Made by a program: the position numbers and the translations under genes | Shown here: positions 1 to 64,000 of the stretch, one piece after another | Layout: each line of letters starts with the position of its first letter | Numbering within the stretch: the stretch's first letter is position 1 | Notes under the pieces: model-generated | Database searches by the model: none | What the model was told of the DNA's origin: nothing | The model's input: the letters and a program-made list of their open reading frames with translations, nothing else | From: a virus | Lineage: Duplodnaviria; Heunggongvirae; Uroviricota; Caudoviricetes | Reading direction: 5' to 3' (one strand) | Virus record (IMG/VR): IMGVR_UViG_3300010002_000010 | Span: 27,949-91,948 of that record | DNA: 64,000 nucleotides

Positions 1-279
1 GATCCAGAAAGCATTCTGTTTACTAAAACATTTTATTGTCAAGTTGTTGATGGTGAAATTATTTATCGCCAGGATCTTTATGAAAAAAATTTAGCAGAAC
101 GTTTACTCGCTGAGAAAAAAACAGAAGCAACCGCTTATATTGCTTATGCCACACCACTAATTAACCGTCATCGTGATGAGCAAGAACTTGGCGATCCAAC
201 AACTTTAACAACAACTCAATACCGCGAACTTCTTCGGAAACGTAACGAAGCAACTACTATTCTTAACTCATTAATTTAA
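1..279 (+). CDS. 3' end of a CDS that runs off the window (C-terminal 92 aa, ...TTQYRELLRKRNEATTILNSLI*); unknown, possibly a late/structural protein because it precedes the lysis cassette
   Basis: Open frame from position 1 to TAA at 277-279; no start within the window. Confidence 0.45.
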   Translation, partial: DPESILFTKTFYCQVVDGEIIYRQDLYEKNLAERLLAEKKTEATAYIAYATPLINRHRDEQELGDPTTLTTTQYRELLRKRNEATTILNSLI

Positions 280-299
280 AATAAAAGGGGATAACTAAA

Positions 300-947
300 A
301 TGGCAATTGAAAATGCAATTTTACCGTTAAATCAAGCACGGATTACAGCAGGATATAAAAACCCAGCATACAAAACAGCTATGGGATTTGGTCACTTTGG
401 TGTTGACATGGCGGATGACAATCGAACAGAGCGATCTGTTTTTGCGCCATTCACCATGAAAGTCACCCATGCCGGTTATGACGATCTTATGGGATATACA
501 ATTATTGGTGTTTCCGTAAACTCAATTGATATTCATAATGGCTTAAAAGCTGGAACTCGCCGGTTAGCTATTCGCATGGCTCACCTTGATGCAATCTATG
601 TTAAAGCTGGAGACATCGTAAAACCAGAAGGAAATGCAATTGCAATTTATGGTGGCACAGGAATTTATGGTGGAGGATCAACTAACCGACATCTTCATGT
701 TGAAGTTGATACGGATATTGATTATCCAAACTATTCACCTACCCCCTCTGCCTCTGCAAATGATATTTGGCGCGGTGGTTTTGATACAACAATTCATCCT
801 ATGGATGTCTTCAAAGTCGATGCACTTGGCGAACGTGGAGTAGCTCAAAAATTTTATTATGCAATTGCTTCAGGAAACTGGGTTCTTGCAGATGATAAAG
901 CAACTCTCGATCTTAATGGAAATCTCGTAATCGCAAAAGGTTTATAA
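300..947 (+). CDS. M23-family (LytM-like) peptidase; putative peptidoglycan hydrolase
   Basis: HLHVEV (HxH zinc motif) and a Gly-rich loop; RBS aaagggg 8 nt upstream; sits in the lysis cassette. Confidence 0.55.
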   Translation: MAIENAILPLNQARITAGYKNPAYKTAMGFGHFGVDMADDNRTERSVFAPFTMKVTHAGYDDLMGYTIIGVSVNSIDIHNGLKAGTRRLAIRMAHLDAIYVKAGDIVKPEGNAIAIYGGTGIYGGGSTNRHLHVEVDTDIDYPNYSPTPSASANDIWRGGFDTTIHPMDVFKVDALGERGVAQKFYYAIASGNWVLADDKATLDLNGNLVIAKGL

Positions 948-965
948 GAAAAGGAGAAAAATAAA

Positions 966-1166
966 ATGGTAAAAATTCCAGATCGTTTTAAAAACTACTT
1001 GTTGTGGTCATCTATTGGTGCATTTGTTTTGCTGGTAGTTCAGGCATTCGGAGTAGAAATTGACGTCGGTAAATATAACGAATTGGTAAATGCTGGCCTT
1101 GGACTTTTAGTCTTGGCTGGCGTTATTAATAATCCCTCCCATGGTACAGGCTTCAAAGATCAATGA
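966..1166 (+). CDS. small two-TM holin
   Basis: 66 aa with two hydrophobic segments (LLWSSIGAFVLLVVQAFGV, LGLLVLAGVI); RBS aaggagaaaa; directly upstream of the lysin. Confidence 0.6.
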   Translation: MVKIPDRFKNYLLWSSIGAFVLLVVQAFGVEIDVGKYNELVNAGLGLLVLAGVINNPSHGTGFKDQ

Positions 1167-1207
1167 CGGGGATTTATTTCCCCTGAATTGGGGATAAGGA
1201 GGCCTAT

Positions 1208-1450
1208 ATGGAAATGGACTTTGGTCAATTTATCTCAGGAATTTTAGGACAGGAATCAATTTTCTTGTCCCTCTTCCTGTATATGTTGTGGCAAATGCTT
1301 CAAGATAAAAAGAAGCAACAGGACTTAATGACAATGCAAGCGGAAGCTCTTCAAGATCTTACCTCAAGCTTTGAGAAATTAACAGACAACCAAGAACGTA
1401 TCACCAATCGGCTAGATGATATTGAAGCTAAAATCGAAAACAAACAATAA
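1208..1450 (+). CDS. BhlA/XhlA-like holin-associated membrane protein (N-terminal TM plus C-terminal coiled coil)
   Basis: 80 aa starting MEMD, one TM then a charged coiled coil; RBS ggataaggagg; lysis-cassette context. Confidence 0.5.
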   Translation: MEMDFGQFISGILGQESIFLSLFLYMLWQMLQDKKKQQDLMTMQAEALQDLTSSFEKLTDNQERITNRLDDIEAKIENKQ

Positions 1451-1466
1451 CTAGGAGGAATTTATT

Positions 1467-2258
1467 ATGGCAGTAACACTTAACTGGTTGCTTGAAAAAG
1501 CAAATAATAAACTTAACAACAAAAACATGGACAAAGACGTTTCAGAGATCACTCGTGAAGTCATCAAAGAGATGTTCGAAAAAGGAATTTTTGTTGGTGT
1601 AGCTCAAGCTTACCGCTCGACTCATGAACAAAATGTAATCTTTTCTCAAGGCCGTACAGTCGCGCAACTTCATGCAAACGGAATTTATAATCTTCCAGGG
1701 AAACCAGGTCCAATTGTAACTCGTGCAAAAGGTGGTCAATCAAATCACAACTACGGAGTTGCGGTTGATTTGTTCCGGTTCTCTAAACATGGCGATCGCG
1801 CAATCTGGGATGTTGATCCAGAATACATGCAGGTTGTCAAAGCAATGAAAGCTCGTGGAATGAAATGGGGCGGAGATTGGAAATCATTTGAAGACAATCC
1901 TCATTTCGAGCTTTTCGATCGTGTTTCTGGTGAATCAAAACCAAAACAAAAAGACGAAAAACCCGCTTCTAAACCAGCTCCAAAACCTGTCGCGAAGCCT
2001 GCAGAAAAACCAAAACCAAAACCAGCTTCTAAACCAAAGCCTGCTGGCGATGGAAAAGCAATTGTAAAATACCCAGGGAAACCACTTGCAAAAGGATCTA
2101 AGGGTGCAGATGTTAAACGGATCCAAAATGCTCTTGGCGTAGAACCAACTGGAAACTTTGGACCAGAAACTCAAGCGAAAGTCAAAGCTTACCAAGGTCG
2201 CAAGAACTTGAAAGCTGACGGAATTGTTGGACAAGCAACTTGGAACATGCTTTTCTGA
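1467..2258 (+). CDS. endolysin: VanY/M15-type L-alanyl-D-glutamate peptidase, Pro/Lys-rich linker, C-terminal PG_binding_1 domain
   Basis: N-terminal peptidase similar to CwlK/Ply500; PAPKPVAKPAEKPKPKP linker; C-terminal motif ADGIVGQATW; RBS ctaggagga. Confidence 0.85.
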   Translation: MAVTLNWLLEKANNKLNNKNMDKDVSEITREVIKEMFEKGIFVGVAQAYRSTHEQNVIFSQGRTVAQLHANGIYNLPGKPGPIVTRAKGGQSNHNYGVAVDLFRFSKHGDRAIWDVDPEYMQVVKAMKARGMKWGGDWKSFEDNPHFELFDRVSGESKPKQKDEKPASKPAPKPVAKPAEKPKPKPASKPKPAGDGKAIVKYPGKPLAKGSKGADVKRIQNALGVEPTGNFGPETQAKVKAYQGRKNLKADGIVGQATWNMLF

Positions 2259-2302
2259 TCTGCACACGGTAAAATTCTGATTTTATTCTGCATAAATAGC
2301 CA

Positions 2303-2333
2303 TAAACAAGAGCACTCGCTCTTGTTTTACATA
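2303..2333 (+). terminator. rho-independent terminator after the lysis genes
   Basis: aacaagagc-actc-gctcttgtt hairpin followed by ttttac. Confidence 0.7.
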
Positions 2334-2350
2334 GCTTCTAGCTATTAAAT

Positions 2351-2376
2351 TTACACATACTAGTAATTAATTTACA
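2351..2376 (+). promoter_or_regulatory. sigma-A-like promoter TTTACA-N17-TACAAT for the recombinase gene
   Basis: tttacacatactagtaattaatttacaat read directly. Confidence 0.45.
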
Positions 2377-2411
2377 ATAAATAGCATTATAATATGAGAG
2401 GAAGTAAAATT

Positions 2412-3401
2412 ATGGCAAAGAAACGTAACTCATTTTTTAACGAAGAAACCTATGCGATCGTAAATAAGAAATCAAAGGATATTGTAGAGGATTATAATCT
2501 CGAACTTAAATCAAAAAAGAAAGCGGAGAAAACTATCTATCAGTATATTGCTGATATTAAAATGTTCCTCTGTTATGTTCATGATAATTTTGATGACAAG
2601 TATCTATTGGATCTTAAGAAACGAGACTTCCGCCGGTTCTTCTTGGCTCTTCAAGATTCAGGAGCTTCGTCTGCACGGATCAACCGCGTCCAATGTTCGC
2701 TTCGGAACATCTTAGAATTTTGTATGGAAGACGATGACGAATACGAAGATTACGAAATCAATGTAATGAAATCCGTCAAAGGTTTGGTAAAAGAAGAAGT
2801 CCGCGAAATCCACTTCCTACCAAATGAAGATGTCGAATTGATCCTAGATTATTTGATTGAAAAACAAAAATACCAGCAAGCTTTATACCTGGCAATTAGC
2901 TATGAATCTGCAGGTCGCCGGAATGAAGTACACCAAGTTAAAAAAACGGACTTCCTAGAAAACAACCGAACCAATATTGTTCAAGGTAAACGCGGTAAAA
3001 AATTCTCATTGCTTTATTTTGGTCGATCAAAAGAAATTGCAAAACTGTATTTCGATCAACGCGGTGAGGATAATATTGATTCTCTTTGGGTTTCTGGTGA
3101 AGGTGAAGATCTTCGGCCTGCAAAATATGAAGCTCTTTATAACTGGGTTATCACATTCCGCCGGATCCTATTGCGTTTAACTGGAAAAGATATTGAGTTC
3201 AATCCCCACAGTTTACGGCATACAAGCCTCGAGAATTATTCTGATGGATCCCATTATGTATTAAAAGAATTGGGAAAAGACAAGTTCGATATTAATGTTC
3301 TTCGTCTGATTGCAAACCATTCGGACATCTCGACTACCGCAAATTATTTGAAAAATAAAGATGAAGAAGAACTTAATAACGCTTTTGGTTTTGGATCATA
3401 A
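2412..3401 (+). CDS. tyrosine site-specific recombinase (phage-integrase family); could be an integrase, a Xer-like resolvase or an SPbeta MrpR-like recombinase-fold regulator
   Basis: C-terminal HSLRHTS (HxxR) and a Tyr in STTANYL; start moved to the ATG at 2412, which has RBS gagaggaag (the track ORF begins at 2394). Confidence 0.8.
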   Translation: MAKKRNSFFNEETYAIVNKKSKDIVEDYNLELKSKKKAEKTIYQYIADIKMFLCYVHDNFDDKYLLDLKKRDFRRFFLALQDSGASSARINRVQCSLRNILEFCMEDDDEYEDYEINVMKSVKGLVKEEVREIHFLPNEDVELILDYLIEKQKYQQALYLAISYESAGRRNEVHQVKKTDFLENNRTNIVQGKRGKKFSLLYFGRSKEIAKLYFDQRGEDNIDSLWVSGEGEDLRPAKYEALYNWVITFRRILLRLTGKDIEFNPHSLRHTSLENYSDGSHYVLKELGKDKFDINVLRLIANHSDISTTANYLKNKDEEELNNAFGFGS

Positions 3402-3421
3402 TAAAAAGAGTGGGGTTTCCC
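3391..3421. terminator. bidirectional rho-independent terminator between convergent genes
   Basis: aaagagtggg-gttt-cccactcttt with T-runs on both strands. Confidence 0.7.
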
Positions 3422-3435
3422 ACTCTTTACATAAA

Positions 3436-3918
3436 TCAATCTTTAATTACTGATCTCCAATAATTTTGAGCTGGTGTGTAAACTGGCGGTGTTTCAATTG
3501 TATGGCCAATATCTACTTCCAATTTATTCATGTCAACCGTGGCAGAGAACTCAAAATTATCAATTGTTTCGGTTGAATAATAGTCTGCCTGCGGATAATT
3601 GACAATAAAGATATAACCTTCTGTCTCATTAAACTTAGCAAATTTTTTATCTAATCCGTCACCCACCGCATCTTTCAAAACTGATGGCCCTTTGTTTTTA
3701 AGATCCCATTCATATTTTTCAAGAGCTCTTAAAAGGTCTGTAACCGATTCGTTTGATTTTGCTATATCCTTTGAAATATATTGATAAAGAGCATGGATCA
3801 TTTTTGTAACAGTAACTTTTTCGGTTTTAAAATGGTATTCCTTAATTGAAGCTTCAATCATTTTATTAACGGCATCAACGGCTTCAATAGCTTTCTTACC
3901 TTCAGTGTTATATTTCAT
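3436..3918 (-). CDS. hypothetical protein (160 aa)
   Basis: ORF with RBS gaggagg; 1-nt overlap with the upstream gene. Confidence 0.6.
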   Translation of the reverse strand: MKYNTEGKKAIEAVDAVNKMIEASIKEYHFKTEKVTVTKMIHALYQYISKDIAKSNESVTDLLRALEKYEWDLKNKGPSVLKDAVGDGLDKKFAKFNETEGYIFIVNYPQADYYSTETIDNFEFSATVDMNKLEVDIGHTIETPPVYTPAQNYWRSVIKD

Positions 3919-4106
3919 TATTTTTCCTCCTCATAACAGATCAACAAACAAGAAAAGTTAATCCCATCTTTATAATACGGTGTTGTTTGATATTGTAATT
4001 CAATCTTCCCAAATCTTTGATATTTTAATATTGCTTCTTCAAGCTGGATCTTAAATATTGTTGAATCTGTATTTACTACAAGATGAGTATAGATAATTTT
4101 CCCCAT
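3918..4106 (-). CDS. hypothetical protein (62 aa)
   Basis: ORF with RBS aaaggaggaag; translationally coupled to its neighbours. Confidence 0.5.
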   Translation of the reverse strand: MGKIIYTHLVVNTDSTIFKIQLEEAILKYQRFGKIELQYQTTPYYKDGINFSCLLICYEEEK

Positions 4107-4282
4107 TATACTTCCTCCTTTTTATAAGCAAACAGAATAACTTCCATTAAAACATTAACAAAAAATATCCCACCAAATACAGATACGATAATAAAATTAT
4201 CCATATTAAAAACAGGTTGAATTAAAAACCAAGTAAAAGCAAGAAAGTACATTGTCATTGTTATAAAAACCGTCTTTGTCAT
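4106..4282 (-). CDS. small hydrophobic membrane protein (58 aa); not in the ORF track
   Basis: MTKTVFITMTMYFLAFTWFLIQPVF...; RBS aaaggatga; its stop overlaps the next start. Confidence 0.4.
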   Translation of the reverse strand: MTKTVFITMTMYFLAFTWFLIQPVFNMDNFIIVSVFGGIFFVNVLMEVILFAYKKEEV

Positions 4283-4308
4283 TTAGATCATCCTTTCTTA
4301 TTATTTAC

Positions 4309-4336
4309 ATTATACTTGATTTTTAAAATAAGTAAA
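4309..4336 (-). promoter_or_regulatory. conserved phage promoter (minus-strand TTTACT-N16-TATAATgtaaa) for the 4282-3436 operon
   Basis: Plus strand reads ttatttacattatacttg...agtaaagaaaa; belongs to the ~25-copy family. Confidence 0.6.
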
Positions 4337-4357
4337 GAAAAATAATAAAATTATTGA

Positions 4358-4420
4358 GCTCTGTATTGCGTTGAGTTGGCGGTATGCCTTACCCATTTAA
4401 TTTCATTGCACCACAGGAGC
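4358..4420. repeat. palindromic hairpin element, copy A (arms GCTCTGTATTGCGTTGAG / GCACCACAGGAGC around a ~30-nt loop)
   Basis: The 17-18-nt arm motif recurs at 11513-11574 and 12963-13025 in both orientations. Confidence 0.55.
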
Positions 4421-4452
4421 AATCTGAAAAGATCCAAATAAAAAAACGTCCC

Positions 4453-4710
4453 TCAATAGAGGAACATCTTTTTGTCTTTGATGAATGGTTCTCCGCTTTT
4501 ATATTCCTTTGTTGATAAAGGACCTGCAAATAATTTCATATTAGAATCCAAAAGCATATATACATTAATTCCCCGGTCGATTCCTTTTACAATGAAAAGT
4601 TCTACAACCTCAAATGCTTTTTTCAATAAAGATCCATATTCCATTTTAGCTTCAATGTACGGAAGAATAATATTTGTTTCTTTGTCCCAGATATATTTTT
4701 CGAGTTTCAT
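4453..4710 (-). CDS. hypothetical protein (85 aa)
   Basis: ORF with an imperfect hairpin plus T-run terminator at ~4437-4470. Confidence 0.5.
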   Translation of the reverse strand: MKLEKYIWDKETNIILPYIEAKMEYGSLLKKAFEVVELFIVKGIDRGINVYMLLDSNMKLFAGPLSTKEYKSGEPFIKDKKMFLY

Positions 4711-4782
4711 TTATAACAGCTCCTTCTTATTTATAATTTAATTATACTATATTATTGAGGATCCGTATATAATTTAAGTAAA

Positions 4783-4808
4783 AAAAAATCCCTCGAAAGG
4801 GATTAATT
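4783..4808 (-). terminator. rho-independent terminator
   Basis: tccctc-gaaa-gggat hairpin flanked by A/T runs. Confidence 0.7.
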
Positions 4809-4809
4809 T

Positions 4810-5208
4810 TTAGATCTTATCATAGAACATTGCTCTGTCAATAGTGCTTTTAATACCATTGATTGGATTTTCCCCAACAATAGTTCTTTTAGTTTTATCA
4901 TTTTGTAAAAGCTTGAATAACAGAGCTTCGTTTTTATTTGATTTAATATAGAACATAGATCCGATTTCTAATTCATTAAGAACCTTCATTCGTTTTTCTT
5001 TTTCTTCTTGCGGGTTAGAGTTTGCAATGACTTCTTTAATTCCAGCAATTGGAATTGAATAAGGAATGCCATTCATTTTTCCAACAAACTTAACTCGCTT
5101 AGCTTCAACGAACTCGCATTCTTGTCCGTTTTTTAGTTTAATAGTATCTCCTTGGTTTGCGGATGCAATCATGTTGATCTGTTCAAAAGTAGGTTGTTGA
5201 GTTGTCAT
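4810..5208 (-). CDS. hypothetical protein (132 aa)
   Basis: ORF with its own promoter and terminator. Confidence 0.6.
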   Translation of the reverse strand: MTTQQPTFEQINMIASANQGDTIKLKNGQECEFVEAKRVKFVGKMNGIPYSIPIAGIKEVIANSNPQEEKEKRMKVLNELEIGSMFYIKSNKNEALLFKLLQNDKTKRTIVGENPINGIKSTIDRAMFYDKI

Positions 5209-5257
5209 TTTAAATTCCTTCTTTCATGTATGGTTTTTTGTTTCTGTCTTCTATTTA

Positions 5258-5286
5258 ATTATACAACAGTGCGCAAAAATTGTAAA
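5258..5286 (-). promoter_or_regulatory. sigma-A-like promoter TTTACA-N17-TATAAT (minus strand)
   Basis: Reverse complement of tgtaaa (5281-5286) and attata (5258-5263); a terminator hairpin (atccc-aatta-aggga) sits immediately upstream at 5291-5318. Confidence 0.65.
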
Positions 5287-5310
5287 TAAAAAAATCCCAA
5301 TTAAGGGATT

Positions 5311-5637
5311 TTAATTTCTAAGATATTCTTCTTCTTCTAAAATAACATCCCAAACATACGGAGAAACATACAGATTTCTAAATGAGTTATTTCCAATTTT
5401 CTTGAAGATCTGATACCAATATGAGTCTCCTCCGTAAGATAACTTTTCTTGATTTTCAAGAACGGATATTGTATTTGTTATTACAACATTATATGCAAAC
5501 TTGAATAGTTCAGCAGACGTATCAGGTATGAACCAAAGACTTCCGGTCGAAGAAACTAACGTAACCGAATTTTCCGCGAGACATGCGAAGCAAAGATTGT
5601 TGTCATCCAGATATTTAATTTGTTGATCTGTTGTCAT
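5311..5637 (-). CDS. hypothetical protein (108 aa), paralog of 5736-6050
   Basis: N-terminus MTTDQQIKYLDDNNLCFACLAENSVTLV aligns with MKTNQDLQHLVEKNLTFVCVTDTSVTLV. Confidence 0.6.
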   Translation of the reverse strand: MTTDQQIKYLDDNNLCFACLAENSVTLVSSTGSLWFIPDTSAELFKFAYNVVITNTISVLENQEKLSYGGDSYWYQIFKKIGNNSFRNLYVSPYVWDVILEEEEYLRN

Positions 5638-5675
5638 TTTAAAAACTCCTCAAAATGTATTTTGTCTTCTATTTA

Positions 5676-5704
5676 ATTATACGTCAGCGCGGAAAAAATG
5701 TAAA
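5676..5704 (-). promoter_or_regulatory. sigma-A-like promoter TTTACA-N17-TATAAT (minus strand)
   Basis: attata at 5676-5681 and tgtaaa at 5699-5704; terminator hairpin directly upstream. Confidence 0.65.
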
Positions 5705-5735
5705 TAAAAAACCCCGATTTCTCGAGGTTTTATTT

Positions 5736-6050
5736 TTATTTCATTTTCTTAATTTCTTCGAAGATCTCATGTTTCACGAAGAAGTTATAAATGTTGTCAT
5801 CCCATTTTGTATCTTCTTCAATTTTCATCCAGAAATTATCCAATCCATAATGAGTTATCATATCTTGTTCTTCAAACTCAGAAACAATATTCTCATTGAC
5901 AAGTTTCTGTACGTCTTCAAAAATTGGATTTTCCATTGGGATGTAATACAGATTATCATTTTTTGGAACGAGTGTTACAGATGTATCTGTGACACACACA
6001 AACGTTAAATTTTTTTCTACGAGATGTTGAAGATCTTGATTTGTTTTCAT
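5736..6050 (-). CDS. hypothetical protein (104 aa), paralog of 5311-5637
   Basis: Paralogy read directly from the N-terminal alignment. Confidence 0.6.
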   Translation of the reverse strand: MKTNQDLQHLVEKNLTFVCVTDTSVTLVPKNDNLYYIPMENPIFEDVQKLVNENIVSEFEEQDMITHYGLDNFWMKIEEDTKWDDNIYNFFVKHEIFEEIKKMK

Positions 6051-6089
6051 TTTAAAAGCCCCTTTGTTTTTTAATTACCTTACAATTTA

Positions 6090-6118
6090 ATTATACGTCA
6101 TATTCCCGCAGATGTAAA
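6090..6118 (-). promoter_or_regulatory. sigma-A-like promoter TTTACA-N17-TATAAT (minus strand)
   Basis: attata at 6090-6095 and tgtaaa at 6113-6118; terminator hairpin at 6121-6148. Confidence 0.65.
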
Positions 6119-6148
6119 TAAAAAAATCCCAATTAAGGGATTTTATTT

Positions 6149-6526
6149 TTACATGAATGTTGTATTGAAAATGTTTTCAAGTTCTTCGAATTGTGAATTA
6201 TTAATGAGATAATGTTTTTCTTCAAGATCTTTGAAACGTCCAACATACGGGATTGAGATTGTATTTGGATTGTTTAAGATGAAATGTCGCGAATCAAGAT
6301 ATGCTCGTTCGTTTACAAAACATAAGATCTCATTGTACGCAGGAATGACTTCAATGACTTTTGTTTTCTCATTGATTGTTACAAACGAATAATTGATATT
6401 ATCCATTTCTTCGTGCATAGAACTAATGATGTCATCCATATTCATTGTTTCTGTTTCTGTCATTTCTGAAAGATCTCGGATTTTCATAATCGATTCGTTC
6501 ATCTGTTCAATTGTCAAGTTTTTCAT
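6149..6526 (-). CDS. hypothetical protein (125 aa)
   Basis: Start moved to the ATG at 6526 (MKNLTIEQ...) with RBS aaaggacg; the track ORF is longer at its 5' end. Confidence 0.55.
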   Translation of the reverse strand: MKNLTIEQMNESIMKIRDLSEMTETETMNMDDIISSMHEEMDNINYSFVTINEKTKVIEVIPAYNEILCFVNERAYLDSRHFILNNPNTISIPYVGRFKDLEEKHYLINNSQFEELENIFNTTFM

Positions 6527-6657
6527 TTTTACACGTCCTTTGTTTTTTTTTGTTTTAATCTTCCTTACATATATAATTATAACATGATCTGCGGGATTTG
6601 TGTTGATTTTATTGAAAATAATTAAAAAAACTTTTTTATTTATTTTTCTAAAAACTA

Positions 6658-6686
6658 TGTACAAAGCCCGTAAATCTTAGTATAAT
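6658..6686 (+). promoter_or_regulatory. plus-strand early promoter TGTACAaagccc-N-TATAAT
   Basis: tgtaca at 6658-6663, 17-nt spacer beginning aagccc, tataat at 6681-6686. Confidence 0.6.
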
Positions 6687-6742
6687 AAATTATAGAGTTA
6701 ATTAACAGCGACTCTAAAAAACTTAGAAACGAGTTGAAAAAA

Positions 6743-6943
6743 ATGAACTTACATGATTTAAATGAGTATCGAAAACAGAAAATGCAGAATGAAAATTATC
6801 AGATTCAAGTTAGATCTTTATTGAATCCAGACGAACTAAAACAATTCAATAAAGCCATTGCACAAGGACAATACATGCAAGCCGTAAACATTGCGACTCC
6901 TGCAATCAACAAGAAGTTACAAGACACATACGGATTGAAATAA
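6743..6943 (+). CDS. hypothetical protein (~66 aa)
   Basis: ATG at 6743 (the track ORF begins at a TTG at 6734); terminator downstream. Confidence 0.5.
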   Translation: MNLHDLNEYRKQKMQNENYQIQVRSLLNPDELKQFNKAIAQGQYMQAVNIATPAINKKLQDTYGLK

Positions 6944-6944
6944 G

Positions 6945-6975
6945 ACAGATCGGCTTCGGCCGATCTTTTTATTTT
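6945..6975 (+). terminator. rho-independent terminator
   Basis: agatcggc-ttcg-gccgatct followed by ttttatttttt. Confidence 0.75.
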
Positions 6976-7612
6976 TTCCCGTTTTTTAAATCTTAAAGTG
7001 CCGTTTTGAAATTGTCAGAATATTCCGAATGTTCCGTTTTTAATGCCGGAAATTTTTTCAATATTCCGAATTTTCGGAATTGTCTGAATATTCATAAAAC
7101 TCGAAGTGCCGTGAATTATCAGAAAATTCTGAATATTCGATCTATTATAATTTTTAAAATATTCTAAATATTCCGACAATTTGAAAACTCGAAAGATTTA
7201 GAATTATCTAAATATTCGAAATTATCTGAACATTCGAAGTTGTCAGAATATTCCGATCATTGTAAATTGTCAGAATATTTCGAATTGATCGACAATTTGG
7301 AATTGTCAGAATATTCAGATCATTCAAAATATTCATAATTTTCCGCCGACGAACCACCGCAAATTATTTTAATATTCCGAATATTACGAATATTCCGACA
7401 ATTCTAAATAGATCGAATTTTCTGAATATTCCGAATAATTTGAATTTTCCGAATTGTCAGACTATTCAGAATTTATTGAATTAACGCCTATGAAAGAATA
7501 TTCCGACAATTCAATTTTTACAATAATCGAAATATTCCGAATATTTTGAAAATTCAAATTGATCGAAAATTCAGAATATTTGTAATATAAAATAACTATT
7601 TTAAAATGTGAA
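6976..7612. repeat. repeat array R1: about 20 copies of the GAATATTC-centred motif (full site approx TTGTCAGAATATTCTGACAA, half-site GAATATTCCGACAATTC) in both orientations
   Basis: Counted directly; contains the variant GTGCCGTGAATT and the GC island CCGCCGACGAACCACCG at 7343-7359. Confidence 0.9.
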
Positions 7613-7621
7613 ATAAAAAAA

Positions 7622-7648
7622 ATGGGATTCTTTCGAATCCCGAATGAT
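7622..7648 (-). terminator. rho-independent terminator for 7656-7907
   Basis: gggattc-tttcg-aatccc with a T-run on the minus strand. Confidence 0.7.
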
Positions 7649-7655
7649 TTGTTTC

Positions 7656-7907
7656 TTAAAGTAAGTTATTCAATTCTTCAACATGTTTTGAAACTCGATT
7701 TGCTTGAAGAATGAAAATTGTCAATCCTTGTGGACTCATTTCATTTTCATGAAACTTAATTACGAAATGATTTGAGATCGGATTGTGAGATAATGTCACT
7801 TCTGAAATCGGATTGTCAAAGTGAAAACGGCCAAACGAATATGTCGCATTTGCATATCCTAATTCTTCAAGTTTTGAAATTACGTTTTGTACTGTTTTGT
7901 AATTCAT
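7656..7907 (-). CDS. hypothetical protein (83 aa), possible helix-turn-helix DNA-binding protein
   Basis: RBS aaaggacg; the N-terminal KTVQNVISKLEELGYANAT segment looks like an HTH (weak). Confidence 0.5.
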   Translation of the reverse strand: MNYKTVQNVISKLEELGYANATYSFGRFHFDNPISEVTLSHNPISNHFVIKFHENEMSPQGLTIFILQANRVSKHVEELNNLL

Positions 7908-8026
7908 TTTTCAACGTCCTTTATTTTGTATTTAAGGTCTTTTGTTTGTCTCAACCTTATATATTAATTATACATCTAAAGCCCACAAAAGTACACAGTT
8001 TTTGGAAATTAAATTGTAAAACTTTT

Positions 8027-8160
8027 AGAAACAATTCTGACAATTTAATATGATCGTGTCAGAATATTCTGACAATTCAAAAAAACTTAATTGTCGGAAT
8101 TTTCAGAATATTAAAACAATGAAGCCGCAATTGTCAGAATTGTTCTAAAAAATAATACAA
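8027..8160. repeat. repeat array R2: about 4 copies of the GAATATTC motif, including the perfect palindrome GTCAGAATATTCTGAC
   Basis: Read directly. Confidence 0.85.
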
Positions 8161-8179
8161 ATTAATTTCCGTAAAACTG

Positions 8180-8208
8180 TGTACAAAGCCCATTTTAAAT
8201 GTTATAAT
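8180..8208 (+). promoter_or_regulatory. plus-strand early promoter TGTACAaagccc-N-TGtTATAAT
   Basis: tgtaca at 8180-8185, tataat at 8203-8208, 17-nt spacer. Confidence 0.65.
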
Positions 8209-8260
8209 ATATATAAGAGGTTAAGTAATTGATCTCAAAAACGAAAAGAGGATGATGAAA

Positions 8261-8434
8261 ATGTTACAAGAAACTGCAAAATGTTTACAAGAACTTTCAG
8301 AAAACGGATTTTACAAATTTGAAAACGAAATGTTCGATTTTGAAAATGTTGTTGAATTAGTAAATCCAATTCTCAAATCTTTGAAAGTTGATTTTGAAGT
8401 AAATAACGAAAAAGAAGAAATCAAAATTTTCTAA
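8261..8434 (+). CDS. hypothetical protein (57 aa)
   Basis: Third in-frame ATG chosen (aagagg RBS, 9-nt spacing); terminator follows at 8436-8465. Confidence 0.5.
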   Translation: MLQETAKCLQELSENGFYKFENEMFDFENVVELVNPILKSLKVDFEVNNEKEEIKIF

Positions 8435-8464
8435 AATGAAAGAGTCGAAAGACTCTTTTCATTT

Positions 8465-8905
8465 TGTTTTCAATTGTCAGACAATTCTGAAAATTCTGAA
8501 TCGATCATTGTTTGAATTTTTGGAATATTCAGACAATTCGAAATATTCAGGAAATTTAGAAAAGTCGTTAAATTCAGAATATTCAGATAATTCAGAATAG
8601 TCGTTAAATTCAGACAATTCAAAATGGCCGCAATATTCGAACAATTCAGAATATTCTGACAATTCGAAATGATCTAAATATTCAGACAATTCAAAATATT
8701 CTGACTAATTAGAATTGGCGCTTAATTCAGAATATTCCGACAATTACGACAATTATGAATATTCTAATAATTCGAAATATTCAGAATTTTCTGATAATTT
8801 GCGGTGGTTCGTCGGCGGGACAAATAGATCGAAGATTGAGAATATTCCGACAATTCAGAATATTGAAAAAATTCACGGCACATTACTCAGAATATTCTGA
8901 CAATT
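8465..8905. repeat. repeat array R3: about 13 copies of the GAATATTC motif; contains TAATTTGCGGTGGTTCGTCGGCGG at 8794-8818
   Basis: Counted directly; the repeat-derived ORFs 8477-8689 and 8715-8900 are artefacts. Confidence 0.9.
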
Positions 8906-8907
8906 CC

Positions 8908-8933
8908 AAAATATAAAAAATCCCAAAATGGGA
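8908..8933 (-). terminator. rho-independent terminator for 8934-9233
   Basis: atccca-aaa-tgggat with a T-run on the minus strand. Confidence 0.7.
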
Positions 8934-9233
8934 TTATTTAAAAGATCTTCTGTATTGAGAAGTGACTTTACGTCTGAGATTTGAGAGCCATGTAGAGTCC
9001 TGTGTCGCTCTGTATGACTCAATAGCATTGTCATAGTCATCTGTATTAACTTCAAAAAAGTAGTGATTTAATACATCTTCATCTGCGACGAGAGCTAGTT
9101 CTTTATGATAGATACTATTTTCTTTTTTGAAAAACCAGATCTCATTTTCTCGTTTTTCAATTTCGTAAAATGCTCCAGAAATGATTGTAGGATTTGTAAT
9201 TGTTTTCATAAGCATAACTATTTTTCGTGGCAT
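8934..9233 (-). CDS. hypothetical protein (~99 aa)
   Basis: Start set to the third ATG (9233), which has 9-nt spacing from aaaaagg. Confidence 0.5.
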   Translation of the reverse strand: MPRKIVMLMKTITNPTIISGAFYEIEKRENEIWFFKKENSIYHKELALVADEDVLNHYFFEVNTDDYDNAIESYRATQDSTWLSNLRRKVTSQYRRSFK

Positions 9234-9360
9234 TTTCATCATCCTTTTTTCTGTATTTTAGATCTGCATGAAACAGCTCATAAGAAAATTGTACTACAAA
9301 ATTTCCGCAATGTACATAGTTTTTAAATAAAAAAAAATAAAAAGAATTTCCATAAAACTA

Positions 9361-9389
9361 TGTACATTTGCGGGAATTACTGTTATAAT
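9361..9389 (+). promoter_or_regulatory. plus-strand early promoter TGTACA-N17-TGtTATAAT
   Basis: tgtaca at 9361-9366, tataat at 9384-9389. Confidence 0.65.
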
Positions 9390-9443
9390 AAATATATAAG
9401 GTTAAGCAATTAATCTTAAATAAAAACGAAATGAGTTGAGAAA

Positions 9444-9686
9444 ATGTTAGTCAAAGAAACAGAGCAAGCTCTGAAAGATCTAATGAAACTTGACAAAGTA
9501 GAATTATTAACAACGAAAGGAAAAATTCAAACTTGGTTCGTGTGTGAAAAAAACGGACAACAAGTCATTCTAAGAACGTTTCACTACATGAGCAATAACA
9601 AAAAGAACGTTTCGATCTGTGAACTAATGACACTTGAAAACGGAAAAACAATTTGGTACCCACGAAAAAAATTCATAAATGTATGA
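9444..9686 (+). CDS. hypothetical protein (80 aa)
   Basis: Conserved leader upstream; terminator at 9688-9716 (aaagagccgcgaggctcttt). Confidence 0.55.
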   Translation: MLVKETEQALKDLMKLDKVELLTTKGKIQTWFVCEKNGQQVILRTFHYMSNNKKNVSICELMTLENGKTIWYPRKKFINV

Positions 9687-9719
9687 AAATGAAAAAGAGC
9701 CGCGAGGCTCTTTTCATTT

Positions 9720-10035
9720 GTCATTTTCAATTGTCGGAATATTCTAAATAATTAGAAAGATCGAAAAATTGAATTGTCAGAATATTCTTTCACAAGCGCT
9801 AATTCACAATATTCTGACAATTCAGAATTGTCATTAAATTCAGAATATTTAGAAAATAAAAAATGTTTTTAGATCATTTTGAATATTCAGATAATTTAAA
9901 ATATTCAAAAGATTGAAAAAATTCGCGGCTCTTAAAACAGAACGTTTTGATAATTCTAAATATTCTGACAATTTCGAATATTCTGAAAATTACGAATATT
10001 CAGAAGATTGAAAAAATTCACAGCACGTTAGCTTT
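9720..10035. repeat. repeat array R4: about 9 copies of the GAATATTC motif
   Basis: Counted directly. Confidence 0.9.
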
Positions 10036-10099
10036 TAAAGATCTAGAAAAAACAACATTATAATAGATAAAAATAATTTAAAGAACTTTTAAAAAAGCT

Positions 10100-10128
10100 A
10101 GCACAAAGCCCGCAGAACGCGTTATAAT
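10100..10128 (+). promoter_or_regulatory. plus-strand early promoter AGCACAaagccc-N-TATAAT
   Basis: Read directly; 17-nt spacer. Confidence 0.55.
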
Positions 10129-10180
10129 ATTATTAAGAGATGAGTTATTGATCTCAAATAAAACGAAATGAGCTGATAAC

Positions 10181-10543
10181 ATGATTATCAACGACACAAA
10201 CACAGAAGCTTACAATCTTCAAAAAAACGCAAAAATGTATCTTTTAAAAGAAGATTCAAAAAAACTCGATCTTTCAAAAGCTTCATATGTTTTCGTAACA
10301 GATTCTCTTAAAGATTCAAAAAACATTAAGTCTGTTTCTTGGCTCGACGAAGATGATTCAGATGAAGTATATTTTCTTTCATACATGACAAATGAAGAAA
10401 TTGAAAATGAGCTTGTTGAAGTTGATTTTTACTTCTTAGAAAGAATTAGAAATTGTTACAGAAATACAAAACAATCTTATCTTCAAAATTACAAAGATGC
10501 TTGCAATGTCTGTGACTTAGAACTTGAAAAATTAACAAAGTGA
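10181..10543 (+). CDS. hypothetical protein (120 aa), paralog of 10685-11035
   Basis: Shared segments ...LSKASYVFV... and ...YQNYKD.C..C.LELEKLTK. Confidence 0.6.
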   Translation: MIINDTNTEAYNLQKNAKMYLLKEDSKKLDLSKASYVFVTDSLKDSKNIKSVSWLDEDDSDEVYFLSYMTNEEIENELVEVDFYFLERIRNCYRNTKQSYLQNYKDACNVCDLELEKLTK

Positions 10544-10684
10544 AATATTAAAAACAAGAGCTTTCGAGCTTTTGTTTTTTTTTATTTTTTTTAAAAATTT
10601 ATAACAAAAATCCCGCAAAACATGTTATAATGATATTAGAGATGAGCTGTTGATCTTAAAAAAAATGAAATGAGATGATTTAAA

Positions 10685-11035
10685 ATGAACTTTGAAAAAA
10701 ACACAGACGCTTCAAGATTAGTTGAGATTGCAGATATGTATCTTCTTCGAGAAGATTCAAAACAGATTGATCTTTCGAAAGCATCATACGTCTTCGTTTT
10801 AAAAGCTTTTGAACATTCAAAAGAAATCTATTGGATAGATCAAGATGATAATTTCAAAGTCGAATGGACGTGCTTAATGAAAAATGAAGATATTGAAAAA
10901 CAACTTGTAAAAGTTAGCTCAGGCTTTTTAGAAAAAGTTATTGCAATTTACAACAACAAAGAACAAACGTATTATCAAAATTATAAAGATGATTGTAAGC
11001 TCTGTGAACTAGAACTTGAAAAACTAACAAAATAA
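10685..11035 (+). CDS. hypothetical protein (116 aa), paralog of 10181-10543
   Basis: Tandem duplication that includes the promoter and leader; terminator at ~11041-11085. Confidence 0.6.
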   Translation: MNFEKNTDASRLVEIADMYLLREDSKQIDLSKASYVFVLKAFEHSKEIYWIDQDDNFKVEWTCLMKNEDIEKQLVKVSSGFLEKVIAIYNNKEQTYYQNYKDDCKLCELELEKLTK

Positions 11036-11164
11036 AAGATCTGAAACAAGAGTTAAAAGCTCTTGTTTTTTTTTATTTATTTTCATTTTTTTTAACACAA
11101 AGCCCGCAAGCTGTGTTATAATTATAAATGTAAGACAAATACAAAACTTGAGAGGATGTTTAAA

Positions 11165-11461
11165 ATGTACTATATTTTAACAAAAGATCTAAATGACGAA
11201 ATGCGAGAATTTTCAATGTTTGCAGTGAGTATTCATTTCAACTTAAGAACTACTAAGAAAGAAACTTACAACGTGTTTGAAGCTATTAATGTAGATGAAA
11301 AAATTCTCATTAAAACATTCGAACAGAAAGAATTTGAAAGTCTTTTCATTGAAACTTCTGAAGAAAATTTCAAGAAATATAAAGATCTTGTTGAAAATGC
11401 AAACTTTGAAGATGCAGAAGATCTTTCAATTAGTCTTGTTGAAGCTCATAACAAAAAATAA
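11165..11461 (+). CDS. hypothetical protein (~98 aa)
   Basis: Start at the ATG at 11165 (gagagg RBS, 9-nt spacing); terminator aatctctc-attt-gagagatt at 11468-11497. Confidence 0.55.
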   Translation: MYYILTKDLNDEMREFSMFAVSIHFNLRTTKKETYNVFEAINVDEKILIKTFEQKEFESLFIETSEENFKKYKDLVENANFEDAEDLSISLVEAHNKK

Positions 11462-11512
11462 TTAATGAAGAATCTCTCATTTGAGAGATTTTTTATTTGC
11501 GGATTTTTAAAT

Positions 11513-11574
11513 GCTCTGAGTTGCAACGAGTAGTATGAACGTCTTACTCAATTAAGTTCGTCGCAACACAGAGC
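11513..11574. repeat. palindromic hairpin element, copy C (GCTCTGAGTTGCAACGA ... TCGTCGCAACACAGAGC, ~28-nt loop)
   Basis: 17-nt imperfect inverted arms between convergent terminators. Confidence 0.6.
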
Positions 11575-11593
11575 TCATTTGATTTTTCAATAT

Positions 11594-11638
11594 AACATTA
11601 AAATATAAAAAAAGAAGATCCGTTAGGATCTTCAATTT
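11594..11638 (-). terminator. rho-independent terminator for 11640-12101
   Basis: gaagatcc-gtta-ggatcttc with a T-run on the minus strand. Confidence 0.7.
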
Positions 11639-11639
11639 A

Positions 11640-12101
11640 TTATTCGTTAACTTCTTCAATGTTTGTGATTTGGAAAGTTGCAAGGGCTTTTTTGTTACGT
11701 CCGCGAAGCAAGTACCAAAGAATGTCATTGCGGAATGTAGTTCCATGTTTTTCATTGTAATATTCCGCAAAATCTTTATTTGAGAAGAACTCTTTAGTTT
11801 CTCCGTCTTCAGTTGTAACACGAACCATTGAAGAGTTACGACGTCCTGGAGTGCTTGAAGTTTTTTGAGCTTGAGCTTCGCGGTTTAATTGAGCGTCTTG
11901 TTCGATTTGTTCAACGATTTCTGATTTTTCCCCAGTCATTTCTGTGTGTTGTAATTCAAGGATTGCAGAAACGAGTTGAGATTGTTTCATTTTCCATGCT
12001 CCGTGAATCTCATAGTTTTTGTCTTTGATGATCTGTTTAAGTTCCGCAACTTTCATTCCTTCGAGTTGAGTCGCTGTGTACGTTGTAGTTGTCTGTGTCA
12101 T
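11640..12101 (-). CDS. hypothetical protein (153 aa) with an N-terminal SAP/Rho-N-like helix pair
   Basis: LEGMKVAELKQIIKDKNYEIHGAWKMKQSQLVSAI resembles a SAP/Rho_N motif (weak). Confidence 0.5.
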   Translation of the reverse strand: MTQTTTTYTATQLEGMKVAELKQIIKDKNYEIHGAWKMKQSQLVSAILELQHTEMTGEKSEIVEQIEQDAQLNREAQAQKTSSTPGRRNSSMVRVTTEDGETKEFFSNKDFAEYYNEKHGTTFRNDILWYLLRGRNKKALATFQITNIEEVNE

Positions 12102-12317
12102 TTTAATTTCCTCCTAGTAGTTGGGTTTGTTTGATTTGTTATTACCTTATATACTTATTATAGGCCATTTTTAATGGGATGTACACTGTTTTATCCAAAT
12201 TCTTTTGTTTTTTTTAAAAAAACTTTTTTCTTTAATTTCCAAAAAACTAACACAGATCTATGGAAATAGTGTATAATAAAGAAGTAAGGTAATTCAAATT
12301 TAAGGAGCTGTTAGAAA

Positions 12318-12674
12318 ATGAAAACTAAGACGTATATTGTGAATCCAAAAGACAAGAATTTTGGAGGGTATCTAGTATTTACAGAAGAATGGTTAGAAGA
12401 TTCAATTACAATGGTTGAAGACGCTTTGGTACCTGGATCTTACTTTGGAGTAAAAACAGAAAACCTAATGGAACTCAAAAAGAAAGAAGCTAAATGGCTT
12501 TTCGATTTTGATGAAGTTACTTCTGTTCCAAAAAGCATTCGCTCGACCTATATCAATTTGCTTCCGTTCAAGTATAGATTTGAAACAGATGATTATCATG
12601 AAAGATTCCATGTTCGAAAATCCATTTTATTAACCGCATACTTCGGCGGGAATCCTGAAACTTATTTAGGATAA
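12318..12674 (+). CDS. hypothetical protein (118 aa)
   Basis: RBS ttaaggagc; promoter AACACA-N17-TATAAT at ~12249-12277. Confidence 0.55.
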   Translation: MKTKTYIVNPKDKNFGGYLVFTEEWLEDSITMVEDALVPGSYFGVKTENLMELKKKEAKWLFDFDEVTSVPKSIRSTYINLLPFKYRFETDDYHERFHVRKSILLTAYFGGNPETYLG

Positions 12675-12696
12675 TTAATAAAAAGTAATATACGGA

Positions 12697-12738
12697 TCTT
12701 GCTCTAAGTGTTATAATATACTTAAGAGCAAGATTTTT
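12697..12738 (+). terminator. terminator hairpin with a TATAAT -10 box in its loop (atcttgctct-aagtgttataatatactta-agagcaagat-tttttt)
   Basis: 10-bp perfect stem plus T-run; TATAAT at 12712-12717 lies in the loop, upstream of the 12761 gene. Confidence 0.6.
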
Positions 12739-12760
12739 TAATTCAAAGGAGGAAATTAAA

Positions 12761-12934
12761 ATGAACAGAGGAAATGCGAGACGCGGAATGAAAGTGCATA
12801 CAACATATTCAGAATATCCTAATGTAAAAGGTATTATTGTTTCAATTGGATATAATTGGGTATTGATTCGAGATGAAAAAGGAAAAGAAGACAGACATCC
12901 GCTTTTATCGGTCGAAGAAATTTTAGGATCCTAA
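12761..12934 (+). CDS. hypothetical small protein (57 aa); not in the ORF track
   Basis: RBS caaaggaggaaattaaa; terminator aggatcc-taac-ggatcct at 12925-12955. Confidence 0.45.
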   Translation: MNRGNARRGMKVHTTYSEYPNVKGIIVSIGYNWVLIRDEKGKEDRHPLLSVEEILGS

Positions 12935-12962
12935 CGGATCCTTTTTTATTTACTTTGAATTA

Positions 12963-13025
12963 GCTCTGTGTCGCAACGAAATACTTTTTGCAAGGGGTAT
13001 GACCAGCTCAACGCAATACAGGAGC
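12963..13025. repeat. palindromic hairpin element, copy B (GCTCTGTGTCGCAACGA ... GCTCAACGCAATACAGGAGC)
   Basis: Same arm motif as copies A and C; lies between convergent terminators. Confidence 0.6.
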
Positions 13026-13026
13026 A

Positions 13027-13057
13027 AATTAAAAATCCCTCTTTCGAGGGATCCTAA
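13027..13057 (-). terminator. rho-independent terminator for the topoisomerase operon
   Basis: atccctc-tttc-gagggat followed by a T-run. Confidence 0.7.
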
Positions 13058-15076
13058 TTAAACTACAACTACATATTTCAATTTTCCTTTTCGAGTTGCA
13101 TATACCCCAGTTGCGGTCCGAACAGCGTTTTCTGAGTAATTGCTTGTGTTAAATTCAACTGTCGCTTTGTCTGTAACTAGTTTAAGTGTTGATTCTTTTT
13201 CTAAGAATAATACCGCATGAATTTTTTGCTTTGTATTCAATGCTTTTTTCAAAACCCGTCGATTAAGATCGAAGTGCTTTTTACTCAATCGAGCAACTTT
13301 ATTATTTTCATAAATTGCCATAATTACATTATGAGTATTATCAACAATTCCATACTCAACAATATCAATGGAGTCCTCTTTGGCAAGTGTCGGTAAATAA
13401 GATCCAAGGGCTTTCGGTTTTGTTTCTTCAATTGCAGAAATGTCTACTTTAAAAGCATCTTGCTCTTCATTGAAGATTAAAATAGATCCGCTGTTTTGAG
13501 TGTTGAAGGTTTTTGCAATCTCATCACCAGGCTTTAACGTTGGTTCAATATCTGTTTTGCGGAATTTATAAGCATATCCTTCTGCGGTAAGATGAACCAC
13601 AACGTTATAATCATTTTCAATTTTTGCTTTTTCCGTCATTTTATTTTTGATTTTAAGTTGTTTTTCTTGTGAGATCTCAATGATTTCAGATTGACGGTCA
13701 ACGCCATATTTATCACTTGTTGATTTTAATCCTTGGAGAATTACTTGATTCATTTTTTTAGGATCATCAATGACAGATTGCAATGAGACAATTTTTGCTT
13801 CCATGTCTTCAATATTCTTGACTTGTTTTTCAATATATTCTTTATTGATATTCCGTAATTTCATGTCAGCAACTTTATCGGCCTGTGCCTCATCAATTTC
13901 AAAACGTTTTGCCAATTTTGGAATAATGTCTTTTTCTTTTGAAAAACGGATAATCTCAATGACTTCATCAATATAATCAATGATTTTAGCCATTCCGTAA
14001 AGTAAATGGAGATCGCTTTTTAATTTCTCAATATCATATGTCATTCCGCGAGAAATACAGTTTGCACGCCATTCAAGCCACTTAATAATTGCTGGCCATA
14101 CTCCCATTACTTTAGGAAGCCCGTCAACGATCATATTCATGTTCGCGGGAAATGATGATTGAAGCGGTGTAAGTTGATAAAGTTTTTCAAGAAGCAATTT
14201 CATGTCTGTTCCTTTTCGAGCGGTAAGTGAAATTCGCATCCCTTTAAAACCAGTTAGATCTTTAATATTCGTGACTTCTTTTAATTTTTCTGTTTTGGCC
14301 AATGCCGTAACTTTTTCAATAATAGCTTCGCGGGTAGTTGAATATGGAATTTCCATAATATCAATTTTGTTTTTGTCAATGATTGCTCGGCCTCTAAGTT
14401 GTGTTGATCCATTTCCCATATGATTGATTTGCTCAAAAATTGCCGGATCATTTACAACAAATCCTTTAGTGGCAAAATCTGGAATTAAAATATTTTTTTC
14501 GCCGGTCTTCATATAATTTTCAATTGCTTGAGTAATCTCTTTTAGATTGAATGACGGAATTGAAGACGCAAAACCAACACCTGTTCCTGAGCTTGCATAT
14601 GCTAAAACAGATGGGAATTTTACTGGAAGTACTTCTGGGATCTTCATTGTTCCATCGTAGTTATCAACAAAGTCAACCATATTTTTATTGAAATTTTGCA
14701 TCATTTCAGTTCCAACATCTGATAATTTTACTTCGGAATAACGAGCCGCGGCCGGTGCCAAGTCCCGTGAGGTATTCTGGCCAAATGATCCTTTACCAAT
14801 GATTGTTGGAATTGCATGCCGATCTTTTTGAACCATTTTAACCATTGACTCGTAAGTGTCTGAGTGAGGGTGGATCTTCATTACTTGACCAGAAATATTA
14901 GCAGACTTTGTAAATTTAAATGCTTTTGCGGTAAATAACGTAAATAAGATCCGGCGATGAACAGGTTTCCATCCATCTCGCAGATCAGGAATTGCACGAT
15001 CCAAAAGAACATAAGTTGAATATACGCCCATGTTATCTGTAATAACTTGTGAAGCTTCAAATTCAGTATTAGCCAT
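13058..15076 (-). CDS. type II DNA topoisomerase, DNA-cleavage subunit (GyrA/ParC N-terminal homolog, T4 gp52-like)
   Basis: LLDRAIPDLRDGWKPVHRRILF and active-site AAARYSEV match GyrA signatures; 672 aa, so it lacks the GyrA C-terminal domain. Confidence 0.85.
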   Translation of the reverse strand: MANTEFEASQVITDNMGVYSTYVLLDRAIPDLRDGWKPVHRRILFTLFTAKAFKFTKSANISGQVMKIHPHSDTYESMVKMVQKDRHAIPTIIGKGSFGQNTSRDLAPAAARYSEVKLSDVGTEMMQNFNKNMVDFVDNYDGTMKIPEVLPVKFPSVLAYASSGTGVGFASSIPSFNLKEITQAIENYMKTGEKNILIPDFATKGFVVNDPAIFEQINHMGNGSTQLRGRAIIDKNKIDIMEIPYSTTREAIIEKVTALAKTEKLKEVTNIKDLTGFKGMRISLTARKGTDMKLLLEKLYQLTPLQSSFPANMNMIVDGLPKVMGVWPAIIKWLEWRANCISRGMTYDIEKLKSDLHLLYGMAKIIDYIDEVIEIIRFSKEKDIIPKLAKRFEIDEAQADKVADMKLRNINKEYIEKQVKNIEDMEAKIVSLQSVIDDPKKMNQVILQGLKSTSDKYGVDRQSEIIEISQEKQLKIKNKMTEKAKIENDYNVVVHLTAEGYAYKFRKTDIEPTLKPGDEIAKTFNTQNSGSILIFNEEQDAFKVDISAIEETKPKALGSYLPTLAKEDSIDIVEYGIVDNTHNVIMAIYENNKVARLSKKHFDLNRRVLKKALNTKQKIHAVLFLEKESTLKLVTDKATVEFNTSNYSENAVRTATGVYATRKGKLKYVVVV

Positions 15077-15094
15077 TTTTTTTAATCTCCTCTA

Positions 15095-15125
15095 AAACTA
15101 ATTTCATTACTCTTATATTATACTT
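15095..15125 (-). promoter_or_regulatory. conserved phage promoter (TTTCAT-N16-TATAATATAAgag) for the GyrA-like gene
   Basis: ctcttatattatacttg reverse-complemented; terminator cgacca-aattgc-tggtcg upstream at ~15140-15178. Confidence 0.55.
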
Positions 15126-15179
15126 GTTTTTTAAAAAAATGAAAGAAAAAAGACGACCAAATTGCTGGTCGCCTACGTT

Positions 15180-15593
15180 TTATTTTCCTAGATAAATTTT
15201 GTCATCGGAAATCAAAGTACAGATCCAATCACAAGCCTGATCCAAGGCCTCAACATTTGAAACCGTAAATTTATTCACATTGTGGTTTTTTCTTGGAATG
15301 GTCATAATTAAAGGAGAAAGGTTGCTCATATCATAATCAGCAATAGTTTCAATATAAAAAGTTCCAAGTCCTGTTTTATTCATTCTTAAATGACCAAAAG
15401 TAATCAATGATCCAGCTTCCTTGAAATATATAACGGGTTGACTGGCCGCTAGTTTTGTTACCATATTGCACCGTTGTTCAAAAAGTCTCATTAACAGCTC
15501 GGGGTTTTTAATATTCTCGTTTGTGATCTTTGCCTCTTTCATTACTTTCTCTTCAATTACGATTTCCCTAATCTCTTTTTGTTCTGCCATCAT
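15180..15593 (-). CDS. hypothetical protein (137 aa) between the two topoisomerase subunit genes
   Basis: Its position matches T4 gene 60, but no sequence match was recognised. Confidence 0.45.
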   Translation of the reverse strand: MMAEQKEIREIVIEEKVMKEAKITNENIKNPELLMRLFEQRCNMVTKLAASQPVIYFKEAGSLITFGHLRMNKTGLGTFYIETIADYDMSNLSPLIMTIPRKNHNVNKFTVSNVEALDQACDWICTLISDDKIYLGK

Positions 15594-15740
15594 GTGCTTT
15601 CATCCCTTTCTTATTAAAATAAATTAGGCCAAAATGCCTATATCTATATTTTTATTATACACTCTTTTTACTGTAATGTATATTAATTTGATCTACAATT
15701 TAAAGTTTTTTGCAATATTCTAAAAATAAAAAAGATAGCG

Positions 15741-17681
15741 TCAAATGACGCTATCAATATATTTATTGAGGTTATTAGAGATGAAGGCTTTTCGATTTGT
15801 TACGTCGTCTCCCATCCAGTCGTTGATCGAGGCAATCATTTTTTCTGCATCTTCGACAGTAATCTTAATAAGGTTACGTGTTTCTTTGTTCATCGCAGTT
15901 TCCGCCATTACTTCTGGCTCCAATTCTCCCAATCCTTTTACCCGTGAAATTACATATTTACCTTTGATCTTTGGCAATTCCTTATTTTTTTGTGCATCTG
16001 TATAGAAATAAGTCATGGTATCGTCTTCATGTTTAATTTCATAAAGTGGAGTTTGAGCAATATAAATCAAACCAGCACTTAAAAGGTCAGGCATCAATCG
16101 ATAAATCATTGTAATTATAAGCGAAGCAATATGGGCTCCATCCGCATCAGCGTCCGTCGCAATAATAATTTTACCAAAATTTAACTTTTTAATATCGAAT
16201 GAATCAAGATCTTTGTTTTTCTTGTCGCCTTTAATTCCACAACCAAGGATCTTGATTAAATCAACAATAACTTTGTTTGATAGGATCGTTACATAATCAG
16301 TTTTTAGACAGTTGAGGATTTTACCTTTTAATGGATGAGCCGCCTGGAAAACAGAATCACGTGCTTCAACGATCGAGGTTAAAGCGGAATCTCCTTCAGC
16401 CACGAATAGTTCAGCATCTTTACCATGAATATCACAATCGACAAATTTATCAATTTTGTTTCCGATACCTTCAATTTTCTCGCTTAACTGTTTTTTGAGC
16501 TTTGCTTTTGCTTTATCATTGTTTGAGTTAAATTTTTGAACTTCCAATAAATGAGCAACCATCTTTTTAAATTGTTTTTGATCTTGAATAGAAATTACTT
16601 CCATTAAGCTCTCAACATATTCTTTTGCTTGCTTTTTATAAAGGTCTTTATTTGTGCTCAGTTTTGTTTGGTTAGCAAACTCAACGTTATTTGATTCAGT
16701 AATTGCAAGGAATGAAATTGAAGATTCAACATCCTCTTTCTTAAAAGCAGTTACACCTTTAGGGAATAGTTTATTGTCTCGACAATGTTTATTCATAAAT
16801 AACCGGACACCATCAAGGATCCCATCATTAATTGTTCCACCTTCTTCAAGGAAAGTCATATTCAAGTAACTTTCATGAACGGTTGATGGCATTGTGGCAA
16901 TAAAAATATCAAAAGAGTTTTTCTCTTCAACTAGACCGCCATCGACAACTTGAACCTCAGTAACTTTTTCAACTTTACCAAGATTGAAAATTGGAGAAGT
17001 TGCTTCGTTTGAAATCATTTCTTCAAAATACTGTTTAGACGATTCATATAAAAATTCTTTTTCTTCCCCTTCAAAAGAGAAAATAAATTTAATACCCAAA
17101 GCACCAACCGCAAAATGTTGTACAATCTCTTCAATCAAATGCTTTTCAAATACAGTGTTCGTATAAATTGATTTATCCAAAACAAATGAGAACTTAGATC
17201 CTGTGTAGATTCCGCGGTAATTTGCTTTTGTTAACTCTCCATCTAAATAGCCACCGTTTACAAATTTAATTTTGTGGTGAGTACTGTTATAGAATGAGTC
17301 AACTTCGAATAATTCAGAAGTATAACAAATTGCGGTATTACCAACACCGTTTGTTCCGGTGCTTGCACGATCGGTAACATCATATTTGGTTCCGGCAAAC
17401 AGTGTTAAAAACAATAGTTCATAGTTTGGAATACCATCTGTTTCACCGTCAATTGGAATCCCTCGACCATTATCTTCAACAGTGATCTTTCGCAATTCGC
17501 CGTCATGTTCGCTTAATGTTACTTTTACAGTAGGATCCTGTTGTTTATTATTCCGAAGTTCATCGGCGGCGTTTGCAATTGTTTCTTTGATTGGATGATA
17601 GAAATTATCACGGGATCCAAACCAAATACTTAATTTTTCACGAGCTTGACTTCTGTCATCTAGTTTTCTGATCTTATCCAC
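15741..17681 (-). CDS. type II DNA topoisomerase, ATPase subunit (GyrB/ParE homolog, T4 gp39-like)
   Basis: GHKL ATPase signature (EDNGRGIP) and TOPRIM (AEGDSAL); 646 aa. Confidence 0.85.
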   Translation of the reverse strand: MDKIRKLDDRSQAREKLSIWFGSRDNFYHPIKETIANAADELRNNKQQDPTVKVTLSEHDGELRKITVEDNGRGIPIDGETDGIPNYELLFLTLFAGTKYDVTDRASTGTNGVGNTAICYTSELFEVDSFYNSTHHKIKFVNGGYLDGELTKANYRGIYTGSKFSFVLDKSIYTNTVFEKHLIEEIVQHFAVGALGIKFIFSFEGEEKEFLYESSKQYFEEMISNEATSPIFNLGKVEKVTEVQVVDGGLVEEKNSFDIFIATMPSTVHESYLNMTFLEEGGTINDGILDGVRLFMNKHCRDNKLFPKGVTAFKKEDVESSISFLAITESNNVEFANQTKLSTNKDLYKKQAKEYVESLMEVISIQDQKQFKKMVAHLLEVQKFNSNNDKAKAKLKKQLSEKIEGIGNKIDKFVDCDIHGKDAELFVAEGDSALTSIVEARDSVFQAAHPLKGKILNCLKTDYVTILSNKVIVDLIKILGCGIKGDKKNKDLDSFDIKKLNFGKIIIATDADADGAHIASLIITMIYRLMPDLLSAGLIYIAQTPLYEIKHEDDTMTYFYTDAQKNKELPKIKGKYVISRVKGLGELEPEVMAETAMNKETRNLIKITVEDAEKMIASINDWMGDDVTNRKAFISNNLNKYIDSVI

Positions 17682-17718
17682 TTACAAAACCCCTTTAAAT
17701 GTTTTTGCTTACTGTTAT

Positions 17719-17750
17719 ATTATACTTAAAAAAAATAAAAAAGAAAGCAA
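17719..17750 (-). promoter_or_regulatory. conserved phage promoter (TATAATATAAcagtaag family) for the GyrB-like gene
   Basis: attata at 17719-17724; terminator aaaggc-cgaa-gccttt at 17752-17772. Confidence 0.55.
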
Positions 17751-17770
17751 AATAAAAAGGCCGAAGCCTT

Positions 17771-18103
17771 TTATTTTTGATCTTCTTTACAAAATTCGCA
17801 ATCATCTGGACCATAAAAGACGGTATTGCATTTAATACAAATATGTGGTATATCTCTAATATCCTCATAAACTTCTAGCACCCATTCTTCTGGGATTCTA
17901 GATAAGTCTGCGGTAATATCGCTTACGGGTTTAATATTATACTCATTTAATGGAATGTAATTAGTATCAACCTCTACTATTTCTCCTGATAGTTCCCATA
18001 ATTTAATTTCGATCGAATCTTCTCCATAATATTCATTAGTTTGGTAATCTGTATGCTCTCTAATATATACTTCTGCAATATCGTCTCTTAATTTAAGCTT
18101 CAC
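17771..18103 (-). CDS. hypothetical protein (110 aa) with a C-terminal Cys4 zinc ribbon
   Basis: CIKCN...CEFC; GTG start with RBS gaggtg. Confidence 0.5.
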   Translation of the reverse strand: MKLKLRDDIAEVYIREHTDYQTNEYYGEDSIEIKLWELSGEIVEVDTNYIPLNEYNIKPVSDITADLSRIPEEWVLEVYEDIRDIPHICIKCNTVFYGPDDCEFCKEDQK

Positions 18104-18212
18104 GTTTTTTCACCTCGTTTTCTTGTTAATTTAATTATAACTTGTATCGATACGCACGTATACTTTTATTGCACAAAAAAAGGAGATATTATCTCCTAAT
18201 TAGGCAAATATT

Positions 18213-18479
18213 TTATTTTTTAAGGTTACCTTGAATTTCAACCTGCCACTCGTGCATCTCATCTTTTGCAATATAGAAACGAGTTTTGCATTCATTACAT
18301 TGGACAGTTCGTTTTCCGCGTTCCATTAAATAAACAAATGGTGAGGAGATCATTAATAGCGGTCCAAAAAGCCAACCAATAATTGGAATCCACGAAATTA
18401 AAGCTCCGGTCCAAAAAACAATAGCCCATGCTCTAATTACCACTTTGATTTTATTTGATTGACAGTTTGGACAGTTCAT
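18213..18479 (-). CDS. hypothetical membrane protein with two CxxC motifs (88 aa)
   Basis: CPNC...CNEC and one TM; RBS aggagg. Confidence 0.5.
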   Translation of the reverse strand: MNCPNCQSNKIKVVIRAWAIVFWTGALISWIPIIGWLFGPLLMISSPFVYLMERGKRTVQCNECKTRFYIAKDEMHEWQVEIQGNLKK

Positions 18480-18550
18480 AATAAATTCCTCCTATTTTTT
18501 TATCTATATAATATATTTCACCTAATGTGAACATATTTAAACATTTAATT

Positions 18551-18766
18551 TTAATTTTTTAGCATTTTTTCCATCTTTTTATAGCCTTCAGCGTTAGTTT
18601 TTTCATCAAAGCCGCGAAAATCTGTTTTTGCTGGATAAACGCTAATAATATCGCCTTCTTTATTTGATTCAAAAACAATAACCCATCCAAAAGTATGAAT
18701 AATCATATTGATCCACCACAATAAACCAGCGTCTTTAAATTCTTTCCAGGTTTTTTTCTCGATCAT
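18551..18766 (-). CDS. hypothetical protein (71 aa)
   Basis: ORF in an operon. Confidence 0.45.
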   Translation of the reverse strand: MIEKKTWKEFKDAGLLWWINMIIHTFGWVIVFESNKEGDIISVYPAKTDFRGFDEKTNAEGYKKMEKMLKN

Positions 18767-19005
18767 TATAATAACCCCGATTCTTTGAGTTCAATAAATT
18801 CAACAATAGAAAGATCTGAAATTAATACTTGTGAAAACGGAATTTCTGTAATTGACGAAATATAGCAGTGCGGGTTTCCATTTTCATATCTGTAAGGAGA
18901 TTTTTTTTCAAGCTCATATTTTACCAAACCTTTATTGACGGCCAAAATAATAATGCTTTCTCCTTCGCGGCTTCTTGAATTATAAAAAACTTTGTAAGCA
19001 TTCAT
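18766..19005 (-). CDS. hypothetical protein (79 aa)
   Basis: RBS ggaggt. Confidence 0.5.
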   Translation of the reverse strand: MNAYKVFYNSRSREGESIIILAVNKGLVKYELEKKSPYRYENGNPHCYISSITEIPFSQVLISDLSIVEFIELKESGLL

Positions 19006-19270
19006 TTAATGACCTCCGCTTTTTACTTAAAAGTTTAAGATCAGTTGATTTGTGTGTTAAAGACATTTTTGATTTACGCCCATTTTCATATTTATATTCT
19101 GCATAAACACTTATCCATAAGACAGGTTTCACACCTGTTCGTATATCCGTTACTTTACCAATTGTTCCCACTCTATGACCACAGTTAGAATTTAGTTTAA
19201 CAAGCACCTGATCCCCAATTTTAAATTTTTGGTATGATAGTCCAAGCTTCTTTTTTAAGCGTTTTTTCAT
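18980..19270 (-). CDS. hypothetical protein (96 aa)
   Basis: RBS aaaggagat. Confidence 0.5.
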   Translation of the reverse strand: MKKRLKKKLGLSYQKFKIGDQVLVKLNSNCGHRVGTIGKVTDIRTGVKPVLWISVYAEYKYENGRKSKMSLTHKSTDLKLLSKKRRSLNECLQSFL

Positions 19271-19395
19271 TTTAATTATCTCCTTTTAAAATCAAATTTT
19301 TATTAATCGCGTTTTTTATAAAAATCACGTTCTAATAAGATTAAACAACTTGCAAGCACTATCAAAAAGAGACCCATGTTGCCCTCCTATAAAAT

Positions 19396-19650
19396 TTACT
19401 TTTTACGTTTCTTTTGAAATTTGTAAGGATCAATATCGAATTGCTTTTTTGCTTTTATATCCCAGTTAAGTTTTCTAATAATCCAATCTTCAAATCTTCC
19501 GCACATTTTTTCGATCCATAAAAATAACAACCAGCAAACATAACCAACCCCCGCCACTAAAAGAAGAGGAGAACATAAAATAAGGCGGATCCATAAAAGT
19601 GAAAGGTCTAAAACCTTATACCTGCGTAATTTGGTCGTAATCATTAACAT
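19396..19650 (-). CDS. hypothetical membrane protein (84 aa)
   Basis: One TM; RBS ggagagg. Confidence 0.5.
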   Translation of the reverse strand: MLMITTKLRRYKVLDLSLLWIRLILCSPLLLVAGVGYVCWLLFLWIEKMCGRFEDWIIRKLNWDIKAKKQFDIDPYKFQKKRKK

Positions 19651-19651
19651 A

Positions 19652-19984
19652 CTAATTATCCTCTCCGTGTTTGGTCACTGTGTAGATTTTTCCGTTTTGA
19701 TCTGTAATTTCATATCCTTTTTCATATACTTCATTAAAATCGGTGATTGTAACCTCATATTCATAAACCATTTCGCGGTCTAATGATGTATTGTAACCTA
19801 AAAATAAAACAACAGCGAGAACGATAAAAAACAATGATATGGGGATTAAAGCATATTCTTCTTCTTTAAATGCTTCAATAATCATAGCGACCACCAAACC
19901 TAAGAAAGCTATTCCAATAATTAAACAAAATATACCAAGAATAGGGTGAAAAGAGTAATACTCTGTTTTTGATAAGATTTCCAT
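19652..19984 (-). CDS. hypothetical membrane protein (110 aa)
   Basis: Two TMs; RBS aaggagg. Confidence 0.5.
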   Translation of the reverse strand: MEILSKTEYYSFHPILGIFCLIIGIAFLGLVVAMIIEAFKEEEYALIPISLFFIVLAVVLFLGYNTSLDREMVYEYEVTITDFNEVYEKGYEITDQNGKIYTVTKHGEDN

Positions 19985-19996
19985 TTCTATTCCTCC

Positions 19997-20368
19997 TTAA
20001 AAAATATGGCCTTCAGAGATTAAACGCTTGCGGAATTTTTTATCTAATTCCTTATATTTTTTAAATTCAGCTTCCTCTTTTTTCTTTTCTTCCGCAATTT
20101 TAATTTCATCTGCAACATCTTTTAAGATACCTGGTTTTTGATTCTCAATATCGTTGAACAAATACTTTTCATCTTTAAGTTCCCTTTTTGCTTGGCTAAA
20201 ATTTAAAACTCGAAGATCAGCTTCTTCTCTTGATGAATTCCATTGCGATCCAATAAAAATTAATTCATCTTCTGTCGTGGATAAAACAAAAACATTGTCA
20301 TTCCAGCTTTCTATTGCGAATGCAATTGTTTTTCCTTTTAGGTTGTCTAGATCGTCAATGATTTTCAT
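19997..20368 (-). CDS. hypothetical protein (123 aa)
   Basis: RBS aaaggagg. Confidence 0.55.
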   Translation of the reverse strand: MKIIDDLDNLKGKTIAFAIESWNDNVFVLSTTEDELIFIGSQWNSSREEADLRVLNFSQAKRELKDEKYLFNDIENQKPGILKDVADEIKIAEEKKKEEAEFKKYKELDKKFRKRLISEGHIF

Positions 20369-20405
20369 CTTAATTCCTCCTTTTAATTTTACAAATATAA
20401 TTAAT

Positions 20406-20546
20406 TTATTTGTTTTCTAGCCATTTAATAAGCGCATCAATATCTTTTTTATTACCCCAAGAAAATGTTTTTGGTCTTACCTCTAAAAGATATTCTTTTA
20501 GCTTTGTTTCTAAATAGTCCAAATATTCATTGGTATATTCTTTCAT
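20406..20546 (-). CDS. small hypothetical protein (46 aa); not in the ORF track
   Basis: RBS aaaggaag with 7-nt spacing; preceded by the GC-rich element at 20577-20716. Confidence 0.35.
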   Translation of the reverse strand: MKEYTNEYLDYLETKLKEYLLEVRPKTFSWGNKKDIDALIKWLENK

Positions 20547-20576
20547 GTCTATTCTTCCTTTCTTTTATAAAATTTC

Positions 20577-20716
20577 CATTTTATTCTATATAAATATATA
20601 CAGTTTGATCTGTATCGCACCATTTTAGCCCTGTATGGCTTCCGGAGCACTTTGAGTTGGCTGGTCTGTAAAATATAGCCTCCGGAGATCACACAGGACG
20701 ATCTGGAGCGAGGTTT
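20577..20716 (-). ncRNA. GC-rich structured intercistronic element E1 (~140 nt), homologous to 42996-43135
   Basis: Shared blocks TTATTCT..., TAGCCCTGTATGGC and CACACAGGACGATCTGGAGC; internal inverted repeats (TCCGGAG/CTCCGGA); stands out in AT-rich DNA. Confidence 0.5.
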
Positions 20717-21319
20717 TTATTTAAGTGTCATTTTTTCAAAACATTTGTCACAAATTGACAAATATGATGATTTTGCCTCGAGGAAAGTATCGCCATCTGT
20801 TACAACATGACCATCAATGATCCGAGCATTGTTTTCGGCGTAATCCAAGCAGTCTGGCATTTGACACTCTGTTACAATGAACTCAATTTTAGGTCGAGCC
20901 TTAATCAAGGTAGTAATTGCTGGGAATTGCTCATTTTTAAAATCTCGATCTAATCCATAAATCTTTGTATTAAGATTTTTAATTTTTGTCCATTCAATAA
21001 TAATCTCCATTTGATCTGGTGTTAAAAATTGAGCTTCATCAATTAAAACGGTTGAATTTTCTTTGATTCTTGAAAGATACACATTTAAAAAAACAACGCC
21101 TTCTTTTGAATTAATTGGAATGGCGGCGACTTCTCTTCCGTCTCGAGAAGTAATTTTTGTAAAATCAAGTGATACACTGTATGAATCTAGCGATCCAGCA
21201 AACAACCAAATCATTTCTATTTTGGTGTTTTTAGAAAGATCTGTTAAATAATCAATTAATTGCTTTGTCTTTCCCGCGCCCATTAAACCTGTAATGAAAT
21301 GTAAATTTTTGTTTTCCAT
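20717..21319 (-). CDS. tdk: thymidine kinase
   Basis: P-loop GLMGAGKT, VLIDEAQF and C-terminal Cys pairs; start set to the ATG at 21319 (7 nt from ggag). Confidence 0.85.
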   Translation of the reverse strand: MENKNLHFITGLMGAGKTKQLIDYLTDLSKNTKIEMIWLFAGSLDSYSVSLDFTKITSRDGREVAAIPINSKEGVVFLNVYLSRIKENSTVLIDEAQFLTPDQMEIIIEWTKIKNLNTKIYGLDRDFKNEQFPAITTLIKARPKIEFIVTECQMPDCLDYAENNARIIDGHVVTDGDTFLEAKSSYLSICDKCFEKMTLK

Positions 21320-21403
21320 CATCAATCTCCTATCAAAGTGCTTTATTCCTTACATTTATATTATACTTGATCTTTCAAAATGAGAAAGAAAAATAAAAAA
21401 AAA

Positions 21404-21580
21404 TTAGAGGATTTTCTTTTCCTCTAACTTTTTTACAATTTCATCTGGATCAACAGGTAGGATCTCATTATAAACGCGGAAATACCTCGTTCTCAAGCAT
21501 TTTACATATTCATCATAAGGTTGATCCTTTGTCATTATACCTTTGTTTTTCATTTGTTCAATTCTTTCCCGTGAGTTCAT
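21404..21580 (-). CDS. small hypothetical protein (58 aa); not in the ORF track
   Basis: Strong RBS gaggagg with 7-nt spacing; a terminator hairpin overlaps its stop codon. Confidence 0.4.
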   Translation of the reverse strand: MNSRERIEQMKNKGIMTKDQPYDEYVKCLRTRYFRVYNEILPVDPDEIVKKLEEKKIL

Positions 21581-21621
21581 TGCAGATCCTCCTCATATTT
21601 TTTTGAAAAAAAGAGCGCGGC

Positions 21622-22686
21622 TTAAGCCACACTCCAATATTTTTTTGCACGTCGTAATGCTTCAGGTAAAACATGAGTCATTTCGAGCATTTCTAAAAGT
21701 TCAATGAGGATCTCTTTTCTGTTTGCATTGTTTTTTACAAGTTTTGGTTCGACTTTATGGGCAATTGCAAATTCAATCATGCGATGTGTAACTTCGACCC
21801 AAAGCTTAATTTCTTTAAAATCGACTGATCCGTGATGTCCGCGAAATTCAACAGTACCATATTTCACATACTTGTTAAGTGTAATTGAGCGATATTTTTG
21901 TCCAAATAAGCTTTGAAGCTTTGTTAATCTTAAGTTTGAATCTTCTAGTTGTAAAATTTCGTCGTCAATCATTCCACGGTTTGTAATTGGTTCGCAATAA
22001 CGAGTTGTCCAGCGATCTTTTTTCAAAAGAAGCGATAATCCTTTTTGATAGCGTCCAAATAGTGCAAAGAAACTTAACAATTGATTTCCGTCTAAATCTG
22101 AAATGTCGTGATGCACATGTAAACCGGTTTTTTTAGTTCCTTTACAGCCAATTCCTTTAAGTGCGGAAGTAACTTTTTCCAGCGCTTTAAAGTCATTGAT
22201 CGGAGGCGAGACAACTTCCCAGCCTTGGATTGATCCGTCCGGCTGTACTTCCCACGTTTTTCCTGCAGGACACGAAGAATATCGATCAGATTTTACGGGA
22301 ACTCCAACGTTATTGATAGCGTCGACTAACTGACTACTACGTAAGTTTGTCGTCACTTCAAGTTCCACACCAAATTTCATTTTCCGATTTGCCCATGCTG
22401 GATTGATAATCTCAACACTTGAAGCTGTTACAACTTCAGACTCGATCGGAATTGAAAATTTGTTTGAAAACGGTGCAGGCAATCCATCAACGAATGAGAA
22501 CAAATATCCTCCAGTTGTGTATTTCCGTCCGGCTTTCGTTGGAATATTCTGTGCTAATGATTTATGAACCCAATCAAAATGACAGATACCATTTTCTTTT
22601 GACCACTTACATGCTTCAAGAACAGAGTCAAAAACTTTGATCTCGTTACCCATGTGTGTCAATCGAACCGCGCGTTTTTTATTCAT
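21622..22686 (-). CDS. glutamine-synthetase-like amidoligase (Amidoligase_2 family) with a ~100-aa N-terminal extension
   Basis: Ordered motifs FGVELEV, EVQPDGS, GWEVVSPP, GLHVHHD and TVEFRGHHGS match the family signature as I recall it; the N-terminal GNEIKVFDSVLEACK...GGYLF segment resembles a NUMOD1-type HTH. Confidence 0.55.
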   Translation of the reverse strand: MNKKRAVRLTHMGNEIKVFDSVLEACKWSKENGICHFDWVHKSLAQNIPTKAGRKYTTGGYLFSFVDGLPAPFSNKFSIPIESEVVTASSVEIINPAWANRKMKFGVELEVTTNLRSSQLVDAINNVGVPVKSDRYSSCPAGKTWEVQPDGSIQGWEVVSPPINDFKALEKVTSALKGIGCKGTKKTGLHVHHDISDLDGNQLLSFFALFGRYQKGLSLLLKKDRWTTRYCEPITNRGMIDDEILQLEDSNLRLTKLQSLFGQKYRSITLNKYVKYGTVEFRGHHGSVDFKEIKLWVEVTHRMIEFAIAHKVEPKLVKNNANRKEILIELLEMLEMTHVLPEALRRAKKYWSVA

Positions 22687-22811
22687 TTGTCAAATACCTC
22701 AGCTTTCATGATAAAATATTTTTCCTTATAAATATATTATACCACAGTTGAGCAAAAAAGTGAACTCTTTTCTTAAATTAGGTTTACTTTAATTTTATTT
22801 TTTCAAAAAAA

Positions 22812-23438
22812 TTATTCTAAATATGAAGATTTAATAATGTCTTGGAGATGAGTTTTTAAGACTCGAATCCGAGAATGAGCCGCCTGTGTGGTAATGCCCT
22901 TAGCCTCCGCATAATCGACAACGGCATTTTTCTTTCGATCAAGGATCAACTCGAGAAGTTCCTTGTCTTTGTCTTTGATGAGAGCGTTTTCAATAATGGA
23001 CAATAGCTCTTTTCCATCATATGTTGATTCAACTGAATCTGATCCATCAATCAAAAGATCTTGTAACTCATCAGCAGACTCTGCTTCCGAAGTAACAACT
23101 TCTTTATTTAGTGAAATTTCTTTTCCGTGATCTTCTCGTTTTTTAGCTTTTGTTGGCTGAAGCACCTTGTCTCGGGCGCGATTCATTCTGTGGTGTAAGT
23201 AAGTTGAAAAACAATTTCCGGTAGTTGAATCATACCGATCATAGGCTACCCAAAGTTGCAAGAAAAATTCTTGTCGCATGTCTTCTTCATTGTATCGATT
23301 GAAAAACATGTTCTTATTCATATCGTGAACATTTTTCTCAATAAGAGGAATAAACATTTCGTGGACTTCTTCATATGTCAAATCTTTTAAAACTTTCTTG
23401 CCATCTTCCATAATGTAAAGCTTCTTTGTTTGATCCAT
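22812..23438 (-). CDS. sigma-70 family RNA polymerase sigma factor
   Basis: Region 2 (FFLQLWVAYDRYD...FSTYLHHRM) and a C-terminal region 4 HTH (GITTQAAHSRIRVLKTHL). Confidence 0.8.
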   Translation of the reverse strand: MDQTKKLYIMEDGKKVLKDLTYEEVHEMFIPLIEKNVHDMNKNMFFNRYNEEDMRQEFFLQLWVAYDRYDSTTGNCFSTYLHHRMNRARDKVLQPTKAKKREDHGKEISLNKEVVTSEAESADELQDLLIDGSDSVESTYDGKELLSIIENALIKDKDKELLELILDRKKNAVVDYAEAKGITTQAAHSRIRVLKTHLQDIIKSSYLE

Positions 23439-23791
23439 CGTTTATTTTCCCCGTTTCGCGCAGTTGGACGATCTCATTTCATGATCGGAAGCTTGATCGT
23501 GGCTAATTGATCCTGATCTGTTCTTATCAAAATGACTGAAAGCGACTGCTATTTTTATTTTTAATCGGCCTTTTATTTTAAAACGGTTTATCCGTCATAG
23601 CCACAATTAATAAAAAATTCTTGCAGGTTTGGTCAATTTTGATCTTCAAACCTACAAAAATTTTACTATAGCTTAGTCGTTTTAACGATTTCGAAATATT
23701 AAACCTCATAAATTAATAATAAGCCTTTTGACTGCCTTTGTATATAGTAATCAGCTAACTTTTTAAAACAAAGTGAAATATTTTTATAGCT

Positions 23792-24352
23792 TTAAGATTT
23801 GGGCTTAATTTTAAGGCATGAAGATATATTTGGGACGTCATCAACGATCCGGTTGTCTAAAATTGCCTTTAAAACGGAGCAACTGCTCTGCTTTCTCTTA
23901 CATTGATCGCAATTTTTTTCCTTGAAAGCAGAAAATTGTTCTGCACTATCAAAAATTCCAACAGCTTTTGATGGCTCCAATGTTATACTAATACGAGGAT
24001 TTGCTTTGTCAATATATAATCTGTCAATAATTGTCAAAGCTACATCATCATCTACAAAAACACCAGCTTTTACCAAACAGTCCAACATTACCTTTAGGAA
24101 ATTTGATGGATCCTTGCGTTTTCTGTCCAGATAAAAAATCAAATGAATATTTATTAGCTGGCCTTTTGGCGGCTTCTCCCAGCCTTGCTTATAAATTTCA
24201 TCCCGCACATAATTTACGAAAAAATCAGTGTAAATTGTGGTTTGGGTTGACGGATATGCTTGAACAAATGTTTTTCCGCTTTGTCGAGCAACCTTAAAAT
24301 TAAGATAAGAGTTGATTGACGGCGGAATTGGAGAGATTAGTTTAAGCTTCAT
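23792..24352 (-). CDS. rusA: RusA-family Holliday-junction resolvase with a Cys-rich C-terminal extension
   Basis: PIPPSINSYL and DPSNFLKVMLDCLVKAGVFVDDD match RusA motifs. Confidence 0.65.
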   Translation of the reverse strand: MKLKLISPIPPSINSYLNFKVARQSGKTFVQAYPSTQTTIYTDFFVNYVRDEIYKQGWEKPPKGQLINIHLIFYLDRKRKDPSNFLKVMLDCLVKAGVFVDDDVALTIIDRLYIDKANPRISITLEPSKAVGIFDSAEQFSAFKEKNCDQCKRKQSSCSVLKAILDNRIVDDVPNISSCLKIKPKS

Positions 24353-24923
24353 GGCAATTTCTCATAATTTGAATAACTTTGTAAACTAAATTTCCTTGTT
24401 TTTGATCTTTTTCAGGAATAACGTAGTCTGCTGAAGCTTCCATATCATAAAAATCGCGGTCATCCGAATCAAAACGGCGATAAAGTTCTTTAATATCATC
24501 ACCACGTTCAATTCCTCGAAGGAAACGGGTTGTGTGAGATACCGCAAGGTAAACAGATTTTACTCTGTTTTTACCATATTTTGTTTTTAATTCATCTAAG
24601 CCACGAGGATCAATTAAAAGATAATAAGGATCTGATGATTTAGCGGCTTCCCAAAGTGCAGGAACCAAAAAACCGTATCTTACGGGAACAAGCAAGTCAT
24701 TTTTTTGCACATGGAATGTTTTTACAAGTGAAAGGTTTCCTTGTAATTCAAGATCATTGAATTTTTCACTGCTTACAAAATCATAATCCTTACCATCAAT
24801 TTCATTTGGCCGAGGATCGCGAGTTGTATATGAAATAATTCCTTTATAAAGAGAACGCTCTTCCAATTCCTTTGCCAATGTTGTTTTACCTGAATTGCTT
24901 TTTCCAACAATTGCAATTATCAT
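24342..24923 (-). CDS. gmk: guanylate kinase
   Basis: P-loop GKSNSGKTT and TTRDPRPNEIDGKDYDFVS. Confidence 0.8.
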   Translation of the reverse strand: MIIAIVGKSNSGKTTLAKELEERSLYKGIISYTTRDPRPNEIDGKDYDFVSSEKFNDLELQGNLSLVKTFHVQKNDLLVPVRYGFLVPALWEAAKSSDPYYLLIDPRGLDELKTKYGKNRVKSVYLAVSHTTRFLRGIERGDDIKELYRRFDSDDRDFYDMEASADYVIPEKDQKQGNLVYKVIQIMRNCHEA

Positions 24924-24961
24924 TAAAAAATTCCTCCAATTGAAACGAGAAAACCAGGGAA

Positions 24962-25483
24962 TTATTTCCCTGATGATCCGCTTCCGCCTAAGCGAGTTAA
25001 ATTTGTTGGTTGGTCATCATCTGTTGTCAGATATTTTTGGAAAATACCTTGTGCAAATCTTTCGCCCGCTAAGATTGTGGCTTCTTGATCTGAATAGTTA
25101 TACAAGCAGACAATAATGTTTCCGTCGTTTTTTGGATTACAGTAATATGAAGCATCAATGATACCCATAGTATTTTTTAGCATCAAGCTAAGCTTAATCC
25201 CCACACTAGATCTTGGTGAGATGACTAAACATTCATCGGGTTGCATAGATGCCTTAACATCTGTGTAAATAGCAACAGATTCACCTGGTTTTAAAATATA
25301 ATTCTCTTTTGCATAAAAATCATATCCGGCAGATCGAGAATCTGAACGCGTTGGAAGCGTTGTTTTTACATTTGGTAAAAATTTATGCTCTGATTCAACT
25401 TCTTCGAAAAACCGACCGCTGAAAACAGCGGTATGTTTATCAAATTTTAATCCTGCATCGTCGTGATCTGACCAAATTTTCAT
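24962..25483 (-). CDS. dut: dUTPase (trimeric dUTPase/dCTP deaminase superfamily)
   Basis: AGYDF, GIIDASYY and C-terminal RLGGSGSSG motifs. Confidence 0.7.
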   Translation of the reverse strand: MKIWSDHDDAGLKFDKHTAVFSGRFFEEVESEHKFLPNVKTTLPTRSDSRSAGYDFYAKENYILKPGESVAIYTDVKASMQPDECLVISPRSSVGIKLSLMLKNTMGIIDASYYCNPKNDGNIIVCLYNYSDQEATILAGERFAQGIFQKYLTTDDDQPTNLTRLGGSGSSGK

Positions 25484-25484
25484 A

Positions 25485-25697
25485 TTATTCTGCCTCTCGT
25501 GCGATAATATCCTTAACTACCGCATGTTGAAGTTCGATTGTTACGATGAAATATTCAAGACCCTTACGTTCTTTTTTGTCGATCGACGTCTTTTTAACAA
25601 GGCGCCCATTTTCTTGTTGAGCCTGTTCGACCAAACCTTCCGCTTCATCAAGAGCCCATGCAAGTTGCGTTGTTTTGTTTCCTAGTAAGATAGCCAT
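25485..25697 (-). CDS. hypothetical protein (70 aa)
   Basis: RBS ggagga. Confidence 0.5.
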   Translation of the reverse strand: MAILLGNKTTQLAWALDEAEGLVEQAQQENGRLVKKTSIDKKERKGLEYFIVTIELQHAVVKDIIAREAE

Positions 25698-25733
25698 TTT
25701 TAATTTCCTCCAGTTAGTTGTTTTAGTTTTTTA

Positions 25734-26243
25734 TTAAAATGGTGCTTTTTCAAATTCGTTGTCTTTCTTTTCATTTTCTTTTTGTAATTCAGCGAAAGTA
25801 AACTTTTTACCGGTAACTTTTTCATACTCGGCAAGATTACTATTAATTACAGGATCCATATTTGAAATAATATCAAGGATAAGCGGAGATTTTAATTTAG
25901 CATTAATATCTCGTGCCAATGCTTGAGATAAACGATCTTTACGAGAGTTTTCAATTTTTGAAACCTCTCTTTGAGCTCCATCAACGTCAATTTTATTTAC
26001 AAGAATTGCATGATTACGGATATAATCTTTTTTATCTGAATAACCAACGAATACCGCGAAGCCAAGATTATTATCCAAGCTAAGAATAGAGACAGTATTA
26101 TATTTAATCAGATTTTTAATGTGTGTTTTAAATTGGTATTTTTTAGCGTTACGCACTTCAGCGGGAGAAAATCGAAGTGGGTCGCTTACAAAAACTACAT
26201 CAGCATATAAAATTTCTTCACCATTATTAAAATTGTATTCCAT
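25734..26243 (-). CDS. hypothetical protein (~169 aa)
   Basis: Start set to the ATG at 26243 (MEYNFNN...) with RBS ggaggg; the track ORF overlaps the upstream gene. Confidence 0.5.
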   Translation of the reverse strand: MEYNFNNGEEILYADVVFVSDPLRFSPAEVRNAKKYQFKTHIKNLIKYNTVSILSLDNNLGFAVFVGYSDKKDYIRNHAILVNKIDVDGAQREVSKIENSRKDRLSQALARDINAKLKSPLILDIISNMDPVINSNLAEYEKVTGKKFTFAELQKENEKKDNEFEKAPF

Positions 26244-26244
26244 A

Positions 26245-26643
26245 TTATTTGCCCTCCGTAATATATCCAAGATCTGGATTTAATTGGCGTTCATGGTTTA
26301 GTTTATTTTTTTCAAGGTAAGCATTTAAAATATCCTGCTCACTCATTCCCAAGGCGTTGAAAATATTTAGCATAAAGTGTAAAGCGTCGATCGCTTCTTC
26401 TTTAACCTTTTGAGTTTGCTCAGCATCTTTGGCGTTATCCCAATCATACTGTTTCCAAGGTTTTGAATATTTTAATTCGCGGGTCATTTCAACAGTTTCT
26501 TCAATTAAAAATGAGGCCTGTTCTTTAATATAAGAAGAATCTTGTTCAGATTTGATCTGAATGTTTTGGCCTAGATTAAATTGAATTCCCAAAGTACGTT
26601 GGAATGCTCGCTGTTTGTCTAGCATAAGTTGTAAATAGTTCAT
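26245..26643 (-). CDS. MazG-like nucleoside triphosphate pyrophosphohydrolase
   Basis: EExxE (EETVEMTRE) and ExxD (EEAIDALHF) metal-binding helices; 132 aa, all-alpha. Confidence 0.6.
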   Translation of the reverse strand: MNYLQLMLDKQRAFQRTLGIQFNLGQNIQIKSEQDSSYIKEQASFLIEETVEMTRELKYSKPWKQYDWDNAKDAEQTQKVKEEAIDALHFMLNIFNALGMSEQDILNAYLEKNKLNHERQLNPDLGYITEGK

Positions 26644-26682
26644 TTTGAATAACCTCCAAGTTTTAATCTCTCTTACTTTTAT

Positions 26683-26712
26683 ATTATACTTGATCTTTTA
26701 AAAGTAGAAAGA
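26683..26712 (-). promoter_or_regulatory. conserved phage promoter (TATAATATAAaagtaag family)
   Basis: cttacttttatattatacttg read directly. Confidence 0.55.
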
Positions 26713-26746
26713 GAAAAGAAGAACTTTTCTCTTTATTTTTTATTTT

Positions 26747-27985
26747 TTATTCTTCATTGTACAGTTTGACTTTCTCGCCTTGTAGATAGATTTCTCCATT
26801 TTTCTGGCCAACAATTTTAATCGTGGTATGATTAATAGATGATCCGCGAGTATTTAAAACAAACTCGGCATCCCGTCGGTAACCATTCAAGATCAGTAAT
26901 GTTCCGCGCTCAAACCAGCTAGGATCCAAGACTTCTTTATCTTTTCCTTTTACCTGAACAACTTTTTTATCATAGTGGGCAAAAGTTCCTTTTGTATAAC
27001 GGATTGTGACAACACCATCTTGAGTTAATACAAAGATCAAGCTTTTGGTTTTGTCTTTATCTACTACTGTTCCCGCAATTGTGCTAATTTGATAGTTCGG
27101 GATTTCACGGCCACGCCATTTTTTCCATTCTCGAACAACAGGAACTTCCGGAAGCTCTTCAAATTTGGAAATATTATAAAGGCTTGACAGATCATAATAG
27201 TCCAGTTCATGTTTATGCTTATAATAAAGCAATGTTGACATTTCCCAAGCTTCAATTGATCCCGAGCATTCATCGATCCAAAATTGTTTACGGTTTTTGG
27301 CAGTAAGAATCTGAACAGTTTCAGGTTTTGCTAACCATTCTTTCAGTCGGCCAATACCTTTTTCATAGTATTTCTTGAATGATTTTTCATCAATTACAAG
27401 CTTTCCTTTTTCAAAAGTGTATTCGACATGATCTTTATATTTTGCAATAAATTCATCTTCGATTTCACGAGTCATTACTGCTTTTTTACCGACCGCTTTA
27501 ATTTTGAAATTATACAATTCCAATTCTGGTCCGTATTCTTCTTTATTAATATGATCGATTACATGCGGAAGATTTGCCATTGTCAATTTTGTTTTTGCTG
27601 GTACCGCAATCTTAACAAAATCAATCATTAGTTTTCTGCGGTCTGATTCAAATTCATCAAATGATCCTGACTTAATTAATGTTACAATTTTCTTATTTGA
27701 AATTCCAGATCCCTCAAATGACGTTTTTTCTAAGAAATTCTCAAAAGAAGTATAAGGACGATTAGCAATGACAGTTGCGACAACATCTTTCCCAAGCCCA
27801 ACAATTGGTTTCAATCCAAACAGGATCTTATTCTCTGATTCAAGTGGCGTAAATCCTGGACGAGATTTATTAATATCTGGCGGAAGAACTTCATCTTTAA
27901 TATTTCCGATCGCTTTTGCAATCTTACCATATTTTGTATTAGTTTCTTTTTCACCTGATAATCCTGAGTTTACGGATAAACAAGC
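26747..27985 (-). CDS. dnaE: DNA polymerase III alpha (DnaE)-like polymerase, exon 2 (C-terminal part: ILPPDIN-like motif, HhH, OB region); 5' boundary approximate
   Basis: VLPPDINKS and LKPIVGLGKDVVATVIANRPY align with DnaE fingers/HhH segments; continues the 29046-31538 frame across the intron. Confidence 0.75.
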   Translation of the reverse strand, partial: ACLSVNSGLSGEKETNTKYGKIAKAIGNIKDEVLPPDINKSRPGFTPLESENKILFGLKPIVGLGKDVVATVIANRPYTSFENFLEKTSFEGSGISNKKIVTLIKSGSFDEFESDRRKLMIDFVKIAVPAKTKLTMANLPHVIDHINKEEYGPELELYNFKIKAVGKKAVMTREIEDEFIAKYKDHVEYTFEKGKLVIDEKSFKKYYEKGIGRLKEWLAKPETVQILTAKNRKQFWIDECSGSIEAWEMSTLLYYKHKHELDYYDLSSLYNISKFEELPEVPVVREWKKWRGREIPNYQISTIAGTVVDKDKTKSLIFVLTQDGVVTIRYTKGTFAHYDKKVVQVKGKDKEVLDPSWFERGTLLILNGYRRDAEFVLNTRGSSINHTTIKIVGQKNGEIYLQGEKVKLYNEE

Positions 27986-29045
27986 TGTTTTCCAAAATAC
28001 AGATCCAAAGAGAAGGCAGATATTCATCTCAATCATCAAGATCAAAGTATAGCCCGCAATGTGTGGAAGTGAGAATGCATCATGTGATCCAAATTTTTCA
28101 ATCTGGCATGGACTATATCTTTACAATGCGATCCAATTATTTAAATTTGAAATAGGGCGCCCGTCGAAAGCTATTTGATCTTTGAATATTTACTTCAATA
28201 TGATTCACCCGCTTATTTAACTCTTTCGCGGCTTCATATATATCTGTAAACTCTTTGATTAAAGATCCATCAATGTTAAAATACAAAATTGGTTTTCCAA
28301 CTAATTCTTGTTTGCGGTTTTTAATTCCGCCCACTTTTGCATTTATAGGACATTGTTTTTTACGCTTTTCGCTGGTTCGATTAATCAGTCCATTTTCTGA
28401 AGCATGTTTCATATTGCCCGCGTTATCTGTCCATTCTAAATTTGTATAATGGTTATTTTGTTTATTACCATCTAAATGGTTAACCACATTAAATTTATTA
28501 GGATCCGGGTTTTTAACAAACGTTTCACATACCAGCCGATGAATATATTTCTCAATTGGTCCTAATCTTGTTCTAAAATATCCATTAGGTAATAGAGTTT
28601 GCTTCTCAATTCGTTCTGGCCGTATATACTTTCTTCCGTCTGTTCCAATATGAATATGATTTAATCGTTTTACTTCACCGTTTTCCGAAACTAAAAAATT
28701 TGAATCATCTGCTGTTGTTTTCCATTCCATAAGAAACTCTCCTTATAAATGGATCGCATTGTACTTTGCTCTTCGAATAACGTACCAATAGTTATCCTAC
28801 TCTACTAACTTCCACAATTTCTGTGTGCTTTCGATAGTCTCTACACCTTCAATTAAGCTAGGCACGGTATTATCGGCTACCCATATTTCAGGGTTTAGAT
28901 TCTCTTAGTCAGCGGCTTCGTCTTTTGGTAAATCCTGTCATTTCCTTGTTAGGCTTGGACAGAAGTCTTATTCAACTGATACCGTTAGCATGATCTTAAG
29001 ATCATACACCCCTGGTTGGGTTCACAAAGTTAACGGGCAAGCTAT
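27986..29045 (-). mobile_element. group I intron (approximate bounds) in the polymerase gene, carrying an HNH homing endonuclease ORF
   Basis: ~1.06 kb interruption between aligned DnaE segments (...SYVWTYCLEPQF | ...ACLSVNSG...LPPDIN); ~310-nt GC-richer non-coding block at 28731-29045. Confidence 0.7.
28137..28730 (-). CDS. HNH homing endonuclease (intron-encoded)
   Basis: HNH-type motif ...VNHLDGNKQNNHYTNLEW...; RBS aaggagag. Confidence 0.75.
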   Translation of the reverse strand: MEWKTTADDSNFLVSENGEVKRLNHIHIGTDGRKYIRPERIEKQTLLPNGYFRTRLGPIEKYIHRLVCETFVKNPDPNKFNVVNHLDGNKQNNHYTNLEWTDNAGNMKHASENGLINRTSEKRKKQCPINAKVGGIKNRKQELVGKPILYFNIDGSLIKEFTDIYEAAKELNKRVNHIEVNIQRSNSFRRAPYFKFK

Positions 29046-31538
29046 TCACCCAAATTGTGGTTCTAGGCAATAAGTCCAAACATAGCTTAAGAATAAAACA
29101 CTTGTCCCAAGATCTTTTCCCTGTTCAAAGAATAATTCTTTTTGCTCCGCAATGAGCTCTTTATTCTGTTTAGCTACGGCTTTCCGGAATTTATTGGCTT
29201 GAGTTAATGTGAACCCTGAGATTTTTTGATCCATCGAGATCTCCATAAGACCTTCTTGTGTATCGCAGATTCCGTATCGATCATTTAGGTGGTTAATTAG
29301 AATATTTTTTTCGTCTTCAGTTAAATTATTTTCGTCCATTTCTTTATACCAAAGAGAAATATCATTCTTAAATTCAACATATTTATCGATCGGTTGTTTT
29401 CCTGAAGTTGTTAATCGCATCAATGAGTTACCCGCAGATAATTCATCAAAAGATTGCGGTTTAATTTTGTTCAGTGCACTAATACCAACATTGGTTTCAA
29501 ATTGGAAAGCATTGAATACCTCACCTTTTGCAAGCATTTCGTACATTTGCGGATCTTGCATCTCTAAAACATCTGGATGAAGATATTTTTCATAAGTCTC
29601 CCGCAGAGTACCTTGCCATTCAATTTTACCGTATTCTTCCAATAAAGCCATAGCTTCACGGATCCGCCCAAGTGCATCAACTGAAAGGAAATCTAATTTT
29701 AAACCGCCCAATGCTTCTGTATCTTTTGCATCGAATTGAGTAACCGCTAATCCTTTTGTTGTTTGCATTAATACATTTTGTTCGATATATCCGTTAGGGA
29801 AAATTACAATTCCTGAAGCGTGCTGAGATCGACCAGAAATTAATCCTTCAATTGAAAGCAAAGCATCTCGCAATCCTTCATGACTATCAACCTCATTAAT
29901 AAACTCTTGAACAGGACGGCGTTTTTCTTCTTCGTTTCCAAAGAGACAATCTCGAATTGGCCAGTTTTCTGCTTTTTCTTTTGGAATTAGGTTTGCAATA
30001 TTCATTGCAATATCTTTATCAATATCTAATCCACGGCAAGCAGTTAATACAGATGATCGGGATTTTTCTGTTGTAAATGTTCCCATGTTCAAAACATTTT
30101 CTTCGCCAAACTCTTTTTTAATAAGTTCAACAATTTCCAATCGTTTTGATCCTTCAGTATCAATGTCAATATCTGGCAACTCTACCCGCTCTTTTGACAA
30201 GAAACGCCAGTGAGGAAGTTTATATTTAATTGGGTTGATTTGAACAATATCTAACAAATAGTTTGTGTAATAACAACTTGCTGATCCACGAGAAACTCCG
30301 ACCAGCGAAACTTTCCACATAATATCAACTACTTGCTTTGTTAAGGTAAAGTAAGAAGATAGCGGTTGGTTAAGTGCTTTGGAAATATGCCAGATCTCAT
30401 TTAGCTCGGTATTAATACGATCAAGGTTTTCATGATTGTATTCTTCGTTCCGTCGAACCATTCCCTCTTCAATTAGCTTCAAATAATAACGGTCAACAAG
30501 GTTTGGGCTGTTTTTAAATTCACCAATATAGTTGTATGCAATGGTAAACTTATCAAATGAAGTTGCTTCTGTAAAGTCTGCTGGAATCTTCGTATTTGGA
30601 ACTTTAATTGGCTGATCCAAACTATATGATTCAATTTTGCTTTGGATCTCAATTGTATTTTTTGCCAACACCCGAAGTAGATTATCTGGGAAAAATTCAA
30701 GCAGTTCATCGTATGACATTACATAAGTTGTTCCATAGAATTGATCGACTTCTCGCTCTCCTTCTGAGGCTTGCAAATATGCGCGGTGTTGATCTTGGAA
30801 ACCTTTATTCAAATAATGGGCATCTGTGGCGACAATACATTTCACATTGTACACTTCTGATAATTTCAAAAGCATGCGGTTTGCCGTGTGTTGATCTTTT
30901 TGGTAAGATGGTTGAAGCTCAAAATAGAAATCAGTTCCAAACAAGCCTTTCATCAAAGTAACAAAATCGTGCATTTTCTTTTTTAATTCCTGCGATGGGT
31001 TTTCATCATAAGCAATTAAATATTGCGGTAGTTCTCCACCAACACAAGCAGTAGTTGCGATAAGATCTCCTGAATATTCTTGCATAATTTCATAAAGATC
31101 ATCTTTATATGTTGGAACACGGAACATACCGTTTTGGTAAAATCCATTTTTCCAAGCTTTTGATGATAGGATTTTAAGAGCTTTATAACCGCGTTCATTT
31201 TTAGCAATTAAAATGAAATGAGGATATTTAATTTTAGTGCCGTTTTCGAGGCTATCTTCTACTTTATCACGGTCAAGAAGATAGATCTCATTACCAAGTC
31301 CAATTGAATAATCATCAGGTAATTTACCTGCTTCTTTTTGCTTTTTAACATATTTTAATAATTTTACATGATTTGACAAAGCTTCATGATCGGTGCAAAC
31401 AAACCCCTTCAAACCAATTTCTGCGGTATAATCAACTAACATTGTGATCTTGTTAATCGCATCACGTAGACGGAAATTGCTTGCATCAGAGTGAGAATGT
31501 GTTAAGAAAATATTTTTATATTCTGGCAGTGTATTCAT
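29046..31538 (-). CDS. dnaE: DNA polymerase III alpha (DnaE)-like polymerase, exon 1 (PHP domain plus palm and fingers)
   Basis: PHP motifs HSHSDAS...CTDHE; C-terminal ...LSYVWTYCLEPQF aligns with DnaE ...VSYQTAWLKAHYPAEF; RBS aggagga. Confidence 0.8.
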   Translation of the reverse strand: MNTLPEYKNIFLTHSHSDASNFRLRDAINKITMLVDYTAEIGLKGFVCTDHEALSNHVKLLKYVKKQKEAGKLPDDYSIGLGNEIYLLDRDKVEDSLENGTKIKYPHFILIAKNERGYKALKILSSKAWKNGFYQNGMFRVPTYKDDLYEIMQEYSGDLIATTACVGGELPQYLIAYDENPSQELKKKMHDFVTLMKGLFGTDFYFELQPSYQKDQHTANRMLLKLSEVYNVKCIVATDAHYLNKGFQDQHRAYLQASEGEREVDQFYGTTYVMSYDELLEFFPDNLLRVLAKNTIEIQSKIESYSLDQPIKVPNTKIPADFTEATSFDKFTIAYNYIGEFKNSPNLVDRYYLKLIEEGMVRRNEEYNHENLDRINTELNEIWHISKALNQPLSSYFTLTKQVVDIMWKVSLVGVSRGSASCYYTNYLLDIVQINPIKYKLPHWRFLSKERVELPDIDIDTEGSKRLEIVELIKKEFGEENVLNMGTFTTEKSRSSVLTACRGLDIDKDIAMNIANLIPKEKAENWPIRDCLFGNEEEKRRPVQEFINEVDSHEGLRDALLSIEGLISGRSQHASGIVIFPNGYIEQNVLMQTTKGLAVTQFDAKDTEALGGLKLDFLSVDALGRIREAMALLEEYGKIEWQGTLRETYEKYLHPDVLEMQDPQMYEMLAKGEVFNAFQFETNVGISALNKIKPQSFDELSAGNSLMRLTTSGKQPIDKYVEFKNDISLWYKEMDENNLTEDEKNILINHLNDRYGICDTQEGLMEISMDQKISGFTLTQANKFRKAVAKQNKELIAEQKELFFEQGKDLGTSVLFLSYVWTYCLEPQFG

Positions 31539-31566
31539 TAATTTTCCTCCTTCTACTTACTTTTAT

Positions 31567-31596
31567 ATTATACTTAAAAAAATAAAAAAATAAAGG
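31567..31596 (-). promoter_or_regulatory. conserved phage promoter (TATAATATAAaagtaag family) for the polymerase gene
   Basis: acttttatattatacttaa read directly. Confidence 0.5.
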
Positions 31597-31620
31597 CCAT
31601 CAGACCTTTATTTAATATTT

Positions 31621-31974
31621 TTATTCTTTTGAAATGTCTACACCATATTTTTTATGAATATCGGCGCGGAATGAATAGGTAGATGGACGATATTCTAAAA
31701 GAATTTTCATTCCAGGATGATCTAAATGCTCTTCAAAGATTTTCAAAAACTCATACTCACTAAGATTATTTAATTTGTTTGATCCACTACCAAAACCCAA
31801 AGCATTAAGCTTAACAATTAAATATCCTTTTGAAAAACGATCAAAATGGTTAGGTCGAAGCGATTCGGCCGCGATTCGATCCAAGAAATTAACAACTGTT
31901 AATACACTCATACCATTAAGTTTTACCGCCGATCGTGAAGCTGTTTCGTATTTAATAATTACATGTTGATCCAT
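31621..31974 (-). CDS. hypothetical protein (117 aa)
   Basis: RBS ggaggt. Confidence 0.5.
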   Translation of the reverse strand: MDQHVIIKYETASRSAVKLNGMSVLTVVNFLDRIAAESLRPNHFDRFSKGYLIVKLNALGFGSGSNKLNNLSEYEFLKIFEEHLDHPGMKILLEYRPSTYSFRADIHKKYGVDISKE

Positions 31975-32131
31975 TATAATACCTCCATAGTTTTTAAAAT
32001 TAAAACAATTGTTCCGCCTGATGCAATAACTGGCAATAGCTTAAAGAAGATTATTGAAAGGAGACCTTCTGCACGTGCAATAATACTGAAAAATAAATTA
32101 ATACAACAAACGATCAATAAAAACATTAACA

Positions 32132-32491
32132 TTATTTTTTCTCCTCAAATTCAAATTGGATCGATAGGTTTTTCATTAGTTTATCTGCTTCTTTATGGCT
32201 CTTCTCAGTATTTTCATGAGCAGTATCTGTTTTAATATCCGCCATAATCATTTCCTTAGCAATTTTCTTGATATTTTCATGATCTGACATAAAAGATTCC
32301 ACCTCATTATAAAAATTCGGATTGTATCTTCGACTATCCCAACTTCCGTTTGACACTATTGTGCATGAAATAATTTTTGTTAATTTTTCACTGAAAATTT
32401 TTCCAGGTTTTTTATATTTTATAACCATTTGAGCGGACTCATCTGTTAGTATATCTTCATACATGCGGAATTTAATTTTTACTTTAATCAT
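32132..32491 (-). CDS. hypothetical protein (~119 aa)
   Basis: Start moved to the ATG at 32491 (gaaggag RBS, 9-nt spacing); the track start is a TTG inside the RBS. Confidence 0.5.
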   Translation of the reverse strand: MIKVKIKFRMYEDILTDESAQMVIKYKKPGKIFSEKLTKIISCTIVSNGSWDSRRYNPNFYNEVESFMSDHENIKKIAKEMIMADIKTDTAHENTEKSHKEADKLMKNLSIQFEFEEKK

Positions 32492-32801
32492 TAGCTTTAT
32501 CTCCTTCAAAATCGGGGAATTTTACTTTTTGGATAAACATGTCGCGATCATAATAGACATCTACTATATTTCCTTTTTTAAGCAAACCTTTAACATTTCG
32601 GGTTGCACACATTTTAATTGTGTTTTTACCTTTTTTTAATTCAACATTGTTATCACAATCAAACTTATCAAATCTAGTAACACTTTTTGTTACTTCCATA
32701 TTTTTATATGATCCAACAACTGTTGAGCTTTCATCTGAACAACCAAAAAGAAAAGCAAAAGCAAACAAAAGAGCAAAAGCAATCAAAATTTTTTTTGTCA
32801 T
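32484..32801 (-). CDS. predicted lipoprotein (105 aa)
   Basis: Signal peptide with a lipobox (FAFLFGC). Confidence 0.6.
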   Translation of the reverse strand: MTKKILIAFALLFAFAFLFGCSDESSTVVGSYKNMEVTKSVTRFDKFDCDNNVELKKGKNTIKMCATRNVKGLLKKGNIVDVYYDRDMFIQKVKFPDFEGDKAND

Positions 32802-32830
32802 TTAGATCTCCTCCATTTAAAATGATGATT

Positions 32831-33457
32831 TTATTCCGGGTTTTCTTCCACTTCTAGCAAATCAATTGTTCCGTTGAGTAAAACTTCTTCACAAAGTACG
32901 GCAACTTTTTCTCGCGGTCCAAAGTATTCTCCAGCAAACAAACTTTGGTCTTGCCAGATTTTAATCATTTGGCCATCTCGCATAGAATAAATCTCGCGGA
33001 CTTCTTCTTTAATTTGTCCTTTTGCATTAATAATAATATCAAAGACAGATCGGTCTTGATAATTTACTGTATGCAATTTAGGTTTTCCATCAACAATTGT
33101 TTCGTATACCTCTACAATATTTTTAAGTTTTAACTTGTTAATATCATCAACATAAAGAACATCTTTATTTGATACTGAGTTTAAGAAATTAAGATCTACA
33201 GTTTCATGCTCAAGAACAATTGGAGATTCCTCGCTATGTTTTTCATATCCAAGCATAGCCAATACAGGTTTTACCTCTGATGGGTGCAAGCGGAATCTTG
33301 GAGAAAAATTAGTGTTTACCGCAAAAATTTTACCACGGTTATTGTTAACTTTATAAATCATCATTGGATAAGGCCCAAAATGATGGGCGACTAATTTTGA
33401 TAAAAAGCTAAAAGCACTTTGATTTGTTGATCCTGTTTTCATATAAGACGTTGCCAT
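32831..33457 (-). CDS. hypothetical protein (~208 aa)
   Basis: Start at the ATG at 33457 with RBS ggaggaaaaataat. Confidence 0.5.
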   Translation of the reverse strand: MATSYMKTGSTNQSAFSFLSKLVAHHFGPYPMMIYKVNNNRGKIFAVNTNFSPRFRLHPSEVKPVLAMLGYEKHSEESPIVLEHETVDLNFLNSVSNKDVLYVDDINKLKLKNIVEVYETIVDGKPKLHTVNYQDRSVFDIIINAKGQIKEEVREIYSMRDGQMIKIWQDQSLFAGEYFGPREKVAVLCEEVLLNGTIDLLEVEENPE

Positions 33458-33458
33458 A

Positions 33459-33953
33459 TTATTTTTCCTCCATTTTAAAGTTATCCATTGCAATATTTAC
33501 CAAAAGATCCGCTCGGTTGTTACCTTCATTATCTGAGTGGCCTTTTACTTTTACAAAATCGATCCATTCAAACTTTTCCATTTCTAAGAGCAGTCGTTCC
33601 CATAATTCTTTATTAGCGACAGGTTTTTTGGCAGTTGTTCTCCAACCATTCATTTGCCAAAGTTTATAACTTTCTTTTTTGATCGCATTAATTACATACG
33701 CGGAATCCGAATGAATTACAACCGGAACCTCTTTTTTGGTAATTGCTACCATGGCGGCGATAATAGCTTTCATCTCCATCTGGTTATTTGTTACCCCGAC
33801 TTCTGCTCGAGAATATTCTTTTTCGTGACCTTTGAAAGTAAGAATACATGCCCAAGCACCAATTGCATTTTTCTTGCCGTTCCCGCGAACTCCGCCATCT
33901 ACCCAGCAATGAATGGCAGTTTTCTTTGTATCAATAAATCCTGTTTTGTTCAT
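33459..33953 (-). CDS. rnhA: ribonuclease HI
   Basis: DGG..G...G, TNN.MEM.A, HSDS.Y and KGH..N.GN..AD RNase HI signature blocks. Confidence 0.85.
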   Translation of the reverse strand: MNKTGFIDTKKTAIHCWVDGGVRGNGKKNAIGAWACILTFKGHEKEYSRAEVGVTNNQMEMKAIIAAMVAITKKEVPVVIHSDSAYVINAIKKESYKLWQMNGWRTTAKKPVANKELWERLLLEMEKFEWIDFVKVKGHSDNEGNNRADLLVNIAMDNFKMEEK

Positions 33954-34804
33954 TTGAATTCCCTCCAGAATTTTATTTGCAGTTTCTTATAAACAATTCT
34001 ATTTCTTGAATATTCAATAATTGTTGTTCTTGGAACACTATAACCTTTTTCCAATAATTTTTTACCCAAATCATCAGCGCCACGGCCAGATAAAACCTCA
34101 TTTGTTTCAAGAATTTGAGCAAACATTATTTTTGAATTTGGATTATCTTTTCCAAATTTACCGTACATAGAATTTTTGGCGCCGGTTCGATCCGTTGGAT
34201 TTTCTTTTTTAGTTTTACTAATTTTTTCAAGGGTTTTTTTAGAATGTTTTTTTCCAAAAAATGGATTGTTTGATCCTGAGAAATCAATGCTTTTAGTTCT
34301 CATACCGTTTTTATCGCCGGTAATCTTATGACCTTGACCAAACATACTATTCCCTGATCCAGCCATTTGTTCACTTCGCATTTTTCGAATGCGGTTCATT
34401 TGTTTATCAGAATATCCTGCGTATGGATTTCCTTGATAGCCACCATCTTTTAGATTATACCAATCTCGATCTTTAACGGCGTCAAAAACTGTGTTAATAT
34501 AATGACGCTCCATTATTTCAAGATCCTCATAGGTTTTGCAAAGATGTATAATTCTTCTTTCAAAGCTCTCTTTACCATGTTTTTTGATAGCTTTTGCAAG
34601 AACAGTTCCACTGCCTAAATATGCTTTCATCCAACTAGTATGTTGGCCAACATATTTTCTTCCGTTGTTTTTATTTATAGTCACATAAATAAAACCTGCA
34701 TACATTTCTCTATCAATGCTTTCAAAATCATGGTTTTCCATATCCTGACAGATCAAACGATATTCGTCATCATTGTCAGGATTCCAATTGGAATGGCCAT
34801 TCAT
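33950..34804 (-). CDS. free-standing GIY-YIG homing endonuclease with NUMOD3-like repeats
   Basis: GFIYVTINKNNGRKYVGQ (GIY...YVG); three N.x(F/Y)G.....K repeats (NSMFGQGHK, NNPFFGKKHSKKT, NSMYGKFGK). Confidence 0.8.
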   Translation of the reverse strand: MNGHSNWNPDNDDEYRLICQDMENHDFESIDREMYAGFIYVTINKNNGRKYVGQHTSWMKAYLGSGTVLAKAIKKHGKESFERRIIHLCKTYEDLEIMERHYINTVFDAVKDRDWYNLKDGGYQGNPYAGYSDKQMNRIRKMRSEQMAGSGNSMFGQGHKITGDKNGMRTKSIDFSGSNNPFFGKKHSKKTLEKISKTKKENPTDRTGAKNSMYGKFGKDNPNSKIMFAQILETNEVLSGRGADDLGKKLLEKGYSVPRTTIIEYSRNRIVYKKLQIKFWREFK

Positions 34805-34806
34805 TT

Positions 34807-35265
34807 TTATAAAACTCCTTCCGCGATCAGTCTACTTACAATGTGCTCAACTGATTCTTTTGAAGTATCAACAGTGATTACATTCAGACGAGAATTTTTG
34901 ACTTCTTTCTCATAAACTTCTTTATGATAATTAAAATCTAAAACTTCATGGCCTGATCTCCAGCATCTTTCAACAAGAACATCAGTATCACAATCAAGGT
35001 AAATGGTTTGTGTCATTGGTCTTTTCCGCGATGACATCATTTCCAAAGCATCCAGCATAACCAATCCAGATTCCATCGATTCATATGATCGAATTAGATC
35101 CTCGCTTCGGTTAAAAATCTTGGCATAGGTTTTAAATCCAATTGGACCACGATCTACAATGACGTGTTGATAATTTGTTTGGCGGTTAATTTCATCCCAC
35201 ATAGTTCCTTTACCTGATCGGTCAACACCTTCGAGGATAATCATTTTGCAATATTTGTCTTCCAT
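34807..35265 (-). CDS. thymidylate-kinase-like P-loop dNMP kinase
   Basis: IILEGVDRSGKGT P-loop typical of Tmk; short at 152 aa. Confidence 0.55.
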   Translation of the reverse strand: MEDKYCKMIILEGVDRSGKGTMWDEINRQTNYQHVIVDRGPIGFKTYAKIFNRSEDLIRSYESMESGLVMLDALEMMSSRKRPMTQTIYLDCDTDVLVERCWRSGHEVLDFNYHKEVYEKEVKNSRLNVITVDTSKESVEHIVSRLIAEGVL

Positions 35266-35287
35266 ATAATCAATTCCTTTCCTTTAT

Positions 35288-35318
35288 ATTATACTTATTT
35301 TCTATTTTTAGTAAAGAA
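35288..35318 (-). promoter_or_regulatory. conserved phage promoter (TTTACT-N16-TATAATATAAagg)
   Basis: cctttatattatacttattttctatttttagtaaagaaa read directly. Confidence 0.55.
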
Positions 35319-35357
35319 AATCCAGCCAAATTTTAAATATAAGGCTGGATAGCTTTT

Positions 35358-35726
35358 TTACTCTTCGAATTGAACTTTTTTAATGTCTGCTTCTAAACGT
35401 TCTAAAATTGCTCTCAACTCTGAGTAACGTGGGTTTCTAGATAGATCAATAATCTCTCGGAATGATTCAACAGGAATGATCGCGGCTTGCATACGAATTT
35501 CGCGACCCGGCATTTCTGTTGGGAATCCATTATTTGATTGTGAGAATGGAACAAAAGCATCTTGAACTTTTACACGGAACATATCTGAATTTAAAGCTTT
35601 TTCAGCAATCATTTGGGACATTCGTTTTTTTACAAGATCCATAAAATTAGCATCATGTTTAAAAGCATCCCATTCATATGGTGGAACAGTATACATTGAA
35701 TTAAGAACCAAATTTTGTAATGACAT
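35358..35726 (-). CDS. hypothetical protein (122 aa)
   Basis: RBS ggagga. Confidence 0.5.
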   Translation of the reverse strand: MSLQNLVLNSMYTVPPYEWDAFKHDANFMDLVKKRMSQMIAEKALNSDMFRVKVQDAFVPFSQSNNGFPTEMPGREIRMQAAIIPVESFREIIDLSRNPRYSELRAILERLEADIKKVQFEE

Positions 35727-35728
35727 TA

Positions 35729-35968
35729 TTAAATTCCTCCAATTTCTACTACGCTATTTTGATGTTGTTCGATTTTATCGATTTCATCAACCAAGAAAAT
35801 TACATCTTCACAAAGATTTTTTATACCATGTGAATAATCTTTTTTATCTTCATTACTTAATTGATCGTTTTTAAGTTTCCCCGATGATTTAATAATATCT
35901 TGAATTATTCCATCAAGAGCTTGCTTTCTGCCAATAAGTTCATAATGATCTCTTGAAAATCGGGCCAT
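35729..35968 (-). CDS. hypothetical protein (79 aa)
   Basis: ORF in an operon. Confidence 0.45.
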   Translation of the reverse strand: MARFSRDHYELIGRKQALDGIIQDIIKSSGKLKNDQLSNEDKKDYSHGIKNLCEDVIFLVDEIDKIEQHQNSVVEIGGI

Positions 35969-36216
35969 TATTTATCACCTAATTCATTTTCAAGTTCGTC
36001 AAGAGCCGTTTGAGCAAACTCTTTGCTTGCATTGATTGACTTAGAAGAAATTTCATTGAAAAATAAGAGCCGCTGTTTAGGATTCATTGGTTCTAATTCA
36101 GGAAATACTTTTTCTGCTAATTGAGCAACGCGATTAACCACATTTGATCGCTCTTCACCTTCGGTTGTTAAAGCAAGAATTACACCAGCTAAATAGAATT
36201 TTTGTTTGTTTTCCAT
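35968..36216 (-). CDS. hypothetical protein (82 aa)
   Basis: RBS aaggagga. Confidence 0.5.
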   Translation of the reverse strand: MENKQKFYLAGVILALTTEGEERSNVVNRVAQLAEKVFPELEPMNPKQRLLFFNEISSKSINASKEFAQTALDELENELGDK

Positions 36217-36357
36217 TTTAATTTTCCTCCTTGATATTGATCCATTGTATAAAAAGTAAGATGAATCCAGCTAAAATTACTGCAATCATTTTGCTCTCCT
36301 TATGATTATATTATACTTGTCTTTTAAATTAATGAAAGACAAGTATAATTATTTTTT

Positions 36358-38151
36358 TTAAAAAATCAAAGGTAAATTATCAACGCCATTGGATCCAAAA
36401 GTGCCATTGTTTTCTTTTTCTGGCGATTCACCAATAAAAATATCCGAAACTACAATTTGTGTGGTTTTAGATCCGCCCCAATTATTTTCTCCAGCCTTAC
36501 CAACAGCGTTAATCACAAAACCACTATTAAATCCTGTTGTCAGTTGTTCAATCAATTCAAGAGAAGCCGCGTAAATGATTAATTCAACGCCAGATTTATA
36601 AAAAGTAACTAATCCACCACGAACACGAATATCTGCGGTTTTTACTTCAAGATTGGAAACGCCAATTAAAGGCTCGGTTACCTTTCCGCCAAACAAATGT
36701 TTGTTTTCATACAGTGCATCAATTGTTTCTCGATCAACAGATTTGTCCATCCAGACATCAACTTCATAAACAATTTCTTCCGGGAACTCAATTGCTTTTA
36801 CTTTATCAATAAACTGATCCAGCTTATTTTCAGGGATTGCAATACCAAAAGCATTTGCGTGACCTTGAGCAAACGTAACAAGTTTTGTTTCATTAGCCCA
36901 ATCTTTTAATGATGGAAGAATTTTATCCCATCCACGACCAGATCCTAAATAATGAGGTTCTCCATTGTATTCATCTTTAATTAGAACAAAGGCGGGTTTT
37001 TGATATTTTTGTGCCAATTTATTGGCGACTAATCCGGTTACTGATCCTTCTTTCATTCTTTCAGTAAAACCGATTACCAATCCCAAATTCATTAATCGAT
37101 CGCCTGACATCGCCGTCATAATTTTTTTGACCGCCGAGTTTTGACGCGTTTTTACTTTTTGGCAGAGATCAGCAATATGAGCATATGGTGTGGTGGTTTC
37201 ATCAACCATATTAAATTTGCCTGTTTGCTTATCTTTTCGCTTTTTGGTAACGATCATGGTTTCTGGCAGATTAATGTCATTCAAGGCAATGAACAATGTT
37301 TCCTTTTCTGACATCTTACCAACACGAGCCACCGCGTTAATTAGCGGAATAATTGAAAACGAAAGATCAATTGGGGCAATATTTTCAACAGATCCGAATT
37401 GCGACGTCAACACCTCAGTTAAAAATTTGTTTTTAATGTTTGCCAATCCAGTAAAAACAATATTTCGAATTTCAGGATCTGAAATATCAGAAGCATCTCC
37501 AACTTGTCCAACGGCCGCGAGATCCTCTAAGCCTTTAGAATAATCATGACCATATGTTTCATCGTATGCTTGACAAAAACGTAAAACCATGCCAGCTCCA
37601 ACTAATTTTGGGTTTGCATTAATATTTCCATTATTCTGATTATTCAAAATAACACCGCTCGCTGTTACTTTGCCATCTTCAATTTCATGGTGATCGATAA
37701 CAAGAACACGAATCTTATGTGTTTTTTCAAGTTTTTCAATTGCACCAATATCATTTGATCCAGCATCGGGGACAATCAACAAACCGGGATTTGATTTAAC
37801 CACTTGGCTAATAATCTTATCAGTTAATCCGTGGGTTTTTGCATCATGGAAATAATAATCAATTTCAATGTCAGGATCTAACCGTTTTAAATATTGGTAC
37901 ATAATACTTGCGGAAGTATATCCATCTGCATCGGGGTCAACTACAATACCAATTTTAAATTTGTTTGCAATGGATCCTACCAGTCGCCGAATACCGTCCA
38001 TTACATTTCTTACTTCCCAAAAGTTTAAATCCTTTGAATCGTTTGGATTTAAGAATTGCTCCATATCTTGAATATCTCTTGTCTCCAAAACTTTTTGAAC
38101 AACGTTGTATTGATTTGATACTGTTCTTTCTTTCAGTACAAATTTACCCAT
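36358..38151 (-). CDS. recJ: RecJ-like single-strand DNA exonuclease (DHH/DHHA1 phosphoesterase)
   Basis: VVDPDADGYTSASIM and VIDHHE (DHH motifs); 597 aa. Confidence 0.75.
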   Translation of the reverse strand: MGKFVLKERTVSNQYNVVQKVLETRDIQDMEQFLNPNDSKDLNFWEVRNVMDGIRRLVGSIANKFKIGIVVDPDADGYTSASIMYQYLKRLDPDIEIDYYFHDAKTHGLTDKIISQVVKSNPGLLIVPDAGSNDIGAIEKLEKTHKIRVLVIDHHEIEDGKVTASGVILNNQNNGNINANPKLVGAGMVLRFCQAYDETYGHDYSKGLEDLAAVGQVGDASDISDPEIRNIVFTGLANIKNKFLTEVLTSQFGSVENIAPIDLSFSIIPLINAVARVGKMSEKETLFIALNDINLPETMIVTKKRKDKQTGKFNMVDETTTPYAHIADLCQKVKTRQNSAVKKIMTAMSGDRLMNLGLVIGFTERMKEGSVTGLVANKLAQKYQKPAFVLIKDEYNGEPHYLGSGRGWDKILPSLKDWANETKLVTFAQGHANAFGIAIPENKLDQFIDKVKAIEFPEEIVYEVDVWMDKSVDRETIDALYENKHLFGGKVTEPLIGVSNLEVKTADIRVRGGLVTFYKSGVELIIYAASLELIEQLTTGFNSGFVINAVGKAGENNWGGSKTTQIVVSDIFIGESPEKENNGTFGSNGVDNLPLIF

Positions 38152-38165
38152 TTAATTTGATCTCC

Positions 38166-39233
38166 TTATTTGCCTACCGCAATTTTATTTTTCCAAAGCT
38201 TTTCAAATATTTCAATGCCTTTATCTGTTGGTGAGTCTTTAAGCTCTAAATCATTTTCAATGTCCCACAAAATGAAAACATTAAAATATGATGACAGACG
38301 ATCAATAAAGACTTTTTCAATTTTCTCCGCGTAAAACTTTTCTCGCGGTGAACCAATCTCATCAAATTCTTTATCTGTACCAATCACAATATTTTCAATA
38401 CCAAGCGAAACCAAAATTCTGATCTGGGTATCTGTAATCGAACTACCTGATAATGCTGTTCCAATTGACATATTGGGTTTAAATGAAGCCAACTGTAAAA
38501 CCGATTTCTCAGATTCAAACAGTGCAAGAGTTTTATACCTCTTAATATGATCTAAATTTTTATTTAAACCATATAAGGCACCCCCTGTAGGGTGTTTAAG
38601 GATCTTGTTTTTATAGAAAACAGGCATATACTTTCTTCCCTCTTCTACATCTTCTTCATTTAGATTCCGCGCGCGAACACCGATCAAATTATTATCAATA
38701 TCAAAATGCGGAATTATAATTTGATTACTCATAATTGAAAATTTAATTTCGAAATCCTTCATTACGTTAGTTGAGATTCCTTCTTTGATCCAATCCATAT
38801 GAGGATAATCATAATATGAATTTAAAATGCTTTTATCCAGTGGATTAATTGTGATTATTTCTTCTTTGTTTTCAAACTTTTTAAAAAAGGACATATCAAT
38901 TTCATCTTCTTCGTTTGATCCAAAACCAATTTTAAAACCGGAATTAATATTGAATTTATCACAAATATAATGAAATGCTTGTCCAAATTTCATATGCTTG
39001 GCTCTTTCAATTAATCCAAATACGTTGAATGAGCAGGAACATTCGCTAAAGCAGTGGAATCTTTTTGATTCGGCGTAATAGACCAACTTGTGTTTTCCAG
39101 TATGTGCTGGATTATGGCAGACAGATCTAGAAAATAAATCATCTCCTTGTTCATATGGTTCTCCACCAAGATCATCAAGTAATGATTTAATATCTATAAT
39201 TGAAAGGGTGTCGATTACTTGATTTGCATTCAT
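38166..39233 (-). CDS. dnaG: DNA primase (DnaG-like: zinc-binding plus TOPRIM)
   Basis: CHNPAH...CFSECSC zinc motif followed by a TOPRIM-like region; adjacent to the helicase gene. Confidence 0.7.
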   Translation of the reverse strand: MNANQVIDTLSIIDIKSLLDDLGGEPYEQGDDLFSRSVCHNPAHTGKHKLVYYAESKRFHCFSECSCSFNVFGLIERAKHMKFGQAFHYICDKFNINSGFKIGFGSNEEDEIDMSFFKKFENKEEIITINPLDKSILNSYYDYPHMDWIKEGISTNVMKDFEIKFSIMSNQIIIPHFDIDNNLIGVRARNLNEEDVEEGRKYMPVFYKNKILKHPTGGALYGLNKNLDHIKRYKTLALFESEKSVLQLASFKPNMSIGTALSGSSITDTQIRILVSLGIENIVIGTDKEFDEIGSPREKFYAEKIEKVFIDRLSSYFNVFILWDIENDLELKDSPTDKGIEIFEKLWKNKIAVGK

Positions 39234-39267
39234 GCTATCACCTTTCCTTATTTCTTATTACTTATAT

Positions 39268-39298
39268 ATTATACTTACTTTTCAGAAAATAGAAAAAA
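39268..39298 (-). promoter_or_regulatory. conserved phage promoter (TATAATATATaagtaat family)
   Basis: cttatatattatacttactttt read directly. Confidence 0.5.
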
Positions 39299-39321
39299 AC
39301 AGGGATAAAAAATATCCCCGT

Positions 39322-40998
39322 TTAGAAAATTAACTCTTCTGGTGCATCTTCTTTATAAGCTGATACCGATTCAGATAATGAATCTAAAATTACAGGGACT
39401 TCTCTTTCAACTTCAACCCCATGATCCAAATCTTCTGGTTGTAATTCTGGCGGCTCTGTCTGAAGCTCATCATCAAAATTAATAATTGTCTGTTTAATTT
39501 TGTCTTGCAAAATAAAGTCAAGATCCGTTACAAATAATACTTCCTCACGAAGTGTACCTAAATTCATATGAGTCCAAATAATAATATTATCTCGACCACC
39601 ACGGTTTTTGTAAACCCAATGAGAAAAGTTTGGTGTTTTGAAAAATCCACCTTCAAGGATATGCTTCAGTTCTTTTCGGTCATCATCCCGAACTTTAAAC
39701 GAGATCAATCCAAAATCAACCTTATCGGCAGTAGCTGATCCGCCACGCAAACTTGACGTATCACGGTTTTCCTTGTCTTTTGAGCTACGGTTTAACTGTG
39801 TTGAAGTTGTGATATACACATTATATTTATTGGCTAGGATTTTAAGAGCCGCCGAAAATTGCACTAAAATCTGATCTTCCCGAAGATTTGATCCAAATGC
39901 TGTTTGCATTGTACGAGAAAGTTTTGGCGTCATTTGAATATAGTCAAACGCAACCAGCTTAACTCCGTTCTCAATAATATGCTTTTCGATCAACATTTCA
40001 ATATCAGCAATAGAAAAATCGTCAATGTATTCCGCGTAAAGAGGTGCTCGACCTAATACCTCAATGCCCATTTCTAATCTTTCACGAGTTTTCCGATCGT
40101 AAAAACCATCTTTAATAACTTCTTCATCAATACCTGTAATAAATGCAAGCATTGTTGTTTGAAGCTCTTCTTTTTCTAGCTCAGTTGAGATAAAAAGTGT
40201 TGGCTCTGCATTTCCGTTGAAAGTCCAACCGCGGTCATATTCATAGATCATATCACAAGAAGCATTACAAATATCCATGATTGATTGCCGAGATTTACCT
40301 CCACCTGTGCCAGCCGAACGAAGCATTAATTTTTTGCCTCGCATTCCGCGGAAAACAGTATTGTAATAACTATTACGGAAAGGATAACCAAACTCTGGTT
40401 GCTCTTGCAGTTTATCCAGTAATGATCCAAGATCATCACCAGCACGGAATGAAACTGATTCTCTGCCCACTTGCCAAGAATCACGGATTTTCATCATTTT
40501 TAAAGTGTAATGCTCGATAATATCCTGGGTGCTCATTTTATCAATTACTTCAACACCCTGCTGAATGACACTAAGATCCTGATTGTTGTAATCACAAAGA
40601 TCAGACACATCAATTCCACTTTCAAGATACATCCGAAGCAAACTGAATTTTTTTAGCCGATCATAATTTGATCGGAATGTTTTTGTGTTTGTGTTTTCAA
40701 TACATTTTCTGACATACTCCAAGCCATTACCTTTTTCCCACTTTTTATAAAGGCTTGGATATGGCGCCAAATAATTATCAATATCAACCTCAGTAATCTT
40801 TGTTGTTTCTGATGAAGAGTATACCAGGTTGTTGATTGCATTGAAAATGATCTGATGAAATTCTTGTGCAAAATCCCGATCGCTTAAATCAACTTCGGGG
40901 CTACGAAGCTGTTGTGGGTTAATACAAAGATTACCAATAACTGAAAAAACTGATCGCTTTTGATTTAAAGCTGACGGTGTTTCGATTTTACTGCTCAT
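39322..40998 (-). CDS. dnaB: replicative DNA helicase (DnaB family)
   Basis: DnaB-like N-terminal domain; Walker A LRSAGTGGGKS; 558 aa. Confidence 0.8.
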   Translation of the reverse strand: MSSKIETPSALNQKRSVFSVIGNLCINPQQLRSPEVDLSDRDFAQEFHQIIFNAINNLVYSSSETTKITEVDIDNYLAPYPSLYKKWEKGNGLEYVRKCIENTNTKTFRSNYDRLKKFSLLRMYLESGIDVSDLCDYNNQDLSVIQQGVEVIDKMSTQDIIEHYTLKMMKIRDSWQVGRESVSFRAGDDLGSLLDKLQEQPEFGYPFRNSYYNTVFRGMRGKKLMLRSAGTGGGKSRQSIMDICNASCDMIYEYDRGWTFNGNAEPTLFISTELEKEELQTTMLAFITGIDEEVIKDGFYDRKTRERLEMGIEVLGRAPLYAEYIDDFSIADIEMLIEKHIIENGVKLVAFDYIQMTPKLSRTMQTAFGSNLREDQILVQFSAALKILANKYNVYITTSTQLNRSSKDKENRDTSSLRGGSATADKVDFGLISFKVRDDDRKELKHILEGGFFKTPNFSHWVYKNRGGRDNIIIWTHMNLGTLREEVLFVTDLDFILQDKIKQTIINFDDELQTEPPELQPEDLDHGVEVEREVPVILDSLSESVSAYKEDAPEELIF

Positions 40999-41497
40999 TT
41001 AGGCGGGCCTCCATATTTTCCATGTTCACAATTTTTTTATTGCGAAGGTCATTTTGTGTATTGTTTATTGCCGGTCTTTTCATGGTCACAACTTTTGTTT
41101 CACTTTTTTGCAAAGTTGTTTCTGACCGTCTGCGGATCAGATCTTTATAATAATCAATCATTTCATCATAAATATATGGCACCAAAGCAAGACCAGCGCT
41201 AGAATACATTGTTTTTTTCTGGATCCGAATAATATAGTCAATTGTCAATCGGATATTTTTGTACGAATACTTGCGCTCTTCATGGAAGGTTTTGATTTGA
41301 CGAAGCATCAATCCTGTTGGATAAGTTATATTAAATGTTTCTTGAATGAAAGCATAAAGTTCTTTCCGATCATGTTCGTTTTTTTCTTTTTTGGAAGCAC
41401 AAGCAAAACAGTAATTCTTACCGCCGATTTGTTCCATTTTACTTTTTGGGTGCTTCTGATTACAATATCCATAACATTTTAGTAATCGTTCTGCCAA
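40988..41497 (-). CDS. hypothetical zinc-ribbon protein (possible helicase-associated factor)
   Basis: CYGYC...CFAC; TTG start with RBS aaagggg; 8-nt overlap with dnaB. Confidence 0.45.
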   Translation of the reverse strand: MAERLLKCYGYCNQKHPKSKMEQIGGKNYCFACASKKEKNEHDRKELYAFIQETFNITYPTGLMLRQIKTFHEERKYSYKNIRLTIDYIIRIQKKTMYSSAGLALVPYIYDEMIDYYKDLIRRRSETTLQKSETKVVTMKRPAINNTQNDLRNKKIVNMENMEARLNEQ

Positions 41498-41524
41498 TTA
41501 AATCTACCCCTTTCATACATATAT

Positions 41525-41555
41525 ATTATACTTAAATTTTTCAATTAGTAAAGAA
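41525..41555 (-). promoter_or_regulatory. conserved phage promoter (TTTACT-N-TATAATATAT)
   Basis: acatatatattatacttaaatttttcaattagtaaagaaaa read directly. Confidence 0.55.
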
Positions 41556-41572
41556 AAAACCTCCGAAGAGGT

Positions 41573-42058
41573 TTATAAATCTCTTAAAATTTCAAGATAG
41601 GTCTCCTTACGAAGACGAAGCCGCTCTTTTAAGACCATATTTTTTTCGTGTTTAAGATCAACGTTGACCTCTTCAATTTTCTGTCTAAGCTTTCTTTCAA
41701 CATTTGTTTCTGATTTTAGCGGTGAATCCCAGTTAATGGCCACCAAATTTAATTCCAAATCTAGTTGGGCAATTGCAAAAGAATTATGAGCTTCAAACTG
41801 CTCGGTAAGTTTTAGTAATTTTTCTTTTAGCTTAAAATGTTCTACTTCCGAATTTTCAAACTGTTGGGCTTTTGATAGATCGACTGTTGTTGTAAAAGTG
41901 ACATGACCAAGCGGATCCATGTTAATTTGTTTTACAAAATGGGGCTTTGATGAAGTTGCGGAATAAAACAATACAATAAACTGATTTCGTTTTTCAAATT
42001 GTTCTTTTACTTTTAGAAACCCGGTTAATACTTGGGCTGTTTTTTCAACATGACTCAT
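41573..42058 (-). CDS. hypothetical protein (161 aa)
   Basis: RBS ggaggt; ATGA overlap with the upstream gene. Confidence 0.5.
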   Translation of the reverse strand: MSHVEKTAQVLTGFLKVKEQFEKRNQFIVLFYSATSSKPHFVKQINMDPLGHVTFTTTVDLSKAQQFENSEVEHFKLKEKLLKLTEQFEAHNSFAIAQLDLELNLVAINWDSPLKSETNVERKLRQKIEEVNVDLKHEKNMVLKERLRLRKETYLEILRDL

Positions 42059-42342
42059 TCAGAAAAACCTCCAAAATAAATATAGTTTCGAATAGCATCT
42101 GTGGCAACCGCAATCCCAATAATGAAGAACATAAGATCAATCTCGTTTACATTTAAACCTAATCCTCGTAAAAAATCAATCATTAAAAATGATCCGACAT
42201 AAGCAGTAAGCGTAAACAAAACCAATACAAATATAAATTTAATTAAGACCGCCAATATTTTTTTAATAGTTTCCATAATATTACCTCCAATTTTATTAAA
42301 CAGGTTTACCGTCTTTCCATACAATTTCAAATTCAGATTCAT
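42055..42342 (-). CDS. hypothetical membrane protein (95 aa)
   Basis: Two TMs. Confidence 0.5.
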   Translation of the reverse strand: MNLNLKLYGKTVNLFNKIGGNIMETIKKILAVLIKFIFVLVLFTLTAYVGSFLMIDFLRGLGLNVNEIDLMFFIIGIAVATDAIRNYIYFGGFSE

Positions 42343-42661
42343 TCATTGGCGTTCCGCCACCACCATATTTTGATCCATAAGATTCATAGCAATCTTTTTG
42401 TTCTTGTACTTCACTAGCATTTTGAAGCCAAGTATAACTAGTACCGGTGCGAGGATTTTCTCTTACTCTATAATATAGGCCCTCTCTAATGTGTTCATAA
42501 TTGCTAGTTGCTTTTACATAAGTGTCAGATTTTGATCCGCCAAGATGAACAAGTTTTTGCCAAAGTCCATTTTCAGGTGATTTTAGCTTTTTAGCCAATA
42601 AAGATTCAAGATCTTCTAAAGTTAATTTTTTAATAACTTTGTTTAATTGTCTGCGGTTCAT
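42296..42661 (-). CDS. hypothetical protein (121 aa)
   Basis: RBS tggaggc. Confidence 0.5.
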   Translation of the reverse strand: MNRRQLNKVIKKLTLEDLESLLAKKLKSPENGLWQKLVHLGGSKSDTYVKATSNYEHIREGLYYRVRENPRTGTSYTWLQNASEVQEQKDCYESYGSKYGGGGTPMNESEFEIVWKDGKPV

Positions 42662-42678
42662 AATATGGCCTCCATTTT

Positions 42679-42975
42679 TTATTGAATATCTTTTTTGTAT
42701 AATTCATATTTATCTTCAAAATCCCTTGAAACAAATTTCGAGGCTTTTTGTATTCTATTGAACCAATAATCAGATATTGCATTAACAACTAATCTCGCAT
42801 TTTGTCTTACTAAAACACCTTTTTCATTCTTATGGGGTAAAGATATATTTCCCGCTTTATTTGCTTTTTTAAGTTTTTCTAAACAGTATAAGCATTCTTC
42901 TTCCATTTCTGATTGAAAAGGATCAAAGACTTCCAACATGTCATTTGTCATAAAATCTCTAAGTTTAGATTCCAT
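42679..42975 (-). CDS. hypothetical protein (98 aa)
   Basis: RBS gaggtg; preceded by the GC-rich element E2. Confidence 0.5.
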   Translation of the reverse strand: MESKLRDFMTNDMLEVFDPFQSEMEEECLYCLEKLKKANKAGNISLPHKNEKGVLVRQNARLVVNAISDYWFNRIQKASKFVSRDFEDKYELYKKDIQ

Positions 42976-42995
42976 TATTACACCTCGTAAAATTT

Positions 42996-43135
42996 ATATT
43001 TTATTCTGCATACGGTGTTTTAAATTGAGCCAGATCGCGTTAAACTAGCCCTGTATGACCTCCTAGCGGCCCTGAACCACTTCATTTAAGTTCAGGACTG
43101 TTAGGAAGCCACACATCGCGATCTGGAAGCAATTT
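42996..43135 (-). ncRNA. GC-rich structured intercistronic element E2, homolog of 20577-20716
   Basis: TAGCCCTGTATGACCTCC..., CCTGAAC/GTTCAGG stem and CACACATCGCGATCTGGAAGC shared with E1; CCAGATCGCG/CGCGATCTGG inverted repeat. Confidence 0.5.
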
Positions 43136-43140
43136 TATTT

Positions 43141-43611
43141 TTAAATGCGGTTTTCTGGTTTTTCTTCATGATAATTGTATATTTCTTTATACTCGTAATT
43201 TTCAATTACATAAATTGACATAACAACATCATTATCTTTGGAAACATACGATCGGCCTTTTTCATAATTCTCGATTGAGGCGCAATGCTCTCCGCATTTA
43301 TAAGTCGTTCTACAAGGTTCTCCCGTTTCTTTATTTTTTAAAATAATGTGTAGTGCAGAATACATTCTTTTTCTTGAATCCAAATTTACTGGTAACCATT
43401 CTTTTTTCCCGCTGACATTATTTTTTAAAATTTTTAAATTCTTTTCTTCACGAAGATCTCCTAAACTACTAACGTAGATTTCTCCAGCATTCGATTTTCC
43501 TAAAATAATTTGAACAGTATTCCCATTATCTTGAACATATTGAAAACCATATTCAAATTGCTTTTCTTCCATTCCTTTAATAATTTCGCTAAAAGTCATT
43601 TGCAATGCCAT
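43141..43611 (-). CDS. hypothetical protein (156 aa)
   Basis: RBS aggagga. Confidence 0.55.
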   Translation of the reverse strand: MALQMTFSEIIKGMEEKQFEYGFQYVQDNGNTVQIILGKSNAGEIYVSSLGDLREEKNLKILKNNVSGKKEWLPVNLDSRKRMYSALHIILKNKETGEPCRTTYKCGEHCASIENYEKGRSYVSKDNDVVMSIYVIENYEYKEIYNYHEEKPENRI

Positions 43612-43638
43612 TTTATTTCCTCCTTCTACTTACTTTTA

Positions 43639-43668
43639 TATTATACTTACAAATTCAGATCTGTAAAA
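43639..43668 (-). promoter_or_regulatory. conserved phage promoter (TATAATATAAaagtaag family)
   Basis: cttacttttatattatacttac read directly; terminator ataagcc-cgaa-ggcttat at 43683-43707. Confidence 0.55.
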
Positions 43669-43704
43669 GAAAAAAGCAAAAAAAATAAGCCCGAAGGCTT
43701 ATTC

Positions 43705-43998
43705 TTATCTTTTTGTTAATGTTACCATGTATTTAAGAGCAGTACTCATTTTTTTAACAGGTCGAACACCAACCGGAATGTTGTCATTAGATCCTGAGTA
43801 AACATCTTCATAAACACAGAAGTTGTCTTTTTCATCTTCTGGGCACTCAATTACAAATGAGCGGTTGCCGTAGAAAAACATTACAGTTTCATCAATCGAT
43901 ATTACTTGTGTAAAACAATGTCCGTTGGCTCCTTCTTTTAAAAGTTTTTCTCCTTTCTCTTTGATCTGTTCAACAATGTTTCTTGTGTAGTCTGTCAT
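43705..43998 (-). CDS. hypothetical protein (~97 aa)
   Basis: Start at the ATG at 43998 with RBS ggagga; has a long GC-rich 5' leader. Confidence 0.5.
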   Translation of the reverse strand: MTDYTRNIVEQIKEKGEKLLKEGANGHCFTQVISIDETVMFFYGNRSFVIECPEDEKDNFCVYEDVYSGSNDNIPVGVRPVKKMSTALKYMVTLTKR

Positions 43999-44019
43999 TT
44001 TAATTCCTCCAATTAATGT

Positions 44020-44100
44020 ATTTAGGAGCATCTTCCGTCTTGGCGTCAATCTAGGTCGCTCAGGCTAATTGCCGTCGTGGCGTACTCCGCTCGGAAAGAT
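44020..44100 (-). ncRNA. GC-rich structured 5' leader between the TGTACA promoter and the 43998 start codon
   Basis: ~80-nt GC-rich block (ggcgtcaatctaggtcgctcaggc...gccgtcgtggcgtactccgctcgg) downstream of the -10 at 44127. Confidence 0.4.
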
Positions 44101-44126
44101 CTTATTTGCTTGCTCTCTATATATTA

Positions 44127-44155
44127 ATTATACTCTGTATTCCCACAACTGTACA
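44127..44155 (-). promoter_or_regulatory. TGTACA-N17-TATAAT promoter (minus strand)
   Basis: attata at 44127-44132 and tgtaca at 44150-44155. Confidence 0.6.
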
Positions 44156-44197
44156 CTGTTTTATGGGATTTAATTAAAAAAAATAAGGCCAAAGGCC

Positions 44198-44566
44198 TCA
44201 TTTCTTTACACTTTGAATATTAATTTCATGTATTGCGGAATACAATGAATGACTATTATCCATGTATTGAGATACTTTTTCCGCGAATATATCTTTTTCA
44301 TATTGTGTTTCGTACTTGTTATATTCTCTTGCGAAATAGTTCGCATCATTAAGAGAAAAATCACTGGTGTATTCAAAATCTAGTTTTGTTGTCGATGAAA
44401 TAATATCCCAACTTGTATTAGGATCTTGTTCATCATATCCTGTTAATTGTTCCCATTCTTTACACAATACAGGAAAATCAATATCGATTACTTTATCAAC
44501 AACCTCATTATTTTCTTTTCCAAAAATATGAATTGTCCCCGTGAAAACTCTATCTTCGTTTGTCAT
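44198..44566 (-). CDS. hypothetical protein (122 aa)
   Basis: RBS aaagggga; terminator aggcc-aaa-ggcct downstream. Confidence 0.55.
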   Translation of the reverse strand: MTNEDRVFTGTIHIFGKENNEVVDKVIDIDFPVLCKEWEQLTGYDEQDPNTSWDIISSTTKLDFEYTSDFSLNDANYFAREYNKYETQYEKDIFAEKVSQYMDNSHSLYSAIHEINIQSVKK

Positions 44567-44678
44567 TTTAATATCCCCTTTGATTGATTTATCTTACATA
44601 TATAAATATAACACAATCGAGGCCAAAATGATACAGTAAATAGAAAAAACCTGGAAAGAATCCAGGTTTGTAAGATTT

Positions 44679-44921
44679 TTACATTTTTGTTCCAAGTCGT
44701 TCAATGATCTTGTCTTTTGTAAATACAAGCTCTTCTCCATCAACTAAGACAGGCATTGACATGACGCCAAGTGCAATTGCGGTTTTTTTACCTTCTGGCG
44801 TTTCAGTGTCAACAATTTCAACTTGATCTGCAAGACCAACAATTTTTAAAAAGTTTTTTACTTCAGTACATGGACGGCAATCTGGTTTTGTTAAGAGTTT
44901 CATAATAATTAATTTCCCCAT
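44679..44921 (-). CDS. nrdH: NrdH-like glutaredoxin-like redoxin
   Basis: LTKPDCRPC resembles the NrdH YTKPDCVQC motif; alternative start at 44903; last gene of the nrd operon. Confidence 0.6.
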   Translation of the reverse strand: MGKLIIMKLLTKPDCRPCTEVKNFLKIVGLADQVEIVDTETPEGKKTAIALGVMSMPVLVDGEELVFTKDKIIERLGTKM

Positions 44922-45346
44922 TCTTCTAATGTGTTCTCAATTTTTTCTTTTTCGTTTTGATCTAATTTATTCAAATTAAATCGCTGTTCAAACTTTATTT
45001 CCCCAATTACGTTACAACCATAATAACGACAGATTTTAGAAATGCTATCTACCGCCATACAATATTTTGGATAAATGGTATTTCCAGATCCAAAAACTAA
45101 TACCTGTTTGCCATATAATCGATGAGCATTATCAAGTATATACTTTTTAATATCTGCGGGGATTTTTCCATCTTTCCAAGTATATGATCCAAAAGCAATC
45201 AGATCATAGTTATTTAATTCAATTGTTTTGTCCGGGGTTGTAACCCAAGCTTCCGGGAATTTACTTTTTAAGTAATCCGCGAAAGTTTGAGTGTTGCCCG
45301 TAAGACTAGAAACAATGATTACTTTTGGTTTTAGAGATCGTCCCAT
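44909..45346 (-). CDS. nrdI: NrdI flavodoxin-like protein
   Basis: SLTGNT FMN-binding motif; ~145 aa; between nrdF and nrdH. Confidence 0.8.
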   Translation of the reverse strand: MGRSLKPKVIIVSSLTGNTQTFADYLKSKFPEAWVTTPDKTIELNNYDLIAFGSYTWKDGKIPADIKKYILDNAHRLYGKQVLVFGSGNTIYPKYCMAVDSISKICRYYGCNVIGEIKFEQRFNLNKLDQNEKEKIENTLEEWGN

Positions 45347-46386
45347 GCAGTAACATCTCCGCTCTCATCTTTTGATGATCCTACTTTTGCATAGTTATTT
45401 TCTTTTTGCTCAAAGAAATCCGATTTTACATTGTTAAAGTTTTCTGGCGAGTAAGCAGTGATCCAATCCATCGGATTCTTTTTGGTTTCAAAGATCGAAT
45501 CGAGGCCGTATAGATCTAAAAGCATATTTGCTTTGTACTCGACATATTTTTTTACGGAATAAATATCAATGTCATAAAAATCTTGATATAGATCATCGCA
45601 GAACTCTTTTTCAAGTTTAACCACTTCCCGCATAAACCCATAAACAAAGTCTGAAAACTCTTTTGTATTTTCTTCTGGGTATTGAGTCATAATATCTCGA
45701 ACCAGCAATGATTGGAACATTGAATGTTGAACCTCATCGCGCTGGATAAATCGGATCATCTGACCGGCACCATTCATTTTTCCATTGCGGTTAAAGTGAT
45801 AGAACGGTGTAAATCCATTAGTAAAGCAGATTCCTTCAAGAACAGACATTGCCACTAAACTTTTTAAGAACGTAGAAATATCCTGTTTTTCAATGAAATT
45901 ATCAAAAATATCCATCATGATCTTATTCCGGGCAAGCATAGTTGGCAGTTCTTTTGGATGTTTAAAAGCTTCATTAGCTTCCTCAATTGGAACAAGCGAG
46001 GTTAAATTATACGTATAAGATTGGTTATGGATCGATTCCATAAAAGCAATATTTGCTAATGTTGCTTTAATCGCAGGATCTTTCACAAAGTAAAAAGCAT
46101 ACATATCAAATTGCGTGGCAATCGAATCTAAAACAGATAGGACACCAATTGCTTTCTTATATACTTCTTTTTCTTTCTGATCCATTTTGTTATGCCAATC
46201 GCTTCGATCCTGAGCCATTGAAACCTCATCAGGGATCCAGAAATTCTCCACCAGCGTTTGATAAATACCGTAATACGCCTTATTTGAAATGTCATCCCAG
46301 AAAAGGATTCCACTTTGGTTATCGAACATTCGATCTGCTCGATTTGGTAAATTTTCATTAAATAGTCTTACTTTTGAGTTTTCCAT
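45331..46386 (-). CDS. nrdF: ribonucleotide reductase class Ib beta subunit
   Basis: Di-iron ligand blocks FMESIHNQSY, EGICFTNGF and IQRDEVQH. Confidence 0.9.
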   Translation of the reverse strand: MENSKVRLFNENLPNRADRMFDNQSGILFWDDISNKAYYGIYQTLVENFWIPDEVSMAQDRSDWHNKMDQKEKEVYKKAIGVLSVLDSIATQFDMYAFYFVKDPAIKATLANIAFMESIHNQSYTYNLTSLVPIEEANEAFKHPKELPTMLARNKIMMDIFDNFIEKQDISTFLKSLVAMSVLEGICFTNGFTPFYHFNRNGKMNGAGQMIRFIQRDEVQHSMFQSLLVRDIMTQYPEENTKEFSDFVYGFMREVVKLEKEFCDDLYQDFYDIDIYSVKKYVEYKANMLLDLYGLDSIFETKKNPMDWITAYSPENFNNVKSDFFEQKENNYAKVGSSKDESGDVTAWDDL

Positions 46387-46417
46387 GATTACCTCCTGTA
46401 TTAATTGTTACTATTAT

Positions 46418-46448
46418 ATTATACTTAAATTCTTGAAAACGTAAAGAA
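46418..46448 (-). promoter_or_regulatory. conserved phage promoter (TTTACG-N16-TATAATATAAtag) for nrdF
   Basis: ctattatattatacttaaattcttgaaaacgtaaagaaaa read directly. Confidence 0.55.
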
Positions 46449-46486
46449 AACAAGAGACCGAAATCTCTTGTTTAATTTATATTCAA

Positions 46487-47419
46487 TTAAGAACTACATG
46501 CTAAACAGTTATCTTCATATTTTTTATCCCAAGTACGAGTGTAGTAAGATGTCTTAATACCTTTTTTCCAAGCTCGAACATGAAGCGAAAGCAACTTTTT
46601 AGCCGATGTTCCTTGTGGTACATAGAAATTAAATGATGATGCTTGATCGACAAAAATCTGACGAGCCGCGTTATGGTCAATAGCAAATTCATGGGCAAGA
46701 CCTTCATCAGCTTTTTTCATTTTCATAGTTGGTTTGTAGTAATGCCATGTTACAGGGTTTAGGTTTGGCACAATCAATGGAAGCATGAAATCTTTTTTGC
46801 GCTCCATGAAGATTACATCAAAGATTGGATCAATTCCGGCGGTAGATCCAGCAATTACCGAAGTGGCTCCGGTTGGCGCAGGTGATCGAAGATAACCATT
46901 CCGCATACAGCGTGAAGCCATTTTTTGAACAATCTCCCATAAAGGGTGATTCAAATGACCATCTGCTTTTCGTTTTTCAAACCATTCACCAGTCTGCCAT
47001 TCAGATCCTTCAAATACTTTATAAGATCCTTTTTCTTTTCCAAGAATTGATGAGTTCATGATTGTATAAAGCATGATTTCTTCCTCAAGTTCCTGAATGT
47101 ATTTTGTGGCTTCTTCTGAATCCCAATCGAGTTGTTTATCAGCAAGCAAAGCCGCGATTCCTTGTTCTCCAGCACCAACAGCTCGATATTTTTTATTGGT
47201 AAACTCTGCTTGTGGAACAGGTGCTGTTTGTAATGAAATTACATTATCCAACGCTCGCATTTGAATTGCGATAATACGATCAAGAACGTCATCACGGACA
47301 ACATTATTCAGAACCAACGATGAAAGGTTACAGGTAACTAGATCACCAATTGATTTAGTAATGATTACTTTTTCATTAGCCCAATCAATCTCTTGTTGTT
47401 CAACATTTGATGGGGACAT
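46487..47419 (-). CDS. nrdE: ribonucleotide reductase alpha subunit NrdE, exon 2 (C-terminal part; true 5' splice boundary lies a few codons inside the frame, near ...QEIDW)
   Basis: ...EIDW...LVTCNLSSLVL matches the post-SNLC-x-EI region and the second catalytic Cys loop. Confidence 0.8.
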   Translation of the reverse strand: MSPSNVEQQEIDWANEKVIITKSIGDLVTCNLSSLVLNNVVRDDVLDRIIAIQMRALDNVISLQTAPVPQAEFTNKKYRAVGAGEQGIAALLADKQLDWDSEEATKYIQELEEEIMLYTIMNSSILGKEKGSYKVFEGSEWQTGEWFEKRKADGHLNHPLWEIVQKMASRCMRNGYLRSPAPTGATSVIAGSTAGIDPIFDVIFMERKKDFMLPLIVPNLNPVTWHYYKPTMKMKKADEGLAHEFAIDHNAARQIFVDQASSFNFYVPQGTSAKKLLSLHVRAWKKGIKTSYYTRTWDKKYEDNCLACSS

Positions 47420-48361
47420 GTTCTGCCCAATTTCAGTCCTGCATATTCCCTCTAGCTCGCTATGCTAGAAGCGTCACTCTTGGTGACTGCTATATGTTGC
47501 CATATAGAGTAGACTATATCATGATCTTAAATTAAGATCCCTTGCTTTTCCATTTAAGAGGTTTTACACTACCTTATTACGGTAACACCTCACCCCAATA
47601 GCTTGGGCTGTACTCTACTCCCTTAACCTTTCGGCGGTTTCGATAGTCGTTCGGCATTTATTAATCAATCTTATCAAGCATATTTCCAATCAGGATATTT
47701 TTCACTTTTTAACTTATACAGAACGCCACTCTTACTTTTATATCCTAACTTCTTCGCGGCTTCAGTAATACTTTCATATTCAATACTATTAATAATACAT
47801 TTTTTGGAATTTGCTTCTTTTACGCTGTTAATCATTTTTTGTGATTTTGGTTTACCATATTGATGGTTTCCAGATCCAGACATTTGATCCACTCTCATTT
47901 GTCTAATTCCTTCTTTATTTGGATGACCTGTAAAAACATCACCACCAATTGAAGAGAGTTTAATATTATAGAAGTCTTTTGAATTTACGGCATCGAACAT
48001 TAAAATATAATATTCTTCAACTTCTCTTAACTCTTTTTCATTATCACATTCATCAATAATGATCTTGTAAAAGTTTTCTTTCCCATATTTATTGATTGCT
48101 CTTTTTAAATAAACTCCGCTTCCTAAATACTTTTCCCATGAGTTTATTCTTGAATAAACACATTTTCCAACATATTTTTTACCAGTAAGTTTATTAATTG
48201 TGATATAAACAAAACCATATTTCAAGTTTTTATTCTCCATTCTTAAATGCCAATAAAAGAATGATAAGATTGATTAAATTTAGCACGGGATTGTCCTCAT
48301 GGGATATTCCCCGTTTAACAAGGTTTTTCGATAAGCTTTTCAGCTTAAAGGTGCTAAGAAA
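47420..48361 (-). mobile_element. group I intron (approximate bounds) in nrdE, carrying a GIY-YIG endonuclease ORF
   Basis: Exon 1 ends ...YSSNLC followed by a stop; the obligatory xEI continuation is found ~940 nt downstream; non-coding blocks flank the GIY-YIG ORF. Confidence 0.75.
47674..48240 (-). CDS. GIY-YIG homing endonuclease (intron-encoded)
   Basis: YGFVYITINKLTGKKYVGK (GIY...YVG motif); 188 aa. Confidence 0.8.
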   Translation of the reverse strand: MENKNLKYGFVYITINKLTGKKYVGKCVYSRINSWEKYLGSGVYLKRAINKYGKENFYKIIIDECDNEKELREVEEYYILMFDAVNSKDFYNIKLSSIGGDVFTGHPNKEGIRQMRVDQMSGSGNHQYGKPKSQKMINSVKEANSKKCIINSIEYESITEAAKKLGYKSKSGVLYKLKSEKYPDWKYA

Positions 48362-49783
48362 TTAACACAGGTTAGATGAGTAAATCATACCGGCATGTTT
48401 ATTTGGGTTATTACGGTTTACTGTATCGCGGTAGAACATATATGGTGTTCCTGTTTCAAGCTGAGAAATCTCAAACTTTTTAACAAGATCCAAAGCGTTT
48501 ACACGTGTTTTTGCTAATTCTTGGTTATCAATACATAATTGGTAATGATAAGTCCAAGCATGATCTGTTGGATTTGGTTTTTCTTTCTCACCAAGAAGCT
48601 TATTATCGTAAAAGTCTTCTAAATGGAATCCCATAACATCTTTGATTTCATGCGGATCAAACAAATACCAGTCGCCTCGTTTTTCAATTTGACGCATAAA
48701 TTCATCTGGAATTGTGATCCCTGTGAATAATTCATGAGCCCGTTCTGCCTTGTCACCGGTATTTAATCGCAACTCAAGGAAACGAACAATATCTTTATGC
48801 CAAATATCAAGATAAACAGCGATCGCACCAGGACGAACACCTAATTGATCGACTGAAACGGCTGTGTTATTTAATTGGCGGATCCAAGGAATTACACCTG
48901 ATCCAACACCATGGAACCCTTTAATCGAAGATCCTCGACCGCGAACTTTACCAAGATAGACACCAAGTCCAGCACCATTTTTACTGAAAGTTGCAATATC
49001 TGTATTGTCATCATAGATCCCGCGAAGTGAATCAGGTGTTGTAACAACGTAACAACTCGATAAACCCCCATCAATTCGTCCCGCATTTGATAATGTTGGT
49101 GTCGCCAGTGTGAGATAAAGATTTGATAATGCAAAGTACAATTCTTTGACATGATCCATTCGATCTTTTTTCTCTTCCATCATTAATGTCAAAGCCGCGA
49201 TCATAAACCGTTCTTGCGGTAGCTCATAAATCGATTTATCAAAATCTTTTACCAAATACCGATTTGCAAGTGCTTGGATTCCAGCAAAATCAAATAGTTC
49301 ATCTTTTGATGGATCAATCATTTGACCAGCAAGGATTAGATCTTCCCGGGTATAATTTTTTAATAATTCAGGTGTGTAAAGACGTTTATCTGTCAACGTT
49401 TTAATGAGGCCATAAAAATCACCATACATTAGTTTTGAATCATAAAAACGGTTTTTAGAGGCTCGCTTGTATAATTCTTGTTGAAAAATATATCGTGCCA
49501 TTTTTGTCCAGTTTACATTCAGTAATGTTTCGCTAGAAACTACACCATCTTCGTTTTTGATCCGATTAGCCAGAACAGTAGATTCTTGAATTAAAATCTT
49601 GCGGATGTCTTTGGCTTCAATATCCGGTCGTTGAGAAATTAAGCGGATTACTTTTTCAGCATATTCGCTTTTTGTTTCTTCTGGTAGTTTAACTTTTTCA
49701 AATCCTTTTCCAATAAAATCCATTAAACGTGAAGCGCTAAATTCCATTGATCGTTGCCCGTTATCTTTTAAAACCGTTGTCAT
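48362..49783 (-). CDS. nrdE: ribonucleotide reductase alpha subunit NrdE, exon 1 (N-terminal 473 aa ending SSNLC)
   Basis: Class I RNR alpha architecture ending at the active-site SNLC; RBS aaaggagag. Confidence 0.85.
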   Translation of the reverse strand: MTTVLKDNGQRSMEFSASRLMDFIGKGFEKVKLPEETKSEYAEKVIRLISQRPDIEAKDIRKILIQESTVLANRIKNEDGVVSSETLLNVNWTKMARYIFQQELYKRASKNRFYDSKLMYGDFYGLIKTLTDKRLYTPELLKNYTREDLILAGQMIDPSKDELFDFAGIQALANRYLVKDFDKSIYELPQERFMIAALTLMMEEKKDRMDHVKELYFALSNLYLTLATPTLSNAGRIDGGLSSCYVVTTPDSLRGIYDDNTDIATFSKNGAGLGVYLGKVRGRGSSIKGFHGVGSGVIPWIRQLNNTAVSVDQLGVRPGAIAVYLDIWHKDIVRFLELRLNTGDKAERAHELFTGITIPDEFMRQIEKRGDWYLFDPHEIKDVMGFHLEDFYDNKLLGEKEKPNPTDHAWTYHYQLCIDNQELAKTRVNALDLVKKFEISQLETGTPYMFYRDTVNRNNPNKHAGMIYSSNLC

Positions 49784-49844
49784 ATTAGTTTTACTCTCCT
49801 TTTAAAATACAGTATAGCGAGGAAATTAATCCCCGCTATCTTTT

Positions 49845-50897
49845 TTATGCTTCTGTTTGTGTTAGATCTTCTAATTGAAGAATTGCTTCTTGAAGTGTTC
49901 CAGTTTGATCCTTACGAGCATCCATAAGTTTTTTACCTGGTCCAAATACTTTTTCAATCGTACGTGTAAGCTCTTCCATGCGACCAGCTTTAGCAAGGAT
50001 TCCGCCAAGTTCTTTTGCTCGTTTCATTAAATCATCGAAATTAGCACCGTCAGCTTTTGCAAAATCATTTTCATGCTTTTCAGATACTTTTTGATCTTCA
50101 CCAATAAGATCGATTGCATCTTTCAATGCTTTTTTATATGCTTCAGCGTCTAGTGGAATTACTGGGGCAATTCCTTCAAAAGTAGATCCGGCTTGCCATT
50201 GAAGCGACTCTCGCAGGTGGATTACTCGCTGTTCATTCATTTCCGAGTCAACCGTCATATTCATAAAGAGAATGTTATCAACCATTTTGTTAATTGGTGC
50301 CATAACTTTTTCTTTAAGATCTGGTACAAACTTTTGGAACTCGTAGTATTCTTCTTTTGATTTTTTATCCGTTTTAAGAGTCATTGTTTCATCAATTGCA
50401 GATTCAAGCATTCCTGATTTAGGAATTTTTACAGTCTCTTTAATTGCGTGGCCAATAAATACAGGTGTATAACCAGCTTTTTCAATTTTTTGGAGACCGT
50501 CAACCCAGCTCTTTTTAAGATCTGTCCAGTCTTTACCCCATTCAACTTGACCAAATTCAGTTGTACCATATTTAGCAAGAATATGAAGCTCAAGCATTTT
50601 GTAGAGGTTTTCAACTGTATCAACCGCGACTACATCGTACCGCTCTTTAAGTTCTTTTTTCGTACGAAGCTGAGACATAACAGAAAGATAATCAGACCAA
50701 GTTTTAATATTTTGAACGTGTGCGCCGATCAAAACTTTATGACGGTTTTCAGTGGCTAGGAATAAAACTCGATCTCCATATAATCGACTTACGAAAGTTG
50801 TTTTACCAATCTTTGGTACTCCGAAAAGAAAGTTTGAATAAGATGAGATGTCAGATGATGCTTTTACCGGTTGTAGTTCTAAAAGATTAATTGCCAT
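49845..50897 (-). CDS. AAA_24-family ATPase (Sak4/RecA-like phage recombination-replication ATPase)
   Basis: Walker A FGVPKIGKTTF near the N-terminus; start at the ATG at 50897 with RBS aaatggagg. Confidence 0.55.
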   Translation of the reverse strand: MAINLLELQPVKASSDISSYSNFLFGVPKIGKTTFVSRLYGDRVLFLATENRHKVLIGAHVQNIKTWSDYLSVMSQLRTKKELKERYDVVAVDTVENLYKMLELHILAKYGTTEFGQVEWGKDWTDLKKSWVDGLQKIEKAGYTPVFIGHAIKETVKIPKSGMLESAIDETMTLKTDKKSKEEYYEFQKFVPDLKEKVMAPINKMVDNILFMNMTVDSEMNEQRVIHLRESLQWQAGSTFEGIAPVIPLDAEAYKKALKDAIDLIGEDQKVSEKHENDFAKADGANFDDLMKRAKELGGILAKAGRMEELTRTIEKVFGPGKKLMDARKDQTGTLQEAILQLEDLTQTEA

Positions 50898-50940
50898 TTT
50901 TGTTTCCTCCATTTAATTACGTTTTATTTCTTACTTTTAT

Positions 50941-50970
50941 ATTATACTTACATTCTATGATTATTAAAGG
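50941..50970 (-). promoter_or_regulatory. conserved phage promoter (TATAATATAAaagtaag family)
   Basis: cttacttttatattatacttaca read directly. Confidence 0.5.
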
Positions 50971-50975
50971 TTTTT

Positions 50976-51314
50976 TTATAATTCAATAAACAATTTTTCA
51001 AGATCATTTACATGAACAGCGCGGTCATCCAAATAGTAATGGGCAAATATTTTTCGTCCCTGACTACCTGCGATAAAGTAAGGATCTTCCGGATTCTCAT
51101 TAATATAATGAAATGGGATTTCATTTTCAATTAAAAACTCGTGCGCTTTAATCAAATGCTCACCTGATCGAGCCGTCCAGACAATAACCAAATGACCTTT
51201 TTCAAATGCCTGTTTCATAAATTCCAAAGTTCGAGGCTTAATAGCCCCGATACTTGGAAACCCTTCTTCAACAATTGTTCCATCAAAATCCACTGCCAAT
51301 GTTAATCGTTTCAA
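50976..51314 (-). CDS. HAD-superfamily phosphatase (possible nucleotidase)
   Basis: N-terminal DxDxT motif (LAVDFDGTIV); 112 aa. Confidence 0.55.
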   Translation of the reverse strand: MKRLTLAVDFDGTIVEEGFPSIGAIKPRTLEFMKQAFEKGHLVIVWTARSGEHLIKAHEFLIENEIPFHYINENPEDPYFIAGSQGRKIFAHYYLDDRAVHVNDLEKLFIEL

Positions 51315-51338
51315 AATAACTCCTCCAGTTATTAAAAC

Positions 51339-51752
51339 TTATTTTTCTTCTTCAGGTGTTTTTACAACCATTGTTACGATCGAATCATTTTTTGTTGGTG
51401 TAACAGGTCCAACATCCATTAAAGTAATATTGCCTTTTGCAATTGTTGGTTTTTTATTTTTATTTTTTTTAGTGTAATAAATGATCTGACCAAGCACAAC
51501 AACAGCCAAAGCAAAGTTTGCTAGCTCAGTTAAGAAATAACCAATTCCGTTGGGTGTTGTGATTAGCAAGTAAGTTGCATTTGACATCATACAGATCAGG
51601 AATCCAATAAGCAATACCCAAAAAGCAACCGACATATCTTTTACTGATTTTGTACGGTAAGTTTTAATGATCTGCGGTAGATATGTTAACGAGATCAAAA
51701 TTGTCGCTAGTACAGGAGCAATCACCGTTGCCCAGATTTTAAATAATTCCAT
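51339..51752 (-). CDS. PQ-loop (SemiSWEET/MtN3-like) three-TM membrane protein
   Basis: Three TMs with LPQIIKTYRTKS after TM1 (PQ motif); 137 aa. Confidence 0.5.
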   Translation of the reverse strand: MELFKIWATVIAPVLATILISLTYLPQIIKTYRTKSVKDMSVAFWVLLIGFLICMMSNATYLLITTPNGIGYFLTELANFALAVVVLGQIIYYTKKNKNKKPTIAKGNITLMDVGPVTPTKNDSIVTMVVKTPEEEK

Positions 51753-52282
51753 TATAAAGTTCCTCCAAATTCTTGATGATTATTAAGATCATCCACAATG
51801 TGTTTTAATGCTTCAATAGCTTCATAAGCATTGTTATAAATATCTCCGTAAGTTTGAACTAATCCTTTTGTATAAAGATTAATATAGAAGCGGTTGTCTC
51901 CGGTGCCATCTTTTCTAATATCGGAATAAATACCGATGATCGTTCGAAGTTTTGGCAATGATGAATGTCGACCTTCTGAATCAATCAGTGCGGAGAAATA
52001 TCCGATCTCTGAAGCAACTCCAGCATCAATTTCGACACCATCTAAACATGCAATCAATACATTTGATTCGTAAAGGTGTTTTGAATCTGCTTCAGCAATT
52101 GCCTTAGCAGTGATTACCGCATCATTTTTTGATTTATCATTAATATCTGCGTTTTCTTGCGGTACATAAAGATCAACATTAACCGCTTCACGAATTTCGC
52201 TTGCAATTTGATCTGTGTACAAGAACATTGCCTCTGAGAAAAAATTTGTCGCCAGGTAAACTTTCGGTAATGATTTTTTCAT
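51752..52282 (-). CDS. nucleoside 2-deoxyribosyltransferase-family protein (NDT/Rcl-like)
   Basis: KVYLATNFF (YLAxPxF-like) and LDGVEIDAGVASEIGYFSA; start at the ATG at 52282 with RBS atggagga. Confidence 0.55.
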   Translation of the reverse strand: MKKSLPKVYLATNFFSEAMFLYTDQIASEIREAVNVDLYVPQENADINDKSKNDAVITAKAIAEADSKHLYESNVLIACLDGVEIDAGVASEIGYFSALIDSEGRHSSLPKLRTIIGIYSDIRKDGTGDNRFYINLYTKGLVQTYGDIYNNAYEAIEALKHIVDDLNNHQEFGGTL

Positions 52283-52326
52283 TTTAATTTCCTCCATAGG
52301 AAAAGGGGAACAAGTCCCCTTCAGAT

Positions 52327-53151
52327 TTATTTTTTATCAACGATTACTGATCCAGCACCATCAACTTCAACATACGATCCATTCCATTTTTTAGCTTTTT
52401 CATATTCAACCAATTCTTTTGTGATTGATTTTGAAATTTCCACGTTAGCTTTAGCTTCCGCTTGAGCCTTGATTAATTTTTGTTCAGCTTCTGAGGTTGC
52501 TTGAACTTTTTTCTGTTCAGCCTCAGCTTTTGCAATTGCAAGATCTGTTTTCTTTTTATCAAGTTCTTGTGAAGCCTTTACTCGAGAATCAATTGCGGTT
52601 TGAGTTGCTTGGTCAGGTTTTGGTGCTCCAAGACCGATTTCTGAAATTTCAAAGCCTTTATCTAAAATGTTTTTAGAAAACAATTCTTTGATCTCAGCTT
52701 GGGCTTTACCAGATTTATTTCCGTAAATATCAATCAAACTGTAATTAGAGATTACATTTCGAGTTGCATCAAGCAAACGGCGTTTGATATATCCTTTTTC
52801 CAGTTCCTCAACAGGCAAAGATCCAAACTCTTTATAAATCGCAACTACATCAGTAGAGCTAATTGAATATGTGTAGTTAATATCCATTTCAATGTTTTTA
52901 CCGTCTGAAGTAGACACTACCATATTTTTAGAATCAACAGTACGAGATTTAGTTGGATATTCATTTACTTTATCGAACAATCCGATCACATGCCAACCAG
53001 GTGTTAAGACTTCATCTTTAACTCCACCAGATGCGGAATAAACAATGCCTACATTACCGTTATCAATTTTCTCTGTAAACAGTAAGAAGAATGCTAATCC
53101 TAAAATTAAACCTAAGCCAACAAGTGCTCCGCCTTTTTGTCCTGTACTCAT
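52327..53151 (-). CDS. SPFH/band-7 (stomatin/prohibitin-like) membrane protein
   Basis: N-terminal TM, SPFH core and a C-terminal Ala/Glu/Lys-rich coiled coil. Confidence 0.75.
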   Translation of the reverse strand: MSTGQKGGALVGLGLILGLAFFLLFTEKIDNGNVGIVYSASGGVKDEVLTPGWHVIGLFDKVNEYPTKSRTVDSKNMVVSTSDGKNIEMDINYTYSISSTDVVAIYKEFGSLPVEELEKGYIKRRLLDATRNVISNYSLIDIYGNKSGKAQAEIKELFSKNILDKGFEISEIGLGAPKPDQATQTAIDSRVKASQELDKKKTDLAIAKAEAEQKKVQATSEAEQKLIKAQAEAKANVEISKSITKELVEYEKAKKWNGSYVEVDGAGSVIVDKK

Positions 53152-53154
53152 AAG

Positions 53155-53316
53155 TTAAAAACCGTCCTCTTCATTATATTCATCATCGAGGTTTTCTCGA
53201 AGTGATTCTTTTTTATCTTCTATAACCGATCCAATTTCTTTAAAGAACGGTGATAACCAAACCCAAATTCCAAAAGTGATAATAAGGAATACAATCATCA
53301 TAAAAATCTGTCTCAT
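53155..53316 (-). CDS. small membrane protein (53 aa), translationally coupled upstream partner of the SPFH gene; not in the ORF track
   Basis: MRQIFMMIVFLIITFGIWVWLSPFF...; RBS aaagagg; ATGA overlap with 53313-53528. Confidence 0.4.
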   Translation of the reverse strand: MRQIFMMIVFLIITFGIWVWLSPFFKEIGSVIEDKKESLRENLDDEYNEEDGF

Positions 53317-53528
53317 TGTTGAACCTCTTTAAATTCTTGAATGAGTGGAAGCGCGGCTTTAATAATGATCTCAATATCTTTTAACTTGGTGGCCATTAGT
53401 TCAGCACGATTAGAAAAATCAATGGCGACTACGCTATCTTTAATTTTTTCAATTTGGGCTTCAATTGCAACCATTTTACCAAGCTTTTCATAATCTTCAT
53501 CTTTGATCGTGATACCTAGAAATTCCAT
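53313..53528 (-). CDS. hypothetical protein (71 aa)
   Basis: ORF in an operon. Confidence 0.45.
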   Translation of the reverse strand: MEFLGITIKDEDYEKLGKMVAIEAQIEKIKDSVVAIDFSNRAELMATKLKDIEIIIKAALPLIQEFKEVQQ

Positions 53529-53578
53529 GTTTTTACCTCCAAATGATAATAATTAGGAGGGCCGTAGCCCTCACTTAA

Positions 53579-54541
53579 TTAAAAGTCGAAATCAGGAACC
53601 TCGTCACCAGTTGGTGTTGATGGTTTTTCAACTGTTTTTTCAGGTTTTGTTTCAGTTTTTTCCTCTTTGCTACCAAAACCAGTACTTGGTGTATCAGAAG
53701 CTTCAGCCTTAGACTTAAGCTCAGCACGTTTACGAGCCAATACTTTTTTCATTTCCTCGACTTCTTCATCAGTATAACAAGCAGGTTCTTCGATTGGAGA
53801 ATTACCACCGATCAATTCAAGGTTAGAAACATATTTTGTAATTGCAGAACTTTCAGCAACTTCAGAAGATCCGAATGCGTGAGTTGAGCCAGTATCTTCA
53901 GCAGGTGTTTGAGTAAGATCAACATAGTTATTAATGCGAAGTGTGAACAATGCCATTAATACCCCATCAAATCCACCGTAAACACCTTCGAAAGCTTCGG
54001 CCATTGAATCATCGATCTCAACTTTCTTAAATTCAACGACGTTATTTCCATAAGCGACAGATGAAAGTTTAACTGCTTTTTTACCAGTTGGTTCTTGCTC
54101 AGAATCAAGGATGTCTGTCATACCTTCGTAAATAGCTTCAACTGAAAGTAATGCACGATCCGTTAAATCAGCATCAGCTTCGAGGCGGTTGAAGAATACG
54201 CCTTTAATTTCGTTAAAGCTTCGGAATTTACCATCAGCAGTGTAATATTCGTTGAGGCCCATTTCACCTTGAATGCGAATGCGATCGGCATTTTCACGGC
54301 CATGTTTTTCAATCGATTTGTATTCGTTCATTACAGTTACGATTGATTTGTGCAATTTTGATGTTGCCATTACAAGAACTTTAGCGCGGTGATTATTCAC
54401 TTTACCATCTTGTTTAACTTCAACTTCAACATATCCACCAACATACTCTTTACCAGCACGACTAGTTTTTGTTTCCAATTCGATTGCTTTGATCGTACCA
54501 ACAAGCTCAACATTGTTTTTCAATTGACGTAAGTTTTCCAT
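53579..54541 (-). CDS. single-stranded-DNA-binding-protein-like protein (OB fold with acidic C-terminal tail)
   Basis: N-terminal OB-like VELVGTIKAIELETKTSRAGKEYVGGYVEVEV; C-terminus ...GDEVPDFDF resembles the SSB acidic tip; start at the ATG at 54541. Confidence 0.5.
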   Translation of the reverse strand: MENLRQLKNNVELVGTIKAIELETKTSRAGKEYVGGYVEVEVKQDGKVNNHRAKVLVMATSKLHKSIVTVMNEYKSIEKHGRENADRIRIQGEMGLNEYYTADGKFRSFNEIKGVFFNRLEADADLTDRALLSVEAIYEGMTDILDSEQEPTGKKAVKLSSVAYGNNVVEFKKVEIDDSMAEAFEGVYGGFDGVLMALFTLRINNYVDLTQTPAEDTGSTHAFGSSEVAESSAITKYVSNLELIGGNSPIEEPACYTDEEVEEMKKVLARKRAELKSKAEASDTPSTGFGSKEEKTETKPEKTVEKPSTPTGDEVPDFDF

Positions 54542-54602
54542 TTTAAATAATTCCTCCATAGTGTTATCTGCTTAGCAGATTTATTTGTTTTGTTACTTTT
54601 AT

Positions 54603-54720
54603 ATTATACTTAACTTTTTCATTTAGTAATGAAAATTGTTAAATATTTTTTATAAGAGAGTTTTTTAATTTTCTCTCTTACTGTTATATTATACTTGCAA
54701 AGTAGAATTAGTAAAGATAA
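54603..54720 (-). promoter_or_regulatory. two tandem conserved phage promoters (-10 boxes at 54603-54608 and 54688-54693)
   Basis: gttacttttatattatacttaac and ctgttatattatacttgcaaagtagaattagtaaagataa read directly. Confidence 0.55.
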
Positions 54721-54723
54721 TTT

Positions 54724-55230
54724 TCAATCTTTTTTAATCCACTTTTGAATTTTGATCGGGTAATCATTGCGGTCTAAATCATCAATAAGGGTTTCCTCTA
54801 CCATTTCAAATCCAGATAGATCCATATTAAAATAAGCATCCGCTTTTTCATATGAATGTTGGATCTCGGTGCGCCATAAAATTCGTATTTTACTTTGCAT
54901 TAATTCATAGATCTGCCCACCACCTATCACTATGGCTCCATTTGTTAGCCCCTGGAGCTCATGGTGAAGATTATCCAAGTTTGTGAAGAAAACAGTTCTA
55001 CCGTGTGATACAGAGCGATATGGTGCGAAGTTTTCTCCTCCGCGAGTTAAAACAATGTTTTTTCGATCTTTTAGCGGTACTGCTAACGATTTCAAGGTAT
55101 TTCTACCCATAATGACCGCCTTGCCCTTAGTTTTACTAATAAAGTGTTTCATGTCATCTCTAAAAGAACCGAGCAAATGGTTCTCATATCCAATGGCATT
55201 GTTTTGATCGCAAATAACAATCATTTCCAT
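54724..55230 (-). CDS. folA: dihydrofolate reductase
   Basis: VIMGRNTLKSLAVPLKDRKNIVLTR matches the DHFR core (IMGRKT...PLPGRxNIVLS); RBS aggagg. Confidence 0.8.
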   Translation of the reverse strand: MEMIVICDQNNAIGYENHLLGSFRDDMKHFISKTKGKAVIMGRNTLKSLAVPLKDRKNIVLTRGGENFAPYRSVSHGRTVFFTNLDNLHHELQGLTNGAIVIGGGQIYELMQSKIRILWRTEIQHSYEKADAYFNMDLSGFEMVEETLIDDLDRNDYPIKIQKWIKKD

Positions 55231-55335
55231 TTGAACTTACCTCCTACATATTTACGGCAAGAAAAAGAAGTAGAGCCGCTATAAAAGCCAGCACAAAACG
55301 GTAATCAATCTTTTTTAATAGCTTCTCTACTTTTT

Positions 55336-55674
55336 TCATAATTTAGACTCCGGAATTACAGGTAGACACTTCCGTAATAATTCGGTTTTTTTAATATATT
55401 CTTGTTCAGCCTTACTGTTTTCAGATTGCACGCGGTAACCCTCAAGTTCCCATAATCTGTTCTCCAAGCGTTTTTCCACGATCTCTTTACCAATTTCAAA
55501 ATCAAAATTTGCTGGATCAATACATGCGGATGATTCCATGATCTCAAATCCATTTTCAAGAGTCATATGGCCAACGAGAGTTTTTCCCAATTGAAAATAG
55601 TTAAACTTTGCCGTTGTCATTAAGGTGGTAACATCGGCACTTGTTACTGATTTCTTGGTAACATTTGATTTCAT
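55336..55674 (-). CDS. hypothetical protein (~112 aa)
   Basis: Start at the ATG at 55674 with RBS atggagga. Confidence 0.5.
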   Translation of the reverse strand: MKSNVTKKSVTSADVTTLMTTAKFNYFQLGKTLVGHMTLENGFEIMESSACIDPANFDFEIGKEIVEKRLENRLWELEGYRVQSENSKAEQEYIKKTELLRKCLPVIPESKL

Positions 55675-55688
55675 AATAGTTTCCTCCA

Positions 55689-56051
55689 TTATCCTTCAAA
55701 TTTTTTCGCGGCTTTAAGACTTACCATTGTTTCATTAATACATTCATAATCTATATAAACATTTGCAAGGATCCGACCAAAAGCATCATATTCTGTTGAT
55801 TGAATAACGACCTCTTTGTTTTCGATTAATCCAATTAACAAACTGCGGGCTTCATAAGCTTTTCTCTTTTCTTCGAGATTTTTAGATCGCATCTCTGGTG
55901 CATTGATATGAAGCATTCTTACATGAACATCTTCACGAATCATTTTAAATCCTAGATCTAGTCTTCCGACGAAAGTATCTCCGTCAATAACTCGATCAAC
56001 ATACATCTTATAATAATAAAGGTTATTTTCTTTAAAGTCATTCTGATCCAT
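55689..56051 (-). CDS. thermonuclease (staphylococcal nuclease-like)
   Basis: VIDGDTF...R and INAPE match the SNase catalytic core. Confidence 0.65.
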   Translation of the reverse strand: MDQNDFKENNLYYYKMYVDRVIDGDTFVGRLDLGFKMIREDVHVRMLHINAPEMRSKNLEEKRKAYEARSLLIGLIENKEVVIQSTEYDAFGRILANVYIDYECINETMVSLKAAKKFEG

Positions 56052-56244
56052 TTAAACCCAACGTCTCCCGTTCTACAAAGTCTAATACTTCTTCAGCGAC
56101 ATCTACAATGCTTTGATCGTGAATTAATAAATCAGATTCCGCGATATTATTCATTGCTTCCATCATTACCCAAGTGGAATCTTTTCTTTTCCACTTAGAT
56201 AATGTAGGGGCAACGTCCTTCTCAATTACTTTTTTAATATCCAT
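56038..56244 (-). CDS. hypothetical protein (68 aa)
   Basis: ORF in an operon. Confidence 0.45.
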   Translation of the reverse strand: MDIKKVIEKDVAPTLSKWKRKDSTWVMMEAMNNIAESDLLIHDQSIVDVAEEVLDFVERETLGLNGSE

Positions 56245-56261
56245 TCCTAACTTCCTTTACA

Positions 56262-57635
56262 TTAAAAACGTTGAATTGGCATATCCGCATAATGCTCATC
56301 ATATAAAACAGGTTTTTGAGCGATTTTCCGTTCTTTTACCAATACATCATCATTATTAATTCCGTAATCAATTGCATAAAGAATATCCAATGGATCAATA
56401 ACAACCGTATCGGCATTAATAGGAATAACAATTTCAGGAGCTTTTTCAGCAATGATAATTTTCTTCTGTACTGCTCTTTTATTTTTATAATTAGCAATAC
56501 GTTTTTCTCCGTAAATTACTGATAATTGTAAATCAGATTTATCACTCATTTGAGCATTTTCAAAATTATCAGTTAAAATTTTTTTTTTATCATAGGCTCG
56601 ATCATACTCACCTGTAATAAAATCAAATCCAATTTCATAGCGGAAAGCGTCTTCAATCATATTACCCAAATAAGATTGCGATTGATTATCAATATTATAA
56701 CCGACAGTATATTTTTCTTCATTTTCTTTGACCGCTGGGAAAGTAAACTCTTTATCATTTGCCCAAAGAACTCGCGGATCTTTAGCATCTTTATTACCAA
56801 AAGTATAACCAATCCAAAGTACAGTATCTTTTCGTTGTCGTTGCTCTGATAAAGTTTTTGCAATTTTTCTTTTCCAATAATTATCTTCCTTGAGATTCTC
56901 ACCTGGGAAATCATTGGCATGCAATAATGCGTTTTTATTTTTATAAGCCCATTGAGCCTGGTGTTTTGGTTTTACCTGAACATAAAGCGGAGATAACGGT
57001 AAATTAGGATTATCGTATTCAATTGCAATGTCAACACCCATAAAGACATCTTCGCTAATTGAAGCATATCTCGCGGTAAGAGGTAGATTGCCTTTTGTAA
57101 TCGCATTCCGAATATTTTTTAAGACAACAGCTTCCATTAAGAATGGTTGAAGAATACGGACACCAATACCAATTTCCCATAGCCATTTTCTATCTGATTC
57201 AACAACGATCCCCATAATAAATAAGATCTCTTCTTTATTAAATCCTAAAAGATATTCATCGTTTAATTCATTAACCATTCCTTCGGTAATATCTAAAACG
57301 ATTTGGATTCCTTTGTCGTCAACAAGCTTGGTGATTGACATATTCATAGAAGACGGATCTTTTTTATAATGCTCTCCATCTTTTTCGACAGGATCAATTG
57401 TCGATCGAATATGCTTAATTACATCTGGATGAATGTAATCCAACAAACGCGGTGAGGCAAATGAATAGGCATCAAATAATTCTCGGAAATATTTTTTCAT
57501 ACCATTCTTTGTTCCATCATAATTTGGTGTAAAATCATATTTATTTTCAAAATAATCTTTTACCGCGAAAACATTGTTCGAAGCCATTGCTTCTCGTGCT
57601 CGTTTGTGCAATTCATTTAGGTTATATTTTGTCAT
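56262..57635 (-). CDS. hypothetical protein (457 aa)
   Basis: Large ORF next to thyA; no motif recognised. Confidence 0.55.
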   Translation of the reverse strand: MTKYNLNELHKRAREAMASNNVFAVKDYFENKYDFTPNYDGTKNGMKKYFRELFDAYSFASPRLLDYIHPDVIKHIRSTIDPVEKDGEHYKKDPSSMNMSITKLVDDKGIQIVLDITEGMVNELNDEYLLGFNKEEILFIMGIVVESDRKWLWEIGIGVRILQPFLMEAVVLKNIRNAITKGNLPLTARYASISEDVFMGVDIAIEYDNPNLPLSPLYVQVKPKHQAQWAYKNKNALLHANDFPGENLKEDNYWKRKIAKTLSEQRQRKDTVLWIGYTFGNKDAKDPRVLWANDKEFTFPAVKENEEKYTVGYNIDNQSQSYLGNMIEDAFRYEIGFDFITGEYDRAYDKKKILTDNFENAQMSDKSDLQLSVIYGEKRIANYKNKRAVQKKIIIAEKAPEIVIPINADTVVIDPLDILYAIDYGINNDDVLVKERKIAQKPVLYDEHYADMPIQRF

Positions 57636-57685
57636 CTCTTATTCCTCCAATTAAATTCCGGAGAAATTAATCTCCGGATTATAGT

Positions 57686-58519
57686 TTAAATTGCAATATC
57701 AGGGATTTTTAATACAGGTCGTTCAGCGTAGATCAATTTAAAATCATCTGCCGTCCAAGAATAAAAATCTGTTTTATCGGGGTTAAAGATAAATGCTGGC
57801 TTCGGCAATACTTCTCGCTTAAGCAACTCAAGCGCAATATCTTCATATTTGTTATAGACGTGACAATCTCCAATTGTATGGATCAATCGACCGGGTTTTA
57901 ACCCAGCATGTTGAGCAACCATAATATTTAGGATTGCAAACATTACTACATCAAAATTCCATGCGGTGATAAAGTCTTGAGATCGTTGTTTTACCATTAA
58001 ATCAAGTTTACCATTCTGTACAAAGAATTGAAGATTATGCACACAAGGCGGTAGATTCATTTCTGGTAAATCATTTACATTCCATAGTTCAATCATAATC
58101 CGCCGTGATGTTGGATTATGAACAACTTCATGCAGTACGAAGTCCATTTGATTATCAAATCCAAGAATTGGTTGACCTACTTGATACCCGTAAGTTTTTC
58201 CAATTGATCCGTCTTCATCTGCCCATTCATTCCAAATCTTAGCATTGAGCGTATTGATATTATTATCACGCCGTACATAAGTCCAATCCACTTCTTCAAA
58301 AGCGGTTTTTACAAATGATGGCCGAAGTGTTGTGGCGGGAAACTCAACCGATAGATCATACTCATGTTGAATACCAAAGATTCGTTTAGTCATAACTGGT
58401 GTGCCATCTTTCCATTTAGCACGGTTATCAACTTCCCACTCTTGCTTCATAATTTTACCTAAAATCTCTTTTAAATAGAGATCAGCTGTTGTTCCTTTAA
58501 TAAAACTGCTTGTGTCCAA
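57686..58519 (-). CDS. thyA: thymidylate synthase (ThyA family; a dUMP hydroxymethylase cannot be excluded)
   Basis: PPCVHNLQFFV (catalytic Cys), QRSQD and WNFD (dUMP-specific Asn); co-occurs with DHFR. Confidence 0.75.
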   Translation of the reverse strand: MDTSSFIKGTTADLYLKEILGKIMKQEWEVDNRAKWKDGTPVMTKRIFGIQHEYDLSVEFPATTLRPSFVKTAFEEVDWTYVRRDNNINTLNAKIWNEWADEDGSIGKTYGYQVGQPILGFDNQMDFVLHEVVHNPTSRRIMIELWNVNDLPEMNLPPCVHNLQFFVQNGKLDLMVKQRSQDFITAWNFDVVMFAILNIMVAQHAGLKPGRLIHTIGDCHVYNKYEDIALELLKREVLPKPAFIFNPDKTDFYSWTADDFKLIYAERPVLKIPDIAI

Positions 58520-58550
58520 TTTATTTTCCTCCTTGCTTTCTTACTTTTAT

Positions 58551-58578
58551 ATTATACTTGCCAATTTAAAAATGTAAA
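58551..58578 (-). promoter_or_regulatory. conserved phage promoter TTTACA-N16-TATAATATAAaagtaag for thyA
   Basis: attata at 58551-58556 and tgtaaa at 58573-58578. Confidence 0.65.
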
Positions 58579-58592
58579 GAAAAAGAGAAGAA

Positions 58593-59633
58593 TTAATCTT
58601 CTCTTAAATCATATTTCTCGCCAACTTTAATGATCTTAGATACAATACCATTGACAGTGCTTTCAAATTTCGATTTATCGATCTTCAATTCTTTTTGAAC
58701 TTCCACGTTACTGTATTGACTACGAAGCATCTCCAATACTTCAGCTTCTAATAAGGTAAGATTTGCTTTCTGCACCGTTTTTTGGAAATCAATTAATACT
58801 AAATCAAATTCACTGTTAGGATCATATTTTGGCTTGAAATACATAAGACCTTTAACATTAATTACCGTTTCTTTTCCATCAGGAGCAACAAACGTAAACT
58901 TTTTACCTTTGATATGAGTCTTGTTTGTAAAATCAAATACATCCATGTCTGGTACATTTGATTCTTCCGCGTTAGTTCGGTATGCAAATGTTCCCAGCAA
59001 AGCATCTTTTGAATAAAGCATATCCTGTCGGATCTCACCGCTCGTATTCGTTAGTAAATAGCGGTTAATTTTTGAGTTACCACTTTTTAGCTCTTTTGTT
59101 ACAAAATCTAGTGTATGCTGGTAATTTCGTAAAACTTCACCAACAAAACCCTCACGATCTAAATCACGTTTTGTAACGTGTTGATCTTTTGATTTTTTAA
59201 AGTTTTCTTGGTCTCGGACTAGGAAATGGATAACTTCTTCAAACGATCCTGTTTCACCGCCGAATGCTTCAATCGAAGCCTCACGACCAACCTTTTCTTG
59301 GAAATATCTTTCGTCAGTATGGAATACATATACCGTCTTATCTTTATCGTCTTCTGCTTTGATCTCATCAGAATTTAAAAGATAGTTTGCCATTTTTTCT
59401 AATGTCTTACAAACGTTGTTACTTTCTGAGGTAAAATCTGTTACGTTAATATTTGGTTTAAAATAATCAGCAAAGTATTCCGGGAAGAAATCACTTTCTC
59501 CAAGCAGTTTCTCAACGTGCTCTTTACGATCCACTAATTTTGTTTTAGTATAATCTACTTTTGATGAAATTTCGTGTGCTGTTGTACCATCCAGTTCTCC
59601 TACAAATGTTTGTTGTGTACTAAATTTACCCAT
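58593..59633 (-). CDS. hypothetical protein (346 aa) with a C-terminal HTH-like segment
   Basis: C-terminal LTLLEAEVLEMLRSQYSNVEVQKEL resembles a sigma-region-4/LuxR-type HTH (weak). Confidence 0.5.
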   Translation of the reverse strand: MGKFSTQQTFVGELDGTTAHEISSKVDYTKTKLVDRKEHVEKLLGESDFFPEYFADYFKPNINVTDFTSESNNVCKTLEKMANYLLNSDEIKAEDDKDKTVYVFHTDERYFQEKVGREASIEAFGGETGSFEEVIHFLVRDQENFKKSKDQHVTKRDLDREGFVGEVLRNYQHTLDFVTKELKSGNSKINRYLLTNTSGEIRQDMLYSKDALLGTFAYRTNAEESNVPDMDVFDFTNKTHIKGKKFTFVAPDGKETVINVKGLMYFKPKYDPNSEFDLVLIDFQKTVQKANLTLLEAEVLEMLRSQYSNVEVQKELKIDKSKFESTVNGIVSKIIKVGEKYDLRED

Positions 59634-59713
59634 CTTACTTCTCCTTCTTAATAATAAAATTTATTTTTTTTTTTATTTTTCAGTTCATTAGATTTCTAAT
59701 TACTTACATTTAT

Positions 59714-59745
59714 ATTATACTTATAAAAACAAATATGTAAAGAAA
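59714..59745 (-). promoter_or_regulatory. conserved phage promoter (TTTACA-N-TATAATATAAatg)
   Basis: cattatattatacttataaaaacaaatatgtaaagaaaaagc read directly. Confidence 0.55.
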
Positions 59746-59772
59746 AAGCAAGACCGTAAGGCCTTACTTTTT

Positions 59773-60585
59773 TCACCATTGAACTTGAATTGATCTACGT
59801 CCAAAACTTAATGCGGTATCTACATTCCCCATGTAAATATCGATCCGATTGCCTTTGATGGCCGATCCTGTGTCTTCAGCAATATATTGCCCAGATACTC
59901 CAGGAAAATCAGATTTAATATTTACGACTGTACCCAATGGAATAATGTTAGGATCTACGGCGATTGTTCTTCCAGCAGAAACTTGTGTTCCTGAGGCAGT
60001 TATTCCGCCATATTTCTTACTAGCATTTGGATCACCATTGGCATAAGTGGAATATGCCGAAGCGGAAAATACTTGCCAACCTGAGGTTGCTTCTGGTTTA
60101 GCAGTTTTTACAGTTTTTTCCTTAATAGGTTGCTCCGTTTCTCTAATTACAGGCTTATCTTGGATGTCGGGTTTCTTTGCCTGTACCTTAGGTTTTTCGA
60201 TCGGGATAACCTTTTTAGGTTTCACTTTGGAAACTGTTTTAGCCTGTTCTCTCTGGTTGGCTTTAGCCTTTTTTACGGCACTTAGTTCCTTTTTGAGTTG
60301 ATCGATTTCTCGCAATGCTCGGTTAATCTTTTCCGTATCTTGATCCTTACCATCTTGCATCTCTTTAACTGAGTCCTGGTAATTTACAATACGTTCTTTC
60401 AGGGTGTTGGTCTCATCTTTCAGAACATTTCGTTCTTTACGAATATTCTGATTTTCTTTTTCCATATTTAACATTTCTTTAGTGTGTTCTGTCTGGATCG
60501 TCTCTAACTTAGCTTCATGATACGAACCAACACTAGCCCCGCCAATTAGCAATGCTAATAGACTAGCAATGATGGTTTTTTTCAT
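59773..60585 (-). CDS. secreted 3D-domain protein (YuiC/YabE-like, MltA-type fold), coiled-coil N-terminal half
   Basis: Signal peptide; C-terminal ASAYS...ASG...GRTIAVDPNIIPLGT...AEDTGSAIKGNRIDIY is the 3D-domain pattern. Confidence 0.6.
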   Translation of the reverse strand: MKKTIIASLLALLIGGASVGSYHEAKLETIQTEHTKEMLNMEKENQNIRKERNVLKDETNTLKERIVNYQDSVKEMQDGKDQDTEKINRALREIDQLKKELSAVKKAKANQREQAKTVSKVKPKKVIPIEKPKVQAKKPDIQDKPVIRETEQPIKEKTVKTAKPEATSGWQVFSASAYSTYANGDPNASKKYGGITASGTQVSAGRTIAVDPNIIPLGTVVNIKSDFPGVSGQYIAEDTGSAIKGNRIDIYMGNVDTALSFGRRSIQVQW

Positions 60586-60647
60586 TACTATACACTTCCC
60601 TTTATATTATTATCCCGATAATTTCTTACCGGGATTTATTATTTATA

Positions 60648-61940
60648 TTAATAGCTTACTTCATCTTTATCAAAGCGAATTGCATTAAATGAAGGTAAGC
60701 GTAATGATTTACGTCCATCTTTATTTTGAGATTCCTCAAAATACTTAACTTCAACGATCTTACCAATTACTTGACTAGGATCTTCCCAGAAAGCCTGTTT
60801 CTCATGTTCTTTTAATCCAGGTACATCAACTGTATTTCCTTTATATTCAACAACGATTGATCCGCAATAATTACCACGAATGCCTTCTTTAATTCCAACA
60901 CAACGGAGATCAGCCGTTTTGAATTGTTTTAAACGTAATAAAGCAGGTGTTCGTTTAGTTTCATAATGACCAGATAAAGGATTAAGCATGATTCCTTCTT
61001 TTCCTTCATTAATGATGTCAATCCAAACAGTTTCAATTTCTTCTACCTTATCACTTAATAGCAATACAGGTGTCACTGTTAAAGCATCACATGGCCAAAG
61101 ATCCATTTGAATAGTATCTAAAAATTTACGTCGTTCTTCATAATTTTCTTTTGATTTACCAGCATAAAACTCATCAACCGGAACGGAATCAAAAATAACC
61201 AATTGGAGATCATTTTTTAATGGATCGTCATCACGGCGAACAACGCCAGATGTTTTGCGGAACAATTCAGGAATAGTTAGATCCTCTTCTGTTTTTAGTA
61301 AGATCTCGCCATCATAAATACGGTTATCTGGTAAGATTTTAATTGCTTCATTAAGCATTTTATCCATTCCAGCAACTTCTTTTCCTGATCGAAGTAAGAT
61401 CTTTGCACGGCCGTTTTCAATGAATAAAGTACCGCGGACACCATCGATTTTTTCGGTAATGGCACACAATTCTTTAATTTTTGTTTTACCTGGTTCATAG
61501 TTCTTAGCCTTTTGAACGTCATGTGAGTAAATAAATTTATTACCATAAACTTTGTTCAATGTTGATTTGCTAATTCCAATTGGAAGATCTTTTGTAAGGA
61601 TTGATAAAGCAGTATCATACTCTTCTTGGGTATCAAGCTCTGCCAAAAATCGTTGGACCGTTAGCAAAGTACGATGGGATCCAGTATTATTTACATAGAC
61701 ATGATCCATTACTCCAAAGATACTATAGAAGCCGCGAATAGATTCAACACCTTCAAACGAGATCTTTTTGTTTAATCCTTTTTTAGTCAATCCAGTTGTA
61801 AATCCTTTGTCAAAGACAAATTTCATTACGGTACGGAATTGATCGTTATCTTTATATTGCAAGAGGATTTGTTTCTTTTGGCTCGCGGTAGTCGCGGCTT
61901 TAAGCTTTTCAAATACAATTGCAAGTTGTTGTAGGTTCAT
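60648..61940 (-). CDS. lig: ATP-dependent DNA ligase
   Basis: Adenylation motif I KIDGVRG; motifs EGIML and LRLPSFNAIRFDKD; RBS atggagga. Confidence 0.85.
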   Translation of the reverse strand: MNLQQLAIVFEKLKAATTASQKKQILLQYKDNDQFRTVMKFVFDKGFTTGLTKKGLNKKISFEGVESIRGFYSIFGVMDHVYVNNTGSHRTLLTVQRFLAELDTQEEYDTALSILTKDLPIGISKSTLNKVYGNKFIYSHDVQKAKNYEPGKTKIKELCAITEKIDGVRGTLFIENGRAKILLRSGKEVAGMDKMLNEAIKILPDNRIYDGEILLKTEEDLTIPELFRKTSGVVRRDDDPLKNDLQLVIFDSVPVDEFYAGKSKENYEERRKFLDTIQMDLWPCDALTVTPVLLLSDKVEEIETVWIDIINEGKEGIMLNPLSGHYETKRTPALLRLKQFKTADLRCVGIKEGIRGNYCGSIVVEYKGNTVDVPGLKEHEKQAFWEDPSQVIGKIVEVKYFEESQNKDGRKSLRLPSFNAIRFDKDEVSY

Positions 61941-61963
61941 TTTGTTTCCTCCATTTGTTTAGA

Positions 61964-62122
61964 TCAGAATTTGTTAAAGAAGACGCTTGCGATAAAAAGT
62001 ACAACCATATCAATTGCTACTCCAATAATCAACGGTGAAAATACTAACCACCATGGCCAATCAATGATTGCCATTAGTTTCAATGTGACAAAAACAACTG
62101 TTAAGACTCCAAAAAGTGTCAT
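61964..62122 (-). CDS. small two-TM membrane protein (52 aa); not in the ORF track
   Basis: Strong RBS aaaggag with 8-nt spacing; MTLFGVLTVVFVTLKLMAIIDWPWWLVFSPLIIGVAIDMVVLF...; preferred over the overlapping plus-strand ORF 61971-62198. Confidence 0.45.
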   Translation of the reverse strand: MTLFGVLTVVFVTLKLMAIIDWPWWLVFSPLIIGVAIDMVVLFIASVFFNKF

Positions 62123-62158
62123 AAATCATTCTCCTTTCTTACTTGTTCTTACTGTTAC

Positions 62159-62190
62159 ATTATACTTGCTTATTCAGAAAAGTAAAAGAA
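62159..62190 (-). promoter_or_regulatory. conserved phage promoter (TTTACT-N16-TATAATgtaacagtaag)
   Basis: cttactgttacattatacttgcttattcagaaaagtaaaagaaa read directly. Confidence 0.55.
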
Positions 62191-62216
62191 AAACCTAATA
62201 TTTTAATAATATTAGG

Positions 62217-62639
62217 TCAATCTTCTTGAATACGATCCATTAGATCCTTGGCAATTTCATAGCATTGAGCATCAAAAAATTCATCACCAATATTGTTTTT
62301 ATTTTTAGCAGTCAATACCCACTTAACCATAAGATAGGTTAATAGTTGCGGGTGAACTCGATTGGTGTAAATATAAATGGTGTTTGAATTTTGTGAGTAT
62401 AATCCTCCACCCGTTTTAAATTCATTAAGGATCGATTTCTTATGAATGAAAGAAGCCGGATCAATATTAAACTCTTTACCGATATACTCAAACCACTGTT
62501 CGATCTTATTTTTAGTATAATAATTTGAAACGTTTTTCTTAAAAACTACCAGTGAGTAAAGGGTTTTCATTTCTGGAAGTAATTTGTAAAAAGCATTTTC
62601 ATCGCTAGGATTAGCGGGTGCAATAACAAGAGTAGACAT
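62217..62639 (-). CDS. hypothetical protein (140 aa)
   Basis: ORF with a promoter upstream. Confidence 0.55.
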   Translation of the reverse strand: MSTLVIAPANPSDENAFYKLLPEMKTLYSLVVFKKNVSNYYTKNKIEQWFEYIGKEFNIDPASFIHKKSILNEFKTGGGLYSQNSNTIYIYTNRVHPQLLTYLMVKWVLTAKNKNNIGDEFFDAQCYEIAKDLMDRIQED

Positions 62640-62662
62640 TTTTAGCCTCCATATTCTGTGCC

Positions 62663-62950
62663 TTAAGCACGTAAACGTTCGCGACGGGCAATTTGACGAT
62701 CAATACTATCACGGGTATGCTTCATGATGGTAACCAATACCCAATTCTTACCTTTTTTATGGAAAACTAGTTCCTGTGAATATCGGGTATAAACATGACG
62801 GGTATGAGCATTTACATTGACAATTTTTTTAATTTTTGAAAAATGTAGATCCTGTTTAATCCGGCTTTTGATTGCCGATTCCGATAGGTTTTGAACTCGT
62901 TCTTTATACCGTTCAATAAAATGTGGGCCAATTACAAAGTGTTCAAACAT
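62663..62950 (-). CDS. hypothetical protein (~95 aa)
   Basis: Start at the ATG at 62950 with RBS aggaggt; 8-nt overlap with the upstream gene. Confidence 0.5.
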   Translation of the reverse strand: MFEHFVIGPHFIERYKERVQNLSESAIKSRIKQDLHFSKIKKIVNVNAHTRHVYTRYSQELVFHKKGKNWVLVTIMKHTRDSIDRQIARRERLRA

Positions 62951-63263
62951 GATTTTTACCTCCTGATTTTTGTTTTGATCGGTTATTTCGTTTTTGTTTG
63001 CGATCCAATTTTTTAGCTTCACGAGCCAATCTTGCTTCTCGACGGTGTTCTCGTCGCGCTAAATTAATTGAGTCAACCTTATTATTAAACTCAACCACAT
63101 CTTTTAATTCCTGTTTGGTTACCCGATTTTCATTACCTACCGGTTTACCACTTGTATCGAGAATAATCTTATTGTATTCCTCGATCAATTCTTTTTCAGC
63201 TTCATCAACTACCAGGTAACCGCTTTTATCTAATACTTCATCGCTCAAAATCATTTTTATCAA
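62943..63263 (-). CDS. hypothetical basic protein (106 aa) with a Lys/Arg-rich C-terminus
   Basis: Start ambiguous between 63263 and 63254; basic tail ...RREHRREARLAREAKKLDRKQKRNNRSKQK. Confidence 0.5.
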   Translation of the reverse strand: MIKMILSDEVLDKSGYLVVDEAEKELIEEYNKIILDTSGKPVGNENRVTKQELKDVVEFNNKVDSINLARREHRREARLAREAKKLDRKQKRNNRSKQKSGGKNHV

Positions 63264-63285
63264 TTCCTTTCATCTGTATACTTTC

Positions 63286-63316
63286 ATTATACTTGATCTT
63301 TTTAATTAGGAAAGAT
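63286..63316 (-). promoter_or_regulatory. conserved phage promoter variant (TATAATgaaagtatac)
   Basis: ctttcattatacttgatcttttta read directly. Confidence 0.45.
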
Positions 63317-63637
63317 AATTGTCAAAACTTTTAATTTCTTTTACACAGGCAAGCAATGGTCTTTTGCTTGACTGTAACATATCTGAGCTTGCGAGGATAT
63401 GTAATCTCTTGAACTTATACGAGGCAACTTAATATTATATTTAGGATCAGGTTCAAGACATTGTTTCTCAGAAACAAGTTTCTTCGAAAGGGTTAATTTT
63501 TATTATTTTTTTTATTATTTTATTTTTAATCTTATTAATGAGTATATTTAGCCTATATAACTAAAACTTCCTTCGAAAATTAATAACAGCATATTTTAGT
63601 CCTCACTGTTAAACATTGATTAGATCAACATTTTTCT

Positions 63638-63685
63638 ACGGCCACTGCTGGCCTTGCCTGGTAGTTTTTTATTTTACATCCGATT
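63638..63685 (+). terminator. plus-strand terminator-like compound hairpin followed by a T-run
   Basis: ctac-ggcca-ctgc-tggcc-ttgcctg-gtag then ttttttatttt. Confidence 0.4.
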
Positions 63686-63888
63686 TCCAGAATCCCTGAT
63701 GCACGGCGATGAATGATGATATGAAGTGTTGGGCTTCATTTTCATAACCTGCTGATTTTGATCTTGCAACCGCTCAGCTCACGTCTTTCTCCTTGGAGAA
63801 TTTGGTTTTTGATAAAGGAGAGACCATAGCATGCAACTCCTTCAAATGTTTCCATTTGAATGGTGTTCTATTCTGTTGTCAACTGTTA

Positions 63889-63925
63889 TATTATACTTAA
63901 AAAAAAGCATTTGTAAAGGTCATTT
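63889..63925 (-). promoter_or_regulatory. conserved phage promoter TTTACA-N-TATAATATAAcag reading leftward into a ~560-nt region with no ORF
   Basis: caactgttatattatacttaaaaaaaagcatttgtaaaggtca read directly. Confidence 0.5.
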
Positions 63926-64000
63926 ACAAATACTTTTAAAAGAATATTCAGACTAATCCAAATATTTAGGTTCTATTTTTTTTTTTTTTTTTTTTTTTTT

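Follow-up and report, generated by a model that had tools for sequence, protein, structure and literature searches.

Tyrosine recombination is reversible. Cre-lox resolves multimers of P1, and XerCD-dif resolves multimers of the chromosome. Dimer resolution is the role generally ascribed to the Xer-like recombinases of plasmid prophages (PMC8026635; PMC7969092), and phages related to pBS32, the phage-plasmid of B. subtilis NCIB 3610, were treated in the latter work. A homologue of SigN was noted in VPE25 (PMC6751061); a link of the gene analysed here to pBS32 and VPE25 is foreshadowed by these last two papers. In SPbeta, MrpR (YopR) has a tyrosine-recombinase fold with 3 of the 7 catalytic residues, performs no recombination and binds the repeat element SPBRE; integration of this phage is carried out by the serine recombinase SprA (PMC10516654). 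An earlier note on the DNA analysed here stated the facts on MrpR/YopR accurately, and asked whether a tyrosine recombinase gene beside the lysis genes encodes an integrase, a resolvase or an MrpR-like regulator, favouring the last.

We examined this gene in a 64,000-nucleotide stretch of a Caudoviricetes genome (the window). We found no experiments on any member of its family in the searchable literature, where the recombinases of pBS32, VPE25 and SEP9 appear just in remarks that an integrase-like gene is present. Of the three options raised in the earlier note, resolvase is closest to the function proposed here, whereas integrase and regulator were both left unsupported.

The recombinase gene and its flanking signals

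The open reading frame at 2412-3401 (+) is a genuine CDS (Table 1). It is preceded by a lysis cassette of an M23 peptidase (300-947), small membrane proteins and a VanY/PG_binding_1 endolysin (1467-2258), and the endolysin lies directly 5' of it, as had been reported. ATG 2412 is likely the start, because it is served by the ribosome-binding site GAGAGGAAG and because relatives begin with MAK(K)RN. A hairpin equivalent to the one that closes the late operon was present 5' of the recombinase gene in 18 related loci. The small dyad that comes after it is the sole dyad adjoining the gene and was kept in the closest relative (L024) except for one spacer base. Its length falls short of that of a tyrosine-recombinase core site, and it may be an operator.

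The promoter described in the earlier note was recovered as a consensus match. It was 100% conserved in L024, whose recombinase is 86% identical, and the DNA between the upstream hairpin and the ATG was near-identical there, while the adjacent endolysin coding DNA had diverged. This conservation argues that the promoter-like site is functional. The bidirectional terminator claimed 3' of the gene corresponds to a hairpin at 3405-3428 that folds on both strands; the terminator scan scored the minus strand, and the plus strand has only a short T run. Two further signals were considered and rejected. Copies of TTTACATA stand directly 3' of both flanking hairpins, but with 6 copies against 5.2 expected there was no enrichment; a SigN-type promoter 5' of the gene was dismissed, the SigN consensus of pBS32 being absent from the window. 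Read from these signals, the best explanation is that the recombinase gene, sited where the late (tail-lysis) arm meets the convergent early/replication arm, is transcribed alone, with a sigma-A-like promoter of its own and a terminator on either side.

Table 1. Features of the recombinase gene, its flanks and its product, in window positions.
Feature	Position	Strand	Basis
Terminator-type hairpin closing the late (tail-lysis) operon, 5' of the recombinase gene	2304-2327	+	RNA fold -12.9 kcal/mol, z -5.1
Small dyad ATAGCT-TCT-AGCTAT between terminator and promoter	2331-2345	.	read from sequence
Sigma-A-type promoter-like site TTTACA-N17-TACAAT for the recombinase gene	2350-2378	+	consensus scan, 10/12 matches
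Ribosome-binding site GAGAGGAAG, 7 nt 5' of ATG	2396-2404	+	sequence
Tyrosine recombinase CDS, 329 aa	2412-3401	+	Pfam, PHROG, NCBIfam, AF2 model, Foldseek, XerD alignment, invariance in relatives, dN/dS
Core-binding domain	residues ~11-106, nt 2442-2729	+	AF2 model
Acidic linker, low model confidence	residues 107-136	+	AF2 model
Catalytic domain	residues ~138-324, nt 2823-3383	+	AF2 model
Catalytic codon R169	2916-2918	+	
Catalytic codon E172	2925-2927	+	
Catalytic codon K193	2988-2990	+	
Catalytic codon H266	3207-3209	+	
Catalytic codon R269	3216-3218	+	
Catalytic codon H303	3318-3320	+	
Catalytic codon Y312	3345-3347	+	
Hairpin common to the recombinase gene and the convergent early gene 3436-3918 (-); bidirectional terminator candidate	3405-3428	.	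-15.7 kcal/mol on both strands, z ~-4.9

Fold, catalytic residues and selection

The protein matched PF00589 (2e-10) and an N-terminal SAM-like domain (SAM_1), both above cut-off. PHROGs grouped it with integrases. The top NCBIfam matches were XerC, XerA and XerD, but the scores fell below all three Xer equivalog cut-offs (62 bits versus 335 for XerC, 59 versus 220 for XerA, and 35 versus 330 for XerD). A PDB search with the single sequence returned nothing, and a profile search with the family returned two Xer-like chains only. An AlphaFold model built from an alignment of 21 relatives (pLDDT 84) had two domains; it started straight with the core-binding domain and had no arm-binding domain. 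Foldseek matched this model at probability 1.0 to IntI, XerA, XerH, Tn1549 Int, the core of lambda Int and Cre, the lambda Int matches being limited to the core.

Alignment with E. coli XerD placed the catalytic heptad R169/E172/K193/H266/R269/H303/Y312 on R148/E151/K172/H244/R247/H270/Y279. The HSLR and STTANYL motifs from which the earlier note had recognised a full-length tyrosine recombinase supply H266, R269 and Y312, and the alignment check of the catalytic set that it proposed returned all seven residues. The heptad was invariant in a 22-sequence alignment (58-86% identity) and was kept in 124 of 126 relatives with identity down to 49%; one exception carried R169M, and the other had an aberrant C-terminus. 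Between R269 and H303 lies a family-specific insertion of ~16 residues, in which G279 and H281 were invariant among the 126 relatives and L284 and G288 were kept in at least 90%. In the putative DNA-contact helix SARINRVQCSLRN, R89, N91, R92 and R98 were invariant in the same set, with six more positions (S86, I90, V93-S96 and N99) kept in at least 90%. The dN/dS against L024 was 0.078, with dS near saturation. By sequence and model, the protein is best described as a two-domain "simple" (Xer/Cre-type) tyrosine recombinase, and it is predicted to be enzymatically active because of its fold, its complete and conserved heptad and its low dN/dS.

The catalytically silent regulator favoured in the earlier note did not survive this comparison. 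The family profile had no similarity to YopR (hhalign probability 0.8%), and the MrpR structure 8A0A gave no PDB sequence match and stayed outside the top 50 Foldseek matches. With 7 of 7 catalytic residues, no YopR similarity and no repeat element that travels with the gene, an MrpR-type silent repressor was rejected. Another SPbeta protein, YomM, did match the family profile (hhalign probability 99.1%, E 8e-19, 288 columns), and its gene closes the tail operon of SPbeta, a position equivalent to that of the gene here. YomM is not the integrase of SPbeta, because SprA integrates that phage; the two coexist. The searchable literature contained nothing under the gene name yomM.

Distribution and genome setting

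The recombinase gene was found by tblastn in 132 phage records. Orthologues were 65% identical in Geobacillus phage GR1, 57% in the Enterococcus phages VPE25, VFW and nattely (Andrewesvirinae), 50-58% in the Staphylococcus phages SEP9, 6ec and SA2, and 47-50% in Lactobacillus phages; homologues in temperate phages of the B. cereus group reached ~40%, and those in Lactococcus 949-like phages and SPbeta ~25%. Moreover, 63 PLSDB plasmids carried an orthologue, 61 of them from Bacillus and all typed as non-mobilizable; 41 of the 63 matched at 60% identity or more, and the sizes were 82.9-85.8 kb among 40 listed of the 63. The orthologue of pBS32 was 66.6% identical. Phage and plasmid records that already annotate this family number well over a hundred.

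Gene order was compared in GR1, VPE25, pBS32, SEP9 and isolate contigs of S. equorum and P. megaterium. The order of tail genes, holin/endolysin, recombinase and convergent small early genes leading to type II topoisomerase subunits was conserved, and the remaining window was colinear with pBS32 and GR1. The window encodes topoisomerase A and B subunits, thymidine kinase, RusA, guanylate kinase, dUTPase, Pol III alpha, RNase H, RecJ, DnaB, ribonucleotide reductase, DHFR, ThyA and ligase, together with a SigN-like sigma factor (35% identity). The phage collection held no DNA-level match to the window's phage. Judged from gene content and position, the recombinase belongs to the core genes, and keeps a fixed position, in a clade of Bacillota siphoviruses and phage-plasmids of 75-100 kb that includes pBS32, GR1, VPE25, SEP9/6ec and Lactobacillus phages, and this clade spans phage-plasmids as well as phages reported to be strictly lytic.

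No homologue of RepN, AlfA, AlfB, RapP or MazF of pBS32 was found within the window. The window, which covers part of the genome, thus gave no support to a plasmid lifestyle for its phage, and the phage may be purely lytic because these homologues are missing from the window. Two related contigs (L022 and L023) end at window position 5310. We did not accept this as a genome end; the contig ends are probably assembly breaks, because two paralogous genes lie between them and the end of another contig (L159) at 6116.

Repeat arrays and the 25-bp inverted pair

Both candidate targets of the recombinase put forward in the earlier note, the arrays and the inverted 25-mers, exist. The motif GAATATTC occurred 27 times in the window, where 2.7 copies were expected, and 21 of the copies lay in 7018-10001. 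The arrays have a period of 9 bp, with units AATATTCNG, ACAATTCNG and AATTTTCTG, and form four blocks between small promoter-gene-terminator cassettes. They were present in L024 and absent from the corresponding regions of GR1, VPE25 and pBS32. The arrays are not the conserved target of the recombinase family, because they are absent from relatives whose putative DNA-contact residues stay conserved.

The same region is rich in matches to the CodY consensus AATTTTCWGAAAATT. With up to 3 mismatches allowed, 52 of the 67 matches in the window fell in 7010-10009. The spacing between successive matches there was a multiple of 9 in 34 of 51 cases. Pairs of matches standing exactly 9 bp apart numbered 35 in the window, and 34 of them were in 7010-10009. 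An overlap of 6 nt, equal to a 9-nt offset, is typical of CodY sites; they are bound cooperatively, and higher oligomers can form (PMC10415144). As read from the motif matches, the arrays would fit overlapping CodY boxes in a 9-bp register better than a recombinase site. The CodY-like arrays seem more unusual than the recombinase itself.

The 25-mer CCGCCGACGAACCACCGCAAATTAT forms a perfect inverted pair at 7343-7367 (+) and 8794-8818 (-), bounding a 1.48-kb segment (7343-8818) with two divergently transcribed small genes. It was absent from IMG/VR and from L024, which has the same gene order. A metagenome scan with an 18-nt piece of the 25-mer returned at least 120 matches, apparently by chance, and none of these contained the extended 22-mer. 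Neither the arrays nor the 25-mer travels with the recombinase, and the suggestion that they are its targets was dropped.

Integrated forms and the search for a recombination site

A search for an integrated form, which the earlier note had called for, found none in protein clusters, plasmids or species-representative genomes: relatives were either circular plasmids of 83-86 kb or contigs of at most 101 kb. In the best 120 protein clusters every contig was ≤101 kb, and many, at 71-101 kb, were whole elements, including some from bacterial isolates. A pattern scan of 185,579 species-representative genomes (one per species) gave one chromosomal match, a 232-aa fragment without the catalytic C-terminus among ordinary chromosomal genes of Bacillus testis. 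No Xis, repressor, HTH or other lysogeny gene was recognised in the neighbouring ORFs, and no attP-like dyad adjoined the recombinase gene in 18 loci, in line with the earlier note's failure to see an attP-like site nearby. Of the marks of lambda-type integrases, the arm-binding domain was missing from the model, and neither an Xis/RDF in the neighbouring ORFs nor an integrated prophage form in the records searched was found. For VPE25, a Southern blot was negative for integrated copies (PMC4999554), and 6ec is lytic despite its recombinase gene (PMC4125762). SA2 was called lysogenic on PCR evidence only, from resistant colonies (PMC6787349), a result that would be equally expected from episomal carriage. 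A classical integrase role is unlikely, because no integrated forms were found and no Xis or repressor was recognised nearby.

We also searched for a lox-type dyad of ~28-34 bp, in which a 6-8 bp spacer separates two inverted arms. Beside the gene there was no recombination site, the intergenic regions in the 18 loci containing a terminator and a ribosome-binding site only. Dyad scans at a strict setting (arms of 11 bp) and a loose one (arms of 12 bp), combined with cross-genome matching, returned terminators and AT-rich noise only. The window's intergenic regions had nothing in common with pBS32, GR1 and VPE25 by blastn-short, and the non-coding 12-mers common to four complete genomes were all ribosome-binding sites. 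Over the window, pBS32, GR1, VPE25 and SEP9, only terminators and ribosome-binding sites were common, in a search that AT-rich or asymmetric sites could escape and that covered, for this phage, part of its genome. No dif-like site for the recombinase was found.

Proposed function

We propose that the recombinase acts site-specifically on the circular, replicating genome of the phage itself and thereby resolves or interconverts multimers. We infer both the substrate and the outcome, and consider the proposal evenly balanced between right and wrong. Homologous recombination during theta replication would generate genome dimers and multimers, and the recombinase would resolve these in the manner of Cre or Xer. 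Interconversion of monomers and multimers would also be possible because tyrosine recombination is reversible. Type II topoisomerase subunits of its own, RusA and a Pol III-type replisome are the equipment of a circular replicon, and we infer that the window's phage replicates in circular form; its relatives are pBS32-type circular plasmids and whole-element isolate contigs, so that bona fide low-copy plasmids share the gene. Counting against resolution, the search described above yielded no recombination site, and the window's phage may be purely lytic, in which case dimers might not need to be resolved; 6ec and SEP9 use cos packaging, whose substrate is concatemers and not monomers; one paper describes SA2 lysogeny (PMC6787349), and homologues of ~40% identity occur in temperate phages of the B. 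cereus group.

Four other explanations were weighed against multimer resolution. Many records annotate the gene as an integrase, and a classical phage integrase would insert the genome at a chromosomal attB from an attP away from the gene, with rare or host-specific lysogeny. The likeness (~40% identity) to recombinases of temperate B. cereus-group phages and of 'prophage LambdaBa02', the reported lysogeny of SA2 and the truncated copy in the Bacillus testis chromosome would agree with such a role. We nevertheless hold it to be improbable: the protein has no arm-binding domain, no Xis or repressor was recognised nearby, 18 loci showed no attP-like dyad next to the gene, and the complete replicons that bear an orthologue are plasmids, with the contigs of the best 120 clusters never exceeding 101 kb. 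The Southern blot of VPE25 was negative, the species-representative scan yielded no integrated prophage, and the PCR on resistant SA2 colonies is also explained by episomal carriage. A role closer to the proposed one lies in the lytic cycle, where the enzyme might build multimers from monomer circles for cos packaging or act on host DNA, such as the host dif, during takeover. This we rate as somewhat less improbable than integration, but still doubtful. The gene is kept in phages reported to be obligately lytic, cos packaging requires concatemers and the reaction can run in both directions; on the other hand, the window and the four compared genomes yielded no recombination site, RecA/Sak4-like proteins and RusA of these phages can make and process multimers, and the mechanism overlaps with multimer resolution. 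The making of packaging substrates is a live variant of the multimer interconversion idea.

The two remaining explanations draw on the repeats 3.6-6.6 kb from the recombinase gene, and we consider each of them very improbable. An MrpR/YopR-like DNA-binding protein could regulate early genes through the GAATATTC arrays or the 25-mer, as recombinase-fold repressors are known in SPbeta-group phages (PMC10516654). Such a protein would not be expected to keep a complete heptad under strong purifying selection, against 3 of 7 residues in MrpR; the similarity to YopR is missing, the arrays are absent from GR1, VPE25 and pBS32 though R89, N91, R92 and R98 are invariant in 126 relatives, L024 lacks the 25-mer, and it is the CodY consensus, in a 9-bp register, that the arrays match. 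For the recombinase, autoregulation on top of catalysis would involve no contradiction. Similarly, a DNA invertase could flip the segment 7343-8818, since a perfect, GC-rich 25-bp inverted repeat stands in AT-rich DNA ~4 kb from the gene, and a JGI contig (L160) begins 8 bp outside one of the repeats. Yet no flipped form was found: the window, L159 and L160, three independent assemblies, were colinear and 100% identical. This single orientation and the absence of the 25-mer from IMG/VR and from L024, with its 86% identical recombinase, led us to reject the 25-mer as a recombinase site. Moreover, the segment is a large imperfect palindrome of arrays, so that the 25-mer may belong to an inverted duplication, and the recombinase is conserved in genomes without such a segment.

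A wider form of multimer resolution, which we put forward tentatively and with less confidence than the proposal itself, is that the recombinase is an essential, phage-borne 'Xer' of the lytic cycle in a clade of virulent and plasmid-prophage siphoviruses. Together with RusA and the type II topoisomerase that the phage itself encodes, it would manage the topology of the theta-replicating genome by resolving multimers or building them for cos packaging, at a type of site that simple dyad searches miss.

The main value of these results is that the MrpR and integrase readings are removed and a testable maintenance role is stated. VPE25-like Enterococcus phages and SEP9/6ec-like Staphylococcus phages are therapy candidates that have been flagged as possibly temperate solely for carrying an 'integrase'. 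If the gene encodes a genome-maintenance recombinase shared with pBS32-type phage-plasmids, this safety reading would change, and the strong selection on the gene in lytic phages would be explained. Isolates of Bacillus, Priestia and Staphylococcus do carry close relatives as persisting plasmids, which makes episomal carriage a real possibility for the clade. The target site, once found, would provide a new recombinase/site pair for genome engineering in Gram-positive bacteria.

Comparison with known systems

With MrpR (YopR), the recombinase has the general tyrosine-recombinase fold alone in common. MrpR is without 4 of the 7 catalytic residues, does not recombine and binds SPBRE, whereas no equivalent element travels with the window's recombinase. 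YomM of SPbeta resembles it in the profile match and in its place at the end of the tail operon, but differs in its 28% identity, in HxxK instead of HxxR and in a tyrosine shifted by one residue; because of these last two changes, catalysis by YomM may be impaired.

XerC/XerD, XerA, XerH and XerS are the best sequence-family matches. The catalytic residues correspond one to one with those of XerD, and XerA and XerH are also structural matches. In contrast to these proteins, the window's recombinase is phage-borne, scores 35-62 bits where the cut-offs are 220-335, carries the insertion of ~16 residues and came with no dif-like site. Cre is likewise a simple two-domain tyrosine recombinase in a ~90-kb phage/phage-plasmid, P1, with a TM score of ~0.6 and the same role as that proposed here, multimer resolution of a circular phage genome. 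It differs in its ~13-15% identity and in having W315 where the window's recombinase has H303; loxP lies ~0.4 kb from cre, whereas no lox-like site was found near the window's recombinase or elsewhere.

The closest systems are the 'site-specific integrase' of pBS32 (WP_020846125) and the orthologues in GR1, VPE25, SEP9 and 6ec, with 50-67% full-length identity. They agree with the window's recombinase in length, in catalytic set and in their place behind the lysis genes, where the late and early arms converge. pBS32 and GR1 differ from the window in encoding, in addition, a Rep protein, an actin-like partition protein, the toxin MazF and a second, short recombinase.

Overlapping CodY-like units in the early-region arrays

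We found that 52 of the 67 matches to AATTTTCWGAAAATT in the window (allowing at most 3 mismatches) fell within the GAATATTC arrays, where most of them kept a 9-bp register. Overlapping AATTTTCWGAAAATT pairs offset by +9 were confined to the arrays still more closely (34 of 35). Judged from sequence, the arrays look like long stretches of overlapping candidate CodY boxes, and it is possible that they act as a CodY sponge or place the early cassettes under the control of nutrient state. The arrays were lineage-specific, being present only in the window and in its closest relative, L024, the recombinase of which is 86% identical. Every small early cassette, on either strand, was preceded by the promoter-like element TTTCCRTAAAACTRTGTACAAAGCCC...TGTTATAAT and ended in a hairpin terminator, after which an array followed.

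The perfect inverted repeat CCGCCGACGAACCACCGCAAATTAT enclosed two divergent small genes, at 7656-7907 on the minus strand and 8252-8434 on the plus strand. The 25-mer was not present in L024, and a flipped orientation of the segment between its copies was not seen in three assemblies (the window, L159 and L160). The tandem paralogues were bracketed by the ends of independent Logan contigs, at 5310 and 6116; rather than a genome end, these probably mark an assembly break at the paralogues.

Features located in the window and in related genomes
Feature	Position	Strand	Remark
TTTACATA	2326-2333, 3426-3433		direct orientation; immediately 3' of both recombinase-flanking hairpins
Two paralogous small genes	5311-5637, 5736-6050	-	tandem
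TTTCCRTAAAACTRTGTACAAAGCCC...TGTTATAAT	6644-6690, 8166-8212, 9347-9393, 10090-10130 (+); 7950-8002 (-)	+/-	repeated, promoter-like; extended -10
GAATATTC arrays	7003-7590, 8054-8150, 8465-8910, 9720-10020		counterpart in L024, 14177-16870
CCGCCGACGAACCACCGCAAATTAT	7343-7367 (+), 8794-8818 (-)	+/-	perfect 25-bp inverted repeat; GC-rich, within AT-rich arrays
Sigma factor gene	22812-23438	-	35% identity to SigN of pBS32
Pol III alpha region	26747-28045, 28137-28730, 29046-31538	-	appears split; HNH endonuclease ORF between parts
Ribonucleotide reductase large-subunit region	46487-47419, 47674-48240, 48362-49783	-	appears split; GIY-YIG endonuclease ORF between parts
Non-coding region	63264-64000		upstream of long minus-strand gene arm
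Dyad ACAGGCAAGCA-N9-TGCTTGACTGT	63345		in non-coding region
AT-rich tandem repeats	63496-63536		in non-coding region
Dyad GCATTTGTAAA-GGTCA-TTTACAAATAC	63907		in non-coding region
Single CodY-like unit	63942		in non-coding region
Poly-T run	end of window		25 nt; in non-coding region
Short tyrosine-recombinase-like gene, 181-185 aa	L026 (pBS32) 44718-45275; L028 (phage GR1) 3545-4090		second such gene; near 3D-domain gene
yomM	L154 (SPbeta) 7302-8303		homologue of window recombinase family
N-terminal recombinase fragment, 232 aa	L006 (Bacillus testis chromosome) 6001-6699		65% identity

Other candidate control elements

Motifs of the (T)TACATA type, similar to TTTACATA, followed the upstream hairpin in Enterococcus phage VPE25 and in L016, L018 and L019. 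Across the whole window TTTACATA was not enriched (6 copies versus 5.2 expected). The non-coding region at the window end, with its dyads and repeats, is possibly a control or origin region. Since the published SigN promoter consensus, ATTTACGTTT...CAGATATAA, did not occur in the window, the sigma factor encoded there probably differs from SigN in promoter specificity.

Comparison with known systems

A homologue of the short recombinase-like gene of pBS32 and GR1 was not found in the window. The Bacillus testis fragment, from the same family as the window recombinase, stood alone: its neighbours were ordinary genes of the chromosome, and there were no further phage genes close by. The apparent interruptions of the Pol III alpha and reductase genes resembled the intron or intein-type insertions of Staphylococcus phage SEP9. 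Compared with the window recombinase family, YomM of SPbeta has HxxK in place of HxxR and a shifted Tyr; because of these changes, SPbeta may hold, besides the repressor MrpR, a second degenerate protein of the recombinase fold.

Follow-up and report, generated by a model that had tools for sequence, protein, structure and literature searches.

Three short palindromic elements, which we named E1, E2 and E3, are short relatives of two conserved RNA hairpins, X and Y, so that their most likely role in the window, which is the whole stretch of 64,000 nucleotides that was analysed, is to mark transcription-unit ends or to insulate them. Our tentative reading, to which we assign a probability of about 0.4, is that E1-E3 form a lineage-specific hairpin family at transcription-unit 3' ends and act as an RNA processing, stability or insulation signal.

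A family of short palindromic elements

The preliminary description had placed three palindromic elements at 4358..4420 (E1, 63 bp, plus strand, which is the polar strand of the family), 11513..11574 (E2, 62 bp, plus strand) and 12963..13025 (E3, 63 bp, minus strand, thus inverted relative to E1 and E2). All three are present, related to each other and not due to chance, and the arm sequences quoted for them are correct. E2 is the best palindrome among them, with 15 of 17 arm pairs. The composite pattern GCTCTGWRTYGCRWYGA-N(25-33)-YRWYGCRMYWCAG matches E1-E3 only, E2 on both strands, and has no match in 100 shuffles. A single arm with three mismatches allowed gives five matches against 1.6 expected, and since at least five are reached in 5 of 100 shuffles this is not significant on its own. 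Searches of the 64 kb with nhmmer and a covariance model yielded neither further short copies nor solo arms. The spacer, which had been given as 25-35 nt, measures exactly 28 nt in each element. Homology extends over all of the 62-63 bp including the centres, with the polarity E1(+), E2(+) and E3(-), in which 44-46 of 63 positions are identical compared to 35-39 in the other orientation. The paralogues are 62-73% identical and of equal length save for two 1-nt indels. All six arms have GCTC(C)TG-N4-GC-N3-GA in common, and variation is limited to the same few positions. As described before, the elements are richer in GC (45-49%) than their flanks (27-34%), and no T-run follows any of them on either strand. 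The family had been confined to 4358-13025, which holds for E1-E3, whereas two longer relatives lie outside this range at 20616-20710 and 43022-43135.

Genomic setting of E1-E3

E1-E3 are located at the ends of transcription units, as had been proposed. The setting between convergent terminators applies to E2 and E3, whereas E1 has a minus-strand terminator (4449-4466) on one side and the next minus-strand promoter on the other. The gene upstream of E1, orf85 (4453-4710, minus strand), reads into the complement of the E1 polar strand, and its intrinsic terminator (4441..4466, minus strand, read from the sequence) is passed about 20 nt ahead of E1; the sigma-A-type promoter of the next unit, TTTACT-16-TATAAT (4309..4336, minus strand), follows 22 nt past E1. 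E2 is preceded at a distance of 32 nt by the orf153 intrinsic terminator (11607..11633, minus strand) with the core GATCCGTTAGGATC and is flanked on its other side by that of orf98 (11471..11498, plus strand, also read from the sequence). The orf57 intrinsic terminator (12925..12948, plus strand), whose core is GATCCTAACGGATC, stands 14 nt before E3, and the intrinsic terminator of the topoisomerase A-subunit gene (13031..13052, minus strand), likewise read from the sequence, lies on the other flank. At all five loci, E1-E3, X and Y, the upstream gene reads into the same element strand, which is informative for E1, X and Y only. E1-E3 themselves are not ordinary terminators, in agreement with the preliminary description, because no U-run follows them on either strand.

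The phage is uncultured and of the Bacillus type. Its early region, which carries dense iteron arrays, has E1 on one side and E2 and E3 on the other, and is rich in duplicated cassettes and genes. True PeSL-like units are represented here by the repeats at 5242-5320, 5660-5738 and 6074-6152. A gene for a Xer-like tyrosine recombinase (2394-3401) lies 1 kb from E1, and E3 abuts the topoisomerase operon.

The long relatives X and Y

X and Y were reached via a covariance model built from E1-E3. X (20616..20710, minus strand) is a compound hairpin after the stop codon of the thymidine-kinase gene (20717), scores 11 bits with the model and has a syntenic copy in the close relative L012. Y (43022..43135, minus strand), a hairpin of about 34 bp, follows the stop codon of orf156 (43141). 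By their alignment (z = 7.8), with TAGCCCTGTATG and CACACA...CGATCTGGARGC in common, X and Y are clear paralogues. Both begin within about 10-20 nt of the stop codon, and downstream come a conserved motif, a RBS and an ATG; this motif is AGAATAAAATGGAAATTTTA downstream of X (20568..20587, minus strand) and recurs downstream of Y as AGAATAAAATATAAATTTTA (42988..43007, minus strand), where it is conserved in four of four relatives.

Because of G.U pairs, both hairpins are more stable on the coding strand than on the complement. X folds with -41.9 kcal/mol (z = -4.6) on the minus (coding) strand and -36.6 kcal/mol (z = -1.65) on the plus strand, Y with -55.3 kcal/mol (z = -7.7) and -43.7 kcal/mol, respectively. 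On the sense strand the helices comprise 6+10+10 bp in X and 10+14+10 bp in Y. None of the eight substitutions of X in L012 falls within a helix. The 14-bp and 10-bp helices of Y are kept in four relatives with 66-100% identity in the neighbouring protein. Three changes preserve a pair (GU>GC, UG>CG and CG>UG), with exchanges of this G.U/G-C kind in three relatives beyond L012; conservation on the sense strand includes five G.U pairs, while the loop and the internal loop are variable. A U-run follows X and Y on the plus strand only, none on the coding strand, so that both could also act as terminators for antisense transcription. Distant relatives have an ordinary terminator at the position of X, which fits a role of X at the end of a transcription unit.

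Alignment of the short elements with the long ones gives z = 3.7 for E1(-) and X(-) (0 of 500 shuffles), z = 3.85 for E1(-) and Y(-) (1 of 500) and z = 2.9 for E3(+) and X(-); in the opposite orientations the alignments are not significant. At z values of about 3-4 the homology of the E elements to X and Y is moderate, and E2 is linked to them weakly. Such a homology to sense-strand RNA hairpins favours a role of E1-E3 at the RNA level.

Folding of E1-E3

The designation as large hairpins is appropriate for E2 (helix of about 17 bp; RNA z = -3.5 and -4.6) but not for E1 and E3, which form 13-14 of 17 pairs with a stability not above that of shuffles (RNA z = -0.7 to -1.4; DNA z = -0.6 and +0.6) and are degenerate palindromes that look partly decayed. 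Pairing among the five distinct short copies is not above column shuffles, hence there is no covariation signal in E1-E3. Wobble pairs occupy eight cells on the polar strand and five on the sense strand in a tally of pair types; G.U pairs within E1-E3 do not favour the sense strand. In the same polarity a single bulge is found in the 3' arm of E1 and in the 5' arm of E3, and none in E2.

Conservation in related phages

E1-E3 are all kept at syntenic positions in the only close relative, L012, at about 83% genome identity and despite replaced or lost neighbouring genes. The orthologues are L012:19019-19081 for E1 (59 of 63 positions identical), L012:13079-13140 for E2 (identical) and L012:12052-12114 for E3 (59 of 63). 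Two substitutions in the arms of the E3 orthologue replace U.G and U.U by new U-A pairs, which counts for a function in RNA, whereas the poor folds of E1 and E3, the lack of covariation and the sole arm change of the E1 orthologue, which breaks a sense-strand pair, count against it. E1-E3 were not found in distant relatives. Matches in GTDB genomes, JGI metagenomes, IMG/VR and collections of phages and plasmids were at chance level only, with no real match in 185,579 species genomes or the JGI metagenomes.

It is unlikely that E1-E3 are functionless. In this case an X/Y-type hairpin, or a single palindrome, would have been duplicated with terminator cassettes, and the decaying copies would be carried along in a plastic early region and survive only where the DNA is untranscribed. 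This would agree with the degenerate state of E1 and E3 and with the many duplicated cassettes and genes of the region. Moreover, the E3-side terminator core GATCCTAACGGATC is the reverse complement of the E2-side core GATCCGTTAGGATC, and this common core in the same relative orientation shows that E2 and E3 arose as an inverted terminator-plus-element duplication. The orthologues are 94-100% identical, no higher than the 86-100% of neighbouring intergenic DNA, and substitutions avoid the paralogue-invariant columns weakly (2 of 8 against 4.4 expected, P = 0.09). However, at 62-73% identity the paralogues have kept both arms and, apart from the two indels, their length; their GC content is held 15-20 points above that of the surroundings, and all three persist in L012 beside replaced or lost genes, while phage genomes seldom retain dead DNA.

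Rearrangement substrates and known element classes

The preliminary description also considered the elements as module-exchange hotspots, which is not supported. Only one of about three mosaic breakpoints relative to L012 is near an element, and even there E3 itself is spared, the breakpoint being located about 20-40 bp away within the terminator; the orf108 indel is flanked by repeated terminator-promoter cassettes and not by elements. We regard it as very unlikely that E1-E3 are substrates of DNA rearrangement, either as sites of the Xer-like recombinase, with the inverted E2/E3 pair bounding a 1.4-kb cassette in an attC- or shufflon-like manner, or as MITE/REP-like mobile palindromes. The recombinase encoded near E1 is apparently catalytic (R, K, HxxR, H and Y are present by eye), E2(+) and E3(-) flank three genes, the gene content beside E3 differs from that of the relative, and the arms resemble terminal inverted repeats. 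Against this, tyrosine recombinases have core sites of 6-8 bp, which a 28-bp spacer exceeds by far, and with the bulged base on opposite arms in E1 and E3 and missing in E2 there is no conserved extrahelical base. The orientation is the same in six assemblies spanning E2-E3 or E3 (L002, L003, L004, L012, L013 and the window), neither target-site duplications nor empty sites were found, and there are no copies in the bacterial genomes or other phages searched.

Several class memberships were rejected. As an integron attC-like site the elements lack a consistent bulge, and the recombinase scores far below the Xer and integron model cut-offs. For a MITE the inverted arms are present, but the flanks show no duplication (ATTATTGA/AATCTGAA, TTTTAAAT/TCATTTGA and TTGAATTA/AAATTAAA), all three sites are occupied in L012, and a parent IS was found in no collection. 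Nothing points to the homing site that had been suggested. No part of the window matches Rfam at the gathering threshold, E-value mode around E1, E2/E3, X and Y returned chance-level matches only, and ARAGORN found nothing.

Sites for a protein on duplex DNA

It is conceivable, though doubtful, that E1-E3 are duplex-DNA sites for a dimeric or tetrameric protein of phage or host. Such sites would be kept in transcription-free pockets so that the bound complex is not swept off, and could serve as roadblock or insulator, as topological or bridging site, or as preferred site of the phage type II topoisomerase where positive supercoils from convergent transcription accumulate. The fixed 28-nt centre, found in all five short sequences, and the block-wise conservation of the six arms, whose few variable positions are the same and do not covary, fit protein-DNA recognition at least as well as a role in RNA. 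Solo arms were never seen, all three elements occupy sites at which transcription of either strand is not expected, E1 and E3 are poor hairpins, and the topoisomerase operon is next to E3. On the other hand, this link to the topoisomerase is adjacency only, the arm centres are 46 bp apart and with about 4.4 helical turns out of phase, and a DNA-binding protein was not identified among the neighbouring small ORFs. Furthermore, the relatives X and Y have differently spaced arms and different inner arms; both sit within an operon that is transcribed, and they are optimised for one of the two RNA strands. It is highly improbable that E1-E3 represent a new kind of DNA-level insulated palindrome, recognised by the type II topoisomerase or the Xer-like recombinase of the phage and setting topological or recombinational boundaries around the early region.

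A possible role in RNA

For the RNA hairpin reading we propose that transcription of the upstream gene continues through X and Y, which then make up the mRNA tail and fold into long irregular hairpins on the coding strand. The hairpin would then be a boundary signal in RNA, either a putative RNase III-type (double-strand-specific) site, a barrier to 3' exonucleases, or both, which may uncouple and stabilise the upstream message and stop transcription from running into the next unit. We infer that E1-E3, as short and partly decayed copies, are transcribed as well. Since they stand 14-32 nt behind strong intrinsic terminators, they would act on read-through transcripts only, and little RNA may ever contain them; being palindromic, they could serve transcripts from both sides at convergent junctions.

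Phage lambda has one sib site, which is linked to int expression and antitermination, and the hairpin of its read-through transcript triggers RNase III-dependent decay. Similar to sib, E1-E3 lie beyond a terminator and would form fully only in read-through transcripts, but nothing comparable to the int linkage of this one site is seen for them. REP/BIME elements are involved in mRNA 3' stabilisation, attenuation and gyrase binding. The likeness to REP/BIME (REPIN) elements of enterobacteria and pseudomonads stated in the preliminary description is valid insofar as both are imperfect palindromes, rich in GC, that are placed 3' of genes and frequently between convergent ones. Membership is rejected: there are three short and two long copies in the 64 kb of this phage and none in the bacterial genomes searched, compared to tens to hundreds per chromosome, the arms of 17 nt surround a 28-nt centre, no conserved GTAG-type head adjoins them, and no RAYT-like (Y1/HUH) transposase was found among the scanned subset of ORFs.

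T7 R sites and the SP82 sites are RNase III processing hairpins in phage early mRNAs. Like E1-E3, X and Y, they are small families of similar irregular intergenic phage hairpins of about 60-110 nt, and to judge from sequence they agree in the sense strand, in internal loops at fixed places and in the absence of a following U-run; X and Y also have a helix of >22 bp. For an RNase III site an irregular RNA helix of about 20 bp or more would be expected on the transcribed strand; the helices of X and Y are of this size, while E2 has about 17 bp and E1 and E3 have fewer pairs. In contrast to the known sites, E1-E3 are located behind terminators instead of inside a polycistronic RNA, and the helices of two of them are weak. 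For Bacillus phage SP82 these are the Bs-RNase III sites (Panganiban and Whiteley, 1983, as cited in PMC4838370).

The PeSL of T4-type phages consists of an early promoter and a terminator stem-loop and is found at indel boundaries (PMC2839356, PMC4122927). Here, too, repeated regulatory cassettes occur at gene boundaries in a plastic early region, and E2/E3 were duplicated with a terminator, but E1-E3 contain no promoter and are not breakpoints, the boundaries relative to L012 being in terminators or promoter cassettes. The 15-bp motif SPBRE occurs in about ten SPbeta promoters and is the operator of MrpR, a repressor with a catalytically dead recombinase fold (PMC10516654). Both cases combine a repeated intergenic element with a tyrosine-recombinase-fold protein encoded by a Bacillus phage, but E1-E3, at 62 bp, are palindromes that lie between terminators and not in promoters, and the catalytic residues R...K...HxxR...H...Y are retained in the recombinase of this phage, so that an operator of the SPBRE/MrpR type was rejected as well.

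Implications

Phage elements of this kind are familiar, and the E1-E3 family adds a modest variant that is specific to one lineage. Little is gained in principle, because families of intergenic hairpins at the ends of genes are well known. The practical gain is one of annotation, where E1-E3 should be labelled as part of a five-locus hairpin family and not as terminators, REPs or mobile elements. If they instead set boundaries in DNA, they would correspond, in a phage, to gyrase-binding BIMEs or to the attC sites that bound cassettes. If the RNA hairpin reading is true, this lineage has boundary hairpins of its own sequence family, much as T7 or SP82 has its RNase III sites, and they would offer a way into the cutting, stabilisation and insulation of early and replication transcripts in the almost unstudied Bacillus-type phages of about 80-95 kb.

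A family of five hairpin loci

The short palindromes E1 (4358-4420), E2 (11513-11574) and E3 (12963-13025) and the longer elements X (20616-20710) and Y (43022-43135) form a real, lineage-specific hairpin family of five loci. Their phage is uncultured, with about 33% GC, and its replication genes have their nearest match in Geobacillus phage GR1 (62% amino-acid identity for pol III alpha, 53% for topoisomerase A), whose gene order is mirrored in the window. Here the lysis genes are followed by a Xer-like tyrosine recombinase (2394-3401), by 9.6 kb in which small genes lie on either strand, by the two topoisomerase genes (A, B), and then by a long block of replication and nucleotide-metabolism genes on the minus strand.

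Sequence, fold and position of E1-E3

All three short elements were read as the preliminary description had quoted them, and their higher GC content was borne out (45-49% vs 27-34% in the surroundings). They fit the pattern GCTCTG-WRKY-GC-RWY-GA, then 28 nt, then TC-RWY-GC-RMYW-CAG, which was not matched once when the window was shuffled 100 times. A search of the sequence for the arm motif, the 17-18-nt inverted copy bounding each element, yielded neither a further short copy nor a single arm within the 64 kb. The centers are homologous once E3 is inverted, with 44/63 identical positions for E1(+)/E2(+) and 46/64 for E1(+)/E3(-), compared to 35-39 in the other orientation, and therefore the family has a polarity.

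The designation as large hairpins holds for E2, the only good hairpin among the three (RNA z = -3.5 and -4.6), but not for E1 and E3, which fold no better than shuffled sequence, either as RNA or as DNA. Pairing arm cells amount to 83% in register and to 14-51% after shifting the partner by one to three columns; among the five distinct sequences no covariation in the arms was found beyond column shuffles. A duplex-DNA site for a protein is the main rival explanation of E1-E3, and we consider it rather doubtful; it is favored by the center of exactly 28 nt, by all six arms being conserved in blocks with no covariation, and by the transcription-free location. To our knowledge, and as judged by eye, neither arms nor centers fit the sites of Bacillus regulators (LexA, Spo0A, CcpA, TnrA, parS, sigma-54 and ECF promoters) or a pC194/phiX-type nick site. 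E1-E3 contain no conserved small ORF, and independent sRNA genes were rejected as well, since a promoter-like site lies upstream of E1 only and is weak.

The described placement between terminators was found for E2 and E3, each of which lies between convergent ones; E1 lies about 20 nt after the orf85 terminator and 22 nt ahead of the promoter that serves the following unit on the minus strand. Gene calls place five convergent junctions in the early region: E2 and E3 occupy one each, iteron arrays are found at two more, and the fifth contains nothing but a shared terminator. With the terminator core GATCCGTTAGGATC in common, on the same side relative to the polarity, E2 and E3 therefore arose by inverted duplication of a terminator-plus-element unit. 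The genes upstream of E1, E2 and E3 are mutually unrelated.

The long relatives X and Y

A covariance model built from five short E sequences gave two weak matches, at 20628-20699 (syntenic in the close relative L012) and at 43069-43098, which led to X and Y, respectively, both on the minus strand. X folds with -41.9 kcal/mol on this strand (z = -4.6; plus strand z = -1.65), and none of its eight differences from L012 falls within a helix. It aligns with E1(-) (z = 3.7) and E3(+) (z = 2.9), the other orientation not being significant, and has in common with both a 5' G(C)UCCUGUG, a central ACC(A)GCCAACUCAA and a 3' AUACAG(R)GC. Y is a paralog of X (alignment z = 7.8), aligns with E1(-) on its minus strand (z = 3.85) and folds with -55.3 kcal/mol on the minus (z = -7.7) vs -43.7 kcal/mol on the plus strand. 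Three more relatives were found via the neighboring orf156 protein (90, 87, and 66% identity), which is also encoded on a 91.9-kb contig; in all three, Y keeps the 14-bp and 10-bp helices, with three pair-keeping changes (GU>GC, UG>CG, CG>UG), one pair-breaking change and five conserved G.U pairs, and with a variable loop and internal loop.

Both X and Y start just past a stop codon, of the thymidine-kinase gene and orf156, respectively, within the long minus-strand block; neither is followed by a U-run on that strand, and downstream of both comes a common motif AGAATAAAATNNAAATTTTA, then an RBS and ATG. X and Y are conserved sense-strand RNA hairpins at unit ends, and E1-E3, their relatives in the same sense orientation, are likewise located at unit ends. 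The conserved motif TATGCAGAATAAAATNNAAATTTTAC occurs three times on the minus strand; two copies (20568-20587 and 42988-43007) come after X and Y, ahead of genes, and the phage sigma factor (22812-23438) may therefore use it as a promoter. The remaining copy (2270-2289) is directed into the endolysin gene at its 3' end.

Conservation and distribution

Identical E1-E3 are present in a few metagenome assemblies of the same phage. A related genome has the motif at syntenic positions: L012, with about 83% DNA identity, keeps all three, E2 being identical and E1 and E3 matching at 59/63 positions each. This conservation is equal to, and not above, that of neighboring promoters and terminators (86-100%) and exceeds that of most coding DNA (59-97%); two of the eight substitutions lie in the 35 paralog-invariant columns (P = 0.09). 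In L012 two arm changes in E3 create two new Watson-Crick pairs, and the single arm change in E1 converts a U-A pair to U.G for the plus strand alone. These statistics are compatible with E1-E3 being a functionless relic of a cassette duplication, a reading that we regard as unlikely.

No E1-E3 or analogous elements were found in three distant relatives, phage GR1, the Bacillus sp. contig L014 and the JGI contig L015 (the latter has one unrelated hairpin); at the site of X, an ordinary terminator is present in GR1 and L014. A search via orf153 gave no relatives outside the lineage. IMG/VR, GTDB genomes and JGI metagenomes, scanned with two strict and two relaxed patterns, yielded at most chance matches, among them a eukaryote-like satellite and coding sequence from a high-GC MAG; in phage and plasmid collections, blastn matches were all 19-26 nt long and attributable to chance. 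With no real copies in these searches, a host-derived REP or MITE was rejected. Membership among the REP/BIME elements was not supported, as every testable defining feature failed and the copies elsewhere were chance matches only; the defining features of MITEs, intrinsic terminators, SPBRE, PeSL, attC and all Rfam families failed likewise. An SPBRE/MrpR-type operator was rejected because position and length do not fit and the catalytic residues of the recombinase are intact. A tRNA-like RNA, ribozyme, riboswitch or known sRNA was dismissed for E/X/Y, with no ARAGORN match and no meaningful Rfam match.

E1-E3 had also been suggested to mark module-exchange hotspots. Beside E3, L012 lacks orf118 and has another small gene, but it is the terminator, not E3, that contains the boundary. 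That E1-E3 are recombination or mobility elements is highly improbable, because the arm spacing is unsuitable, target duplications are absent, the orientation is constant in all assemblies and copies elsewhere are missing.

Other repeats and genome features

Dozens of iterons (period 9 bp, consensus AGAATATTCYGACAATTCAA) lie in four non-coding clusters (7000-7600, 8050-8150, 8465-8910, and 9720-10020) and look like overlapping CodY boxes (AATTTTCWGAAAATT). CodY-box matches with up to three mismatches number 67 vs 29 ± 5 expected, about 50 of them within the clusters, and L012 retains the arrays as repeats. Possible interpretations are an array that binds or titrates CodY, origin iterons or a centromere; the arrays appear more unusual than the E/X/Y family. 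Moreover, a PeSL-like 79-bp terminator-plus-promoter cassette is present in three copies (5242-5320, 5660-5738, and 6074-6152), at which metagenome contigs end; orf108 (5311-5637), between the first two, is missing in L012. Tandem units of about 500 bp (10181-10543 and 10685-11035, with duplicated intergenic promoter/terminator DNA reaching about 11126) encode the paralogs orf120 and orf116 (53% identical); the promoter (…ACAAAGCCCGC…TATAAT) and the terminator are the same for both. A large inverted repeat downstream of the DHFR gene (55264-55336; 23-nt arms, 83% complementary, 27-nt spacer), flanked by A and T runs, is unrelated to the family.

The genes for pol III alpha (26747-31538) and the ribonucleotide reductase large subunit (46487-49783) are interrupted by an HNH/NUMOD4 ORF (28137-28730) and a GIY-YIG/I-TevI-like ORF (47674-48240), respectively; no group I intron was detected in them at the Rfam gathering score, and the reductase of L018 and L019 is uninterrupted (789 aa). 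A GC-rich (~54%) leader of about 90 nt on the minus strand (44020-44110), flanked by a promoter-like site and by a small gene's RBS (gene start ~44003), may be a structured 5' UTR. Four independent assemblies (L008-L011) all stop about 1360 nt past orf140, at the right edge of the window (~64000), which suggests a genome terminus or repeat boundary. L014 (Bacillus sp. FSL R10-2789, 86.6 kb) carries an actin-like (ALP_N) segregation gene and HTH repressor, ArdC, and PemK genes (L014 2615-3439 and 707-1090), and the same topoisomerase is found on 80-100-kb contigs in Bacillus and Priestia assemblies; therefore, part of this phage group may live as phage-plasmids.

Proposed function of the family

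The most economical reading, which we hold tentatively (probability roughly 0.4), is that all five loci belong to a single family of boundary hairpins that act at the RNA level. What is observed is family membership, position, orientation and the strand-specific conserved structure; the enzymology and the transcription of E1-E3 are inferred. The hairpins would serve in RNase III-type processing, 3' protection, or both, with E1-E3 as short copies that would be reached by read-through transcripts only and of which two may have decayed. Without being an established member of any of these systems, the E/X/Y family would in its action most resemble the RNase III sites of phages, REP-type 3' stabilizers or lambda sib.

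Follow-up and report, generated by a model that had tools for sequence, protein, structure and literature searches.

Degenerate 9-bp tandem arrays in a tailed-phage genome and their likeness to overlapping CodY boxes

Layout and register of the island

The island at positions 6976–10035 of the window (the whole 64,000-nt stretch of viral DNA that was analysed) holds four non-coding tracts, all of which are composed of one degenerate 9-bp tandem unit, AAWWTTCNG (A-A-W-W-T-T-C-N-G). Embedded among these tracts, or arrays, are four ORFan genes with their terminators, as follows.

6947–6966, plus: intrinsic terminator of gene 6734–6943; left border of array 1
6976–7612, minus: array 1, about 40 9-bp units, mostly inverted (GAATTGTC arms), with 34 CodY-like 15-mers at ≤4 mismatches; in-register runs at 7060–7095, 7211–7255, 7310–7345 and 7371–7469 (11 units)
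About 6999 and 7106: GTGCCGT, shorter copies of the second motif
7043–7061, minus: copy of the second motif TTGAAAAAATTCACGGCAC
7106–7117: minority motif GTGCCGTGAATT, with its complement at 8870–8881
7343–7360, minus: inverted copy of the GC island, inside array 1 and within the ~139-nt inverted duplication
7624–7641, minus: intrinsic terminator of gene 7656–7907; right border of array 1
7656–7907, minus: embedded ORFan gene, 83 aa, between arrays 1 and 2
8027–8160, strand unassigned: array 2, a short cluster of about 6 units, including an 18-bp perfect palindrome
8252–8434, plus: embedded ORFan gene, 60 aa, between arrays 2 and 3
8438–8459, plus: intrinsic terminator of gene 8252–8434, directly before array 3
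8465–8905, plus: array 3, with the 30-unit run 8524–8793 and 24 CodY-like 15-mers at ≤4 mismatches
8801–8819, plus: GC island GCGGTGGTTCGTCGGCGGG, inside array 3
8863–8881, plus: second motif TTGAAAAAATTCACGGCAC, which lies near promoter-distal array ends
8919–8935, minus: intrinsic terminator of gene 8934–9242; right border of array 3
8934–9242, minus: embedded ORFan gene, 102 aa, right of array 3
9444–9686, plus: embedded ORFan gene, 80 aa, left of array 4
9693–9714, plus: intrinsic terminator of gene 9444–9686, directly before array 4
9720–10035, plus: array 4, about 20 units, with runs at 9781–9843, 9882–9926 and 9950–10021
9913–9931 and 10008–10026, plus: further copies of the second motif TTGAAAAAATTCACGGCAC

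The repeats are genuine and far above chance. Exact GAATATTC occurs 27 times in the window against 2.7 expected, with 21 of the 27 copies within 7018–10001, and the 17-mer GAATATTCNGACAATTC at ≤2 mismatches has 34 matches against 0.13 expected, 33 of them within 7009–9992. This concentration had been noted in an earlier reading of the same DNA (the original prediction), whose four tract boundaries are sound and whose minority motif and GC island are present at the positions listed above. The perfect palindrome that it placed at 8065 is TGTCAGAATATTCTGACA, 18 bp long (8057–8074, centre 8065/8066) and located in array 2. The second motif TTGAAAAAATTCACGGCAC has four matches against 0.05 expected, all inside the arrays.

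The register of the repeats is 9 bp, not the irregular 16–20-bp sites at 10–20-bp spacing described originally. Thus, the autocorrelation is ~0.5 at lags 9, 18, 27 and 36 in tracts 1, 3 and 4 (array 2 is weakly periodic, with 0.43 at lag 9), TRF returns periods of 9, 18, 27, 36 and 45 over the tracts, and 69 of the 87 inter-unit gaps of ≤45 bp are multiples of 9. The longest single-register run, the 30 units at 8524–8793, extends over 270 bp free of indels. Conservation is position-specific (A1, T5, T6, C7) and is best at A1 (0.85–0.99) and T6 (0.93–0.96), the T6 value being partly inflated by the anchoring used in aligning the units. The copy number, previously put at about 45–50, varies with definition: there are 33 17-mers, 50 CodY-like 15-mers at ≤3 mismatches or 79 at ≤4, and about 88–99 9-bp units. 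In array 3, units of the form AATATTCNG often alternate with ACAATTCNR.

Array DNA totals 1,528 bp at a GC content of 0.25–0.30, and arrays 1 and 3 make up 1,078 bp (about 70%) of it; these two share a ~139-nt inverted duplication (7343–7481 / 8680–8818). A CRISPR array has identical 25–40-bp repeats with unique spacers of similar length between them; it is ruled out here, in agreement with the original view, as the units are 9 bp long, contiguous and degenerate, with a unit-to-unit identity of ~61%. An Rfam scan of the tracts gave just a sub-threshold plant miRNA match, caused by inverted units, and megablast of 6000–11000 against phages gave no match.

Array 1 is oriented opposite to arrays 3 and 4, and in all three the orientation matches that of the upstream gene. 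It was originally proposed that the arrays lie directly downstream of the terminators of plus-strand genes, which holds for tracts 1, 3 and 4 (6947–6966, 8438–8459 and 9693–9714), with the correction that tract 1 is also downstream of the minus-strand gene 7656–7907. Arrays 1 and 3 are each flanked by convergent terminators, and array 4 lies between the terminator of 9444–9686 and the promoter of 10181–10543. Array 2, located between the divergent promoters of 7656–7907 (minus) and 8252–8434 (plus), is the only one in a classical operator-like position. The four embedded ORFan genes share one promoter type. The arrays themselves were also considered as promoter arrays; this was rejected on inspection, since CTGACA resembles a −35 element but no −10-like element follows 16–18 bp on within the 9/18-bp period, and a promoter scan of the tracts returned merely weak 9-of-12 matches.

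Correspondence with CodY operators

CodY is a BCAA/GTP-sensing winged-helix repressor and a global regulator of low-GC Gram-positive bacteria. Its operators are built from 15-nt boxes that overlap by 6 nt, giving a 9-bp offset, and CodY dimers bind such boxes cooperatively via cross-dimer contacts, binding that is abolished by a 1–2 bp insertion (PMC10415144). Three dimers have been shown on ureA and higher oligomers have been proposed; in crystal structures, the first A and the last T of the shared hexamer are contacted by both neighbouring dimers, and these two bases are nearly invariant in CodY logos (PMC10415144).

The tract 15-mers at 9-bp offset read as overlapping CodY boxes (AATTTTCWGAAAATT). 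The four tracts contain 24 boxes at ≤2 mismatches to this consensus, 50 at ≤3 and 79 at ≤4, a level reached by 0.18% of background 15-mers. Within the window, 50 of the 67 15-mers at ≤3 mismatches fall in 7010–10009, and 34 of the 35 pairs of ≤4-mismatch sites at 9-bp offset are in the array region. In-register 15-mers have on average 4.3 mismatches, against 10.0 for the background. Furthermore, the best-conserved positions of the unit, A1 and T6, coincide with the bases of the shared half-site that both CodY dimers touch. The tracts combine three sequence features of CodY operators, namely box likeness, the 9-bp offset and the near-invariant outer A/T of the hexamer.

By mismatch count, the CodY-like boxes are equal in quality to natural Bacillus subtilis operators, which have 2 and 4 mismatches (hutP), 5, 2 and 3 (ureA), and 3 and 3 (braB). 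Exact arms of the tract units are also found in known sites. Thus, TATTATCTGACAATT and AATTGACAGAATATT (GACAATT and GAATATT arms) are part of braB site II of B. subtilis, which has been footprinted, and sites of the Streptococcus salivarius CodY regulon include AATATTCTGACAATT at thrC, AATTGTCAGAATTTT at ilvE and lysC, and AATTTTCAGACAATT at codY. The first of these, AATATTCTGACAATT, is the 15-mer preferred in the arrays; it is asymmetric, has 2 mismatches to the ideal consensus, and is favoured over the ideal. Where the units alternate, one 15-mer in two matches poorly (6–8 mismatches), so that a continuous CodY filament is not guaranteed.

We consider it probable (roughly 0.6) that the tracts represent chained, overlapping sites for binding of the host regulator CodY, an assignment that is a fit to a degenerate AT-rich consensus within AT-rich DNA. 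The general idea of the original prediction, high-copy sites for a dimeric DNA-binding protein, would then hold. Among its three options, the sink or decoy for a host regulator, with CodY mentioned in passing, is the best supported, although it saw only some units 'approach' the consensus and missed the 9-bp register.

Recurrence in other phages and competing explanations

Clusters of the same motif were found in 36 records of cultured phages, including Bastille, CAM003 and Goe5 (B. cereus group) and F1 (Mammaliicoccus). Thirty-two of the 36 are Bacillus phages, mainly Bastillevirinae, whose clusters mostly lie in the opening 1 kb of the record; Mammaliicoccus Sextaecvirus phages and a single record with the label Arcanobacterium (phage TPWB06) make up the remainder. 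To our knowledge, Actinobacteria are not expected to have CodY, and the last record counts against the CodY reading. About 20 IMG/VR contigs carry the clusters as well, and in the three that were examined the proteins are similar to proteins from phages of Listeria/Enterococcus, Geobacillus/Bacillus and Clostridium. The clusters of several small metagenomic phages adjoin terminase genes. The preferred 15-mer AATATTCTGACAATT recurs verbatim in unrelated phages.

From its relatives alone, we infer a Bacillales host for the window phage. These relatives and the other array-bearing phages infect Bacillus and Mammaliicoccus and, probably, Listeria-, Enterococcus- and Clostridium-type hosts, and hosts of all these types encode CodY. 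GR1, the closest cultured relative, was found to have no arrays, suggesting that they are dispensable for this phage type. Bacterial genomes were scanned with a loose three-unit pattern, ATTCNGANWATTCNGANWATTC; among the matches listed, nearly all were either isolated and attributable to chance or else repeats with a 9-bp period in GC-rich contigs from outside the Firmicutes. We take the latter to be coding repeats, and the scan is uninformative on host range. A search for a protein family common to the array neighbourhoods across lineages found none, which points to a conserved host factor as the binder.

This bears directly on the possibility that the arrays serve a phage-encoded protein, such as an embedded ORFan, as operators (a master-regulator array) or as a centromere (a partition site), which we judge unlikely. 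The four ORFans inside the island, with their shared promoter type, could encode a DNA binder that is unrecognisable as such, and arrays 1, 3 and 4 are each oriented like the gene upstream. However, no DNA-binding domain was found in the ORFans or their neighbours. The 83-aa protein of 7656–7907, originally put forward as an HTH-like regulator, has no detectable HTH and no family match; like the ORFan of 8934–9242, it has no relatives in IMG/VR. A search for loci related to that of the GyrA-like protein also gave no relatives. Moreover, the motif is present in phages that have no small protein in common with the window phage, nor any of the proteins originally nominated as binders (the recombinase and 7656–7907). 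The proposed analogy between the tyrosine recombinase at 2394–3401 and MrpR is not supported: unlike MrpR, the recombinase keeps the full catalytic set (R, K, HxxR, H and Y, residues read directly), and GR1 has an equivalent recombinase gene, yet no array was found in it; a PDB sequence search with the recombinase gave no match. As for the centromere, which had also been suggested, partition sites (parS, parC, tubC, parN) adjoin an operon for an adaptor and an NTPase of the ParA, ParM or TubZ type. A scan of the roughly 50 larger ORFs of the window detected no ParA, ParM or TubZ-type gene or partition NTPase domain, the actin-like gene of GR1 is missing at the syntenic position, and a search for similar arrays in plasmids found none.

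It is likewise rather improbable that the binder is a different conserved host protein that recognises AT-rich dyads in a CodY-like way, the likeness to CodY being partial mimicry or coincidence. A host factor would still be needed given that no phage protein is common to the lineages, and the asymmetry of AATATTCTGACAATT, kept verbatim in unrelated phages, means that the optimum could differ from AATTTTCWGAAAATT. Against this stand the exact arms in footprinted or regulon CodY sites. Besides, we know of no other Firmicutes regulator with 15-bp sites tiling at a 9-bp offset. ScoC (AATAnTATT) fails on spacing or sequence, and so do the Spo0A box, TnrA/GlnR, Fur, ArgR/ARG box and Rex; the TnrA/GlnR site, for instance, is TGTNA-N7-TNACA with 17-bp spacing, whereas the tracts have N8.

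Very unlikely is an iteron-type replication origin, which had been suggested at the outset, or a set of packaging/terminus signals. The tracts are AT-rich and repetitive like iteron origins, the Bastillevirinae clusters lie at the presumed terminal-repeat start, and terminase genes adjoin the clusters in the small phages mentioned above. Iteron origins, however, have their iterons in or beside the initiator gene and include an unwinding element or DnaA boxes. Here, DnaA boxes are as frequent in the window as expected by chance and are absent from the tracts and their vicinity, and no replication initiator gene adjoins them; the array neighbours are ORFans and the replication genes of the window begin at about 13 kb. 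The helicase, polymerase and other genes of replication are 8–30 kb away from the tracts, which form four separate blocks. No terminase was seen among the window ORFs scanned, and synteny with GR1 would place it tens of kb away. In addition, a single recognition sequence would not be common to replication and packaging machineries that are unrelated.

Least probable of all is a non-functional AT-rich minisatellite born of slippage and duplication, which would account for the inverted segment common to arrays 1 and 3 and for TRF higher-order periods typical of unequal crossing-over, but not for a 270-bp run that lacks frame-breaking indels at ~61% unit identity, for conservation that is position-specific rather than uniform, or for the retention of the motif across unrelated phage lineages.

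Proposed role and comparison with known systems

If CodY is the binder, each AAWWTT-CNG unit would supply one shared half-site and every 15-bp window at 9-bp offset one CodY box, with neighbouring dimers making cross-dimer contacts as on the 24-nt double site. CodY could then polymerise cooperatively over up to 270 bp, with roughly 80–100 dimer positions per phage genome, and in nutrient-rich cells the 3-kb island would turn into a CodY-coated domain. With replication of the phage DNA, the arrays would act as a high-capacity sink, free CodY would fall, and the host CodY regulon (amino-acid supply and transport) would be derepressed; the titration arithmetic rests on the copy numbers of CodY and of the phage. 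The coating may also stop read-through and hold the four embedded small genes under nutritional control. Both CodY binding and its physiological effect are what we infer from the repeat anatomy, the fit to the site model and the recurrence. Since arrays 1 and 3, which account for most of the array DNA, lie between convergent terminators, a sink or roadblock is preferred over promoter control, and titration or a CodY-coated domain fits the data better than classical operator control. The phage thus probably soaks up or listens to host CodY.

A broader and more tentative proposal, which may well prove wrong, is that Firmicutes phages carry a replicating 'CodY sponge', in which in-register arrays would support a CodY filament and rising copy number would strip the cell of free CodY, switching on the host starvation/amino-acid-supply regulon to the advantage of the phage; conversely, the arrays could keep the accessory island silent until starvation. 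The device would have arisen by convergence in Bastillevirinae (near the presumed terminal-repeat start), large Sextaecvirus-like siphoviruses and small temperate phages.

In Bacillus, Staphylococcus, Listeria, Clostridioides and streptococci, CodY has a central place in tying metabolism, sporulation and virulence to nutrient status. If the proposal is true, a phage could rewire this regulon through DNA only, a host-takeover device that involves no phage protein, and the arrays would be a natural template for long CodY filaments, of which structural work has modelled only up to three dimers. They could also account for a first kilobase in Bastillevirinae records that is conserved although non-coding, and may matter for phage therapy or biocontrol of pathogens with CodY-controlled virulence. 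The idea can be tested directly, as cultured phages in wide use have the clusters.

In the literature on phage CodY sites, decoys or the motif, we found no description of such arrays or of a CodY case in phages. Several known systems are related. Phages of the phi29 type carry Spo0A boxes and parS sites. Likewise, CtrA boxes in phages of Alphaproteobacteria are sites for a host master regulator in phage genomes (PMC9437464). As the arrays would be, these are sites for regulators of host cell state that tune infection to host physiology; they are, however, single or few, at promoters and for other regulators, whereas the arrays are long and in register. In Escherichia coli, datA is a titration site for DnaA. 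More generally, transcription-factor decoy sites are non-promoter clusters that buffer free DNA-binding protein (PMC8599769). These lower free protein as the arrays would, but belong to the cell's own genome, while the arrays would be virus-borne and amplified by replication. In prophage SPbeta, SPBRE is a 15-bp element found at about 10 single promoter sites and bound by MrpR, a catalytically dead repressor with a recombinase fold (PMC10516654). It resembles the arrays in its length of 15 bp and in its repeated occurrence between the genes of a Bacillus phage. The arrays differ in being tandem, with most units off promoters, in that the window recombinase keeps its catalytic residues, and in being shared with phages that showed no such recombinase in the parts examined.

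The closest counterparts are the chromosomal CodY operators. The hutP, ureA and braB operators of B. subtilis and the crystallised 24-nt double site have the same 15-nt box and 6-nt overlap as the arrays and similar mismatches, and chromosomal operators have the same GACAATT/GAATATT arm variants and conserved outer A/T of the shared hexamer. They consist, however, of 2–3 overlapping boxes at promoters or in genes, whereas in the phage as many as 30 units follow one another in a run, and about 80 boxes are packed into 1.5 kb, mostly between convergent terminators.

Repeat anatomy and register

Four repeat tracts are present as the original prediction described, and their motif is enriched far above chance. 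They are interspersed with small ORFan genes, as follows.

Repeat tracts (arrays) and embedded genes
6976-7612, array 1
7656-7907(-), embedded gene
8027-8160, array 2
8252-8434(+), embedded gene
8465-8905, array 3
8934-9242(-), embedded gene
9444-9686(+), embedded gene
9720-10035, array 4

Exact copies of GAATATTC number 27 in the window against 2.7 expected (21 of them within 7018-10001), and the extended site GAATATTCNGACAATTC, allowing up to two mismatches, is found 34 times against 0.13 expected, with 33 copies within 7009-9992. The palindrome singled out in the prediction is TGTCAGAATATTCTGACA, located at 8057-8074. The irregular spacing that had also been claimed was not borne out: start-to-start distances between repeats are nearly all multiples of 9. 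Base autocorrelation is ~0.5 at lags 9, 18, 27 and 36 in tracts 1, 3 and 4 and 0.2-0.3 at other lags, with nothing comparable seen elsewhere in the 64-kb window; TRF periods in the arrays are 9, 18, 27, 36 and 45. The repeat unit is A-A(C)-W-W-T-T-C-N-G, of which the arrays hold ~88-99. A single register runs through 30 consecutive 9-bp units in tract 3 (8524-8793) and over 11 units in tract 1 (7371-7469), the latter tract being oriented opposite to tracts 3 and 4. Tract 2, a short one, shows only weak periodicity. The units have diverged to ~61% identity, yet the 9-bp offset is exact and free of indels, and conservation is highest in the hexamer, at its first A (0.85-0.99) and last T (0.93-0.96).

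Tracts 1 and 3 have in common a 139-nt inverted duplication that includes a GC island, GCGGTGGTTCGTCGGCGG, at 7343-7360(-) and 8801-8819(+). A second motif, TTGAAAAAATTCACGGCAC, has four copies where 0.05 are expected, all of them close to the array ends distal to the promoter. GC-rich islets such as AGTGCCACGGCGC are also seen beside the arrays of two unrelated IMG/VR contigs, L069 and L090, and the second motif or the islets could be a second conserved site.

Copies of the second motif
7043-7061(-), TTGAAAAAATTCACGGCAC
8863-8881(+), TTGAAAAAATTCACGGCAC
9913-9931(+), TTGAAAAAATTCACGGCAC
10008-10026(+), TTGAAAAAATTCACGGCAC
shorter copies, GTGCCGT, at about 6999 and about 7106

Correspondence with the CodY box

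A 15-bp window spanning two units reads AAWWTTCNGAAWWTT, corresponding to the CodY box, AATTTTCWGAAAATT. Judged from sequence, the arrays fit each point of the published CodY site model. In that model the typical operator has two boxes with a 6-nt overlap, equal to a 9-bp offset, on which two CodY dimers bind cooperatively via cross-dimer contacts; cooperativity does not survive a 1-2 bp insertion into the shared half-site, and extra dimers can join at either side, three having been demonstrated on ureA (PMC10415144). The sole base-specific contacts are with the outermost A:T and T:A pairs of each hexamer, those in the shared half-site being contacted by both dimers and nearly invariant in sequence logos, and the surface through which CodY binds DNA is reportedly conserved between species (PMC10415144). 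In the arrays, the inner two hexamer positions are W, and AATATT is a palindromic compromise between AATTTT, the left arm, and AAAATT, the right one.

Measured against the CodY consensus, which is degenerate and AT-rich, 50 of the window's 67 15-mers with three mismatches or fewer fall within 7010-10009, and the four tracts hold 79 candidate boxes with four or fewer. The mean number of mismatches is 4.3 for in-register 15-mers and 10.0 for the remainder of the window, and 34 of the 35 box pairs at a 9-bp offset (up to four mismatches each) lie inside the array region. Where units alternate, every second candidate box is weak. Natural operators come no closer to the consensus (hutP, 2 and 4 mismatches; ureA, 5, 2 and 3; braB, 3 and 3). 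The favoured array arms, GACAATT and GAATATT, differ from the consensus; despite this, sequence comparison shows them to be ordinary CodY arms. The strong footprinted site II of B. subtilis braB reads TATTATCTGACAATT then AATTGACAGAATATT (PMC4608796). In S. salivarius, the thrC box predicted for the CodY regulon, AATATTCTGACAATT, is identical to an array 15-mer, and predicted boxes are also given for ilvE and lysC (AATTGTCAGAATTTT) and for codY (AATTTTCAGACAATT) (PMC5966866); in the literature searched, the array 15-mer was found in this paper only.

Genomic setting and recurrence in other phages

The window, from JGI metagenome 3300010003, is a portion of a large siphovirus-type phage whose host assignment is inferential. 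It encodes DNA polymerase III alpha, a two-subunit type II topoisomerase, a DnaB-type helicase, a RecJ-like exonuclease, ribonucleotide reductase, a sigma factor, many nucleotide-metabolism enzymes and an endolysin similar to those of Bacillus and Listeria phages. The polymerase shows 62% identity to its counterpart in Geobacillus phage GR1 and ~52% to those in Mammaliicoccus and Staphylococcus Sextaecvirus phages. Its gene, 26747-31538(-), is apparently split into ORFs 29046-31538 and 26747-28045, with 28137-28730, a free-standing HNH/NUMOD4 endonuclease gene, between them, and is undivided in GR1 and in the Mammaliicoccus Sextaecvirus phage F1. The ribonucleotide reductase large subunit gene, 46487-49783(-), is likewise split (48362-49783 and 46487-47419), with an endonuclease-like ORF (47674-48240) between the halves, a layout also found in F1.

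The arrays lie within a 10-kb accessory region flanked by a tyrosine recombinase gene and the end of the replication operon. The recombinase, 2394-3401(+), adjoins the lysis genes, carries the full catalytic set (R, K, HxxR, H, Y), shares 53% identity with the F1 recombinase and has an equivalent in GR1; it may be an integrase or a concatemer/dimer resolvase. The accessory region is made of small single-gene units, each with its own promoter and terminator (23 terminator-like sites against 3.5 expected). Arrays 1 and 3 have convergent terminators on either side, array 4 has a terminator on one side and the next promoter on the other, and array 2 is the only one between divergent promoters. The adjacent ORFans 10181-10543(+) and 10685-11035(+), with one terminator each, are paralogues (52.6% identity over 116 aa). 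Seven of the small transcription units have in common an unusual promoter of the form AAAACTnTGTACA-N17-(TG)nTATAAT, with TGTACA rather than TTGACA as the -35 element, and most also have a similar 5' leader of roughly 45 nt, AAGGTT..AAT..GATCT..AAA. This set may be a phage early-promoter class, or mark where the phage sigma factor or a different regulator acts.

Shared promoters (most with the similar leader)
6648-6738(+), promoter region
7903-8005(-), promoter region
8170-8256(+), promoter region
9238-9326(-), promoter region
9351-9448(+), promoter region
10090-10185(+), promoter region
12097-12195(-), promoter region

An IMG/VR scan with a 17-mer returned about 90 loci, with in-register clusters in roughly 20. 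Chains of 8-14 candidate boxes are found in contigs L021, L019, L082, L069 and L090. In L091 (IMGVR_UViG_3300010003_000011, 100662-101798), 29 boxes with three mismatches or fewer, and a chain of 16 boxes, occur in the 1.1 kb examined; this separate viral contig of 128 kb comes from the window's own metagenome, and its array is denser still. Each of three tested metagenomic carriers has proteins nearest to those of Firmicutes phages, namely phages of Enterococcus/Listeria, Geobacillus/Bacillus and Clostridium/Anoxybacillus, respectively; a fourth, L010, had no cultured-phage match.

Among cultured phages, blastn of the tracts matched 36 records, 32 of them Bacillus phages and most of these Bastillevirinae (among them Bastille, CAM003, Hoody T, Evoli, Anthony, Belinda, Goe5). 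In most of these Bacillus phages the clusters lie in the non-coding 1 kb with which the record opens, presumed in Bastillevirinae to be the start of the terminal repeat, and those of P59 lie inside its annotated 13.3-kb terminal repeat. In Anthony (1-1100) and 30+ other Bastillevirinae, the first kilobase carries ~12 copies of AATATTCTGACAATT, mostly in one orientation, of which no description was found in the Bastillevirinae literature searched. The other matched records belong to Sextaecvirus phages of Mammaliicoccus sciuri (F1 and the PG-2021 set), which carry a cluster in a divergent intergenic region, apart from one labelled Arcanobacterium. That record, PQ358086.1 (Arcanobacterium phage TPWB06), has the array of the Mammaliicoccus phages at ~84813-84943, and an actinobacterial host is listed for it; either this label is doubtful or the phage is a counter-example, and the label, if correct, would be evidence against CodY. 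No arrays were seen in GR1, the closest cultured relative, or found in plasmids.

The array contexts vary: record start, upstream of terminase genes, over a -35 element and spacer, and between terminators. The arrays of several small metagenomic phages of Firmicutes type directly adjoin a terminase gene (small or large), the usual location of cos/pac sites and late promoters, and a link of these arrays with late-gene control or packaging is possible.

Arrays beside terminase genes in IMG/VR contigs
L019, 101-650, array
L021, 901-1250, array
L057, 4000-7000, array
L069, 951-1500, array
L090, 3201-3750, array

No protein family common to the array neighbourhoods of different lineages was found. 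What the window has in common with F1 is confined to replication genes and the recombinase; with the first 56 kb of Anthony, it is confined to DHFR, ThyX and a peptidase. One DNA motif in unrelated phages that have no candidate binder in common argues for a conserved host factor.

Candidate binders and predicted function

To the reading of the arrays as chains of overlapping CodY sites we give a probability of about 0.6. That they instead serve a phage-encoded binder, as a centromere or for a master regulator, is unlikely: no Pfam DNA-binding family was matched among the four embedded genes and their neighbours, nor any PHROGs family by the three embedded genes scanned, nor IMG/VR relatives by the two tested, and the motif also occurs in phages without small proteins in common with the window phage. 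Against a centromere, no partition NTPase was found in the roughly 50 larger window ORFs scanned and the actin-like gene of GR1 is absent at the syntenic position; against a regulator of the MrpR type (the recombinase-fold repressor of SPbeta), the window recombinase retains the catalytic residues that MrpR lacks. A different host protein of similar specificity is quite unlikely, as none tiling at 9 bp could be named. Very unlikely is an origin or packaging signal, given that DnaA boxes are absent from the tracts, that the arrays are distant from the replication genes and from the position of the packaging genes expected by GR1 synteny, and that one site would hardly be common to unrelated machineries. 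A neutral minisatellite is the most improbable account, since conservation is position-specific and phase is held despite heavy substitution.

From the observed anatomy, site fit and phylogenetic spread, we infer that active CodY (BCAA- and GTP-bound) would nucleate at the better boxes and then spread cooperatively along every run. Arrays 1 and 3 make up ~70% of the array DNA, and because the gaps in which they sit lack promoters and are bounded by convergent terminators, classical repression cannot be the main role. Two readings are favoured, which sequence alone does not separate. The arrays might be a sink: with ~80-100 predicted dimer positions per genome, tens or hundreds of phage genome copies would offer enough sites to rival the CodY pool of the cell and would derepress the CodY regulon. 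Alternatively, a CodY-coated domain would stop read-through between convergent units and, especially via array 2, make the four embedded genes responsive to nutrition. In B. subtilis, CodY is known to act as a roadblock.

Phage use of Spo0A sites is known. So is that of CtrA sites (PMC9437464), and decoy sites are an established concept (PMC8599769). For CodY sites in phage genomes, long in-register arrays included, no report was found in the literature searched; the array reading owes its substantial interest to being open to immediate test in cultured phages.
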